64,000 bases of DNA from Lingula anatina (lineage: Eukaryota; Animalia; Brachiopoda). The notes under the pieces are model-generated. The model had not been told where the DNA came from, did no database searches, and worked only from the letters and a program-made list of their open reading frames with translations. Every line of letters begins with the position of its first letter. Positions within the stretch are counted from its first letter, which is position 1. The DNA lies in NCBI GenBank assembly GCA_051362555.1, contig CM120640.1:26150225-26214224 (forward strand), written 5' to 3'. Of the stretch, positions 1 to 64,000 are shown one piece after another. The position numbers and the translations under genes are program-made.

Positions 1-33
1 GAATGAGAGTTTTTTAACAAAATTTCCCATTAG

Positions 34-9848
<9,815 letters not shown>

Positions 9849-10096
9849 TATGAAGTTGAATTTCTGTTGTTTTCATCTGAAGTCAATATAAAACCATTTA
9901 TAGAACCAAAAAATACAGTAAATTTCAAATAAAAGCATATTCTCACACCCAAAAGTTGGATAAAAATTAAAAGGAGGCTCCCATTCCAAAGTTAATGCCA
10001 TAAAATGGGTATGAAACCAATCAATTCAAAATAAGAACTGCCTTTATCTATTATTTTTGTAATCGCAAGAATCTCAAGAAAAGGTTTATAACTTAC

Positions 10097-10520
10097 ATCA
10101 TCGTGAATGATTAAGAAGAAGCAAATTAAGCCACTAAGTTGCACAACTGCGACAACCGAACTTTCCGCGACGATATAAAGTCAATCTAAAGATGGCGCTG
10201 TGTTCGCCAGGAAAGTCTGAAAAAAAAAAAAAGAAAGAAAGAAAGAGCCAAAATTAGCAGTTTGGTTGACTTAATTTAAAAAACCGAATGCATAAAACTG
10301 TATCTACTACGTATGATTTGTTTTTAAAACTGATATAAAATGTAAAAGCACAATTTTTTCTTGTATCTCAAAGCTCTTGCGAACAAGAAGAGCGAAATGT
10401 GATTAATGTTTTGAATGGGAAAGGAAAACATGAAAAGGCACTTCGACCTATGTAGTGCCCAAGCACATGCAATTTGTCGCAAGAGTGGGGATATTCTAGA
10501 ATATATTGAACATATCTAAA
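10097..10520. promoter_or_regulatory. Putative bidirectional promoter between HELQ and the PNK-like/CYREN-like gene
   Basis: HELQ non-coding first exon ends at a GTAAGT donor (10096, minus); the opposite gene's ATG is at 10521. CpG-richer sequence with a YY1-like AAGATGGCG at ~10189. Confidence 0.6.
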
Positions 10521-13500
10521 ATGGACTTTCTATCAAAGCAAGCACTGTTATTCGTCGGACCTCCATCAGTTGTAAGTAAAAAGCTGTGCCCTTTTTATCG
10601 CAGTCAGTTTTACTCTCCCTAGCCTGGTCCACCGAAAATACGAAAACCGCGAAAACCAGAAGTTGCTCGGCAAAAACCTCACTATTAACCTACCAATTCT
10701 GATGTTCTCGACAAATTGCTGTAAAATTTGGATAACTTGGACCACATTACATACATCATGACCTTTGATAACGATGTTTCAATGAATTGAGTATGTAACA
10801 GCCGAGTTTTCTAGATCGGCAACCTAGCGTGGGAGCCATGTTTGGTTTACAATTGGCATGTATAAACAGCAGTGTCCCCTCAGGCCGACTAGATGCCATC
10901 TCAGGCAAGTATTGCTCTCTCATGCCAGTAATGCGGTTTTCGTGCATATGAATGTGGATAACAGCACACATTTTCTGCATACTTAATACATACAAAAGAA
11001 ACTAACAAACATTCATCAAGTAACATATACAAAATTGTTTTGTTCCAACTTGAAGTCAATTAATACTTATTTGTAAATGTCTTCTTTGTGCATGTGAAAA
11101 ATTCCTAACTGTACATGAAGTTGTAAGAACTTTGTATTTGCATAAAACCTTATAAAGAAAATATTCAATCACTAAATGTTTTTCATCATAAAAAAGTTGT
11201 TTTTGTTTGTTCAAATCATGTTAAAATAAAGGCTCTCTACATACCAAATTCCATTTTACCAAAGCAGTTATCAATACATATATAGCAAATGTGTGCACTG
11301 GCAAATTATTTTTTAAGAAAAGGGACTAAAGTCTCATTCCGGGACAACTACAGTGTATAGATAATACCACTAACCCAGTGGACTTGCACGCTTTTTATAA
11401 TTAATACATGGACTGTATTACGTTTTATATTAATAACAGTTTTATCAAAGAACTTTTAGGTTCATTTGACATTACACTCATTAGGATCTGGTTGTCATTA
11501 GTGGTATGCTTCCGGGGCTCTGTGCCCTCAGGAAGTGCTAAATCAGTAGCACAAGACCTGAAGTGAAGCCTGGCTGGAGAAACAATAACTGGGAAAGTAT
11601 CAATCACGTTCTCAAAATGAAAGTCAGCTGGAGGGTACAAGATGTACCAAGTTTAATCCAAAGCTTGCATGAGCTGGTCTGCAGCTATTATGGGGAAACA
11701 GAAAGAGCTATGATTGGACATGGAGAGTATCTCCTTGACACGGCTTATCAGAAATTCCAAGTAGACAGGGTTGTGTGAGCAAGAAAAACTAAGGAGCAAC
11801 GACAGCAGCACATGAAGAAATTTTTTTCAACTACAAAGTTGAAACAAGAGATGGCCTCTGCAGGCAATTTGCATGTCTTGACTGCTACAAACAAGGGGAA
11901 GAAACCATTCCAAAGGAAACGATCAAGGGCAGAGAGGGCAAAAACAAAGAATTAGTTGATTTTGCATAATGCATAATCTGTGCCCTCAGGAAGTGCTAAA
12001 TCAGTAGCACAAGACCTGAAGTGAAGCCTGGCTGGAGGAACAATAACTGGGAAAGTTTCAATCACGTTCTCAAAATGAAAGTCAGCTGGAGGGTACAAGA
12101 TGTACCAAGTTTAATCCAAAGCTTGCATGAGCTGGTCTGCAGCTATTATAGGGAAACAGAAAGAGCTATGATTAGACATGGAGAGTATCTCCTTGACACG
12201 GCTTATCAGAAATTCAAAGTAGACAGGGTTGTGCGGGCAAGAAAAACTGAGGAGCAACGACAGTGGCACATGAAGAAATATTTTTCAACTACAAAGTTGA
12301 AACAAGAGATGGCCTCTGCAGGTAATTTGCATGTCTTGACTGCTACAAACAAGGGGAAGAAACCATTCCAAAGGAAACGATCAAGGGCAGAGAGGGCAAA
12401 AACAAAGAATTAGTTGATCTTGCATAATGCATAATCTGTGCCCTCAGGAAGTGCTAAATCAGTAGCACAAGACCTGAAGTGAAGCCTGGCTGGAGGAACA
12501 ATAACTGGGAAAGTATCAATCACGTTCTCAAAATGAAAGTCAGCTGGAGGGTACAAGATGTACCAAGTTTAATCCAAAGCTTGCATGAGCTGGTCTGCAG
12601 CTATTATGGGGAAACAGAAAGAGCTATGATTGGACATGGAGAGTATCTCCTTGACACGGCTTATCAGAAATTCAAAGTAGACAGGGTTGTGTGGGCAAGA
12701 AAAACTAAGGAGCAACAACAGCTGGACATGAAGAAATTTTTTTCAACTACAAAGTTGAAACAAGAGATGGCTTCTGCAGGCAATTTGCATGTCTTGACTG
12801 CTTCAAACAAGGGGAAGAAACCATTCCAAAGGAAACAATCAAGGGCAGAGAGGGCAAAAACAAAGAATTAGTTGATCTTGCGTAATGCATAATGAAAATA
12901 GGTGATAACAATGCCGTGAAATATAATGTACTGTTTTATGAAAATTGAAGATGTCAGTTGTTTTTGACCTAGAATAATGTCTCCTTTCAAAAGTAGTTCA
13001 AATCATATGGGAGCTATTTGCTATTGCCAAAGCATAGTTCTTATTTGGCCAGATATTAAAAAGAATAAAGTTTGAGAGTAGATTTAATACAGGAGAGAGC
13101 TGCATGAGACTTTTTAACTTTCCCGTGTCGGCTTTGCTGATACAAACCTGTACAACATACTTCACAAAGTTATTCCAAATCAGCAAAGCAGTAGAAACTC
13201 TCTAATCAAACTCGGGTCCATCCTCATGTCAGCATCTCAGATGGTACTAGAGAGAATGTTATGTTTTGGGTTTCAAACTCAAATAATGTGAGAAGATTTA
13301 CAGAAGGAAAACCGAGTGCTTTTGAAGCCAATTGTAGGGTGTGGAAGAAGAATCCTTCCTCTAAAACTGTATTAGCAAAGGAAGATGAAAACTGGAAAGT
13401 TTACAAATGGAATTGTCTCTTTTGCATTCGACATACAGTTAAGGGAAATCCAAGATGGACCCACAACCAGAAACCACAATCAATGTCCAAAGGACTTACA

Positions 13501-16500
13501 ACTCATTAAAAGGCAACATCACATATCGTAGCCGCATTACATAGACTAAAAAATATCCAGATGTGATCCTAGTGAAGTACAGAGGGAAATTCCCAGACCA
13601 AATTCCACATGGCAATGCAACAAAGAACTTCTTATTGTCCCATGTCATCCATTGTATTTGACGCAATAAGGAAGAATGCAGCCCGCTTAAAACCCAAAGA
13701 GATATACAAAAAAACTGTACCAGGAAGCTCAACTTGAAAATGAGAAACATGCAAATTTAAGACAGGTGCAGAATTTAGTGGACTCTGTAAAAAAAAAAAG
13801 AGGCAATCGGAAGAAAACTTCTTTCTAAACAGGGGGTATGAATCTGGTCAGCAACTTTCTTTACCTGAAGAGTGGAATTCGTCAGCATCCTTTTGTGAGA
13901 AGAATATATAACTCACTAGCACCAGAAAGTTCCAACAATAATGCTTTTCACAGAAGGGCAAATTGCTGATGTGCAAAGATGTTGTTGTGCTGGATCTACT
14001 ACACACTGTGCTGTCTAAGGGGTGGATAAGACTTGGACCAACTGAATGTCACCTGTATGGTTTACAAAAACCTAGCTCTCATTCATCGAACAACAGGAAC
14101 ACATCCACTTTTTATCGGACCCATGTTTATCCATGGAAACTCTGAATTTAAGACATATGCCAGTTTTTTCAGATGTTGGCATTAGAATTAGTTGATTCTG
14201 TTTGCCCACCAGTTATTGGGTCTGATGAAAAGAAAGCACTGAGAAAAGCAGCGTCCTTTGCTTTCAGTGGCACTAACCTGGTGTCTTGCCAGCAGCATCT
14301 GAAGGAAAACGCCACACTACATATAAGAGACCTGGTGGGCACAACCACAGACACCAGAAAGGTGGTCACAGATGTCATATTTGGAGAGAACAGGTTGACC
14401 TCATCGCCTTCCCTCGTCATCCTGGAGCAGTGCCATGACAAGGCTTTGCAAGTCATCAGGGAAAAAGCTTCAAGATTTAATGCTGGCTGTTTCCATTGAT
14501 TGAAGAAATTATAAACATCAGCATCCTTTTGTGAGAAGAATAACTCATCAGAAGAGCAAATTGCTGATGTGCAACAATTTTGTTGAGCTGGACCTACTGC
14601 ACATGGAACTGTCTTAGGGGTGGATAAGACTTATAATTAGGCCAACTGAATGCCACTTGTAGGATTTACAAAAACCTAGCCCTCATCCACTGAGCAACGG
14701 GAAAACTCACCCACTTTTTATTGGAACTATGTTTATCAATAGCAACTCCGATTTTAAGACATGTGCCAGGTTGACCTCATCTCCTTCCCTCGTCATCCTG
14801 GAGCAGCGCCATGACGAGGCTTTGCAAGTCATTAGGGAAAATGCTTCAAGATTTGATGCTGGCTTTTTCCATTGATTGAAGAAAATACAAATACTTTCTG
14901 CACAATCTGAAGTAAAACCCGGCTAGACTAATAATAACTGTGAAAGTTTCAACCATGGACTCAAGATGAAGGTCAAATGGAGGGTGCAAGATGAACCAAA
15001 TTTACTCAAAAGTTTGCACAAGATCATCTGTGGGTATTACAGTGAAACACAGAGAGCAATAATTGCATGGGGAGAATATTATCTTGACACAGTATTTGAG
15101 AGATACCATGTAGACAGGGTTGTTTGGTCAAAGAAAACCTGAGGACCAACCACAGCACCATACGAAGAAATTTTTTGCAACTACAAAGTGAAAACAACAG
15201 ATGGCCTCTACAGACAATTTACATGTCCTAACTGCTCCAAACGAAGGGAAGAAGCCATTCCATAGAAAATGGTCAAGAGCAGAGAGGGCAAAAACACTGC
15301 ATTGGTTCAACTTGATCACACTTGGTCACAAGTAATCTGCAGTGCATAATTAAAATTGGTGGTAATTATGCTGTTTGATATCATGTACTATTGCATACGA
15401 ATTGAAGATAATCATGTCATTTATGATCAAATTAACAGAAAAGAAACAAGAATAAAATACAGCCCGAGTTGTAAATCAGCCTGATTGTTTTCCTTTTCTG
15501 GAAGTTATGCATTTTGTTTTTTTGGTGAAGTGCCAATTTTTTACAAAGTGTGACTTTAAACTTTCATGGACTTGAAGACCTTTGCAAGTCACATTGTCTG
15601 AATATCCATGATACTTTAATTATATAATTAAATATTCGTGGATAATGGTGGTGGATAATGCTGTCAAAATTGAGTTGGAAAACCACTATGATTGCATTCT
15701 TTTTTTCTCAAGAGCTATGCAGTTTATTGTGCACTTTTCATTTTTCACATATTGCCATTTTCAGTGCGGGACTTACAAATCCCAGGGGACACTGCTGATT
15801 ATACGTGTTGATGGTATTTAAACCAATTGGTAGGTTGCTGTTGTAGAAACTTAAACTTTTACTTACTTAATTCATTGACACTTTGCTATCAAATGTTATG
15901 GTGTACATATGTAATGTGGTCTAAGTTATCCAAATATTTGGCTAATTTGTCAACAACATTGAGTATTGGTAATTTTTAATGAGGTTAGATCCTAGCAACT
16001 ACCCACCCTTGGTTGTCAATTTATTGGCCAGTGAAACTAAAAAACACATAAAACGAATTTAAAATCCTTCATTTGTCTACCTTAGTGCCAATAGTACTTT
16101 TTAAAAAGTCAAGGTTTTTAAACAGTTTTTAAATAGTCACATAAACATTTGGGACCCCTATTCATATTCAGATCTTTTTTGTTTTACGCCTAAATGTGTG
16201 TAACATGTTTTCATTGGAATTCAAATGTGAAGCTTTGTCAGTGATTATCAAGAACAAATGAAGTAGACAGGACACTTCCTCTAAGTGCATTTGTAAAATA
16301 GCTCTACCTTTTTGTAAAAAAAAAAGGGGAAAAAATGTCAGTGACTTTGCCCAGAATTTTGTCCTCTTTAAGGTATTTTTCCAGCTTATGACTGACTCTC
16401 TGACAATTAAGCATGCCTCTCACCTGCCATAACATACATGTATGTTCCCTTTTCATTAGTGGTGCAGAAATAGTGATGATATAAAGGGTTCAGTGTCATT

Positions 16501-19500
16501 GGAGTGCTAGGGTACAATTACTCAGGCTAATATAGCTGTGGCTAATTTGTGAACCAAGTGGAGATCAATTTATCTTATGACTAAGGTGACTAGTGTAGTG
16601 GAGTACATAACTAAGAATCAGTATTGTGTATCTTTCATGACTGATTTGATGATGGGGATTCATGATTGAAATGACCATTTTCCTGAGTTTTTGTCTATTT
16701 TATTTTGATCATACTTAATATCACTTATTATAACAAGCAAGGGCTATACAGGTAAGTTAAAGTCAAGGAAAAGCATTAGATGTTCACTGGATCTTGGTTT
16801 TATTTCACGTAAGAATTCACAAGACATATAAAAACTAAAAAGAAGAAAAGAAAAGAAAATTACAATAATACACTCACTACCCGAGATTTATGTGCTTAAA
16901 TTTTCTTACACAAAAACTAATAATTTACAATAAGCACTAATAATCAAATGATAATAAACAGTATTAAAAAAACTCACCATTTCTGCCATTCCTGTAACTA
17001 TAAATTTCAAGTAGCAAAAGTGAAAATAACTGATCAAAAAGAAAGAATATACCATGTGTTCCTCCTACGAAGACACTGTGTTGAATGAAATAAAGTGCAA
17101 ACTCATGGGGTACCATCCTGAATGAAAAGTTATCATTTATGCAAATGTACATTGCATCAGATGTGCTGGATCACCTGGCTCTTCAAGCACAATGAAAGAA
17201 AAGCAATATAAACCTTACACTTAGATTATTACTCTTTTCAGGGAAAGACTTTATTTTTTAAGAACAAACTTGCAGGTACCCATGTACTGTTCTCACCCGA
17301 AGAGGAAATTGCAAAAGACAAACAGTTGGGTTTAAGACAACTTGCATTGAAAGTAGTAAAACTGCTGAAGCAGGTAGGTTATGTGCCAGATATGTAAATT
17401 AATTGCTAACACATATAATGGGAGCCAACTGAGGTTCAAACAAATCTTGCTAATAAGAACAAAGTAGTGCAAGACATTGTGAGAGTTGCTTCAAGATAGG
17501 GCTAAATTTATGGGTCACAAGTTGAAGTGAAGATTTCTCTAGCTGGAGTGAAGCAGAGCTAATGCAATTTTTGAGTCAGAGACTTGTAAAATTTTTCAAA
17601 TTATAAAGTACATACCCAAAGAGAACTTGCAGGAGTAGCTGATGACTTGGGTTTGTCAAGATTAGAGCCAGATGATGATGTTGGGAAAGTTTTGAAGGGG
17701 TTCCCTTTTTGCCCCTGATTTGAGGAATATACCTTCAGAAACTATGCCAAATTTTATGTCTCTGACAAAAAATATGATCCTAATGAAAGTCAATAGGGTT
17801 CATCCTTGACCAAATAGCAATCTATGGGAATTTTTTGAAACCAATTTTGTAAAAATTGTGGCCTCTATTATTAAATGGCCAAAAACCTGACCACAAACAA
17901 ACAAGCAGGCCAGTATACCTGTGATTTTTTATTTCCAGCTAATGACTGATTCTGTTACAAATACTGAGACAAAGCCCGTCATCAGTTTATGCATGACCCG
18001 TGATAATAACATAAATTTTTTTTCCAAAAATGACACAAAGAGAATGAGCTATCTGAAATATCAAGAAGTATATTTTATTTGTTACTCTGGTTTTATTGCA
18101 CTAAAATATAAGGTCATATCTGTAAAAAATTAAGTGAAAGCATGGCATTGATAATAATTCTGTAAATATCAAGTTAAAAAAAATTTTTTTTCACTTATAA
18201 TATTAATTAGAGGTGGCTGGAGATTTCACTGATCAAACACAGTGGTTTTATTGTACACCGTAGTCTGTCTGAAAAAAGGGCAGCATGTATTTTTGAAGTT
18301 ATACAGATATACTGTAAGTCCTTGGAAGCTACAGTAGTTAATTTGCCCAGGTATTTAAAAAATGTGAAATAGCAAATACATTACAGGTGGTGGAAAGTTT
18401 CATTCTTATTTTGAAATGGTTTATTTCAATAATTATGGCTATTCATTTTGTTTTTTATATGTATGTACAAAAAAGCATTGTGACAAGATTTGTGCATTTT
18501 AATCACTGGGTACCAAAACAAACAGACTGCCCCAGCTGGTCATTTTGGTAGTAATCAAACATGCCTCTTCCTGTCAGTAGAAAACAACTCTAATACTCAA
18601 AACTGATTGCCACTCATTTCCAAATTGTTATTATTTTCTAACAGGGAAAGAGGGTTGCTGTGGATGGTGAAAATAAGACCAGAAAATTGAGGAAATGCTA
18701 CATCCATATCATAAAAGAAAAGGTAAAGCATACAGCATGTCTTAATTAAGCAAATTTAAAATATGAACTATATGCAGTTGGCAGTTTGAAACATTCATTG
18801 AATAATCTTTTGAAATCCAGTTTTCTTTGATATATAATGTACATGGTGTATTTAGTTATACTTTGCAGAAGATATAATTTGAATGCTTTGATGTAAAACT
18901 TGGACTACTTTTTTACTTGTACTGTATCATTTTAGGTCCCTGACTGCAGCATTGCAATAGTTCTCTTCCGGCCTAAATATGGTATGATTCAGCTGCAGTG
19001 GGCCCAGGCATTTTCACAAGCTGGTGATTTTCTCACGGGGAAGTCCTTGAAAGATGTTGAAGACTTACCTTCAACAGAAAAACAGTTCAAATCATGGTTG
19101 AATGCACTGAGTGGTATAAAGAATGCAGATGATGATGATGGGCCAGGTAAAAGAGTTTAGGTCCATGCACTGTTTATTGCCATATGTCAACTTCACCTTG
19201 TAGATTTATTCAAAGCACAATACCCAAACATGCTTGTCAGTTAATTTAAAATATGTACCCACTGAAATTCTCAATGTTTTTACCATAATGCACATAAGCC
19301 TTGGTGTGTGAATTCAATGTTTTTGTAACAATTTTAAGAGTTTAAATGTTTTAAACATTGACAGTTGTAAGTATTTTTATGGTTCCCAATACAAAACTAA
19401 ATAATTTTTTAAAAATTTTGATACAAAACATTTCCATCATTGTAGACATGCCAAAGGAATCTGAAGGTTGTACAGTTGGAGACATCAGTCTGAGATTGGA

Positions 19501-22500
19501 AGTTGAGACTGGATGGAAGGTAGGCATACAACTCACTTATCTTTCTAAAGAACATAAAATACTGTACTTACTATGTGCTGTAAAACAGTGTCTTCTTATA
19601 TAACTTTATCATAGCTAAATAAGAACAAGATTTTTTCCAGTTCGAAGTTCCTGGTCTGTTCATAGAATGGCAGTCATTACTGAATGTTAGACCTTCTGAA
19701 CAACTGGCTATAGAAACTGGTGCAGTGGAAGCTGTCGAGGCCTGGTATACAAAGTACATGTGTGGGAGGGTCATCATCATTTTTGATGGAAGAAAAGGTA
19801 AGATAAACCTACTGGAATTTAAATGGGCTATTTATATTAATATTTTATTTTTATTGATGAGGATGTATTTCAGTGTAATAACTTACACAGTAAGGTGGGC
19901 ATGAAAGTGTACTTGATTGATTAGAGACATTCTGGAGAAGTGTAGATGGTTAAATTTTGACAACTTGACATTTTTCATTTTTAAAAAAATAAATCAAACT
20001 CTTGAACACCAATATATGTGAAATGGTAGCATGTTGATAATCTTTTGTATTGTAGATAAAAATGATATTAATTTTTGTCAAGCACATTAAAAAACAGAAA
20101 ATGTATACTGCATCACTTTTTGTGCCCATTATACATATATATTTTTTAGGCACAAGAAGAGATCAAAAGGAGTCAAACTTTCAACAGATGGAAGATACCT
20201 TGATCAAATTTTCAGAACAGATTCGGTCCTGTCCTATCTATGCACTCTGTGTAGAAAACAGAGAAATACCTGGGGATTTTGCCGAACCTTTAGGACCCAG
20301 CCTCATTGCCTTTGCTCAGAGACTGCATCATCTAGACCTTCAGAACAAGGCAGGAATTGTAACTTTGAAAGTTTTAAAATTCATAATTTTGCAGTAAATG
20401 AAAGTTTCTTTTCTAATTTTATAAGCAATCCATTGTAACTGCTGATTACTTTGTCACAATTTACATGTATACCATTGACAAATTGAATTATTTTAGGGCA
20501 CGGTTTACCTATACACTTCCCAAGAACATTTACATTGTGCGACAGCAGCAGGAGTTAAGCATATAAAGGTATAACTCAAGTGTAAGAATGCTTTTATATT
20601 TTCAAATTCTGGATTTACATGTACCAGTGAGAATGTGCCAGACTTTTGCCATTGTGGATGGACCTTTGGGTCAGTAAGATGTGGATTTAAGTGTCTCAGA
20701 CAAAAAAAATTAGAAGGGCCTAAAGCTGATATGGATACTCTCATTCTGCCTAGGAAATAAATAATCCACAAGAATTAGCTATGTGTTCATTGTAAGTTAC
20801 AATCTGTGTGTAACAGGTGAAAGAAAGATCATTTAGGTACTTGTGAAAGTAATATCTCATAATCTTAGAACATTATAAAGTACCAAAAAGTTTTAGCTCT
20901 CTAGATGTTGAAATCTAAATGTTTTTTTTTTCAGGCATCTAAAGCATTTTCTAATCCAGCTATGGTAAGCTCCATTTATTTAAGTATTGTAAGTCTACCT
21001 GATGTCAACACTTAAAATTTTTTGATCATATCATCAATAGTTCAACATTGAAAAATACAGCTTATAATGCAAGGCATGCATATGGATATTTTGAAGATGA
21101 TGTAACACAATTTATGGTTTTTAGTTCATCAGCTTTATAGTATAGTCAAGCAAATTATGTTGATATTTATCATGCCAGTAACTGTTTTCCAGATGGTGTC
21201 TGGTTATGGAGTGACCACCCCATATACACCTCCACTGTTAGCTGATGTTGGTTTCATTAGCTCATCTTCTAGGTGGAGACACCAAGCAGTACCTTTGGCT
21301 GAAGATGAGGAGGCACTTACCAATCGGAAATGGACTTGTGTTAAATTAGGATTTAGGAGAAAAATGTTTCTCTTTTGTAGAGATATTGGTCAATTGGAAA
21401 GGTACAAGAAAATTGATTTTGATTATCTCTGCACTTTGGTGACAATTTGTTTTTCAGGTTTGGGATATTTTATTACATACTGTATGAATGAAGTTTATAA
21501 AATTATGTGTTTCATAACGTTTTTTACTTGTTTGATGCATAAGACTACAATAAAGAACATTGCATGCTGGTTGATTTGGAACCGTTCAAGTTAAAACATT
21601 TATTTGAAAATGTACATTTCATTTCTGCTGTAACCACAAGCCCTTGGCAAATTTGTTATTTTAGTTATATACAAGACTACAAACATTATAGAACTCCCAT
21701 CGATGAACGTGGTAGCAGGATAGCAGAATTAAATCACAATATCTCTGAACCTGTCCAGACTCCTAGGAAAACTCCAACAGTATTTCTTAGTGACAAAACC
21801 AGGGACCTTCCAAAGTGGATGCTATGCAAGAAGAAAAAAATGGAGAGGAGTAGTGGAATACAGAATGTGTCAGAAGTATCTTCTACACTTGACCTTGACT
21901 GTGATGACCCTGATGATGTTGCTGAACAAAATGTAAAAAGGTAACATAATACTATTGAAAAATAGGTATAGCTAAACAAAGAATGTTAGAAATATGTTTA
22001 TGTTGGCAGCTTGTTTCAGCATATTGTACAGTTGTCATGTTATAGGGACAATTTGAATTAAGATGAAGGAATAAGATGCTTCAGTAGTGCTGGTTCTCTT
22101 TTCCTCAAAAGTATCAGCAGTAGTGATAAATTTGATATTTTCTAGAAAGCAATGAACATTTTCACAACAATCAGCAGTATGTTTACCTTAACTTTGAATG
22201 TTGTTCTAAGTTGCTGATTTACATGTGTAAACCAAACAAAGTTAAAACAATGGCACATTAAATTGTCTAAATGGAAATTAACCTTTTTTTCTTTCTTGCA
22301 AACCCCTGCAAACTGGTTGCTGCATACTTCAAGTTTGCATCAAATTTGCTGCAATTTTTTTTTTTTTTTTGCTAAGGTTTGTCCTATGTGCATTAATCTT
22401 CACCATCTTTCAAAGGCAGACATTTAAGTGTGTGTTGTCTTTTATAATGTTAATTGAAGGAGCAGAATCTGTCAGACAGTGTATGTCCTGGATGAAGATG

Positions 22501-23461
22501 AACTGATGCAGACTGCACAAATGGTTCTGAAAGAGGCAAGTCTTAATCCAAAAAATAATATAACCTAGATCTATATAAAATGGGGAAATTACTATTTAGC
22601 AGTCTGTTGCATCTTACAGTCTAAAATAATGAAAGAAAAGCATTTGAGAACTTTTTTCTTCTTGAAAAGATTTTTTTCACTTCTGTTTTTGTTGATGATT
22701 TTATTTCCTCAGGTTTTACACCTGGTGTCATTAATAAAATTTTATACGCAATTACTTTTTTTTGTAATACAATGACTTCTCAACTTAAATCATGTTAAGT
22801 ACACTCATTTAATTTTACAGGCAGGTCAAGTTGTAGGTGATATTGTAGATGAACATCCCCAGAACAGTTTAAGAAGTAGAGTTAAAGGAACTGTAAAGGA
22901 GATACGAGATGATCATTCAAAGCAAAGGGAGACAGTATCTAATAGCAATGAATGCTTGAAAATGATGCAAAGAACAGAAATCAAGAGATTAGACCACTTA
23001 GACTCCCATTCTATGAGTGTTAATTCAGACATGCCCTCTCAGGTACATAGTGGAAATTATGTAAACATAGGAAGCGACAAAGAACATAAACAATCTGCCC
23101 CAGCGGGAAATATGTCAACTATTTTAGATGGCATAATCAGCAAGGTTGACAAAAGGCCACCTCCAAAAAGCAAAAGGTGAGTACTTTTTGTCCATACAAC
23201 CTCCCTGTCATATACTTAAAATCCTAAATTTAAACTCATGACTGAATGGTCAGATAATTTTGTCTGAAAAATGAGGCTTACCATTATTTTTTTCAAATGG
23301 ACAATATTGGATGTTTGATCTAAAAACAATTTTTGTTTCATTTCAGAAAAAGTGTTGGAAGGATTTCACCTGGATTGTTGGATTTTACAATTGACACATC
23401 CACAGCCGATTCAGGAAGCATATCAAATATTAGATACGATTGCAAAACACAACCAAGTTAA
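10521..23461 (+). CDS. Uncharacterised ~681-aa protein: PNK-like (AAA_33-type) P-loop domain + degenerate HAD domain + CYREN/MRI-like Ku-binding module
   Basis: 14 phase-compatible exons (10521-10571, 17242-17373, 18645-18722, 18936-19146, 19446-19519, 19641-19797, 20150-20358, 20497-20568, 20935-20964, 21193-21401, 21665-21940, 22460-22535, 22821-23176, 23347-23461) give 2046 nt with no internal stop. Motifs: LLFVGPPSV|GKT, GKRVAVDGEN..RKCYI, PKESEG, PGLFIEWQSLL, RVIIIFDG, ATAAGVKHI, KTRDLPKWML, TVYVLDEDELMQTAQMVLKE. Confidence 0.8.
11518..12890 (+). repeat. Three tandem 458-bp copies of the transposase C-terminal segment
   Basis: ORF starts at 11563, 12021 and 12479, exactly 458 bp apart; each encodes WRNNNWES(I/F)NHVLK..., the catalytic Glu region. 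Confidence 0.92.
13200..15320 (+). pseudogene. Frameshifted MULE-type DDE transposase
   Basis: GVDKT (first D, ~14020), HPLFIGPMFIHGNS, IGSDEKKALRKA (second D), CQQH (CxxH) and TNNNCESFNH (E, ~14930). Many stops and frameshifts, plus an internal duplication (~14517-14885 repeats parts of 13883-14510). Confidence 0.75.
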
Positions 23462-23937
23462 GAATTAATGACATTAGGAAAGACATTAATTAAGAAAGCT
23501 TTCTATAAAAGCCATTGTTTTTACTTAGGACATATGGTATAGACCCCCATCAAGAATATATTACCATTGACCCCATGAATAGTCAACATGAAAAAAATCA
23601 AACATGGAATATGTTATTCATTTTATATATTAAATAAGATTAAAAGGCCCCGATACTTCAGATTTTATTTTCTTATTAAGTATATAACCACTATTACTCT
23701 GTGATGTAACACTTAAATAGTATTGTCTATGGCACTCTGGGCATTATACTTTGATGGCTAGGCAGGCCCCATCCTGGTGATGCATTCTGTTTCAATCTGG
23801 AAAAGGTAAATCTGGTCATCAGGCTTTCTGAATAGTTCAATACAAACAAAATCTATTCATGATGTGACATTCTTTAGTGGACTTAACAATTATGAATAAT
23901 AACTTATGCCGACTGAAAATGTCAGCATTAGGAAGTC

Positions 23938-25050
23938 TTTTTTATGTACAGACACAGATGTGTCTGTACATATTGCCATCACCTGTGTCTGTCGTCGCCG
24001 TCGTCGCCGATGCCGATGCTGATGCCGATGCCGATGCCGATGGCAATGCCGTCGCCGTGCACTTTCACTGTAAACACGATAAGTGGAACACAGTTTTATT
24101 TTTTGCTTTTATATTTACAGAGCTGATGAATATTCATAAAACGCAGGTCAAGTTCGAAAATCAGCATGATCGGGCCATTATTGTAGAAGTTATGCTGTTT
24201 TATCACTTTTCAGCATATATGCAACCCTGTAAACACATTTTAAGGAAAACCGTTAGGCCTGTTGTCATGAAACTCACAAGAGTAATCAATCTTACTAAAA
24301 CGCAGGTCAAGTTCGAAAATTGGCATGATCGGGCCACTATTTTACTATTTATGCTGTTTTTTTCCTTTTTTTCAGCATATATGCAACACTGTAAACACAA
24401 TATAAGAAAAACCGATAGGCCAATTGCCATTAAACTCACAGGAGTGGTCAGTCTTACTAAAATGCAGGTCGAGTTCGAAAATCAGCATAATCGGGCCATT
24501 ATTTAAGAAGTTATGCTGTTTTTTCACATTTCCTCAGATTCAATTCTTAGGCATGTTAACAGTCTTTTTATTTTACTAATAAGATACATTAAAGTGTTTG
24601 TTTGACATTTCCTGCATCTTTACAACATTGTTAGTTGATTATGTAAAAATGATGGTAAACTTGTTATCGTGTATTGTGTAATAAAGTGTCAAAAATGGAA
24701 ATAAACTCATATCATTGCAGTTTGTCAGATTCAATCATTCACTATGTTCAGAATCTCAGAATGGAGGAAATTGGACATTTAACACTGTTCTATTGATATT
24801 TTTCCCATCTCATCAATTATCTTAGTTGATCATATAAAAATTGCAGTAAACTGTTCATTTTGTTTTATGTTAAAAAAGTGTTAAAAATGGAAATAAACCC
24901 ATTTCAGAACAGTGCTGTCTTGTTAAAATTTGATGTTGGATTTGAAGTTTAACAATATGTACTTTTGCATCAGAATTGGCAGTAGCCTATTTTGTGCATA
25001 GTTATTTCCTGCTTTTTGTCTGTACATTTGACAGCTTTGCTGCCTTGTTT
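23938..25050 (+). mobile_element. HINE family 1, complete copy
   Basis: TTTTT-ATGTACAGACA/TGTCTGTACAT head, (GCCGAT)n, internal subrepeats, ends TGTCTGTACATTTGACAGCTTTGCTGCCTTGTTT. Confidence 0.85.
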
Positions 25051-25096
25051 AAAAAAAATAACAAAATTCAAAAGAGCACTGTAAGATTTGGCCTCA

Positions 25097-26433
25097 TTTT
25101 TATGTACAGACACAGATGTGTCTGTACATATTGCCATCACCTGCGTCTGTCGACGCCGTCGCCGATGGCGATGCCGATGGCGATGCCGATGCCGGCGCCA
25201 TGCACTTTCCTTGTAAACACCATAAGTGGAGGGCAGTTTTACTTTTTGGCTTTATATTTACAGAGCTGATGAATATTCATAAAACGCAGGTCAAGTTCGA
25301 AAATCAGCATGATCGGGCCATTATTGTAGAAGTTATGCTGTTTTTTCACTTTTCAGCATATTTTTCACATTTCCTCAGATTCAATTCTTAGGCATGTTAA
25401 CAGTCTCATTATTAAACTAATAAGATACGTAAAAGTTTTTGTTTGACATTTCCTGCATCTTTATAACATTGTTAGTTGATTTTGTAAAAATGATGGTAAA
25501 CTTGTTATCGTGTATTGTGTAATAAAGTTTCAAAAATGGAAATAAACTCATATCATTGCAGTTTGTCAGATTCAATCATTCACTGTGTTCAGAATCTCAG
25601 AATGGAAGAAATTGGACATTTAACACTGCTCTATTGATATTTTTCCCATCTCATCAATTTTCTTAGTTGATTATATAAAAATGGCAGTAAACTGTTAATT
25701 TTGTTTTATGTTAAAAATTGTTAAATATGGAAAAAAAAAACATTTCAGAACAGTGCTGTCTTGTTTACATTTTGGCATTTTCAAGTTGTGTCTTTGAAGT
25801 TCCATGGGCCTGAAGACCTTTGCTAGTCACATTTTCTGAATATCTATGATACTAATATTTTATTATTAAAAATTGATGGTAATTATGCTGTTAAACATTA
25901 TGTAATATTGCATCAAAATTTGAAAAAAACCTATTTTGGGCACTGCTCCCATGATGATCATTTAAGAAAAACCATGTCACTTACTGTTCTCAAACAGTAA
26001 AGTAAATATATATATAGATGTGTCTGTACATATTGCCATCACCTGCGTCTGTCGTCCCCGTCATCGCCGTCACCGGCGCCGTGCACTTTCATTGTAAACA
26101 CGATAAGTGGAAGGCAGTTTTACTTTTTGGTTTTATATTTACAGAGCTGATGAATATTCATAAAACGCAGGCCAAGTTCGACAATCAGCATGATCAGGTC
26201 ATTATTGTAGAAGTTATGCTTTATTTTTCACTTTTCAGCATATATGCAACACTGTAAACACATTCCAAGGAAAACCGATAGGCCTGTTGTCATGAAACTC
26301 ACAAGAGTAATCTATCTTACTAAAACGCAGGTCAAGTTAGAAAATCGGCATGATCAGGCCACTATTTTAGTAGTTATGCTTTTTTTTTCACTTTTCAGCA
26401 TATATGCAACACTGTAAACACAATATAAGAAAA
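25097..26433 (+). mobile_element. HINE family 1, two heads (25097 and ~26016), interrupted at 26433
   Basis: Same head and body as the 23938 copy; the body stops at ...caatataagaaaaa. Confidence 0.8.
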
Positions 26434-27175
26434 AGGCAGCAAAGCTGTCAAATGTACAGACAAAAAACAGAAAATAAAGATGCAAAATAGGTCATTTTGT
26501 CAATTTTGATGCAATAATAAATAATGCTTATAATAGCACTGTCAGTCAACACTGAATTTTAATCATGCACAACAGGTAACATGGTCAATAACAGGAGTGG
26601 ACCCAGAGATATTGCAAAATTTACCTGCATAATTATCACTGCTTCCTTATTATTAATCTAGCAGACTGGCTTAATCTTTGGGAGTTTACAGGGAAATATC
26701 AACAACTGTGCTTTATGTAATCTCATTTAATAACCTATTAATTAGGCAAGTGACTTTATAACTCTGCACTTAGCTTAGTGATACCCAAGGGAAATTTACA
26801 GACTGACCCTCTCAAAGGTCTTTCAGGCCAGTAAGTCACATCTTAACAAAAGCAGAAAGTAATAATGCACAAAATAGGATGCTGTCAATTCTGATGCAAT
26901 AATATATTACGCTTAACTGCAAAGTCAACATCAAATTTAAATTATGCAAAACAGGTAATATGAGAAAAATGAGAATTTCACAAAAAGTTGCGTTAATTCA
27001 ATAAAAAATGATAATCCAATAGAGTTTCTTCATTTTCGTTGCAATATTACATAATGCATAATGACCATCAATTTTAATAATGAAATAAAATTATCATGGA
27101 TATTCAGACTAGCAAAGGTCTTCAAACCCATGGAAGTTCAAAGTCACACCTTGAAAATGTCGATATGTGAAAAAT
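26434..27175 (-). mobile_element. HINE family 1 3' end, opposite orientation, diverged
   Basis: Starts ggcagcaaagctgtcaaatgtacagaca (reverse complement of the 3' subTIR and hairpin), followed by diverged internal repeats. Confidence 0.7.
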
Positions 27176-29165
27176 TTAAGGATGAGTGCAGATAACCATT
27201 GGCAAAGTGCCTATCGTCAAATTTTTTTAATAATTTGCTATTATAAAGTTTATGCATATATTTGTTGTGTGAAAAAATATTATTTGGTTTGAGGCATCGT
27301 ATTTTTAATGAGTTATATGTGGGGGTGGAGGTAACCAGATTTACCTGTTGTATGCAGTCTAATATGAAACAGAGCAAGTTATTTCAGCATATATATTGCA
27401 TAAATAATTTTTTCTAATGAAACTTGTCTTGTGGTGAAAAAAAGAGTTATATGTTAAATAATTGCGATGTGGCACAAGTAAATGGGAAAGTAATTGTTTT
27501 TTTTTTGTTTGTTTGTTTGTTTTTTTAATCCTAGAGAAGAGAGGGAGGGGTGGTGTATTACAATATTTTCTCACAGAAACCATCACTGATTTCACTTAAC
27601 TGTATAAAAGTCTTGTAACTAGAAAAACTTGTATCAGCGTATTTATTAATTTTATATAACTTTTCTCACAGACCAGCATTTGTTGGTCTAAATAATTATA
27701 TTGTTAACCAATACACATTTTGTACAGAGCCCTATAGAATAGTAAAAAATGCTAAAAGCAAAAGGCTGTTACAGAAACACAAAAAAATCATGTGTTAAAG
27801 CACTCTAAACACCTATTTGGAATGTTTCCATTAACCATACAATAAACAAGGTATAAATTGTACCAAAATAATGATAAGGTAAAAGTAAAAACTAAATGAA
27901 AATGTAGTACACATAATAACAGTAATGGCCAATAATCTGTATGACAATGAAAAAAAATCACCTAAAAAGTACTTCATATATGATAATGTATGTGATAAAG
28001 ACCTTTTATAGAAAGCAATGCAAGAGTTATTTTATACAAAATATATAAATATGAGAATAAAAAATGTATAATAAACAATAGATAATTAATCAGATGTGCT
28101 GTCTGAAACACTTTCTGCCTCGCTAATACTCTCACCACTTGATGTTGGTAAATGCAAGAAGTTATAACTTCTTGGTAAATGTGAGGCATCCTACCTCCCT
28201 ACCTCCCCCCCCCCACACGCACACACACACAAACACACACGCGAAAGTTTTTTTAAACCATGTAATGCCAGTTCTGAGCTGTGAATAGGGGAACTATGGG
28301 TCGCTGCATGCCATCTTCTTTCAAGCAAATCAAAGAAATGTTAAAATATTTAAGCAATTATAAATAGTAACTAAAACATTTTAATTTAAAAATCACAGCA
28401 AGCATATTATCTTTTCGTTATCCTTTCTCCTTGCAAAATCAAAGCAACCAAAGAAACTGGACAACTCCACATAAATATTAATCGCAAAAATGTATTATCA
28501 CTTCATCTTTATTGTCATCATCTGTGAAACAAGATATGAAATGAAAGTTTCTTCAAAGTGCATTGTGGATCAGTGTATATTGTGGATAAGTGTTCCAGTG
28601 TACGCGGACAAGGTCGTTCAATGACGGCCTGGGGCAGGTTGGTAAACTTCAAGTTGATATCATGTCAACAAGATGCAAGGACACTGTCAATCACAGTTAG
28701 GGGAGAGGCATGCGTGGTTTCCCTTCAAAAACTATTATAGCCTAACATTGATTCTTCCCTCCGAAGTAAATGTGTGATTTTTTCCTTTTAAACAAAAAAG
28801 TTAAGGTATGAAAACGCTGAATGTATTTCAAACGTAGGTGTATATACAATACAAATAATGAAATCTGTGTCTCACTCTCACACGACACCCCCGCGTCCAA
28901 ACTGACAGGATGGTGGCGACAGCAACGCCCCCAGTCGACAATCTAAGATTGGAAGTCTAGGAACTGCAAGTCTTCAAAATGGTTGAATAAGTTTAAATCA
29001 GTGAAAAGGGATCCAAAAAATAGTTTTTCATTTTAATACTTATCATTCATCAGCTTTTGCATTTTATTAGATAAGGACAATAATGGCACGAGGATGGAAA
29101 AAATCTTGGTTTTGTCTAGTTTTGCTTGCTATATGCATTTATATAAAAAAATTGGGCCTCAATTC

Positions 29166-29200
<35 letters not shown>

Positions 29201-29828
29201 TAGTGCCAGTAGATAAGGATAACAATGGCACAGGAATGGGAAAAACTAGTTTTTTTCTCGTTTTACTTGTGTTATAGTCAAGAACATATACATTTATACA
29301 CAATGTACCCCTTCGTTAACATTAAGAGGTGTTGGGTTCTTAAATCTACAGTGGGATTTATTTAAGTAAGATAGTTACTTCTCTAATTTGACTCAGGAAA
29401 GTCTAGGTAACGGCTCGAGTTATTCCTGGGGCTCCATAACTTAAAAGCATCGCGTATTGCGAACGGCGATATCACATAGAGGCTACAGTGTATTACATGG
29501 GGCGAGCATGGGCAAGTAATGGAATCGAGACACTTGCGCTCAGTCGCAATGCGCGCTGCTTTCGAGTTACGGGGCCCGGGAGAGCAAAGTAACGCAGCAC
29601 CACAGCTTTGTATCAAAAAACTAAAATTCAACTCATTACCTGGACATCGGCTAGTTTTATGGAAGAAATTGGAGTGACAGAAATAGTGACGAGATTGTAA
29701 AAGTTTAAGTGAGAGGCGAAAGAGGATAATTTCTACTAATGATTAAACAAGCATACATGCGAGTCCATTTAAATTTATTTGCAAGTCTCGCTTTTTTTAG
29801 CGATCTGTACACGACCACTTTTTTTTTA

Positions 29829-29829
<1 letters not shown>

Positions 29830-29877
<48 letters not shown>
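29830..29877. repeat. Poly(A) tract (~48 nt)
   Basis: Uninterrupted A run preceded by a T run; a second A run lies at ~29173-29199. Confidence 0.95.
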
Positions 29878-29879
<2 letters not shown>

Positions 29880-32514
29880 AAATTATAGAATATTTTTTAT
29901 TCAACTATTATGTACAATTTTGAATATTTACAGTTGATTTAAAAAGGACTAATAATCAGTAATGAACTACGTAAACGCAATGAATTAATACATAGCAGTA
30001 TTATCAAAAGTTCTAAGATTTTCCATCGTCTTCATCTAGCGTCCGATAATGCAGGTCTTGTGGTCGGAAACTGGTACCAGATGCTCTCGGGCCGTGGGGA
30101 AAAAACCGTCTAAACCCTTCGTGGGGAATGCCGGGAAAGTGCCCACGCCCGGAAAATTCGGTCCTTATAACATGACGAAATCGGTTTCTATTGGCACGGC
30201 GCTGCGTACAGTTCAAGAATCGTCCCGTTTTAGACAGCATTGTGTGACGGAATAACCTTTGTCTTGACTAACTATTCTCTATATATACTATACACGAGGT
30301 GAAGCATAAAAACTTATTAAAGTAATTCTTACAGAAAAAGGCACTGAAGCCAATAAAAAACTAACAAGAGACATAACAATTAAACAGAATCATTTTGACT
30401 TTATCTTGGAGAATTAAAACCATAAATAAAGTTAATCATTTTACAACTGCAAGCATCTTTCAAAACTTGATAATAGTTCTCTTTATGATAAAATGCAAAC
30501 AGATTCAAGTAATATGATTATAACTCGGGAATATCAATGATTTCAACTAAACTTTGATATATAATTCGACTTAAAATACCAGGTTTCTAAAATGTAACTT
30601 TGCACTGAAATCGCAACTACCTGCATGATACAAGTACAGAATAAAGCAAGCTTGCTTCAAAATATTTCGGATCTCACATTACACTGTATGACCGCCCATG
30701 TAAAGTTGAATCTGAATTTTTTTGATCCGGAGAAAAGGTGCATATGTGATGAAGTGGATGTATTTGTCAACTATAACACTTGAGAAAATCTGAATATTAG
30801 TAATGTGATCTCTATCTTGAGAGATGACAGCATCTCTCAAGAAGAGCAGACTGTACAAAAAATATAATGAAATATTTTCTCACACGTAAAATATTTAATT
30901 ACAGATTTTGCACAATCTATCAATGTAAAATCTCTTCATGTAAAAGCGTTTACATGAAGTCAGATTTTACAAAGATGTGAGGGTTTGTTAGTAAGGTTAG
31001 TGTGCAGGTTAAGACCTTTTCAAATGCCATACTGACAAACAACTCCACATCATCAAAAGCACAAATTTGAAAAATGACCATCTCAGATTGAAACAAAACA
31101 CAGACGACCACAAGTGGTGGGAATGTTTTTGTGAGCAAAAAACTATCTGCATTCAGAATGTGGATAAAGCAACTCTATATTCAAATTTATTAATATAATA
31201 ATTATAGCAACTGTAGAGGTAGACTTTTCCTACAGAAGCACACATCTTATGCAATTGATCTTGTATGGAATGAAGAATTATCTTGAACCTCAGTTTTCTC
31301 TTCTGTTATTGAAATAAAATGGTTCACTGCATAAGGTATAAAATACAAATGAAATTGAAGCAATTTCACCTTGACATGTTTGTGACCCATGAACCCCAAA
31401 TATTCTCAGCATCCAAAAGACATTAGACTGTATTCAGTACTGTATATTGCCTTCATTACCATTCCACATTCTCTATATTTGTTTGCAGAAAAAGCCGTGT
31501 CCTTCAACACCAAAACTCGTGGGATGTCCGAGCATCGATGAAAGTGTCCACAGGGCTCCTTGCTAACGCTGTACAGTGTTTAACATCTTGGACATTTGGT
31601 CTTGGGTCGACGTTATCCGACATCATGCAGGCAGGCTGTTTTTATTGGAAAACTCCCAATTCGTAGCCTACAAATGAAATCCAACTTTTACTCAAAAGTA
31701 TGAAAAGCTATATCGAAAGCTTGCAGTAACTGCAACAAAGAAAGTATATCACTGGTATTTACACACCGTTAACATTAATGAAAAGCTTGGTTCTTAAAAT
31801 GATCAGAGCGTTATTTCCAAATGTACAGTGAAATATGCTTCCTTTATTGAAATATATATATTAACTTTTTAGAGTAAGTAGACAGCAGTCTTCAAAAAAT
31901 AAATTATTTCAAACATTTGACAAAAAAGTAAGAAAAGATGTTGCTATATTGAATATTGTAATGTTAGCCTACATGTTAAATTGTTGACTGTCTGTGCTAC
32001 TTCTAATTCTACTGTTTGTTTACATAGGATATAGTTTTTGATCACTGTCAATAATAAGAAATGCCATAATACACCAATAATAATACTTAAAAATTCAGAA
32101 CCACTTATTCTTGATCCCCAATAACTTACAAAGTTATCTTTATAAAGATCCCTCAATCCTGAAGAAGTGTTTCATCTGGAGGTTTGGTAGTTGCAATCTT
32201 CATTTTTAGAATCCACCACTTTTGGTAGCCTGCAAATTTAAATTATTACTTCAAAATGTAATAAAAGTCAACCATTTGTATATGAAATGTGTTTTTAAAG
32301 TTTCAGCAGTTTGATGGGAAATAAATATCAAAAGCACTTTTGTCACAAACTTGGAAAAAACATTCAAGCGAAATATTTTGACATGCCACTGGCGACCTTC
32401 AGACTTAATGTCACAATGGGGTATTGCACAAATTAGTTTTAACGAAGGAAAAGGAATACTAACAGCATTTAAACGACTACTCAAAGACAAGTTTAAGTAA
32501 AGCCTGAACAATCT

Positions 32515-33245
32515 AGATCCAGCGGGAGGAGTGTACTAGTATTCCATCAAGTGTTTAATTTGTGAAGGATTTATATGGGAGAGAAAGAGAAAGTTGAACG
32601 TTAGAGTTAAAGAACACGGGAAGGAATAAGAAAGGGTACCCGAAGAGGGAAAAATACACTACAGCCCAAGGTAGCCTTCTGCTACAACGAACCATCACAA
32701 AAAAACATTGATTGGGAGAGTGCCAAGATTCTACAAAAAGAAAGTGACTGGAGAACAAGAGGCGTAAAGGGAGGCATATAAACCAGGAAAATGCCTAACA
32801 ATCTGAACAATATAGAGAGATGGAAATAAATACTCACTTCTACGGTGGCCTTTTATTACCACAACCACAGCACTGGAGGTGGGGGTGGTAGCTGCTAGTA
32901 TACAATTTCTGGACCAGTGACAACGTCCCGGAGTCACATTGGTGGTGGGTGTTGGGGGCGGTAGCTCCAAGTAATCTGGACCAGTAACCACGCCCTGGAG
33001 TCACATTGGTGGTGGTGGGTGGTGGGGGCGGTAGCTCCAAGTAATCTGGACCAGTGACCACGCCTCGGAGTCACATTGGTGGTGGTGGGTGGTGGGAGCG
33101 GTAGCTCCAAGTAATCTGGACCAGTGACCACGCCTCGGAGTCACATTGGTGGTGGTGGGTGGTGGGGGCGGTAGCTCCAAGTAATCTCGACCATTGACAA
33201 CGTTCTGCAGAATATCGAGACTGTTGAGGATCTGAAAGTTGACGA
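32515..33245 (+). mobile_element. Penelope-like retroelement 3' remnant (degenerate GIY-YIG endonuclease)
   Basis: With frameshifts it reads GV(Y)..KCLICEGF(Y)MGE..RKLNVRVKEH...HKKNIDWESAKILQKESDWRTRGVK(E)A..NNLN..RDGNKYSL, the typical PLE GIY-YIG pattern. Confidence 0.7.
32909..33200. repeat. ~70-bp G-rich minisatellite, ~4 copies
   Basis: Unit ctggaccagtgaccacgcctcggagtcacattggtggtggtgggtggtgggggcggtagctccaagtaat at ~32909, 32976, 33046, 33116 and a partial at 33186. Confidence 0.92.
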
Positions 33246-34667
33246 ATGGCATGTCAAATATTTTGTATGAATGATAAGGTTTTTCCACATCTGTGACAAA
33301 TTAAAAGAGCTTTTTACCTGTGAAAAATGAGCACTGAATTTGCTAGAGTAAATTGTAAATGGAAAACAAATGCCTGCACCGAGTGACAGGTCCCAAACAT
33401 TCTTAAAACAATTGTCTAAGACCTTGCACAAAATGCTCAGTTTGTTGGAGTTGCACTGATAAAAGATTTGTATTATCTATACAATGAATGACAATCTAGT
33501 TCATTTACCCTTATCCTGTCCCATAACTTACCTTGAATGCTCTCTAATCACAATTATTGAAGGGCTCTTGAAACACTATATGATATAGCTGACATGGCTT
33601 TCTCCCTTTTAGCCTTGTTAACCTTGTTAAAATGGACCGTCATCAGGACAGGCGCTCCCCAATGCTATCTGCCTCAACTACAAAATAAAAAATTATAAGT
33701 CAAAAGTTTCCCTCTTTACTTCTCCCACCCAAATCCAATCTACTAACCATAAATATCTTAATCCTAGGAGTGGGTAATGGGTAAAAGACATTGACATTGC
33801 CTTCTGAATGTGAGCTGTCAAATTAATGTGGCTAACGGTTTTTAGTTTTTCAAGGTATGAAAAATCACTTAAGTGTTTTGTTTTCCCCAAAAAACATGAG
33901 TGATATGTACCTTTTAAAGCTTGATAGGTTTCCATCTCTGTGAAACGCCATATGCTTCTGCTGCTCCCCCATGCAGCCCCCTAACATACAGACCATGGCA
34001 AGACTCAACCATGCACCAAGGATTGAATGTGACCCTCTTCTTGCACCTCTTTCAAAAAAGCGGGACTTTATCAGGAATTGCCCTAATTGAGTTCTGTAAA
34101 TAGAAAGGAAAATTTGATAAGTTTTCAAAAATTGTATATCAAAAGCAGTCTGCAGCCAGAAAAATTGTTGGAATCGGTAGATTTCCAGAATGTGTCAATT
34201 TGGTGACATGGCTGTTAGATTTTATCTATAAGTATGAAAAAGAGCTTTTGATTTATTTTAAATGTAACTGTTACATCATGATTCGAGAAAAATGTCAAGG
34301 TCTTGTTAATACAAATATTAATGCAATCCAGTCTAGTCCTATTGAACTTTGTATTCGAACCAGTGAATCAAAATTCAGACATCTATATCTAGTTTTTAGG
34401 AAAGAAGGTGGACTGAATGGCCAGTAGGGTGAAAAATTTATGGCACAGACTGCTGCTGAAAAATTAATTTTAGTGTATTGTTCTCGCCAGTAACACGGGT
34501 TACCTTGCAGGTTTTTCCGCCTCAGTGAAACACCATATGCTTCAGACGCTTCTCCAATGCAGCCTCCTCAACAGACCGTGGCAGGACTCACTGGCACCAA
34601 GGATTGAGGGATGTATCGGAAGTGTGCACGTGGCCCTCTTCTCCTTGCAGTTGCCATGAAACGTTGG

Positions 34668-35150
34668 ACAGGACTCGCTGGACGCTTCCTAGTGCAGCCA
34701 CCTCGTAGACAGACCATGGCAGGACTCGCTGGACGCTTCCCCAGTGCAGCCACCTCGTAGACGGACCATGGCAGGACTCGCTGGACGCTTCCCAAGTGCA
34801 GCCACCTCGCAGATAGACCATGGCAGGACTCGCTGGACGCTTCCCCAGTGCAGCCACCTCGCAACCAGACCATGGCAGGACTCGCTGGACGCTTCCCCGG
34901 TGCAGCCAACCTCGTAGACAGACCATGACAGGACCCGCTGGACGCTTTCCCGGTGCAGCCACCTCGTAGACATACCATGGCAGGACTCGCTGGACGCTTC
35001 CCCTGTGCCGCCACCTCGTAGACAGACCATGGCAGGACTCGCTGGACGCTTCCCCAGTGCAGCCACCTCGTAGACAGACCATGGCAGGACTCGCTGGACG
35101 CTTCCCCAGTGAAGCCACCTCGTAGAGAGACCATGGCAGGACTCGCTGGC
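34668..35150. repeat. 52-bp GC-rich minisatellite, ~9 copies
   Basis: Unit ggcaggactcgctggacgcttccccagtgcagccacctcgtagacagaccat starting at 34718, 34770, 34822, 34874, 34927, 34979, 35031, 35083 and 35135. Confidence 0.95.
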
Positions 35151-35209
35151 TCCAAGGGATGGTCGAAGTAGCTTAAGTGTAGATGTGGGGTGTCTCCTTG
35201 CAGTTGTGT

Positions 35210-37428
35210 CCTGTAAACAGAAATAAAAACGAGATTAGATTTCTTTCATTTCTCAAACCCCCCTTCCAAAAAGAAAAAAGATTACATACCTTAAGGAGTG
35301 TAGTCGAAGTCCCACAGGTGGCGCCCATCATCTATGTCCTGTAAAGAGAAATAAAAACGAGATTAGATTTCTTTCATTTCTCAAACTTCCTTTCCCAAAA
35401 GAAAAAAAGATTACATACCTTAAGGAGTGTAGTCGAAGTCCCACAGGTGGCGCCCATCATCTTCTATGTCCTGTAAACAGAAATAAAAACGAGATTAGAT
35501 TTCTTTCATTTCTCAATCCCCCCTTCCAAAAAGAAAAAAAGATTACATACCTTAAGGAGTGTAGTCGAAGTCCCACAGGTGGCGCCCATCATCTTCTATG
35601 TCCTGTAAACAGAAATAAAAACGAGATTAGATTTCTTTCATTTCTCAAACTCCCCTTCCAAAAAGAAAAAAAGATTACATACCTTAAGGAGTGTAGTCGA
35701 AGTCCCACAGGTGGCGCCCATCATCTTCTATGTCCTGTAAACAGAAATAAAAACGAGATTAGATTTCTTTCATTTCTCAATCCCCCCTTCCAAAAAGAAA
35801 AAAAGATTACATACCTTAAGGAGTGTAGTCGAAGTCCCACAGGTGGCGCCCATCATCTTCTATGTCCTGTAAACAGAAATAAAAACGAGATTAGATTTCT
35901 TTCATTTCTCAATCCCCCCTTCCAAAAAGAAAAAAAGATTACATACCTTAAGGAGTGTAGTCGAAGTCCCACAGGTGGCGCCCATCATCTTCTATGTCCT
36001 GTAAACAGAAATAAAAACGAGATTAGATTTCTTTCATTTCTCAAACTCCCCTTCCAAAAAGAAAAAAAGATTACATACCTTAAGGAGTGTAGTCGAAGTC
36101 CCACAGGTGGCGCCCATCATCTTCTATGTCCTGTAAACAGAAATAAAAACGAGATTAGATTTCTTTCATTTCTCAATCCCCCCTTCCAAAAAGAAAAAAA
36201 GATTACATACCTTAAGGAGTGTAGTCGAAGTCCCACAGGTGGCGCCCATCATCTTCTATGTCCTGTAAACAGAAATAAAAACGAGATTAGATTTCTTTCA
36301 TTTCTCAATCCCCCCTTCCAAAAAGAAAAAAAGATTACATACCTTAAGGAGTGTAGTCGAAGTCCCACAGGTGGCGCCCATCATCTTCTATGTCCTGTAA
36401 ACAGAAATAAAAACGAGATTAGATTTCTTTCATTTCTCAAACTCCCCTTCAAAAAGAAAAAAAGATTACATACCTTAAGGGGTGTAGTCGAAGTCCCACA
36501 GGTGGCGCCCATCATCTTCTATGTCCTGTAAACAGAAATAAAAACGAGATTAGATTTCTTTCATTTCTCAAACTCCCCTTCCAAAAAGAAAAAAAGATTA
36601 CATACCTTAAGGAGTGTAGTCTAAGTCCCACAGGTGGCGCCCATCATCTTCTATGTCCTGTAAACAAAAAATAAAAACGAGATTAGATTTCTTTCATTTC
36701 TCAAACCCCCCTTCCAAAAAGAAAAAAGATTACATACCTTAAGGAGTGTAGTCGAAGTCCCACAGGTGGCGCCCATCATCTTCTATGTCCTGTAAACAGA
36801 AATAAAAACGAGATTAGATTTCTTTCATTTCTCAAACTCCCCTTCCAAAAAGAAAAAAGATTACATACCTTAAGGAGTGTAGTCGAAGTCCCACAGGTGG
36901 CGCCCATCATCTTCTATGTCCTGTAAACAGAAATAAAAACGAGATTAGATTTCTTTCATTTCTCAAACTCCCCTTCAAAAAGAAAAAAAGATTACATACC
37001 TTAAGGGGTGTAGTCGAAGTCCCACAGGTGGCGCCCATCATCTTCTATGTCCTGTAAACAGAAATAAAAACGAGATTAGATTTCTTTCATTTCTCAAACT
37101 CCCCTTCCAAAAAGAAAAAAAGATTACATACCTTAAGGAGTGTAGTCGAAGTCCCACAGGTGGCGCCCATCATCTTCTATGTCCTGTAAACAAAAAATAA
37201 AAACGAGATTAGATTTCTTTCATTTCTCAAACCCCCCTTCCAAAAAGAAAAAAGATTACATACCTTAAGGAGTGTAGTCGAAGTCCCACAGGTGGCGCCC
37301 ATCATCTTCTATGTCCTGTAAACAGAAATAAAAACGAGATTAGATTTCTTTCATTTCTCAAACTCCCCTTCCAAAAAGAAAAAAAGATTACATACCTTAA
37401 GGAGTGTAGTCGAAGTCCCACAGGTGGC
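35210..37428 (-). repeat. ~132-bp tandem array, 17 copies, each an intron-like ~80 nt plus an exon-like 52 nt
   Basis: The cttaagg anchor recurs at 35290, 35419, 35551 ... 37264, 37396. Minus-strand unit: AAG|gtatgt...tctaat...ctcgtttttatttctgtttacag|GACATAGAAG...CCTTAAG. Confidence 0.95.
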
Positions 37429-37789
37429 CTCCACCAGTTTGCAGTCTGCTTCCTGGACCTGTAATAAAAAGAAACCTGGAAAGCATGGGAATATGCAATG
37501 ACACTACGACTCCAGCCCACGACAGCAAAAAGGTGAAGTATCCTGCGAAGATGACCGAGCGACGATTCCTCGTGGGGAGAAGCGAAGATTTTAGCTGGCC
37601 AGCTAAGAGAAACGCCGAATCCACCGTCTAGACGTCTGCGTGTGCAGGGAACAATATGTCGAAGAGCGATGCGTTGACGTAGGATGAGTAGAAGATTCGG
37701 AGAAATGGGAGTCGACTCCCGTGTCCTTTGTGCTTGATACAGGGCGCAGCACATGGCATCCGTCCTGTTGCTCTAGATCTGTCCGCTGT

Positions 37790-37830
37790 TGAGTGAACGC
37801 ACTTTTAAAATTTTGCGCTTTTATACCTTT
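37790..37830 (-). promoter_or_regulatory. TATA box plus initiator-like core promoter facing the exon-intron array
   Basis: Minus-strand TATAAAAG (~37824-37817) followed ~30 nt later by TTCACTC, then a CpG-rich stretch. Confidence 0.45.
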
Positions 37831-38385
37831 GTTGACGTATAGTCACATGATGGCGTTCTTGTTGTCATCAATGGTCAACTTGTTCAAAGGGGATGGCCTT
37901 TGATAGTGATGCGAAAATGTTGGTAATAATATCTTATCGACATATACATTTTCTTTTATATTTTATATTTTGATTATTCTGCCTGTCAGTTTGTTTATAA
38001 TAAGAGTAATAAGTTCTAAGCAGTGTCTGTGAAATGTGCAGGCAAATTTGATGAAAATTTCTGAGCAACATACCTTCTCCCTAAAATTTTTATAGGTACG
38101 ATGTTCGTTAAGCTGGTAGCTGTGAACTTCTCGCAGGCTACTTTAGTGTGCGTGTATTTGAACACTGATCCAAAATGTGGATAATGTAATTTGGCGTAGG
38201 GTGACTGCATTTTTGAGGCAGCCTGAGGGAGTATGGTTGTTCTGATTGTAGTGAATTGTAGAGAGACAATTGGAAGTACACTGGACTTAGCATGTTCAGT
38301 CACCCAAGTACTCTGAAACACATTTTGTAATCAGCTGACTTGTTATTCTGAAAAATGAAAAAACAAATTATATTGATTTACAAAA

Positions 38386-38597
38386 CTGGAAGATAGAAGC
38401 AGTGGATCATATTACTTATGCCAGGCAGAAGAAACGACTGAATGTATATTTTTATATTCAAAACGTCTACTGATTTAGGTAATAATTAATAGCCTGGAAG
38501 ATAGCAGCAGTGGATCATATTACTAATGCAAGGCAGAAGAAACGAGTGAATGTATATGTCTATATTCAAAACGTCTACTGATTTAGGTAATAATTAA
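38386..38597. repeat. Two-copy ~108-bp direct tandem duplication
   Basis: ctggaagatag..gcagtggatcatattact...aaacgtctactgatttaggtaataattaa at 38386 and 38494. Confidence 0.9.
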
Positions 38598-40470
38598 CAA
38601 CTGACGTCTCCCTTCATGGCGTCGGGTTATCAGTACTCCCACACCAGTAACATGAGTTATGAGTTGAGCAGAAACAGAAAAAGATTTTTTATAAAGATAA
38701 TGCAAGTATATGTGTAGGCCCATTTATCTTTTTTTATATTACTAAACGTAAGAATTGTTTGTCCAAGTGAAACTTTACTTACATCAGCCTAGCAACTAAA
38801 TCTGACGTTTTAACGTCTCCGAAAATAACTAGAATTTTTTTAATAACGCACTAATGCGGCCACCTTCGAGGTGTCGCCCGGTTTTTAAAAATTGAAAAAA
38901 GAAACTTTTCGGGGCGTCTTTTGTCGCGGGTCATTATTTTCAGTTGTTTGATGTTTTTTTGTAATATTTTAGCCATTGATAGAATCTATAATTCAGTTAC
39001 ATCCACGATTAGCTAGACGAAATGGTGACAGGGAAAAGTCAAATTTTTTAAACGGCAAAAACTGCATTCTCTTAGAAAGCAATTAGCAAACATTCATTAC
39101 CAGGCACTGTGAAAAATTCAACCGAAGTTGAAGACAAAATGTGTCAAAAATAAACGTGCATGTCGTAATACCTATTTATAGCAGTCTAATTTTTGTTAGT
39201 ATTAAAAACGTGTAAATATTATCCACATAGGATATTTTTAAAGCCTTCGATATTTAAAATATTTAAACTTCCCATACTTTGAGGCATGCATGAGTCGGAA
39301 AATGTTTGCATAATTACATAAAAAACTAGAATTATCTCTTTATGTGACCACAGTTTACTCATGTGCCTTACATCATTCCCTTAAACCCTTTCCCAATATC
39401 GATTTCAGATATTTTTGACACATTTTGTCTTCATCTGAATCACGTGAACGTTATCAAGTGTCATAAGGCGTACATTACGAAAATATTTAGGTCTTGGAGT
39501 TTTAAAATTTATTTTAGGAGAGGTAAAAAACCCCAACCCCATCTAATATATATTGGATACATTCGTAGGCTTATGTCCTTAGAACTAGGCGTACAAAATG
39601 TGTCTTCTAGCTAAAGTTATTATTATGGTGTATGTGTAATTTAAAAAAAACTACGTAAGAGTGACAATAGGTCATGTGTTTCGAATGCACCCCCACTCTC
39701 CGATCAGTCATTACTTTTGTATAATTCACAGTCCATCTTCGTTGTAGTTTGTGACTTTACGTCATTTCTTAGTGAAGCGGTGTTGTCCTCAATTTACCTT
39801 AAATGTCCAAATTACTAAGAAGAAACCACTTGCAAGAATTATAAGGCTTTTTATACTGCTAGGTCTATAGACGTGATACACACGATATTTTGCAACCCCA
39901 CAAAATCTGTTTCTTAAAATTTTGGTTCCACCACAAAGCTTAGCACTATCATTCTTTTTTGCTTTATTGATATATTTTCAGTACATAAATAACCATTGTC
40001 TGTTGCCCAATTTTGCACAAAATTAAGATAATCCCCAAAACCTCATTAATTGTGTTTCCTCCATCCCAAAAAATATTAAAAATTTCTCCTCATAATTTAG
40101 TAGTGCACTGGCATCTACACAGTACATAAATGTATCATTATAATAACATCTTGTTCTTACTGATAACATAATTAGCTTAATTCCATAACAATTCTAAAAT
40201 GTTAATAACAATGAAAATTCAAAGTAGATGGCAAGATTCTTATTGTGCTGATAAAGACAAAATATGTAAATTCAATACTGATTAGGTACTGTATACTGGC
40301 TCATTGAAAAAAGGGAACCGTTTCACAAAAAAATTAAGCTTAGACTGCTAAATCTGGATAGCCAACTATACAAAGTCAACTTTGCGATATTGTCTTACAA
40401 CTACAATTTTTTAAGAATGATTGGTCCACAGTTGATGAGTAGAATATACATAAATGGGCTACTGACACCA

Positions 40471-43400
40471 ATTCAATTCAATTCAATTTATTTTATTAAA
40501 GTCTCACCCATAGATACAATTAAAAAACAATAAAAATTAAAACAGTCATCAGGCAGTTCTATACAGAGAACTATGAGAGACTAAAAGAACTAATTACAGT
40601 TTAAATACATAAAATTTCTTCTTAATCCTAAGGAAAGGCTACAGGCTTTGGCAGTGCTAAAAATCATTTTTGGATCATCAATCAGGAAAAGAAATTTGCT
40701 TAGTTCATCCAATAAATCAAAATCCGGCTTAAAACATTTAGCAGTTCTAATTAAATCAGTACGATAATCATTAAAAAATGGACAATTAATTAAAAAGTGA
40801 ATCTCATCCTCAACACAACCTGATTCACAGAGTACACACGTTCTCTCCAGCACTGGAAGTTGTCATACCGTCCAGTTTCTATTCTGAGTGGGGCCACCCC
40901 ACATCTCAGCTTAGCCAATGCCCGCCGGTGCTTGAGCGATAAAGTTGGTTTCTTAATGTATTCACTAACTACCAAGTCTTGCTTAAACAGTCTGAATAGC
41001 CTCAGCTTATTTCCACCTCCATTTCTACGTGGGGTATCATCCCATAGCTTCGCCAACCAATCGGAGTGACATTCAAAAGCTACACTCTCCCTAACACAAT
41101 TAAGTGTACTAGCCTTCGATATATCATTATCAGTTACGTATAGGTGGCTTACTCCTAGATCACTAAATTTACCTTTAACCCTAGTTATCCAATTTTTCTT
41201 TCCATTGTTTGATACACGTAAACTCCATAAAAACACCTTTTTAGTCAACCTATTACAATCCATATTAGCTAATCTACACCAGAAATTTGTCACATTAATT
41301 AACTGCTTTTCAAAAGGCAAAATCCATCCCATTTCAGCACGGGTGGCAGCGGCTGGCGCGTACCTACCCACGCCCAAAAAATACCTACAAGCTCTATTGA
41401 AAACAGCATTAATCTGACTAAATTCCTGGAGTCCCCATATAGCAGAACCATATTCTAACACAGGAGCTACAAGTGCATCGTATAATTTCGTAAAGCATGC
41501 ATAGGGCATGCCCCCACAAGCCTTGCATTTTGCAATTAGAAGACCTAAAGCTCTGCTTGCAGACTTAGCTATACATGATACAGTCTTATTCACATCAAAG
41601 TGTTCAAAATACCACATACCCAAGTATTTATATTTTTCAACAATGTTTACTGTAAAATTGCCACATTTAAAAACATAATTTGTTCTAGGTATTTTAGGGG
41701 ACCTAAAATGAACTATCTGGGTCTTGTCCACATTCAGAGTCAACTGCCATTTATAACACCACTTGTGCACCACATTAAGCATTGACTGTAAATCTTCCTC
41801 ATTCTTGGCCAAAAGCACAACGTCATCTGCATAAAGAAGCGAGCAAATCAGCTCATCGTTTACATTAATGCCTTTACCCAGAGCTTTCAGATCATGTACC
41901 ATATCATTAATGTAAATGTCAAAAAGTAAAGGTGACAACAGGCACCCTTGTTTTACTCCAGTTTCAATATCAAAGAAACCTGTTGTATAGTTATTTACCC
42001 TAACACAGCACTTTGGGTTATCATATAAAGCCTGGAGGGAATTCATAAAATTTCCACATATTCCTAGTTTAAATAATTTATACCATAAAAGAGACCTATT
42101 AATTCTGTCGAATGTTTTTCTTGCATCGATGTAACAGGCATATATGCTCGGCTTTTGCTTTAAACTATTTTCTATTATACTGGACATTACATACATGTGA
42201 TCTAAACACCCACGGTCTTGTCTAAAACCATTTTGCTCGTCAACTATTATTTCATTATCTTCTGCCCACGTCGATAATCTCCTATTCAGAATAGATGTGT
42301 ATATCTTATATATGCTAGATGATAATGTTATTCCTCTATATTCTAGTGGGTTGCATGAATTAGCACCACTACCTTTCGGTATGGGACTAATGACAGACCT
42401 AAGCCAATCACTAGGGACCACAGAATTAGCAAAACAGTACTTAAACAGGTTGTACAAAAATATAATAGTTGCAATTGTTTTTTAAGACCTTCGAAGGCAG
42501 GTCATCAAGCCCGGGGCTTTTACCACACTTAGCACCATTAACTGCAAGCTCAACTTCTTTAAACGTAATATCAGTGTTAAGACTGGCACTCAAATCTGGT
42601 GTATCAAGTTTACCCTGTCTATAACTATAAAGTTTCTCATTAACCTGGGCTAAGAAAAATTTATCAAAACTATCACAATTTTTATCTGACACACCTGCAT
42701 AGTCATTTTGCCATTTCAATAAAACCTCAGTGATATCCGTGGAGACAGTTCCATCATCTCTCACTACTTCCATGGGAATGGTACTTTTTCTATCCTTCTG
42801 AATTCCGATGCGACCAATATCTCTCCAGAAGTTCCGTGGATCACTGGTTTGTTTTTGTAAGAGTTCTTCTTGCGATTTACGCCAAAACTGGCGTTTAGCT
42901 CGTTGTTTAGCATGGTCAAAATCACGCCGTTTGCTTACATAATCATTTTTTAATTGTAAAGAGATACTACTATTTGATTTCACTGATGACCAAAGCCGCT
43001 CCGAATCCCTGACATTTTCCCACATTATTTGAAGCTCATCGTTCCACCATTCTTTATTAGGTCTAAAATACTTCTTTGCCCGGGTGCTTCCACCGCCCAC
43101 AGATCTATAAGGAAGTTTGGTTTTCATTTCACTCAGTAACACAGATTTAAATTATAAACATTATCAATATTTGATTGAGTGAGATCCATCGTGGGAATAT
43201 TTTGTAACAAAGCATTAATTTTAAGAGAAATTCCATTAGAATTCATGAAGTCGCTTGGCACTGTATCCACATTAAACTTGTAATGAACTTCCGTTGGCAC
43301 ATGTGAATGGTGAGAGCTGTCAACTGCATTCCAAGGTGAGAGGTCGAATTCCCAGGAGAGCAGAGAATGGTCGGGTAAGGAACAGACCGGTCTTAGGTCT

Positions 43401-43718
43401 AAAGCATTACATAATTCATTAACCCTTTGCACAGTAAAATTTTGAATCATAGGTAGGTTCTCATGTGTTGTAATGCAATAATCAACCACAGCATGACCAC
43501 GGGCTGACACAGATGTAAAGTCATTTTTAGATGCACAAGTATCGCGCCCATTAACAATGCAGCAGCTAGTGTTAATCAAAAAATCAAGTAACAGATCACC
43601 ATATTGATTGGTAATAAAATCGATAGTGTTACGTTCAGGTAGAACATCCACCCCAGCAAGTAAAAGTAAAATCGATAGTGTTACGTTCAGGTAGAACATC
43701 CACCCCTGCAAGTAAAAG
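40471..43718 (-). mobile_element. 5'-truncated non-LTR retrotransposon (APE-RT ORF2, possibly RTEX-like), frameshifted
   Basis: APE C-terminal motifs (GHAVVDY, PDHSLL), KSPGLDDL, YRGITL, EQNGFR, GVKQGCLLSPLLF, LLYADD, YKYLG and C-terminal RIETGRY..C..C..EDEIHF..C. 3' AATAAA plus (TTGAA)n tail at ~40471-40497. Frameshifts near 43140, 42450 and 40855. Confidence 0.93.
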
Positions 43719-43867
43719 ACTTGCCAAGACAATCAAACTGTAAATCAAAGGAAAGTGAAAAGAAAGTAAAAAGACTGGAAAAAATGAGGCAAAATTGATA
43801 ACTTGGTTAATGAGCGAACAATACTCTAGTTTTGATTAAATCAGAACTTTTCTTGCACCTATTTTTA

Positions 43868-45533
43868 TATTTGCCATTTTGTAAGTGAAACAAGGCAGCA
43901 AAGCTGTCAAATGTACAGACAAAAAACAGGAAATAACTATGCACAAAATAGGCTACTGTCAATTCTGATGCAAAAATACATTATGTTAAACTGCAAATTC
44001 AACATCAAATTTTAATTATCCTCAATAGGTAATACCAATGTAATTAAAATATGTGACAAGTTTACACTTTGAAAATGTATAATTTCAAGAAAAAGAAGTC
44101 AATTCGACTGCTTTTCCAACTCAGGCTGAATTTTAGTCCTGTATTTCTTTTTTGAAAGTTTGGCAATCATAAGTAACATGGTTTTCCCATAATGGTCATC
44201 ATGGCAGCAGCACCCAAAATTGTGTTTTCTTCTATTCTGATGCCATATTACAAAATGGTTAACAGCATAATGACCGTCAATTTTTAATAATAAAATATAC
44301 GTATCATGGATTTTCAGAAAATGTGACTAGCATGGGTCTTCAAGCCCGTGGAACTTCAAAGTCACACCTTGAAAATGCCAATATGTGAAAAATTAAAATT
44401 TCACAAAAAACTGTTTAACTGGCAGTAAGAATTACCAAACAGACTGTATTTCCTACTGAAGCTGTATTTTAGTCCCATGTTTCTTTCCTGTAAGTTTGAG
44501 AACAGTAATTGGCATGGTTTTTCTTAAATGGTCATCATGGGAGCAGTGCCCAAAATAATTTTTTTTTTCAAATTTTGATGCAATATTACATAATGTTTAA
44601 CAGCATAATGACCACCAATTTTAATAATAAAATATTAGTATTATGGATATTCAGAAAATGTGCCTAGCAAAGGTCTTCAGGCCCATGGAACTTCAAAGTC
44701 ACATCTTGAAAATGCCAAAATGTAAATGAGACAGCACTGTTCTGAAATGTTTTTTTTTTTTCATTTTTAACAATTTTTAACATAAAACAAAATTAACAGT
44801 TTTCTGCCGTTTTTATATGATCAACTAAGAAAATTGATGAGATGGAAAAAATATCAACAGAGCAGTGTTAAATGTCCAATTTCTTCCATTCTGAGATTCT
44901 GAACATAGTGAATGATTGAATCTGACAAACTGCAATGATATGGGTTTATTTCCATTTTTGAAACTTTATTACACAATACACGATAACAAGTTTACCATCA
45001 TTTTTACATAATCAACTAATAATGTGGTAAAGATGCATGAAATGCCAAACAAACACTTTTACGTATCTTATTAGTTCAATTATGAAACTGTTTACATGCC
45101 TAAGAATTGAATCTGAGGAAATGTGAAAAAACAGCATAACTTCTAAAATAATGGCCTGATTATGCTTATTTTCGAACTCAACCTGCGTTTTAGTAAGATT
45201 GACCACTCCTGTGAGTTTAATGACAATTGGCCTAATGGTTTTCCTTTTAATGTGTTTACAGCGTTGCAAATATGCTGAAAAGTGAAAAAACAGTATAACT
45301 TCTACTATAATTTGGCCCGATCATGCTGATTTTCGAACTTGACCTGCGTTTTATGAATATTCATCAGCTCTGTAAATATAAAAGCAAAAAATAAAACTGT
45401 GTTCCACTTATCGTGTTTACAAGGAAAGTGCATGGCATCGGCATCGGCATCGGCATCACCATCGGCGACGACGGCGACGACAGACGCAGGTGATGGCAAT
45501 ATGTACAGACACATCTGTGTCTGTACATAAAAA
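43868..45533 (-). mobile_element. HINE family 1, complete copy
   Basis: 3' hairpin and subTIR at 43868-43900; 5' hairpin head ending tgtctgtacataaaa at ~45533. Confidence 0.85.
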
Positions 45534-46229
45534 GGGGAATAGGGGATTGGTGTAGTGAAAGCCCAACCTTAACCTTTGGATGCTATTCTCATTAAACATA
45601 TGCATAAAAGACAAAATTTAGACCACAAATAGATTCATGCAATCTACCAACCTTTTTTACAGTGAGTCATTGCAACTTATCAGTTATTTCTGACCTAGGC
45701 TATCTGTAAGATTCTTACAACCGTGAAGTGCAACTTAGCCAGCTAAGTCTTTATAGGCTCAGATTTTAGACTACAAACCAACTTCAAACATTTAGTAAAG
45801 CAAGTGCAAGGAATAGTTAGTTTGAAGGCTCTGCCTCCCCATAGGGTGAGAACAAACACAGTCACACTGTATGATACATTACAGAAAACACTGGTTAAAA
45901 ATATACTCTGGAATTTTACATTTTCACTAGTATAGAATCAATTTGATTTCTAAAACTGACTTATTATAAAAATACTCCTGTCAATTTAACACTTTTTCAT
46001 AAAGCATATCTGAAATACACTGATAAAATGTTATTAAAAATATTAAAATCTGATATTCACAGATAAAATAGGCTCAAGTCAAAATGATTAAGACAATTAT
46101 TGAAGCATTATTCAAACCCCAATTTTGATTATTTTCATACAATTAGTGATTCACAAGTTCTTTAACAGAGTTGTACCTAATCTGACTACATGATATCTAT
46201 CAAAATCTCTCTAAAATCAAGTGACAAAC

Positions 46230-47176
46230 TAGACAGCACTGTGCTGAAATGGGTTTATTTCCATTTTTAACACTTTTTTAATATAAGATGAAATAAACAG
46301 TTTACTGCCATTTTTATATGATCAACTAAGAAAATTGATGAGATGGGACAAATATCAATAGAACTGTGTCAAATGTCCAATTTCCTCCATTCTGACATTC
46401 TGAACATAGTAAATGATTGAATCTGACTGATATGAGTTTATTTCCATTTTTGACACTTTATTACACAATACACGATAACAAGTTTACCATCATTTCTACA
46501 TAATCAACTAACAATGTTGTAAAGATGCAGGAAATGTCAAACAAACACTTTTATGTGTCTTATTAATTAAATAATAAGACTGTTAACATGCCTAAGAATT
46601 GAATTTGAGGAAATGTGAAAAAACAGCATGACTTCTAAAACAATGGCCCGATTATACTAATTTTCAAACTCAACCTGCATTTTAGTAAGATTGACCACTC
46701 CTGTGAGTTTAATGACAATTGGTCTATCTGTTTTTCTTATATTGTGTTTACAGTGTTGCATATATGCTAAAAAGTGAAAAAACAGCATAACTACTAAAAT
46801 AGTGGCCCGATCATGCCGATTTTCGAACTTGACCTGTGTTTTAGTAAGATTGATTACTCCTGTAAGTTTCATGACAACAGGCCTATCGATTTTCCTTAAA
46901 ATGTGTTAACAGGGTTGCATATATGCTGAAAAGTGAAAAAACAGCATAACTTCTACAATAATGGCCCGATCATGCTGATTTTCGAACTTGACCTGTGTTT
47001 TATGAATATTCATCAGCTCTGTAAATATAAAGCCAAAAAGTAAAACTGCCCTCCACTTATCGTGTTAACAAGGAAAGTGCACGGCGCCGGCATCGGCATC
47101 GGCGACGGCAACGACGGCGACGACAGACGCAGGTGATGGCAATACGTACAGACACATCTGTGTCTGTACATAAAAA
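46230..47176 (-). mobile_element. HINE family 1, 5' portion
   Basis: Head tgtacagacacatctgtgtctgtacataaaaa at ~47146-47176, with microsatellite and subrepeats. Confidence 0.8.
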
Positions 47177-48528
47177 CAGATAGGCCAATTGTCATTAACT
47201 CACAGGAGTGGTCAATCTTTCTAAAACACAGGTTGAGTTAAAAGACCAGCATAATCGGGCCATTATTTTAGAAGTTATGTTGTTTTTTCACATTTTCTCA
47301 GATTCAATTCTTAGGCATGTTAACAGTTTCATTATTTAATTAATAAGATATTAAAAGTGTTTGTTTGACATTTCCTGCATCTTTACAACATTGTTAGTTG
47401 ATTTTGTAAAAATGATGGTTAATTTGTTATCGTGTATTGTGTAATAAAGTTTCAAAAATGGAAATAATTTCATATCATTGCAGTTTGTCAGATTCAATCA
47501 TTCACTATGTTCAGAATCTCAGAATGGAAGAAATTGGACATTTAACACTGCTCTATTGATATTTTTCCCATCTCATCAATTTTCTTAGTTGATCATATAA
47601 AAATGGCAGTAAACTGTTCATTTTGTTTTATGTTAAAAAATGTTAAAAATGGAAAAAAAACATTTCAGAACAGTGCTGTCTTGTTTACATTTTGGCATTT
47701 TCAAGTTGTGACTTTGACGTTCCATGGGCCTGAAGACCTTTGCTAGTCACATTTTCTGAATATCCATGATACTAATATTTTATTATTAAAAATTGATGGT
47801 CATTATGCTGTTAAACATTATGTAATATTGCATCAAAATTTGAAAAAATCCTATTTTGGGCACTGCTCCCATGATGACCATTTAAGAAAAACCATGTCAC
47901 TTACTGTTCTCAAACTTACAGGAAAGAAACATGGGATTAAAATATAGCTTCAGTAGGCAATGCAATCTGCCAGTTAAACAGTTTTTTTGTGAAATTTTAA
48001 TTTTTCACATATTGACATTTTCAAGGTGTGACTTTGAAGTTCCACAGGCTTGAAGACCCATGCTTGTCACATTTTATGAAAATCCATGATACGTATATTT
48101 TATTATTAAAAATTGATTGTCATTATGCTGGTAACCATTATGTAATATTGCATCAGAATAGAAGAAAACACAATTTTGGGTGCTGCTGCCATGATGACCA
48201 TTATGGGAAAACCATGTTACTTATGATTGCCAAACTTTCAAAAAAGAAATACAGGACTAAAATGCAGCCTGAGTTGGAAAAGCAGTCTAATTGACTTCTT
48301 TTTCTGGAACTTTTACATTTTCAAAGGGTGAACTTGAACTCCCATGGGCCTGAAGCTTTATGTTTGTTACACATTTTACTTACATTGGTATTACCTGTTG
48401 AGCATAATTAGAATTTGATGTTGAATTTGCAGTTTAACATAATGTACTTTTGCATCAGAATTGACAGTAGCCTATTTTGTTATTTCCTGCTTTTTGTCTG
48501 TACATTTGACAGCTTTGCTGCCTTGTTT
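47177..48528 (+). mobile_element. HINE family 1, 3' portion (continues the copy broken at 26433)
   Basis: Begins cagataggccaattgtcatt, which follows caatataagaaaaa in intact copies; ends tgtctgtacatttgacagctttgctgccttgttt. Confidence 0.8.
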
Positions 48529-48938
48529 TACTGTCATTTTCATAGTGAACACTGCGTTACCAAGTAACAAAGTTACCAGTAATATTAAGTGAAATTTTGG
48601 TGCCTTACAATGGATAATATTTGAAAAAGTGACATCTGAAGCACAGTGCATTACATAGCATATCCTCTCGACATGCAATAAAATGTCATAGTTGTGAACC
48701 TGGGGTTGCTCTTCAAGATGATGAACGTGGCTGCATGGTATCTGTAGCAGAATATGTCTACTGATTTATTATTAGAGAAAATTTGCGTTATAAACAAATT
48801 ATGTTTCCAAATTATGGAGTAAGTTACATTCTGGTTATAATAATAATTGTTTTCAGTTGTTTCTTTCACCAACATAAGTCCACATTCTCATCCAATTGTG
48901 TTTTTAGTGAAAAAACTCCTTTCTTGCCCAGGTCCTGG

Positions 48939-51343
48939 TTATGGTTTTTCAGTGAAATCTATATCCCTTTCTTCCTTAGTGAAATTTGAGCTTTCGCTAG
49001 AGGGTTTAAAATATGGATCCTTGTATGGTACTGCATCACCGATATATGTCACTTCTCTGTGTAGTGTGGGCATGAAACCTAAAATAAGACGACTTTTATT
49101 TACTAATAATTTAGCCTTGTGTCATGAGAACCAATTTTGAAAAAGAATTTTGAATTACTTAATTTAGATAACCACTTGGATATGTTTTTACACATGCTAC
49201 AATTTATTATCTCTTTGCAGAAGTGCACTCACCAAATCGTCTTGCTCTTTTTATTTGGACCACTATTCTCTTTTGCATTGGTATGCATAAACCAGTAATC
49301 TTACTGCTGTATATTCTGCCAGTATGGGGAGAAATAAACTGGTTAAGCAGTTGAGTATTCTGTAACAAAAATACAAGAAACAAGATCTAGAAGTGCAAGT
49401 ATCTGAAGCAATCCCCAAGTTTTGTCTTCATATATTACCAAGAACAAAAGATTAGTGCAATTTAATTATAAAACACAACATATTGTATAATCAAAACTTT
49501 TTTTTACATTCCAAAAACAATTTTACAAAATTACACACAAAAATACCTTGTAATCCAGCTTAACATCATATTCACATAAGTAACACTTTCTTCGCTTTTT
49601 TTTGTATGGATTGCTCATCTGCCTGAAAGGCTTTGAAAAAAAAAATCCACATTAAACCCTAACAAATAATCCAGCATATTCTTGCCAACTGTCTGTCCCT
49701 GAAGCCCATTTATTTTCTATTTACCATTTCATTTCAATATCTGAGTACTATAATACCTAGAAGCTGTAAACAAACTCTAAAACCTTACAAGGGACTGTGC
49801 TACACGGAACAGATGTTCAAAATGTATCTTGGAGGCTTTAAGTGCCAAGTTACAGAGCAGACAACAGCCTTGAAAGGATATGGTGTGTTTTATAAAAATA
49901 ACTCAAGCTATATTCTACCTTATCAGACTTTTGTTCTCTTAAAATTTTAGCTGCCCTTCGCTCTTGTGCTTGAAATGCACGAATCAGTTTTTCTCGTGAG
50001 AAGCCCCCGTCATCTTTTGACTGCAAATCATGAATGTCAGCATCTGTAGCTTCATCTTGTTTCCCACTAAATTCATCCTCATCATGGATAAAATCTTTTT
50101 GCAGCCTAGCTGATGTTGTAAAATTTGCACTTCCTAATAAATATTGAAATAGAGCAATTAATGCTAATATTTTACCTTCCCATGCTGTGATGAAAAAGTT
50201 ATCACTTGTCTATCAAATGTATGTAGTTTATAATTGCGCATGCACGCACACACATATGGATGCACCAGTTGTCCGTTGTTTGCCTCATCCTAAACTGATC
50301 GTGTTAGTAAAATGCTTTAGGCAGGGTCAAGTATCTCTATAACATTGACAGATAAAATGTTAAAGTTCTTTAGTCAACATGTCAACACGAGCTACTTGTA
50401 CTCGTTACTGTTGATATTGTACAGAACTTCCTCTCATGTCGCTGACCAGCTAGAAGGGTTTCAAATGATGAGATGTCATGTCAAAATATGCAAATCTGGT
50501 GATGAACAAGAATGTAAAGCAGCGAACTTTGAGAACATTTTGCAGTTTTATTTGAAAAGATCCTAATCTAATATAAATGTATTTAGATAAAAGAAATAAC
50601 TTTAATGGGGTAATAAAAAAAATGAGGGGTGGCAATAGTATTCTTTTTATGTTATGCTTCTCAAATGTGTGGTTGTGTAAGCAGCTGCTCCCACACTGAA
50701 AATTATTTTTTTTAAGTTGCCATACAGTATCTCACAAATTTGAGATTTGGACTTTAAATAATTATTTTGATTTCCCTTGAAAATAATCTTGAACAGAGTT
50801 AACTTTTTGTTAGAAAAAAAAATCTCAGACGTACATATCTTTGCAATGTACATATTTTGGAAGGACACGTGTAACATAACCATCTTTCCCCCCCTCCCAT
50901 ATACTTTCAAAGCAATTTTACATTGAGCCCTTATAAACAAGTCATCTCTTCGAAGTCTTGGGCCTCAGTTTATAAACTGAATTTATTCGGACCTGCTATA
51001 CATTCGGCCTTACATTTACAGGAACAACTCTAAACATGCTGCACGCACTTCACAGCAGGTAAGTGTGCAAGGCCAGATACCAAGACAAATTGAACTTCCG
51101 AATTATCAAAAACATATACAGGATGCCCGAGACTATTTAAAGTGTCCGGGGGGAAAAGATCATGGAGTTTAGGTCCAGGAGACGTTCCCTTACTTAAACT
51201 ATTAAGTTTTTGATATTCTCACCTATAGATCGCAAGCTTTTAGAAACATCTATGTTTACCACTTTCGTCGCATTTACATTAAAATACGTGCGCCAAACAT
51301 AGCGTAAATTAGGGAAAGCTTTTTTAAGTATGGACGTCGCCAT
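48939..51343 (-). CDS. MRPS18C: Mitochondrial ribosomal protein S18C (bS18m), 5 coding exons
   Basis: Basic presequence MATSILKKAFPNLRYVWR, then MSNPYKKKRRKCYLCEYDVKLDYK|NTQLLNQFISPHTGRIYSSKITGLCIPMQKRIVVQIKRARRF|GFMP, the S18 zinc-ribbon signature; GT-AG phases are compatible. Confidence 0.9.
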
Positions 51344-51554
51344 TGTGATGGGTCCCGCACTTATTTACAAACTTCAAAATTATATTGATATATGAAAGTG
51401 TTTTATGTACATTCAAATGTCCTTTCAGAATATTTTTAAAGCCATTGAAATTTGATTGAGTTCGTTTTGCTTAATATCATAATGGTACTTCTCTTCGATT
51501 ATTTGTAGAATTTTGGTGCAGTGCGCTGCGGGACATTCACTCTGGAAAACAGCA
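51344..51554. promoter_or_regulatory. Bidirectional promoter MRPS18C/ELMOD3
   Basis: Divergent ATGs at 51343 (minus) and 51555 (plus), ~210 bp apart. Confidence 0.65.
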
Positions 51555-54500
51555 ATGGCGGACGAGGTAAACAAACGAGCATCTCTGGAAATGTGTCAGT
51601 CATTGTAAATGAGTTGCAAGCTCGTAATGGCTCTCGAGTCACTGGCTGTAAAAGTTCTGTTACATGGTGTTTGTTCTTTTGTTGTTACGTGTAAAATCAT
51701 GGCACTGAACGTCACTTTTTTTACCGGAAAATCCAGAACCTATTAGAGACGAAATGTGAAATGAATAATTTACCCAAACTAAAAGAAGAAAGATGTACAT
51801 GTTGCGGTTTAATATTATCCTTTCAAAGCAAAACAGCAACTAAACACAAAAAAGCTTTAAGTACTCTAGTGGATTTTTTTGTTTAAAGTGAGAAATGTGA
51901 GTTAAATTTATGTACTGGTACACATCTTGTTCTTGTTTATTTCAGCTCGGCTTCCATTTATAAATATGGTATCCATTGCTTGCACATGAAACTTCTTTGA
52001 GTGCAATTTATATTCAAGATGAAACAAACATCTGCAGCAAGAACATTACCTGCACCTAAATGGGGACAGTCAGCTAATAACAAGGTTAGACAACACTACC
52101 TTCTGTAAAACTGGAGGTTTCTTATTTTATTGAGGTCTTTTTGCTTTACATGAATCAGAAGTAAATATTGTATTCTGAAGAATGAGATCATGGCATGTAT
52201 GGCTTCTTAATTTTCAAAGAGTTACAACTGAGCATGTTTATATTTCTTTCAGACTTTTTAAAACAAGTGAAATATTGAAGAAAGAATACACTTTTTTTCC
52301 TCCTTTACTAGCTTTTGTCAAATAAGAAATTGTTTATGTTACCATCAAAATATTAAATCAATTCTTTTTATTGAAGAAAAATGGAGCAGGAGAACCAGCA
52401 GATAAATACCAGGTATGTATGACTGCATATGTAATGATATAACATTTTTAGCTTTGTAAACATTTATCCAAACAAAGTGTTTGTAATACATAACACATGT
52501 AATAAGTAATAAGTAATCAATAAATTGTAAGAAATCAAATATTTGTGATACATTAAAACTGTAAGAAGTAAGGTTTAGTCAAAAATATCAATAAATTGTA
52601 AGAAATCAAATGTATACTAAATTTGAAGACGAAATATCTATATGTAGATCACTGCTTATTTTTGTTGATGTCATAATTTTATCTTTCATTCTTTATTTAG
52701 GAAGGACAGGTAGATGAAAATGGAGATGTTAATATAGAAATGAGGAAGAAAACTCATTGCGAAGATGGTCAAAGTATGAACCATTTGAATTATGTTAATA
52801 TCAATTAACTAAATTAACTGTCAGAACTAATTACTGATTAACTATCCTTTTTAGCATGTTTTATTATTTTATTTTAAATTGATGTCTTGTTTGCTTAATA
52901 CTTCAAAATGTCTGAATTTCTGTTGAAGTCTTCTTTGTTGAAAAACATTTTCTTCTATAATGTATTGGTTTGACATTTCAGGTGAATCTGAAGAGAACTC
53001 GGACCTGGCTGCTGCCATAGCAGAGTGGGACGAGGTAGAAACTGTCACTCCAGGTATGCTGCAATCATAATTGATGTGAAGAATTTTAAAATTGTCTTCA
53101 TGTAATTTTTTATGATTGTCCATTTAAAGGAAAGCAAATTATTTAATTATGAACAAAATCAAACCATTTCGCCTAATAGGGCCAAACCATTCTGTGATAA
53201 TCAATTATTTGTTATACATTTGGATTATACATATAGTACTTAGAATATGGATATGTCCTTTTAGTAAAGCAGTGGGCCAGTGGTACAGATGTTACATATT
53301 TATAATATTTAATCATGTCATAAAACAGTAGCATTCTCCACTTGAATACAACTTGACTGTAGTTTCCAAAGAAAGGTGTTGTTATAATGAAATAGTAAGC
53401 TTTGAAAATTTTTGGCCTCAATTAGTACAACTTTCATTGCATTAAGGTATTCATAATTGCAGTTTGTCTAATCTGAATTATCTAAATCACACTTTTGATA
53501 AATTTATTTCAGTAAGTCTTACTGAATAATATTTTAGGTGTAAAGTGTTATGAATGCCTGTTGAAACAAAAGTGTCTTCAGCTGTTTTGCTATTGTTCCT
53601 ACATTAGCACCTGTCTTTTCTGAATCATAATTTGTATACTGGATTAATCTGATTAATAATGTTACTAATAGATATTACTTTTTGCAAACTTTTTTAAAAT
53701 GATAGTCTACTAATGTCTCTTCTTTTAAGGGGTTGACCAGCAACTTATGGGTTCTGAAGGTATAGCGTATCCTAATCTTGTTCCCCTCTCTGTGTGTTTT
53801 TACTCTCTGCATCAATCCTTATACACCTACAGTATCTACACCTAGTGACAAAGCATTGATTTTACCTAATTTTGAACACCTTTTGGTAGTAGCTAGAAGA
53901 GTTAAGTAATAGTTTGCTTTGCTTATTACTGGTTGTTTCTTTTAAAAATAGAGGTGCTAGCAAAAAATGGTGAAGAATTTGACGAGCCCTTCTGGCAGTA
54001 TTGTTGTGATAGTAGTTGCAATTATCAAATCATTAGTGAGGTTTCATGGGTTTTATAGTGATATTTTTCTGGAATTGAAAGGTGCAGTGTTTCTGATTTT
54101 TATAAGTTTATGGATGTACAAAACACTTAGTAGTGCACTAATGACCACAGCATTTTCATTAATTATGATTTTGTACCTTAATGTTTTAACTGCATGTTGT
54201 ACACTGTTCTGCAATTTGATGGTATAGTATCTATATTTTGATAATGTAGTGTAGTAATTTACTGTCCGATCACAGTTTATAGAATAAAAAAATGTAACAA
54301 GGAAAAAAATTGTCAGATAGTCTGTAATTTTGTATGTTTAATACTGGGGTACTTGAAATAATCTAAATCACAAAACTGTCAACTTTTACATTTTTCACAT
54401 TACAACTAACATAGTTAATACCTTTGTGAAAATGCAACCAAGGTAAAAGTTTGTGATTTCTTGTTTTTAAAAATATTGTAGGTGCTCCCAATTTTTCTAA

Positions 54501-55166
54501 ACAGAGCCAGCCGTTGTCATTCAATGAAGCATTGCAATATTATCAGACAAAGGACTTATCTGATGTCAGGGTAAGAAAACAGATGCATTACAAATTATAA
54601 ATACTTCTATTTTCTCTGAAGTTGCAAATATGATTGCTTCTATTAAAGATTATTTGAAACTTTGCCATATTGTAACTTATGTTTTCATTGGCTTATTTAA
54701 TTGCTGAAGAATTTAAAAATTAAGATGTCATCAGGGTGGGAAAAATATATAAGTTTTTCATTTCTTTTATACTCTGAATTTTCATTTGTTTTTATATTTC
54801 TAAAGCCTCTTATTAAAACCAGCATAGAAAGAAGGGGGTTTGCAGCATTTAAGCATTTTCTGTTGGGACCACCTAAACTTCACAGAGAACTTTTACAGGA
54901 AAGAGACATGATATTTTGCATAGCAGCAAGTAAGCCCTTTTTTTAAATAAAGTTTTTTTAATACAGACACTGTAAGTATCTGTATATATTTTGATTGGTC
55001 TGTCTGTCTGTGTCATCGCTGTAGCTGTCCAACACATGATGTTCACTCCATAACTACCAGACCGTATTTTTGTTTTACCTTAAATTTACTGAGTAGCTTT
55101 GTTTGGTAAAGAAGAGGGTTGCTTTTGTAAATCTGCATGATCGATTTACATTTATGGTAATTATTC

Positions 55167-55197
<31 letters not shown>

Positions 55198-58100
55198 TTG
55201 ATATTTTCTTTTTCACACATAAGCATTTATATTGGCCTTTTTATACCATGAAACTGAATCACTTGCTAGTTTCTCATTCTCCATGTTACCTGTAGTATAT
55301 GATGTGAGAGGGTAAGAGTGATAATGCTGTTTTACAGCAATATGTAACAGTGCATCAAAATTGGCCAAAACATTATTTGGTGCACTCTTTCCTGCGTAAT
55401 ATCTAAACATTTGTCAGTTTTGTTGCCTTGTTTTCTGTTGGTGTCTGTATATTTGTCAGCTTTGCTGTCCAGTTAATAGTTGATATCTGTTGTGTTTGAG
55501 GGCATTTGCTAAGTCATTTTTACTTAATAGATATGTATATACTGTACTGTAAAAATCAGAGTTAAGCTGGTATTTTGGTATTTCTGCTCTTAAGAATTTC
55601 TCTTTGAGTCTATAGTATCACAGTAGAAAAATGTTAAAAATTTTAAGTGTGAAGCATATTCAAATGTGTGTTTGGCAATTCATACCATGGTTATTTTCTT
55701 AAGGCCAGTTTGACAATGATGAAAGTGTCCATGTGAGAACACTGCAGACAATGTTTAAGCAGATTACTGGGTCAAAATTTGATTGTAAAAGATATGGTGA
55801 CCACTGGGATCAAATTGGGTTTCAAGGTGAGATCAAGCTCTATGATTTTACCATTTGGTTCTGCTTAAACAAGTGCAAAAGTAATGAAAGACTTAAAAAT
55901 TTAAGAATTGTCTTCACCAGACTGTTGCGCATGCCTAAACTCACTTAATTTTTGGATAACCTTGTACTTTCAGGCACTGACCCAGCAACAGACCTTAGGA
56001 GTGTTGGTTTCCTAGGTCTTCTTCACATATTGTATTTTGTAAAAGATCCAAAACTATTATCTCTAGCCAGAGACATTTATAAACTTTCATTACATGAAAG
56101 TCAGGTATAGTATGATATATTAGTCCCTTGCTTAGTGCCGTTTTCCAAAGATGAAAGAAAACAATTTCATTAGAAATGAAAAACCTTGTTCAAAGTCAAA
56201 CATCCTTCCTAACAGATGAATACACTTATTGTACCACCAGCGTTAGCGCTGGCGGTACACATGGTTTCGGTCCCGTCCGGATCGTTCCGCCGGCTCCGCC
56301 GGACGGCTACCGTTACCGCTTCTCCTCCTAGACGGTAAGGGCCCCCGTACCCATCTCATGGATTTAGGTCACCTATAATCTCAACTCGTTCCACGTAAAA
56401 TTTGGGCTTTGTCGGTATTGGGGTCTGGGTGTGGCATTCATTACAATGCACCCTTGTCTAAATATGGCAAAATTAAATGCTAATTATCTACCCTACGGAA
56501 GGAGTTATGGGAAAAATTTCTATAGACGGCTTTCCAAAAGTCATATGTGTAGATTTCAAATATACCCTTGGATTTGACCTTTGACCTTTACTTCAAGGTC
56601 AAATGGGTCAAAATTTTCAAAAAAATGAATTTTTTTACGAAAAAAAATTTTTTTTCCCTGTTATTCAGACACTACACAGACTTAACCAATAATATTATTG
56701 GAAAGTGTTACCCTTCAGGTCATCTTTCATCTCCATGAATTTGGGGTCAATCGGTGCATTTTCACGGAAGTAGCGGCCATAAGATACCGAAACTGAAAAC
56801 TGTCTCTAATTCGGGAACCGTTAATGCTAGAGACCCATTCTTTTTTGCATTTTGTAGAGCATGTAAAGCCCAACACTGGAAGTGGCCTCGGTTTTTTTGT
56901 ATTCCATACGGTTTTCGAGTTACGCTGTATCAAAAAGTACATATTGGTGGTAAAAGCAAAATGTGCAGTACGGTAATGGATAATAAATTTTGAACTCTGG
57001 AAAAATAAAACATAAGGCTTGGCAAAGCAGACAACTTGTGTTCAAAAATGACATTATTTCATCAAATTTGAACTTCTGAAACTTCAGAGCACCTCCTATT
57101 TCAAGAATTTTGACCAAAATGACATTTTCTTTATTTTAATTAATTTTTTCTGTACGAAATTTAAGGCACATTATGGTAACTCCAAAATTATAACATTTAG
57201 TCCCTTATATCTCCAAAACTGGCATAGATAGGTCCATAGTTACTATTGAAGTTGAATAGGAAGTCATATACTGGCAATCTTACTGTGACCTTGAAATTGA
57301 CCTTTGACCTACTTTTCACCATGAACTGAACTTTGCAAATTTTGCTTCCCTTTTATCTCCAAAACTGGCAGAGATAGGTCCATAGTTACTATTGAACTTG
57401 AATAGGAAGTCCTATACTGGCAATCTAAGTGTGACCTTGAAATTGACCTTTGACCTACTTTTTATCATGAAGTGAACTCTGCTAATTTCTTTCTCTTTTA
57501 ACTTCAAACTTGACAGAGATAGGTCCATAGCAGGTCCGTAGCCAGGGGGGGTTCGGGGGGTTCGAAAGAACCCCCCTTTTTGCTGGAAAAAGGTCCACTC
57601 TGGGTAAAATTTGACCTAGGTACATGGGGATTATATGGTAAAAGGTCCACTTTTTCAGAAAAAGAACCCCCCCTTTGAAATTGCTGGCTACGGGCCTGCA
57701 TAGTTACTCTTGAACTTGAATAGGAAGTCATATACTGGCAATTTACTGTGACCTTGAAATTGACCCTTGACCTATCTTACAAAGAACTTAAATTTGATTG
57801 TACCATATATATTTTTTGCAATAGTTTAAAAATTCTTGTTGATTGCATTTTTACAGCTTGTTAAGCACAAAACTGGTGGCTGTGTCCCTTATTTTGTGTA
57901 TGTGGGGGTCTATACGAATGCGCTTGCTCCAGCTGGTGGTACAATATCTGATCCTCTAGTTTTTATCTTCATGGCATTTAAATTAGCAATTCAGCAAAAA
58001 AGCAATTATCTAATTCATTTACTTAATATGCTCTGCAAAGCACAATACTTAATGACACTATCATCTCTGAGGTCTAAATCTTCTTACATGAAATTGACCA

Positions 58101-59280
58101 TTGTTGGTATATGGCAGTAGTATTTTGATTAATTAGTTGCTACGTTAATTTCTAGAATTTCCCCTTTTGTTTGATGGGTATAAATCTTACCAGAATAACT
58201 CTCCAGGCACTTAGAGAAGACTGCATTAATAAGTAAGTGTGAAGTGGCATGGCCCATAATAAAAAAAATAGAGCATAGCCCTGAATTCACTATGAAAAAT
58301 ATGTTGCAGTGAGAGGAAATTCCAATTTTTTTTTCACTGAGCCCTATTCTCAATAGTGCGGGAGAGAATGTGCTCTATACTATTTGTTACAATATAGTGA
58401 TTTTTCACCAAGGTATGAAGGAATTGATGGTGTATTTTGAATCAATAAAAATATCTAAAATGTAAAACAAACAAATTATTGAAGATACTAAAATGTTTTA
58501 CCAGTTATAAGAAAAATAAATGCACAGCAAGATATTTTTGATGTGTACAAGTTTATGTAAAAATCTTATGTGATATATGATGTTTGAAATTAACATGCAC
58601 TAAAAAGGCCTAGAATTCTACTTGAGGTATAATTATATCTCTTAATGTTCTTATTCACATCTTTCTCAGAGAGTGTAACAAACGCAGACAGGTGGTTGCA
58701 GTGGTGAATGATCTGTATGTTGGGCTTTACTTAATGTTATACCAAAAGTGGAAACACCAACAAATGACCATCATCAACTCAGGACCAGTTTTGAACGGTG
58801 AGATCGAAATGGAACATTGGTCAAACGTGGCTTATAAGAGACTTATTTTAAATAACCCTATTTGTAGAACATATTTTTCTTGAAAGCATCTTGCAGTACA
58901 GTATGGAAGTTTAAAAATTTGGCAATAACGTCACCTTAGAAGTATTTTTGCATTTGGATGAACAATTTAATCAATGTACACAGTTCTCTTATAAAAATTT
59001 CTCACATATTTCTTACTCATAAGCAATTGAATATTAATATCTTGAGTATTAGAGAAATGGCTGTGAATTACCTTTTTTATCATGATGATCTAGTGGATGT
59101 CTTTTACCATGTTAACTGCAATGATTTACTGTAGATTTGGAACATATAGCCAAAACTAATCCAAGGCATGTGCTGAGAAACCTGGAGGCCTATTTACAAT
59201 CAGCAGCTACCAGTAAAGCTCCAGGGTCTCCAAAGGAAAAGCAAGAGTTCACATTTTCTTCTCTTGATGAAGCGGTATGA
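51555..59280 (+). CDS. ELMOD3: ELMO domain-containing protein 3 (ARF/ARL GAP), multi-exon
   Basis: Exons encode AEWDEVETVTP, LSFNEALQYYQT, FLLGPPKLHRELLQERD, GDHWDQIGFQG|TDPATDLRSVGFLGL (ELMO GAP motif), NFPFCLMGINLT and ECNKRRQVVAVVNDLY; TGA at 59278-59280. N-terminal micro-exons are less certain. Confidence 0.9.
54954..55473 (+). mobile_element. Short HINE related to family 1, in an ELMOD3 intron
   Basis: T-run plus atacagacac..gtatctgtat hairpin, (GTCT)n, and 3' gtgtctgtatatttgtcagctttgctgtcc. Confidence 0.6.
56227..57964 (+). mobile_element. HINE family 2 in an ELMOD3 intron
   Basis: 13-bp subTIRs ttgtaccaccagc (56229) and gctggtggtacaa (~57932), 5' palindrome tgtaccaccagcg-ttag-cgctggcggtaca, a CCGT-rich tract, and ~140-bp internal repeats containing gacctttgacct. 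Confidence 0.7.
57531..57698. mobile_element. 168-bp MITE nested in HINE family 2
   Basis: 15-bp TIRs caggtccgtagccag / ctggctacgggcctg (1 mismatch) flanked by 5-bp TSD CATAG; sister repeats show the empty site ggtccatagttact. Confidence 0.88.
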
Positions 59281-60780
59281 AACTTATGATATACAAGTAT
59301 ATGCTTTTTACCATCTTAAATCTTCCCATTTGTTTTGTAGATACCCTGTACATGTACTTTTATATAGCATTACAATAAATTCTTTTTTCACGAAATCACA
59401 TCTAACAGCTCAAAAATTGCACATGTATACAAAATAAACTTGAAAGAAATGCTTAGTCTTTAACTTGGTTTAAACCATCAATTGAAAAACTGGTCTTAAA
59501 ATATTTAGTATTTTAAAATGAAAGTAGATAGAATGATGGAAGTACCAGAAAACTGTTGAGGACTCCAAGCAAATGGGACGATCGCATGTTTTTAAGTTGA
59601 AATCTTGTAGTCCAGCAAGGAGTAGAAGTTGATTAAATTATGAAATTACACATTAAAATGTTATGCAACAACAGGCAGTATACTTCAGGCAGTAAACAAC
59701 TCGGACATGGATAAAAGAGGATTTTGTAAATCTTTTATTTAATAAGTGTAATGCACTCTTCAGAGTTCTTAAATTTCTGATTTAATCAGTTCTGTTCTCA
59801 ACAGTACTTCAGTAACATGAAATATACGTTATTTAACTATAAATTCATATTTATCTTTCAGAAACCAGGGGTAGGTCATGGTGAACCTTCCTAATTGAGG
59901 CATTTCAGCACAAAAATCTTCCCGGATTAGCAAAAAAAAAAAAAAAAAACTGCAAAGAATTAGTAGAATTTTAAAGAATTACAATATGTTGTCAGCAGTC
60001 AGTTTTTGATGTAGAAAGATGTCATTCCTCCCAGATTTTATAAGACGTGCATAAATGGATTTGTGACCTTACTTCATGGAGTCAATATGTATAATTCGTG
60101 GTAACAAACCTACGTGATGTAGTGCACCTTGCTTAGTCTCTAGTCATTTTATGCTACTGTTTTACATACAAAATACAGCTGTAGTTTCATTAAAAATGCA
60201 AGCACATGAATGTAAATCTTTTAATGGTTAGATGCGATTATTATTTGGAATGTAGCCAGTATTGCAAGTCTCTGTCACAGCAATAATGCTTTTGACCATT
60301 ATATTATACTACTATGGTGTATTAGAATATTATATACTATTTAGTGATAACCCCGTCCACTGTTTAAGATCCACCTTTAGATGGTGAACAAATTTTTCTT
60401 TTTTACCATAATGTTGTTATGATGAGTATTTTAACTTTCTTATATTTTATTAGCAAAATATGTAGAATTTTTTTTTTTTTTATACGTGTCTACAGTACAA
60501 ACAGATTTGTTGTATAAAATGAACTAAAAAGTATAAGAAATAAACAAAAACATACGTATAAAATTTTGTAAGTATTTTTCAGGTCATCTTCCTACTGAAA
60601 ACAATTACACTTCCAGCGGTGAAATTTTTGAAGTTGAATATATACTACCAAGAATGTATTACCATTCGTGATATAACACAGGCACCTGCAGTCTCTGCCT
60701 TCATATAAGTTCTCAAAATAGCTACCTTCTTATCATATCAAGCAATAATAACCAGTTCAAAGTAATTACTCTGTGGTGAC

Positions 60781-62090
60781 CTATGCATGAATTGTCGGTA
60801 ACTGTTTTTCATCAATTTCCAACTCCTTCCACACTCTGTTGTATTCACTGAGGACATCAGCTGCACTTGGTCGAAGTTGTGGCTCTTCTCTTTTACATTT
60901 TTTATGGATACTAAACAAATGGAATTTTACAGCCTCTGCTTCTTTAGAAGTACCAAGAAAGAAATCGCACACGTCTGGCATTTTCCAGATGTCAGTTTTT
61001 TCATCATAACCTGGCATCTCAGAATCCGTAAAGTTTCTATCTTCAAATGGCCACAACTGCTCAGGAGCAACAAATTCCCCAAATAACTCCCGGTGGCCAC
61101 ATTTCACCAGTTTCCCATTTTCTTTGTCCACCTGGGGCAAAGCGTCTAAATCATTGACAACAATGTTTAGGTCATCAGTAAGAAGGAATTGATCAAGTGT
61201 TTTGTTCAGATCATTTGTATCACACATAACTCTCACTCCCGAAGGGCTGCTATGGAGAAAGGCAGTAATCTCAGCATACCTGATACACAGTCTAAATCTT
61301 GTGGCAATATTGTTGTACTTCTCAAAGTTTTCTTCTTTTAAAATATTTTCAAAATTCTTTGCTGTGCCTAATTTGTGATATGTTGTTACATAAATATTCT
61401 CACAAATTCCTATGAGTTGCACAACATACTGACTTGGTTGTAGATCTCTGACTAATTCCTTTCCATGTGTAAAATCTTCAACATATCCACTGTCAAGGTA
61501 GTTGAAAGCATACTTTTGATCCTGGTACATCACCAAGAAAACCTGCAATGATCAAAGCAAAATCAGTGCATTAGCGATACCACTGTAATGTGAATATAGC
61601 CAATGGGGAATACCTGGCATTGTCACTAAAAATGCCTGCCAAAAATAATGAAATTGAAAAATCTTACAGAATAAAATCTTAACTTAAGAAAATAAACATA
61701 GTTCTTAATGTTTCCATTATGAAAGATTTGAACACCAACAACACTTATGTTTTGCCTTTCATATCATTATTTTACAAACTTTATAAAGTTGTTATTTTAT
61801 CTAACCCCTTTAACAGCTCCATGCCCTATGGGTTTAAGGAAATCAAACTTCTGCAAAATCTCTTCACAGGTCAGCCACTTCTGACACTGCTCCATCCCTG
61901 GGCTACTGTAATAGCCATAACTGCACAACCATCTGCACACTGGCTCTCCAATTTCAATGTCAAACCAACAATCTTGTCTGTGTATCCAGGGCAACCAACT
62001 GAGTGCTTCTTTTCTGATCAACAGCCAGGCAATTCCAGAAAACAATACTGGGAGCAAAATACTTATGATGATGCAGGATGTAGAGAGCAT
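60781..62090 (-). CDS. POMK: Protein O-mannose kinase (SGK196), 2 coding exons
   Basis: N-terminal TM segment, CQKWLTCEEI, GHGAVKG|VFL, RVMCDTNDLNKTLDQFLL, NDLDALP, KCGHRELFGEFVAPEQLWP, YDEKTDIWKMPDV. Confidence 0.95.
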
Positions 62091-62701
62091 TTTTTATCTA
62101 GAAATCAGAAAACCAAATTAAAAAAAAAATAATAAGTTAGTCATTATAAAAATGTACTTGTTATTACACGTTTGGCATTACTTTACCATAAAACTGCTTG
62201 TCGCAGCAAACACGTACATGTAGCTAATATTTAGATTTGCACAACAGCAAAGACTTTTACAGTGTTACTATTTTAACTTAGAATGTTAGATTGGAATCAA
62301 GGCAGCCACACGAGTTTGCGCTTCATCATTCATGCAATGTTTCTCCTTACATTAGCTGCATGGACCATGACAAGAAGTAAACACTCGTATTATTGCTCCT
62401 GAAGTACAGCTCGGGGTACACCTGCCAACAACTGTTTGATTACAAAACGCATTTAAGCGAATTTCCCTATATCGGCTGATTAGGTCTTGATCTGTTCTCG
62501 ACCCAACTCGCTCTAAACAATACATCTCAAAAAGAGGCATTTATTTGGAGACGAACAGTTTCGGTTACAAGTATCTTGTAACAAAATTTTCGATTGGACG
62601 ATGAAAATAACCACCTATCAAAATATCCTTTTCATTTAGGTCCACTACTAACGTTAGAGGGATTCCCCAAACAACGAGACGGGACACATTACAGCATCAA
62701 A

Positions 62702-64000
62702 ATGCTCGGGTTTAGGGGGTTTTATCGCAGTGTCACGACACCACTTCATCACCATGTTTTGTCTAAACACGGCATAAGTACAACTATTGTAGCTCATAAG
62801 AAAGTAGCCGTGGTAAGTTGAGAAACATGACCTTCAGTTTCACGAGAAATGCCCAGTAATGTGAAGTGCGCCATTTATTAACGTTATATGAAGTACCAAT
62901 ATTTTTTGTGTTGATTGTCATTTGAATTTGCCTTTAACCATCACGAAGCCAACATGATTACTTGTGATGATATTTGCTTACTTAACTTGCAGGTTTTGTC
63001 TGGATGTGGTGTTTTTGATGGAAGTGAAGTGCATGAGGCCTCAGCGTAAGTTGCAAGATTTGTTCGTTGTTTGTCACTGGATGGTACTGCTTTTGAGGCT
63101 TCACTGTGCTAATTACTGGTGTTTTGTAAGGTTTTAACTACAGTAAGGTGACCTTGGATGTTGCATCTGTGATGGTTACAGATTCCTAAACACGTAAAGG
63201 TACAGGGACACAACGAAGGTTAGAGGTTTATACATGTATAGTAAAACAAAACTTATTTTATCGTAAATTCCAACAAGTGTCCTTTAGGTGTAATCATCAA
63301 GTTATAAGGTGTCCAAAGCAGTTTACACAATTAAGATTCACAAGCCCATTTTTTGGTTGTACAGGTAGGTTTCTAGATTTTGAGTCATTCTCATAATGGA
63401 GTTATAGAGACAAGGAAAATCAATTGATTTTGTTGCTACATATGAGGTCTAATCAGTGGTGTATGCCTTTCATTTTAAACATACATGTACTCAGTAGTTG
63501 CCAAAATGAAACTGAAGATTCTGAATGTTCTAAATGCTCTTCACATGATTTTAGTATTGTTCCCAGTACTACTGTAGTAATTGCACTCAATGCCCAAACA
63601 GTTTTTTCTGTTTAATCTTTGCACTAGTACATTGAAAATGTTGTAACTTTAGGTGCTTAGTACATCTGAGCCGTGGAGGTGCTGAGGTTGCTATGTTTGC
63701 ACCAGACATGGAACAGATGCATGTTGTTGATCACACCAAAGGAGAACCCATGGATCAAAAGAGGTGAAAGATTATCTCAAGGGTTTATTTTGAAACAAAA
63801 TATTGATTAAACTAGAAAGATATGGTATTTGTTTTATGAATGTTATAGCTGTTAACTAAAGTATGTTTAAAATCATCATAAGTTTTCCTGGCAGGCTTAA
63901 TTACTAGAAAGATTGGTAGTGCTTAAATCAATTAGTTTGTCAGATATATGTTTTTTTCTATGAGATTAACTTTTTATGATTCCAGAAATGTTTTGGTTGA
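62702..64000 (+). CDS. GATD3: Glutamine amidotransferase-like class 1 domain protein 3 (ES1 homolog, mitochondrial), partial
   Basis: Presequence, then KKVAV|[18 protein letters not shown]|[37 protein letters not shown]|NVLV; continues past the right edge; divergent from POMK. Confidence 0.93.

Follow-up and report, generated by a model that had tools for sequence, protein, structure and literature searches.

Eukaryotic PNKP has the domain order FHA-phosphatase-kinase, and in the HAD fold the DxD motif, the motif III Lys and the motif IV Asp are catalytic. A survey of NHEJ genes ranks CYREN/MRI as the least conserved of these factors. Human MRI carries a motif of the APLF type for binding Ku (A-KBM), with the Met after the Trp as the high-affinity residue, and a MuD composed of the strand 54YCMN57 and a helix with V64, L66, I68 and L69, located ~38 residues after the KBM Trp. 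The pattern R-x-x-P-x-W alone is found in >600 human proteins (PMC4831024). A preprint (bioRxiv 10.1101/2023.05.26.542399) notes for sea urchin, in a single sentence, a PNKP-like protein joined to an N-terminal KBM like that of CYREN/MRI. The initial annotation of the locus described below knew of no description of its architecture. For sea urchin the fusion was therefore already in print, whereas no description beyond this one sentence was found for the family, the three-motif match to CYREN or the dead sites in the openly available main texts covered.

The window analysed here is a stretch of 64,000 nt from Lingula anatina (GCA_051362555.1, contig CM120640.1, 26,150,225-26,214,224, forward strand). 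It harbours a gene of 14 exons at 10521..23461 (+) with a stop-free frame that encodes 678 aa and ends at the TAA at 23461. Its splice sites are twelve GT-AG-type acceptors/donors, together with a GC donor at the end of each of exons 7 and 12. The features of the locus are as follows.

9492..10230 (upper end approximate), minus strand: 5' exons of a helicase gene of the HELQ/POLQ family, head to head with the Lingula gene and ~0.4 kb from its ATG; RNA intron 9877-10096 (minus strand)
10521..10571, plus strand: exon 1, start codon, aa 1-17, GPPSV as first half of Walker A; the RefSeq N-terminus agrees; junction 1-2 absent among the listed RNA joints
10572..17241, plus strand: intron 1, 6,670 bp, interrupts the P-loop; copies of a ~458-bp tandem repeat (self-BLAST)
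17242..17373, plus strand: exon 2, aa 18-61, GKT of Walker A at its start; RNA joint 2-3
18645..18722, plus strand: exon 3, aa 62-87, carries DxxN...R of the PNK kinase fold
18936..19146, plus strand: exon 4, aa 88-158, kinase fold, lid region with conserved QxxW; RNA joint 4-5
19446..19519, plus strand: exon 5, aa 158-182, final strand of the kinase fold; RNA joints 4-5 and 5-6
19641..19797, plus strand: exon 6, aa 183-235, the HAD fold begins, EWQ (19665-19673) in place of DxD; RNA joints 5-6 and 6-7
20150..20349, plus strand: exon 7, aa 235-301, Pro281 in place of Lys in the HAD motif III region; GC donor; RNA joint 7-8
20497..20568, plus strand: exon 8, aa 302-325, His312 in place of Asp in the HAD motif IV region; 2 reads show joint 8-9
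20935..20964, plus strand: exon 9, 30 nt, aa 326-335; junction 9-10 absent among the listed RNA joints
21193..21401, plus strand: exon 10, aa 336-405, where the HAD fold ends and is followed by a small, conserved extension of hairpin and helix (~aa 341-434); RNA joint 10-11
21665..21940, plus strand: exon 11, aa 405-497, contains the A-KBM
21795..21824, plus strand: putative A-KBM (APLF-like Ku-binding motif) KTRDLPKWML, with R451, P454, W456 and M457
22460..22535, plus strand: exon 12, aa 497-522, MuD-like motif TVYVLDEDELMQTAQMVLKE at 22476-22535; GC donor; 11 loose-end reads link it to exon 11
22821..23176, plus strand: exon 13, aa 523-641, disordered, with TILDGII (23118-23138) as an internal X-KBM-like motif; RefSeq agrees
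23347..23461, plus strand: exon 14, aa 642-678 and stop, without the terminal LxxLDxIF motif of the family

The 14-exon reading frame and the motifs quoted in the initial annotation were all located as reported, and the P-loop GPPSV/GKT is indeed interrupted, with 6,670 bp between the end of exon 1 and the GKT at 17242. The product length of 681 aa given there was corrected to 678, since RNA joints fix the donor of exon 7 at the GC at 20350; the longer figure likely came from a GT 9 nt downstream of this donor. The minus-strand neighbour, which we take to be HELQ, has DEAD and POLQ_helical matches in its downstream exons.

The Lingula gene is expressed. Four RNA-seq runs (6-25% of each) were mapped against 9400-22300, a stretch that ends before junctions 12-13 and 13-14. 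The listed RNA joints comprise 2-3, 4-5, 5-6, 6-7, 7-8 and 10-11, while junction 8-9 was present in 2 reads and junction 11-12 in 11 loose ends, which match 28/30 letters of the start of exon 12. The RNA-seq check of the junctions thus supported 8/13; at the low depth available, junctions 1-2, 3-4 and 9-10 had none among the listed joints. The spliced product aligns without gaps and at the same length to RefSeq XP_013389946.1 of Lingula anatina (LOC106158479), with 653/678 residues identical. Twelve of the 22 exon codons altered by listed RNA variants changed synonymously, versus 21.5% expected by chance. Codon 37 (17299-17301) encodes Glu in the window and Lys in the RefSeq allele, so that two Lingula alleles differ at this position. 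The view that kinase and KBM exons form one gene held up, with a RefSeq model and with the kinase/HAD/KBM architecture in one chain in relatives. Two separate genes were ruled out because of this RefSeq model and because 29/35 full-architecture relatives have the loose KBM in the same chain.

A phmmer search at E<=0.001 gave 74 proteins including the Lingula query. The taxonomic range is based on 15 named relatives, from 20 looked up among 73, and the other 53 may include vertebrate members. Named animal relatives belong to a hemichordate, a nemertean, a bivalve, a starfish, amphioxus, an urchin (Diadema), a coral, a sponge and an annelid, and the non-animal ones to Capsaspora, Creolimax, three amoebozoans and a malawimonad. 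The same kinase/HAD/KBM fusion is found in spiralians and deuterostomes, where it had been proposed to be sought, and beyond. A tree of 44/74 family proteins roughly tracks the species tree. Three homologue searches with a word index recovered no protein other than that of Lingula.

In the structure model, ~430 residues of the 678-aa Lingula protein are confidently folded. Residues 1-179 are predicted to form a PNKP-type kinase fold and residues 184-340 a HAD-IIIA fold, in the kinase-first (T4) order. The modelled residues 1-179 resemble the mouse PNKP kinase (VIA Z 12.9, rmsd 2.9, 144 aligned), which the family profile also matches (E 5.6e-7), and the modelled residues 184-340 resemble GmhB (VIA Z 11.8, rmsd 2.7, 149 aligned). 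TIGR01663 matches 12/37 members and TIGR01664 3/37 (E<=0.1), and PNK3P is detected in the relative P0075 with 26.2 bits (cut-off 22). The PNK-like kinase fold at ~1-180 and the HAD fold at ~185-340 were thus borne out by family profile and structure model. The Pfam matches anticipated for the Lingula protein (AAA_33, PNK3P and MRI) were not obtained, as Pfam searches with 12 single exons and with the whole protein gave nothing significant; an FHA domain likewise had no Pfam match in the Lingula protein. Searches of P0001 and P0075 against the PDB with phmmer gave nothing significant. For the 341-434 extension, modelled in P0061, Foldseek detected nothing at E<=0.001, and the best VIA Z was 3.0, which does not make the extension a new fold. 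Several early-branching members possess a SWIM zinc finger.

The HAD fold of the family lacks DxD anywhere in residues 186-198 (0/53 members) and Lys at the motif III column 281 (0/52), and the second column of motif IV (312) has Asp in 1/51 members. In agreement, D11/D13, K111 and D140 of GmhB align with E191/Q193, P281 and H312 of the Lingula protein (E 2e-4). For the kinase fold, with PNKP numbering taken off the alignment, Asp at the PNKP Asp396 column (codon 37) was found in 1/54 members, and the mouse PNKP DNA-contact columns R395, T423 and R432 are P/A, E/D and S in the family. Glu at the base-Asp site gave no activity in hnRNPUL2 (PMC13066744). That the HAD DxD, the motif III/IV residues and the base Asp of the kinase are lost therefore suggests a lack of activity, and judging from these columns the Lingula protein is likely to be a pseudoenzyme rather than an enzyme that processes DNA ends. 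The end-processing role put forward in the initial annotation was accordingly not retained, with a phosphatase that misses all mapped HAD catalytic residues and a kinase without the Asp396 base. Of the end-binding role also put forward there, binding in the manner of PNKP is weakened because the Asp396 base and the R395/T423/R432 contacts are missing.

A dead kinase half is not proven by such alignments, because the Walker A motif is intact, the DxxN..R motif is conserved, mouse PNKP D396N retains 23% activity and other kinases of the fold exist without the base (PMC2764422). Walker A is intact in Lingula (GPPSVGKT), and GxxxxGK[ST] in 30/48 relatives with the site covered, including nearly all members outside the mollusc clade. 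D68, N71 and R77 of the kinase are conserved in 43/57, 41/56 and 55/60 members, respectively. These features would suit an enzyme tethered to Ku in which the phosphatase is dead and the kinase half still active, either as a residual 5'-polynucleotide kinase or on another acceptor, and the A-KBM-tethered WRN exonuclease is a precedent. Members with both an intact Walker A and D/E at the Asp396 column amount to 3/48, and we consider an active kinase unlikely.

The tail was compared among 43 proteins with >=150 residues after the HAD fold, with 1000 shuffles as the null. By patterns composed after viewing the alignment, the strict A-KBM was found in 29/43 tails and the loose one in 36/43 (shuffles at most 2 and 2), the MuD-like motif in 32/43 (at most 4) and the terminal MRI-type X-KBM in 16/43 (at most 1). 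The RxLPxW and TVY motifs pointed out in Lingula are therefore conserved in relatives far over shuffles. A Met follows the KBM Trp in 33/38, as in RDLPKWM of Lingula, and the median spacing from KBM Trp to MuD Tyr is 37 in the family versus 38 in human MRI. Positions I68 and L69 of the MuD helix are in register in 28/29 and 25/29, and human L66 is unmatched (K/R/E in the family). Among the 35 full-architecture relatives, 6 lack the loose KBM, including Acropora, Capsaspora, Creolimax and Dimorphilus. P0043, P0048, P0051, P0058 and P0075, non-animal or without a name, match through the kinase stretch only, yet possess the strict KBM. Lingula has no X-KBM at its terminus, only the internal TILDGII, and a search of the downstream stretch 23177-33000 for an exon that would supply one was negative.

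Starting from the gene structure, the expression and the family-wide architecture, we propose that the dead kinase/HAD module and the CYREN/MRI-like tail probably constitute a non-enzymatic NHEJ adaptor, docked on Ku80 at breaks, and that CYREN corresponds to the tail without the folded module. The A-KBM with its high-affinity Met would bind the pocket of the Ku80 vWA domain; a Lingula Ku80 (XP_013403161.1) is listed in PMC8549938. The MuD-like strand-helix may drive self-association; a dimer complex prediction of the segment (score 0.02, mark 0.32) speaks neither for nor against this. In most bilaterian relatives, the terminal X-KBM would provide a further contact with Ku, as the one in human MRI1 does. 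The dead module could be a scaffold or a nucleotide-binding switch brought to Ku-bound ends, by analogy with the dead PNK domain of hnRNPUL1, which has RNA and protein contacts. Vertebrate CYREN would then be the tail left after the folded module was lost, and the Lingula-type protein is likely the ancestral long form of CYREN. More tentatively, and with the odds somewhat against it, CYREN/MRI may be the cut-down tail of an old Ku partner that predates the split of animals and amoebae, with a dead PNKP-like module that caps or senses DNA ends via its P-loop.

The likeness to CYREN is one of motifs, compared with those of human MRI, and has no profile-level counterpart. Pfam MRI, presumably PF15325, had no match in 50 + 8 family proteins, so the expected profile match was not found, although short motifs may fall below HMMER filters. 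An Atlas search with the hemichordate tail likewise gave no usable match. These results, together with the presence of A-KBMs in the unrelated APLF, WRN and MRI and with the three named amoebozoans, which possess the KBM without the MuD or the terminal X-KBM pattern, would be consistent with a true Ku tether in an independent Ku partner, in which the CYREN likeness arose by short-motif convergence and CYREN has a separate origin. However, the three motifs share the order and spacing of CYREN, and YCM[NS] is exact in members of the deuterostome clade, with exact YCMN in those of the hemichordate clade. The X-KBM is also of the MRI type and not of the XLF, WRN or PAXX type: the C-terminal profile of the family, selected for the [IL]F ending, scores human MRI X-KBM at 8.1 bits versus XLF at -17.3, WRN at -5.7 and PAXX at -20.2, and 1% of random peptides so ending score as high. 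Convergence is about as unlikely as an active kinase. That the tail motifs bind a non-Ku partner and the protein acts outside NHEJ, for instance in RNA-end handling or replication, as the kinase-then-HAD order of the RNA-repair enzymes T4 Pnkp and Pnkp1 and the frequency of the minimal KBM in proteomes (PMC4831024) might suggest, is very unlikely, as the RNA-repair catalytic residues are missing and the motif in its longer form (R, L/I, P, W, M) corresponds to the residues by which MRI and APLF bind Ku80 and is conserved in members ranging from Amoebozoa to chordates.

If the Lingula-type protein is the true long form, CYREN has a deep pedigree and is a clear case of a folded protein that shrank to an adaptor made up of motifs alone. 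An overlooked putative Ku partner would then be present in molluscs, echinoderms, amphioxus, sponges and social amoebae. On the more tentative reading, in most invertebrates an NHEJ factor with a folded domain would do the job of the disordered vertebrate microprotein. What a PNKP-like module with both halves dead does at breaks would also become directly testable.

Compared with known systems, the Lingula family shares the kinase-then-HAD order with T4 Pnkp and Pnkp1 (VIA Z 11.2 over 5-328 to T4 PNK, rmsd 14.4), and a viral AAA_33+PNK3P cluster was matched in the Atlas with a TM of 0.75 over 294 residues. The T4-type and viral Pnkp have the catalytic Asp in both domains; the family has lost these catalytic residues and is eukaryotic, intron-containing and KBM-tailed. 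A viral origin was considered because of this domain order but gained no support from sequence: tblastn of P0075 against phages found none, PHROGs matches were weak, and hhalign to T4 PseT covered the P-loop only.

The Lingula kinase fold has its best match, in sequence and in structure, in mammalian PNKP (TIGR01663), and the type of the HAD fold is IIIA/DNA 3'-phosphatase. Unlike PNKP, the Lingula family has no FHA domain, places the kinase first, misses the base Asp, the DNA contacts and the HAD residues, and has a KBM tail in place of FHA recruitment. The protein hnRNPUL1 (PMC13066744), which is linked to break repair, likewise has a PNKP-like kinase fold that lacks the catalytic Asp; there, however, the dead PNK domain sits with SPRY and RGG regions and not with a HAD fold or a KBM, and the likeness was compared at fold level.

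The sea-urchin PNKP-like protein (bioRxiv 10.1101/2023.05.26.542399) very likely belongs to the same family, of which a Diadema member was found here. The one sentence in that preprint concerns sea urchin only, and the section around it does not mention MuD, X-KBM, dead sites, domain order or range. CYREN/MRI (C7orf49; human MRI1) shares with the Lingula protein the A-KBM, the MuD-like strand-helix, their order, a similar KBM-MuD spacing and the disordered setting. The terminal MRI-type X-KBM is shared with 16/43 family tails, but not with Lingula. Human MRI1 has 157 aa and is mostly disordered, whereas the Lingula protein has 678 aa, with ~430 folded residues ahead of the tail.

Splice signals divide the gene at 10521-23461 on the plus strand into 14 exons, which join into a 678-residue open frame from the ATG at 10521 to the TAA at 23461, with GC donors at the 3′ ends of exons 7 and 12. 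The peptides quoted in the initial annotation were found where it placed them, and its P-loop split by a 6.7-kb intron is a Walker A motif interrupted by a 6,670-bp intron. Its 14-exon stop-free frame also stood, but not the length of 681 aa, which overcounted by three because RNA sets the exon 7 donor at GC. The exon 4 query had a single match, isoform X1 of RefSeq Lingula anatina LOC106158479, likewise of 678 aa; the spliced product aligns to it without gaps, identical at 653 of 678 positions.

RNA mapping used 6-25% of each of four runs and covered 9400-22300, with junctions 12-13 and 13-14 outside. Two of the runs gave a sense-strand exon depth of about 2-8, and the remaining pair a depth close to zero. 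The joints listed include 2-3, 4-5, 5-6, 6-7, 7-8 and 10-11, while 1-2, 3-4 and 9-10 are absent among those listed in this range. Junction 8-9 has 2 reads, and 11 loose ends at junction 11-12 match exon 12; in all, RNA reads back 8 of the 13 junctions. The chain from the kinase to the Ku-binding motif of APLF type (A-KBM, KTRDLPKWML in Lingula) is not closed by reads alone; the RefSeq model and the relatives close it. Among the RNA variants listed, 12 of 22 codon changes are synonymous, against 21.5% expected. In one database model (P0003, 930 aa), exons 2-4 occur two times and intron-repeat sequence is included; RefSeq isoform X2 begins within exon 4. A duplication or an assembly artefact may be present around exons 2-4 in the reference assembly; the window carries these exons once. 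The surroundings of the gene contain the following features.

1-10230, minus strand: HELQ/POLQ-family helicase gene, DEAD and POLQ_helical matches
10701-10824 and 15337-15763: intronic pieces to which RNA reads align in part, leaving loose ends
11519-15409: intron 1 repeat of 458 bp, about three copies in tandem (97% alike) plus one more distant copy
34571-35245 and 35239-37461: tandem repeat arrays with long open frames
40793-43732, minus strand: non-LTR retroelement fragments, reverse transcriptase domain (RVT_1 E 9.5e-37)
60784-62093, minus strand: kinase-like ORF, weak PIP49_C match

The helicase gene, which from its motifs we take to be HELQ, starts about 0.4 kb from the ATG at 10521, head to head, and is more highly expressed in RNA than the 10521-23461 gene. 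A common promoter may serve both of these likely repair genes. The intron 1 repeat has broken ORFs (NNNWES..HVLKMKV), gave no match in a Pfam search and resembles a DNA-transposon remnant. The intronic pieces are consistent with dispersed repeats expressed elsewhere, the long frames of the arrays are probably non-coding, and the kinase-like ORF resembles protein O-mannose kinase.

A phmmer search of 1.84 billion representatives (E<=0.001) returned 74 proteins including the query. Twenty of the 73 relatives were looked up, and 15 were named: Glandiceps, Lineus, Sinanodonta, Patiria, Branchiostoma, Diadema, Acropora, Sycon, Dimorphilus, Capsaspora, Creolimax, Heterostelium, Cavenderia, Balamuthia and the malawimonad Gefionella. 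Each of the 15 bears an annotation of either uncharacterised or SWIM-domain protein, and no vertebrate is among them. A FastTree phylogeny, rooted on amoebozoans and built from the 44 sequences that cover 70% or more of the core, branches in the order holozoans, then sponge, then other animals; its support is modest. This order fits vertical descent, short of proof. A SWIM zinc finger, absent from the Lingula protein, is inserted ahead of the KBM region in the coral, the sponge, Capsaspora, Cavenderia and some relatives without names.

Family proteins P0028, P0029, P0031, P0058, P0064, P0066, P0067 and P0069: SWIM-type zinc finger, after the HAD fold and before the KBM where a KBM is present

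The single Lingula protein matched nothing in Pfam, contrary to what the initial annotation expected, or in the PDB. An AlphaFold2 model from 32 sequences (mean pLDDT 73) has good confidence up to residue 434; the remainder is disordered apart from the KBM and from a helix spanning 509-522. The proposed PNK-like kinase and HAD folds are both predicted, at 1-179 against mouse PNKP kinase (VIA Z 12.9, rmsd 2.9, 144 aligned; family profile E 5.6e-7) and at 184-340 against HAD-IIIA phosphatases (GmhB Z 11.8, rmsd 2.7, 149 aligned). At E<=0.1, TIGR01663 matched 12 of 37 family members, far under its curated cut-off, and TIGR01664 matched 3 of 37. Similar to T4 Pnkp and viral AAA_33+PNK3P clusters, the Lingula protein has the kinase first; tblastn against phages, PHROGs and hhalign to T4 PseT gave no phage sequence link for the family. 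The conserved extension next to the HAD fold (341-434) had no clear fold match in structure searches with a model of the family protein P0061.

Residues D11/D13, K111 and D140 of E. coli GmhB, the HAD catalytic motifs, align by hhalign (E 2e-4) to E191/Q193, P281 and H312. The first HAD Asp is kept in 11 of 55 sequences, mostly non-animals. Two profiles align mouse PNKP Asp396 to position 37 (Glu in the window, Lys in RefSeq), an assignment for which a one-residue register error would matter, position 38 being acidic in 38 of 54. The 'end-processing' enzyme initially suggested is not borne out: DxD within 186-198 occurs in 0 of 53 sequences, Lys at 281 in 0 of 52 and Asp at position 37 in 1 of 54. 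Judged by these residues, the phosphatase is almost certainly dead, and the kinase probably does not work as a polynucleotide kinase. Family columns for R395, T423 and R432, DNA contacts of PNKP in PMC2764422, are P/A, E/D and S, and in hnRNPUL2 Glu at the position equivalent to 37 did not confer activity (PMC13066744). Walker A is whole in 30 of 48 sequences, with decay in the clade holding the bivalve. Besides the acidic position 38, two points count against a fully dead kinase, namely that D396N retains 23% activity and that some kinases of the PNK fold lack the base (PMC2764422). An active kinase on a Ku tether is nonetheless unlikely, if the best placed of the alternatives.

Human CYREN/MRI (MRI1) comprises an A-KBM, a multimerisation domain (MuD) at 49-81 with 54YCMN57 and V64/L66/I68/L69, and a C-terminal X-KBM, with Met at position 17 increasing the affinity for Ku >30-fold (bioRxiv 10.64898/2026.07.22.740027). 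PMC4831024 lists SETKTRVLPSWLTA and VLKYVREIFFS together with the consensus R-X-X-P-X-W, present in >600 human proteins. Among the 43 of 74 phmmer matches with at least 150 residues past the HAD fold, the A-KBM was found in 29 (strict) or 36 (loose), a MuD-like segment in 32 and a terminal X-KBM in 16, versus maxima of 2, 2, 4 and 1 in 1000 shuffles of the tails; the patterns were composed after the alignment had been seen. With both folds and tail present (n=35), the counts are 23, 29, 25 and 12. The residue after the KBM Trp is Met in 33 of 38, and the median Trp-to-Tyr distance is 37 versus 38 in human. In the MuD-like register I68 and L69 are aligned and L66 is out. The family terminal profile gives human MRI X-KBM 8.1 bits, and WRN, XLF and PAXX -5.7 to -20.2. 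Most animal matches came from a query containing the tail motifs; five distant relatives matched through the kinase stretch alone, and all carry the KBM. The MRI profile match initially expected was not found in Pfam searches of family proteins, and the Atlas structure-cluster search with a hemichordate tail gave no link to CYREN/MRI. Convergence as the source of the likeness to CYREN is unlikely, ranking just behind the tethered kinase.

The Lingula protein has no terminal X-KBM, and a search of 23177-33000 for a downstream exon encoding one found none. The amphioxus tails (P0079, P0016) repeat an LD.I X-KBM-like motif four to six times; in several other animals it occurs once internally and once at the terminus.

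We consider it fairly likely that the protein works as an NHEJ adaptor docked on Ku80, with no enzymatic role, and represents the long form of CYREN. The gene, its expression, the conservation and the residue losses are direct observations here, the two folds come from prediction, and Ku binding, inactivity and descent are inferences. The A-KBM would dock on the Ku80 vWA domain, the MuD-like segment would oligomerise, and the probably dead kinase/HAD module may act as a scaffold or nucleotide switch. A function outside NHEJ is very unlikely.

The architecture, of which the initial annotation knew no description, is already noted but otherwise unstudied: the available text of bioRxiv 10.1101/2023.05.26.542399 reports a sea urchin PNKP-like protein fused to a motif resembling the CYREN N-terminal KBM. 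The literature searched, with most subscription papers outside its scope, contains no other mention of the fusion, and how far the family extends, its match to CYREN in three motifs and its dead sites also seem to lack a description there. The protein shares its proposed working with CYREN and stands outside it, strictly taken, in size and profile; from PNKP it is set apart by domain order and catalytic residues.

Follow-up and report, generated by a model that had tools for sequence, protein, structure and literature searches.

A 20.7-kb block with rolling-circle ends of two subfamilies inside a HINE of Lingula anatina

Introduction

HINEs are non-autonomous Helentrons. In the published descriptions (PMC4067079, PMC7492417, PMC11417382), HINE/DINE-1 elements (HLE2) carry 11-bp subTIRs, a palindromic 5′ end, and a 3′ hairpin; they contain central repeats of about 160 bp, use T-rich targets without duplicating them, insert in other repeats, and cluster. 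Capture of long DNA by HINEs is proposed as likely in the defining paper (PMC4067079). A published composite precedent is HelibatN539 in bats, for which the parental locus was found (PMC4224331), and maize Helitrons reach up to 39 kb (PMC6431247); such composites are reported to combine the 5′ end of one copy with the 3′ end of another and carry the intervening DNA. Fusarium self-insertion chimeras of non-canonical Helitrons are nested copies that swap termini (PMC5148889).

Here, we analyzed a window of 64,000 nucleotides from contig CM120640.1 of Lingula anatina, in which a 20.7-kb block with rolling-circle ends of two subfamilies lies inside the A5 run of another HINE. The locus shares the HINE/DINE-1 features listed above but departs from the published descriptions in that the ends of the block represent two subfamilies and are separated by 20.7 kb. 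As in the composite Helitrons, the 5′ end of one copy, together with another's 3′ end, encloses intervening DNA. The bat and maize elements are described as canonical, with host-gene fragments (PMC4224331, PMC6431247), whereas here the ends are of Helentron type and the cargo is already repetitive. Swapped termini and structural class are shared with the Fusarium chimeras; these are reported to join an outer 5′ to an inner 3′ end, with a duplicated part typically <200 bp (PMC5148889), whereas here an inner 5′ end would be joined to a distant 3′ end over 20 kb. End bypass as a mechanism is already known; the present candidate is unusually large and clean. A literature search, mostly short of full texts, returned no HINE-bounded unit of 20.7-kb size and no Helentrons in Lingula.

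Results

On the left, CAATATAAGAAAAA runs up to 26434, after which come a minus-strand subTIR and 3′ hairpin. On the right, the last base of a minus-strand 5′ palindrome with T5 is 47176, and CAGATAGGCCAATTG starts at 47177. Both sides appear from the sequence to fall at exact HINE termini, as an earlier note on this DNA had claimed. The note had further proposed that deletion of 26434-47176 restores a continuous element. The principle held, but this deletion leaves four A; since five A lie on each side (26430-26434 and 47172-47176), the restoring deletion is 26435-47176, which recovers A5 and rejoins the two host halves in exact register with no host bases lost. Given the five A left on each side, the additional T may be assigned to the termini. 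The target is T-rich and was not modified, and paralogous intact copies serve as empty site: the run is read through, again as claimed, in all four other window copies that carry it (at 24398, 46744, 7269, and 5812). Another element, copy C, is a variant without the same A5 run and so is not among these four. Read contigs, in which an empty allele was looked for at the locus, break at HINEs. A simple inversion of the block was rejected by reasoning, since a flipped block would still be a nested insertion.

The host HINE had been thought to start at about 26016; it begins at 25097, as a dimer. Its plus-strand first monomer (25097-25995) has a true 5′ end with T5 and a subTIR palindrome, the left half of the second monomer (26016-26434, plus strand) ends in the A5 target run, and the right half (47177-48525, plus strand) extends to a 3′ end that contigs of runs X2 and X5 join to unique flank. 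The inner junction of the dimer is common to the copy at 5.5-7.7 kb, and the host is 95.2% identical to the 6234-7686 copy over 1151 aligned bases, dimer junction included. The element at 5530-7686 ends in a nested mini-HINE and has its chimeric junction in common with 25097-26434; judged by its structure, it is itself a small composite within the same window. Variants that could tie the two host halves to one copy amounted to one shared CpG-type change, none of them firm. The summed depth of the HINE family is 5,000-10,000x that of the flank, indicating thousands of copies, and the family nests in its own T runs (e.g. at 5688).

The left end of the block (26435-27179, minus strand) is the 3′ terminus of a diverged HINE subfamily, with subTIR and hairpin and without a matching 5′ end nearby. 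Relative to family 1, it is 77-84% identical internally and 94.8% identical over the last 58 aligned bases. By the rule for the same HINE family and subfamily (an identical 11-bp subTIR and 80% over the last 60 bp), this agreement groups the piece with family 1, although its interior is about 78% identical. The stem-loop after the subTIR (4-bp stem, −3.0 kcal/mol) is identical to that of copy C. All four family-1 3′ ends terminate in TTG; its G is missing from the left terminus. The subTIRs at the two block ends correspond (11-13 bp expected): the one at 47171 reads ATGTACAGACA, its complement stands at 26452, and a subTIR scan of 27180-46228 found exact matches in copy C only.

The right end (46229-47176, minus strand) is the 5′ terminus of a short-type family-1 HINE of 948 bp, which ends at the internal hairpin GCTGTCTAG. 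Its 5′ palindrome, composed of subTIR and IR (47140-47176), forms a 13-bp stem (−9.8 kcal/mol), and its first 150 bases inward from 47176 show plain family-1 sequence (97.9% identity with the 7686 copy). The block ends do not belong to a single element, one being a diverged-subfamily 3′ piece and the other a short family-1-type 5′ piece. The site at which the short HINE stops is internal and similar to the true 3′ end (GCTGTCTWG followed by TT, versus GCTGCCTTG followed by TTT). The hairpin at this site is without a subTIR and shows weak folding (−0.6 to −4.0 kcal/mol, versus −3.0 for the true end). Long copies (n = 4) read on through the stop, and within the window three distinct sequences come after it: (i) the repeat unit, in four copies; (ii) a 3′ fragment, in the copy at 23939; and (iii) the cargo. 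The flanks of the short HINE differ in source, being host HINE on one side and a multi-copy repeat on the other. Three X7 contigs ending at 46226 go on in unit-like sequence, which suggests that sisters of the short HINE can be long types and that the short HINE could be a truncated copy.

Between these ends lies the cargo (27180-46228), whose multi-copy nature was seen for 45534-46228 and whose continuity over the whole span is presumed. A gene-like region (28090-37754, minus strand) has a first exon (37467-37754) that matches Lingula anatina LOC106172600; its exons below 35.2 kb were derived from splice motifs and contain stops. The predicted cargo gene model is spliced and species-specific. 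It includes a tandem array of 132 bp x 17 (35207-37436, minus strand), in which each unit comprises a short exon and an intron (17 donor-like and 18 acceptor-like motifs) and which matches the last exon of the annotated model. Further tandem arrays of 52 bp x 9 and 70 bp x 4.3 lie at 34669-35149 and 32908-33202, respectively. A 5′-truncated, frameshifted LINE (approximately 40469-43718, minus strand) retains ORFs with an endonuclease remnant and a reverse transcriptase (Pfam RVT_1, E = 9.5e-37) and has a (CAATT)n tail. Copy C (43891-45533, minus strand) is a complete family-1 HINE in the orientation of the block, flanked by T runs and 93-97.5% identical to the window majority; its intact same-strand 3′ end (43891-43921) lies 3.3 kb from the block start.

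Among 149 ORFs of at least 44 aa, only the LINE reverse transcriptase gave a credible Pfam hit, in agreement with the previous claim that the interval lacks a conserved host gene; none gave a Helitron or PIF1 hit that would mark a transposase. One tandem-repeat ORF collected summed low-quality Pfam hits without a passing stretch. For a second cargo ORF (33150-33300), none of 10 candidates scored, and the P0002 search scored 1 of 17 candidates, which was its own isoform. The annotated cargo gene is on a record of 1,673,043 bases and POMK on one of 33,613 bases, which fits a paralogous locus or a broken assembly. The kinase at 61 kb was considered as PKDCC and rejected; it is POMK. Bordering the interval are a HELQ-like gene and a gene for ribosomal S18.

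The right end of the cargo (45534-46228) belongs to a multi-copy repeat that runs on without the HINE elsewhere and gives the short HINE its TTT 3′ flank. Taking contig depth as a rough proxy for copy number, repeat depth here was 17.6-26.5x the single-copy flank median in X2, X5, and X7, and 6.0-8.4x in the diverged X10. In three of the four runs, high-depth contigs stopped aligning at 46227-46228 and ran on without HINE (483 unaligned letters in X2, 41 in X5, and 62 in X10), an observation covering the right 695 bp of the cargo. The 483 X2 letters had no listed match to HINEs within the stretch compared. Since the repeat breaks off at the HINE here but goes on in other copies, it is the HINE that lies within the repeat, rather than the reverse. 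Divergence between the repeat end and its own consensus contigs is about 1%. For 27200-34600, the share of words was 0.53-0.62 in nine runs. A share of 0.09 in X10 was considered as cargo absence, but this was rejected, as X10 carries the cargo right end; X10 is about 4-5% different in the host flank, so that divergence explains much of the low value. The cargo, at any rate in its right end, consists of repetitive sequence and not of single-copy DNA captured from the host. Scanning metagenomes for a cargo pattern and for a HINE 5′ pattern gave no match in either case.

Discussion

Three origins had been offered for this arrangement. A large composite between HINE ends is best supported, inflation through nested insertions does not hold as the principal origin, and ectopic recombination explains the right junction only. 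We consider it about an even chance that the block entered the host A5 run as one composite rolling-circle copy, through bypass of a 3′ end. Its 5′ and 3′ ends come from different copies in the same orientation, and the right 695 bp of the cargo exist elsewhere without the 5′ element. In the proposed course, the short HINE (47176 to 46229) was likely inserted into one copy of the multi-copy repeat, because it abuts the TTT of the repeat and other repeat copies lack it. A Helentron transposase supplied in trans would then have started at its 5′ palindrome and run past the weak hairpin at 46229, which has no subTIR. Copying of the downstream repeat would have ended at the next complete subTIR and hairpin, that of the diverged subfamily at 26435, which is probably the 3′ end of the repeat itself. 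The copy would have entered the minus-strand T5 run of the dimeric host HINE, where the outcome is seen. Copy C, with an intact 3′ end in the path, would have arrived later or been bypassed.

Several observations speak against bypass. Neither a donor copy nor an empty allele was seen. The terminator of copy C is intact and in the path, and this copy, 93-97.5% identical to the window majority where the repeat end diverges by about 1%, may be older or younger than the block. In addition, the left terminus lacks the family-1 G, the internal hairpin is weak and subTIR-less, the short HINE could be a truncated long type, no firm variant links the host halves, and the interval encodes no transposase.

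A close rival, rather unlikely although it too explains both junctions by a single insertion, is that the repeat itself constitutes a native, large non-autonomous Helentron (at least 15 kb) and brought both of its own ends into the A5 run; the short HINE would have inserted near the 5′ end of this element, and recombination between similar 5′ ends would have lost the piece between. The same 11-bp subTIR in the diverged 3′ end, the missing 5′ partner in the cargo, and the continuation of other repeat copies past 46228 fit such an element. It requires one extra event, however; the first 150 bases inward from 47176 match plain family 1 and carry no sign of a diverged 5′ end, and the further 483 letters of the X2 contig are without a listed HINE match.

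The different subfamilies of the block ends, the thousands of family copies nesting in their own T runs, and the loosely tied host halves would also suit two antisense insertions in the same A5 run of two neighbouring host copies, followed by deletions or ectopic recombination that removed complementary halves and left a local repeat pile. We regard this as improbable. With about 12 A5+ runs in the host halves taken together, two independent antisense insertions would share this run at about 1/12, with two complementary deletions still to be counted; one of these must end no more than three bases from the hairpin at 46229. The run is intact in the four other window copies, and no loose end at it was found among the 24 matches listed (with 3165 further matches).

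An assembly error inside high-copy repeats is very improbable. The interval is repeat-rich and no contig crosses a junction from unique to unique sequence, but mis-joined repeat copies would be expected to keep register and not to place two termini on one run. The HELQ-like and S18 flanks match the human neighbourhood, in which HELQ and MRPS18C also adjoin (PMC5340257), and contigs of X2 and X5, of which X5 may be the window source, join the host 3′ end to the S18 flank. That one ordinary HINE at the A5 run was later inflated is hardly credible: the interval does contain a nested LINE and a nested full HINE, and the breaks of the two end pieces fall at approximately homologous positions within the internal repeat unit, but the ends differ in subfamily, the repeat stops at the HINE while its other copies continue (the reverse of insertion into a HINE), and no terminal inverted repeats were seen at 27180/46228 among the longest 25 of 357 pairs, mostly poly-A.

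Returning to bypass, a broader and more doubtful reading may be sketched tentatively. The cargo would represent about 20 young non-autonomous Helentrons of at least 15 kb with a spliced orphan gene and an exchangeable 5′ end. Short HINEs with a leaky subTIR-less terminator would land in the cargo or in DNA of any kind and give rise to segmental copies of 20 kb; this leaky end would also have assembled the long HINE subfamilies one module at a time.

Since the cargo is repetitive and without a conserved gene, the effect of the block on the host looks small. The recurrent internal stop site provides a concrete sequence on Helentron termination, contrasting a hairpin alone with subTIR plus hairpin. 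Should the block have moved as a single unit, then segments of 20 kb can be relocated by a family that numbers thousands of copies.

Junctions and the host element

The 20.7-kb block at 26435-47176 lies within the A5 run of a host HINE (a non-autonomous Helentron), which comprises a left part (25097-26434) and a right part (47177-48525). Both junctions, to the left and right of the block, were seen in the sequence as the earlier note had described them. Its proposal that excision rebuilds the host also held for the run itself, but the exact restoring deletion is 26435-47176, since five A flank both sides. This deletion rebuilds the A run that is intact in 4/4 other copies; a single host copy is putative. 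The extent previously assigned to the host was too small, as 25097-26434 is a dimer and aligns with 6234-7686 at 95.2% across a chimeric inner junction. We regard the feature as real: the block is large and bounded by Helentron ends, and its target is clean.

As a reference, self-comparison and motif scans of the window yielded a complete family-1 HINE of 1.64 kb (copy C), running from 45533 to 43891 on the minus strand. Its features are a T5 flank, a 13-bp palindrome that contains an 11-bp subterminal inverted repeat (subTIR), and ~160-bp repeats, with a second subTIR, a short hairpin, then TTG and at least three T on the 3′ side. This structure agrees with the HINE definition of PMC4067079; a definition of HLE2 appears in PMC11417382. 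Contig depth summed over HINEs was 5,000-10,000x that of the flank, which is not a copy number, and the family is therefore very abundant.

Other HINEs were also present. A composite copy (5530-7686, minus strand) is intronic to the HELQ-like gene, shares the chimeric junction with 25097-26434, and terminates in a 160-bp mini-HINE nested in a T run of its last monomer, which is without its right half. Fragments of a further, more diverged subfamily occur at 15346-16000, 10661-10880, and 55442-55472; among them is a high-depth 3′ end at 55.4 kb.

Two ends of the block

The 3′ piece (26435-27179) and the 5′ piece (the short HINE, 46229-47176), both on the minus strand, do not belong to a single element. 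Similarity of the 3′ piece to four family-1 3′ regions, themselves 94-97% alike, is 81-85%, and its terminal G is missing. The 5′ piece belongs to family 1 and has a diagnostic stretch in common with the copy at 23939. Both depart from the reference copy at one site, directly after GCTGTCT(A/T)G, which resembles the true HINE end GCTGCCTTG. Four long copies continue from there into the first internal repeat unit; thus, three different sequences follow this site, each beginning TT. We infer that the site is a weak 3′ end of older origin, devoid of a subTIR and often passed. Against this reading, three contigs with this end from X7, one of four aligned DNA sequencing runs, continue in unit-like sequence. 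Internal look-alikes of the 3′ end mark a module boundary at 46229, 47683, 44728, 24922, 25763, and 6742, and in a contig of the run X10 (depth 1970) a variant is joined straight to the second repeat unit.

Cargo content and copy number

Among 149 ORFs, a LINE reverse transcriptase was the only credible Pfam match, and neither Rep nor helicase was found by Pfam in this set. ORF 37305-37757 had one match among 1.84 billion representatives, L. anatina LOC106172600. Its isoform X1 shares 96 identical residues with the window, beyond which a one-base frameshift in the window sets apart a 25-residue stretch at 88%. The last exon of this isoform is the unit of a 132-bp satellite (17 copies, 35207-37436, minus strand), which consists of a 52-base exon, with a stop in all three frames, and an intron of 80 bases whose splice motifs are canonical. 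Substitutions distinguish isoform X1 from isoform X2, which suggests two genomic copies. Protein searches, including the 1.84 billion representatives, found no relatives outside Lingula anatina, and the gene model behind the protein may be spurious. The cargo also contains a degenerate fragment (32450-32860, plus strand) without Pfam match, which we take to resemble Penelope-like elements at their GIY-YIG end, and a 27-bp inverted repeat pair (39126-39436), possibly a small TIR element.

The cargo is repetitive, as depth showed for its right end. Four runs (X2, X5, X7, and X10) were aligned to 44800-55100, with single-copy median depths of 48, 116, 99, and 53; over 45534-46228 depth was 1088-1263, 2627-2695, 1740-2116, and 318-441, respectively (18-27x the median in three runs, 6-8x in X10). 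Contigs cease aligning at 46227-46228, the predicted terminus of the short HINE, and continue with 483 (X2), 41 (X5), or 62 (X10) other letters, so most copies of the right-end repeat are without a HINE there; among the pieces listed for X7, none continues. The region 27200-34600 was assessed by word shares only, which were 0.53-0.62 in nine runs (six samples, three studies) and 0.09 in X10. In three flank contigs of X5, together about 6.4 kb long, 10 letters deviate from the window; at that rate single-copy sequence would give a word share near 0.95, against 0.60 observed. This shortfall is an indirect sign that would fit collapsed multi-copy sequence, and the window may itself derive from X5. 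We infer that 27.2-46.2 kb is one unit. X10 carries the same organism label but is a diverged lineage: its host DNA (48586-54989) departs from the window by about 4-5%, and it has fewer copies of the cargo repeat.

Gene neighbourhood

The window is of animal origin, and its proteins match Lingula anatina. The interval 23.9-48.5 kb is flanked by two convergent gene ends. The gene at 1-10 kb combines Pfam POLQ_helical and Helicase_C, a pairing from which we presume HELQ, and the ribosomal S18 gene at 49-51 kb is presumably S18C by motif likeness. Between them lies a multi-exon host gene (17000-23450, plus strand, ending near 23.4 kb) without Pfam match. Further host genes encode an ELMO-domain protein and POMK (99% identical to the Lingula anatina protein). 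A 458-bp x 3 tandem (11519-15409), together with related ORF fragments that probably stem from a transposase, had no Pfam match. Human HELQ and MRPS18C are likewise adjacent (PMC5340257), which disfavours a large mis-join.

Origin of the block

At its 3′ end the short HINE adjoins the repeat, at its 5′ end the host HINE. The opposite end of the block consists of a second Helentron terminus, which abuts the remaining half of this one target. Rolling-circle copying would start at 47176, the 5′ end of the short HINE, pass its weak end, and halt at 26435; we see about an even chance that one such event accounts for all three junctions. Among the options in the earlier note, a composite moved between HINE ends is thus the best-supported. 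What bypass chiefly leaves unexplained is copy C, whose terminator is intact and lies on the same strand within the copied path; minus the LINE and copy C, the unit would measure about 15.8 kb.

A native large element, its 5′ part later lost through recombination between similar 5′ ends, would also account for all three junctions but requires one step more, and is possible though doubtful. Independent hits of two elements on the same target are unlikely, requiring a 1-in-12 coincidence and two fitted deletions. An assembly artefact (very improbable) and the simple inflation of a HINE by nested insertions that had also been proposed (more improbable still) are the poorest fits of all.

For the block with its repetitive cargo, composite transposition is the preferred reading, from a putative donor into a presumed empty allele. 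End bypass and composite transposition are established for Helitrons (PMC4224331), which reach up to 39 kb in maize (PMC6431247); for the Helentron class, chimeras arising through self-insertion have been proposed (PMC5148889), capture by HINEs is called no more than likely (PMC4067079), and oyster HINEs are found inserted in other repeats (PMC7492417). The mechanism is already known; the size and clarity of this case are unusual for HINEs.

Follow-up and report, generated by a model that had tools for sequence, protein, structure and literature searches.

The long noncoding RNA (lncRNA) FIRRE contains a local repeat, the RRD, that forms 7 of its 13 exons in human and 11 of its 23 exons in mouse, and the published account describes the RRD as a tested nuclear retention signal that is common to mammals (PMC4820808). 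Many repeated noncoding exons and introns are also joined in one long transcript in the C19MC host gene and in the SNORD115/116 and Bsr arrays as these are presented in the literature, and there the introns carry miRNAs or snoRNAs (PMC6346411; PMC12429941). In young human paralogues, internal tandem repeats at exon-intron boundaries vary; the study that describes them reports that 66% of the intron cases also have a repeat-retaining transcript and that 9 of 27 of the repeats lie in noncoding RNAs (PMC2812944). A single-strand tandem-repeat transcript that is dense in splice sites and incompletely spliced has been described in chicken (LL2R RNA; 10.64898/2026.03.19.712899).

Here we describe an array of 17 short introns in a 64-kb window of Lingula anatina DNA (the whole stretch that was analyzed, 64,000 nucleotides). 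By analogy, its transcript appears to work like the repeat-built spliced noncoding transcripts FIRRE, the C19MC host gene, and the human tandem-repeat paralogues, and it differs from each of them in defined ways. As in FIRRE, a local, locus-restricted repeat forms many exons of a spliced and probably noncoding RNA. In FIRRE, however, the repeat is the exon, as described in PMC4820808, whereas the Lingula unit comprises an exon and a whole intron, is 132 bp long, is 97% identical between copies, and is mostly unspliced; and the RRD is shared by mammals, whereas relatives of the Lingula array were found within Lingula only, in protein-level searches. The introns of the C19MC, SNORD115/116, and Bsr arrays, according to PMC6346411 and PMC12429941, have small-RNA cargo, whereas the Lingula introns gave no Rfam matches and their predicted hairpins are not significant. 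The human paralogues, as reported in PMC2812944, share with the Lingula locus a minisatellite expansion that alters exon-intron structure in recently duplicated genes, but they have on average 4 copies of a 30 bp unit and their new introns arise from cryptic sites, whereas in Lingula a complete pre-existing intron and its exon were copied together 17 times. In the account given of LL2R (10.64898/2026.03.19.712899), donors are in threefold excess and poly(A) signals are few, whereas in the Lingula array donors and acceptors are balanced and the RNA is polyadenylated. The Lingula array is distinctive in its compactness, in its number of copies, and in splicing that was measured and mostly fails. 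Our literature search found no report of this locus or of a noncoding exon-plus-intron minisatellite in lophotrochozoans, although supplementary gene or lncRNA tables of Lingula genome papers may cover the locus.

On balance, we think it probable that the array forms the central part of a likely noncoding gene, transcribed and polyadenylated, in which an exon-plus-intron unit was amplified recently and the introns are spliced inefficiently, one by one. The locus offers a natural experiment in intron multiplication at an early stage, with 17 near-identical, consensus-strong introns placed around 52 nt exons and mostly retained. These introns are free of coding constraint, and the array makes it possible to ask why strong short introns fail when they are dense, be it through crowding, through hairpins, or through decay of the spliced form. 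It also bears on how repeat-built lncRNAs such as FIRRE begin.

Architecture of the Array

Tandem Repeats Finder reported a tandem array at positions 35207–37428 with a period of 132 bp, 16.9 copies, and 97% matches. On the minus strand (35211–37395), the sequence resolves into 17 introns of 79–80 nt (80 nt in 13 of them and 79 nt in 4) that alternate with 16 noncoding exons, and RNA reads show the array to be transcribed and partly spliced. Every intron runs from the donor AAG/GTATGT through CTAAT to the acceptor TTTACAG/GACA, with the branch-point A 25 nt before the acceptor, and the signals of a U2-type intron (GT donor, branch point, pyrimidine tract, and AG acceptor) stand in order in 17 of 17 copies. 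By a loose rule of our own for this combination of signals, it was absent from all 1758 background 132-mers taken from the window, and shuffling the unit 5000 times produced it once. We took intron 1 (37316–37395, minus strand) as the type copy; it comprises a GTATGT donor, a U-tract, a G-run, the CTAAT branch, the pyrimidine tract, and TACAG, and its exact removal is seen in reads, although reads with an intron removed are not assignable to a single array copy. Repeat exon 1 (37264–37315, minus strand, 52 nt) is the type copy of the exon and is likewise supported by sequence and reads. Among the 16 internal repeat exons, 12 are identical 52-mers, 3 carry one substitution, and the last is 49 nt long.

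A preliminary description of this DNA had proposed a satellite of 17 copies of a complete intron-plus-exon unit. Its count holds for the introns, but the full repeat exons number 16. The ordered splice signals, the intron of about 80 nt, and the 52 nt exon (49 nt in the last copy) that it read from the sequence are found in all copies, and its view that the amplification was recent is supported. It had also argued that stops in all three frames of the exon exclude a protein repeat; every copy has them, and we accordingly set aside a repeat-protein gene with tandem exon modules. Its picture of array edges that run into unique sequence has to be abandoned, because the upstream exon has at its 3' end 33 nt that are identical to the repeat exon and the downstream exon, exon B, holds a 52-nt repeat with relatives at other Lingula loci. 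No joint that used an acceptor at 37459, within the upstream exon, was among those listed in any of the four runs analyzed, and reads continue through this position.

The preliminary description had further stressed that the splice signals are invariant. This is true but uninformative as evidence of selection, because only about 9–11 mutation events separate the copies; that these all missed the 20 signal bases has a p value of 0.16–0.23, and no sign of selection on the splice signals was detectable within the array. Array units 2–4 recur as units 6–8, which fits the duplication of a block by unequal crossing-over or slippage. We suggest that one exon and its working 80 nt intron, copied from an exon and intron that existed before, were multiplied recently, and likely by one of these two routes; the splice signals would then be inherited from a single ancestral intron.

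Folding predicted two hairpins per intron, one of them over the pyrimidine tract, and in all four of the introns folded they were not more stable than those of shuffled sequences (z −0.6 to −1.8). Rfam gave no matches at E values up to 1 across positions 30000–40500 of the window. On these two results we rejected a mirtron, snoRNA, or other small-RNA host array.

Transcription of the Locus

We placed RNA reads from four of the nine raw-read runs labelled Lingula anatina (X1, X2, X4, and X7) on positions 37264–38380, a stretch that takes in the first exon together with intron 1 and a single repeat exon. About 6% of runs X1, X2, and X4 and about 25% of run X7 were used, and 249 (X1), 6 (X4), 55 (X7), and 321 (X2) reads were placed. 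The animals sequenced were other individuals, and paralogues may have contributed some of the reads; run X7 is unstranded and more diverged, and only 2 of its 55 reads are 99% alike. Runs X1, X2, and X7 derive from poly(A) or oligo-dT libraries, and libraries of this kind deplete circular RNAs.

Divided by first-mate direction, the depth over the array was 143–147 against 3–4 in X1 and 197–204 against 0 in X2. Under the usual library convention this strong bias indicates minus-strand RNA, the orientation given in the preliminary description, and it excludes DNA contamination in these two runs. A stranded transcript of more than 200 nt, as expected of an lncRNA, is therefore present. Depth was 6- to 11-fold higher over the array than over the unique 5' part, and some reads step back by 132 bases, which reveals head-to-tail units in other animals; the array is thus neither an assembly artefact nor private to one animal.

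At the other end of the stretch covered (38100–38380), reads in the plus direction reach a depth of up to 13–14 in X1 and X2, many of them with several differences. They possibly represent a divergent transcript of the same promoter region, or a paralogue.

Splicing and Intron Retention

An exon end joined to an exon start at the exact predicted sites was present in 6 reads of X1, 8 of X7, and 10 of X2, and in none of the only 6 reads of X4. This exact GT/AG join thus occurs in three of the four runs, which come from two studies, and it is a minority form. The preliminary description had predicted such a junction in RNA and had noted the absence of its k-mer from the genomic array; both points were borne out, the exon-exon junction 16-mer having no match in the 64-kb window even with two mismatches allowed. 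Independently of these runs, the RefSeq models X1 and X2 of LOC106172600 translate ...SLLK directly followed by DIEDDGRHLWDFDYTP, which corresponds to exon 1 joined to the repeat exon, and from its sequence this gene would be the array locus itself or a very close copy.

Junction reads could also originate in DNA, if some alleles or paralogues carried intron-less 52-nt copies and the array were an unspliced transcribed minisatellite. The family does include an intron-less 52-nt repeat, and in three X7 reads (37328–37478) the pyrimidine stretch of the first exon is joined directly to the 3' end of the intron, as would be expected of an allele without exon A and intron 1, a sign of structural variation at the array edge. 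The intron-less repeat is unrelated in sequence, however, and the joined form is absent from the window. As GT and AG mark the exact joining point in three runs from two studies, and the RefSeq models carry the join as well, we consider a DNA origin very unlikely.

With the other listed rows classed as spliced or retained by our own scheme and added (11 loose-end rows stood outside the listing), the spliced share of junction-informative reads was 6/75 in X1, 15/28 in X7, and 17/134 in X2; estimates from depth were 0.07, 0.43, and 0.08, respectively. Retention was about 90% in X1 and X2 and about 45–55% in X7, and the spliced share differed strongly between runs (Fisher p 7e-7). Because the exact exon-exon join appears in only about 1/10 to 1/2 of the informative reads, splicing of the array is likely inefficient. 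In five X2 reads, a single spliced junction is flanked on both sides by intron (joint from 37428 to 37264, with 64 letters on the shorter side), and single molecules are therefore patchworks.

These proportions do not agree with the preliminary description in one respect, its expectation of a 52-nt ladder: the main poly(A) product is not a ladder of spliced 52 nt exons, as retention is about 90% in two runs and about half in the third. It had also held that a finding of unspliced transcripts alone would speak against its proposal; junction reads show that the RNA is not exclusively unspliced, but the unspliced form dominates. An efficiently spliced micro-exon cassette that yields mainly a 52-nt ladder or circular RNAs could account for the existence of junction reads and for their share of about half in X7. 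It does not account for the predominance of retention in X1 and X2, and if the introns are removed independently, the probability that all 17 are removed is 1e-17 at 10% splicing and 8e-6 at 50%. We regard such a cassette as highly improbable. Since the repeat exons are identical, a back-splice and a linear splice are indistinguishable in short reads.

U-tract-binding proteins that sit next to the donor as well as the acceptor, as in Drosophila msl-2, are a candidate cause of retention. Crowding on 52 nt exons is another candidate for the retention of introns with strong signals.

The difference between runs in spliced share could reflect regulation, and so function; it may instead reflect genotype or library, because X7 is unstranded and more diverged. 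Retention of about 90% in X1 and X2 against about 45–55% in X7, despite strong consensus signals, would be compatible with a functional detained-intron scaffold, in which 17 donors, branch points, and U-tracts within 2.2 kb gather U1/U2 snRNPs and U-rich binding proteins at the locus of the RNA and splicing is switched by tissue or state. The two predicted hairpins per intron, with one over the pyrimidine tract, would suit such a role, and there are precedents in the sources as far as they describe them: LL2R repeat RNA recruits splicing factors (10.64898/2026.03.19.712899), and U1 sites hold RNA on chromatin (10.1101/310433). The hairpins match shuffles in stability, however, the array is young and without a sign of selection, and the run difference has the other potential sources given above, and we therefore judge a scaffold function unlikely. 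We find it distinctly doubtful that the working part of the RNA is a string of 17 complete introns, blocked by structure and variable in copy number, onto which spliceosome parts and U-rich binding proteins are loaded in the nucleus, with release by tissue- or state-dependent splicing; if this were true, the repeat number in the DNA would set the size of a sink for splicing factors.

According to the reading that we prefer, that of a probably noncoding gene with recently amplified and inefficiently spliced units, the introns would be spliced singly, with a low and sample-dependent probability. Most introns are kept in most of the poly(A) RNA, which would stay nuclear. In spliced molecules that are exported, translation would stop early, with many exon junctions still to follow, an arrangement that is generally expected to trigger nonsense-mediated decay; losing spliced molecules in this way would shift the balance further toward the unspliced form. 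We see in the array RNA less a tuned device than a by-product that is tolerated in a fast-evolving family of repeat RNAs. If the sample difference is regulation, the array would give a nuclear RNA tuned by repeat number in a little-studied phylum; if it is not, the array would be a neutral by-product.

Coding Potential and Relatives

The first open reading frame (ORF; 37302–37754, minus strand, ATG at 37754) encodes 150 aa with intron 1 kept and 121 aa when it is spliced, and it terminates in the first repeat exon in either case. If all 16 repeat exons are skipped, a frame of 334 aa runs into exon B; the junction required lies beyond the stretch covered by reads (37264–38380). These frames raise the alternative of a small protein gene, in which the first ORF is translated and the array serves as its 3' UTR, or else the repeat exons act as poison exons. 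The skip-all frame, the family's four RefSeq models annotated as "uncharacterized protein", and in-frame deletions of 1 and 3 codons that distinguish the two LOC106172600 isoforms favor this alternative. The share of silent changes among read variants in the first ORF was 9 of 23 (p 0.10 against 25%, the 23 tested being those inside the first ORF among the 40 variants listed of 115), and together with the in-frame deletions in the RefSeq isoforms it provides a faint hint of coding.

The reading frame is not stable, however. The C-terminal frame of the RefSeq models of LOC106172600 (132 and 136 aa) is not that of the window ORF; isoform X1 is identical to it over 96 residues and then continues in a different frame. 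This C-terminal change corresponds to a 1-nt indel, the extra base being present in 4 of 17 and 4 of 24 reads. Deletions of 7 nt and 1 nt within the first ORF were present in 10 of 26 and 10 of 18 reads of run X1, and a stop at codon 81 was present in 5 of 5 reads of run X7. Frames also shift among paralogues. Lingula models similar to exon B are LOC106164805, LOC106153014, and LOC106173768; one paralogue model uses a single piece of window DNA in two frames, −1 and −3, another uses a further frame, and in one the frame continues across a relative of the short array intron. With these frameshifts, the stop codon, and no relatives found outside Lingula, we think it quite unlikely that the locus is a small protein gene.

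The protein-level searches for relatives returned Lingula models only, and the paralogues are known through protein models and reads. Among 1.84 billion proteins, no relative outside Lingula was better than E 1e-4; four weak matches (E 1e-4 to 7e-4) were to unnamed proteins, two of them unrelated-looking repeats, and were dismissed as noise. No Pfam family scored above its cut-off in the minus-strand frames, and the Protein Atlas look-alikes were unnamed bacterial clusters and uninformative. The predicted ORFs look like spurious frames in a Lingula-specific family of repeat RNAs. Since the predicted frames shift between copies in a family found only in Lingula, the locus is probably noncoding, and at the level of sequence it has no conserved reading frame, as is typical of an lncRNA.

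A 430-aa repeat ORF on the plus strand was rejected, because it is frameshifted by 131-nt units and there is little or no plus-strand RNA; of its five Pfam matches, no stretch passed alone.

The LOC106172600 isoforms also show substitutions and in-frame deletions that are spread along the first exon, which suggests that two tandem copies of the 5' end have been merged into one gene model.

Gene Structure Around the Array

A candidate TATA box (TATAAAAG; 37818–37825, minus strand), whose function is predicted from its sequence, lies 31 nt before an initiator-like TCACTC at 37796. Read depth across 37720–37833 drops from 11–30 to 2–6 in runs X1 and X2; no sharp start was called, and the drop is in line with the predicted start of minus-strand transcription at about 37794. 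The first exon (37396–37794, minus strand, about 400 nt) was delimited from read depth and from homology to the unit; it closes with 63 nt that represent a diverged repeat-exon copy and end in the first donor.

After the last array intron lies exon B (34504–35210, minus strand, 707 nt), into which 11 reads of X1 and 13 reads of X2 pass from that intron and whose 3' donor is a prediction. Exon B contains a second, intron-less tandem repeat (34669–35149, minus strand; 9.2 copies) that also has a period of 52 nt. It has no detectable similarity to the repeat exon (alignment p about 0.58), and the equal period of the two repeats may be due to chance. All three minus-strand frames of this second repeat are nearly stop-free, and it occurs in at least three other Lingula gene models.

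Four further minus-strand exons are predicted from the DNA alone. Predicted exon C (33911–34093) shares 79% likeness with the end of exon B, and the sequence around its acceptor is similar to the 3' half of the array intron (none of 500 shuffles was as good; this was 1 of 10 intron ends tested). Predicted exon D (33532–33677) is followed by predicted exon E (32838–33231), which contains 4.3 copies of a 70-nt tandem repeat (32908–33202, minus strand), and by predicted last exon F (31830–32229), with AATAAA at 31843–31848. Older kinship links the flanking exons, and one flanking acceptor, to one another, and the gene thus looks as though small exon-intron pieces were duplicated again and again to assemble it, the 17-fold array being the most recent case.

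In four X2 reads with a loose end at 37313, sequence like the end of exon B or C, compared by eye, is joined to a repeat-type exon; this seems to reflect a paralogue with its modules in a different order.

No conserved protein genes lie in the stretch around the array, which is bounded by a helicase gene on one side and a LINE-type reverse transcriptase on the other. The helicase gene (1–9900, minus strand; Pfam Helicase_C) is presumably HELQ, and the reverse transcriptase belongs to a frameshifted non-LTR retrotransposon (40790–43732, minus strand) with an open frame of 563 aa (Pfam RVT_1). Farther along the window are an ELMO-domain gene (49850–59000, plus strand) and a protein O-mannose kinase gene (60781–62093, minus strand), whose exon at 60784–61551 matches Lingula anatina at 99% identity and its next match at 57%.

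Other repeats are present in the window. Upstream of the promoter, a 108-nt direct repeat occurs in two copies that are 94% alike (38386–38597), and among transposon-like open frames a 458-bp repeat occurs in three copies that are 97% alike (11519–15142). A dispersed family with internal 159–162-bp tandem units and a GCCGAT microsatellite is represented at 7141–7527, 24137–24531, 45118–45421, and 46610–47024, and its many copies in the window lie in both orientations.
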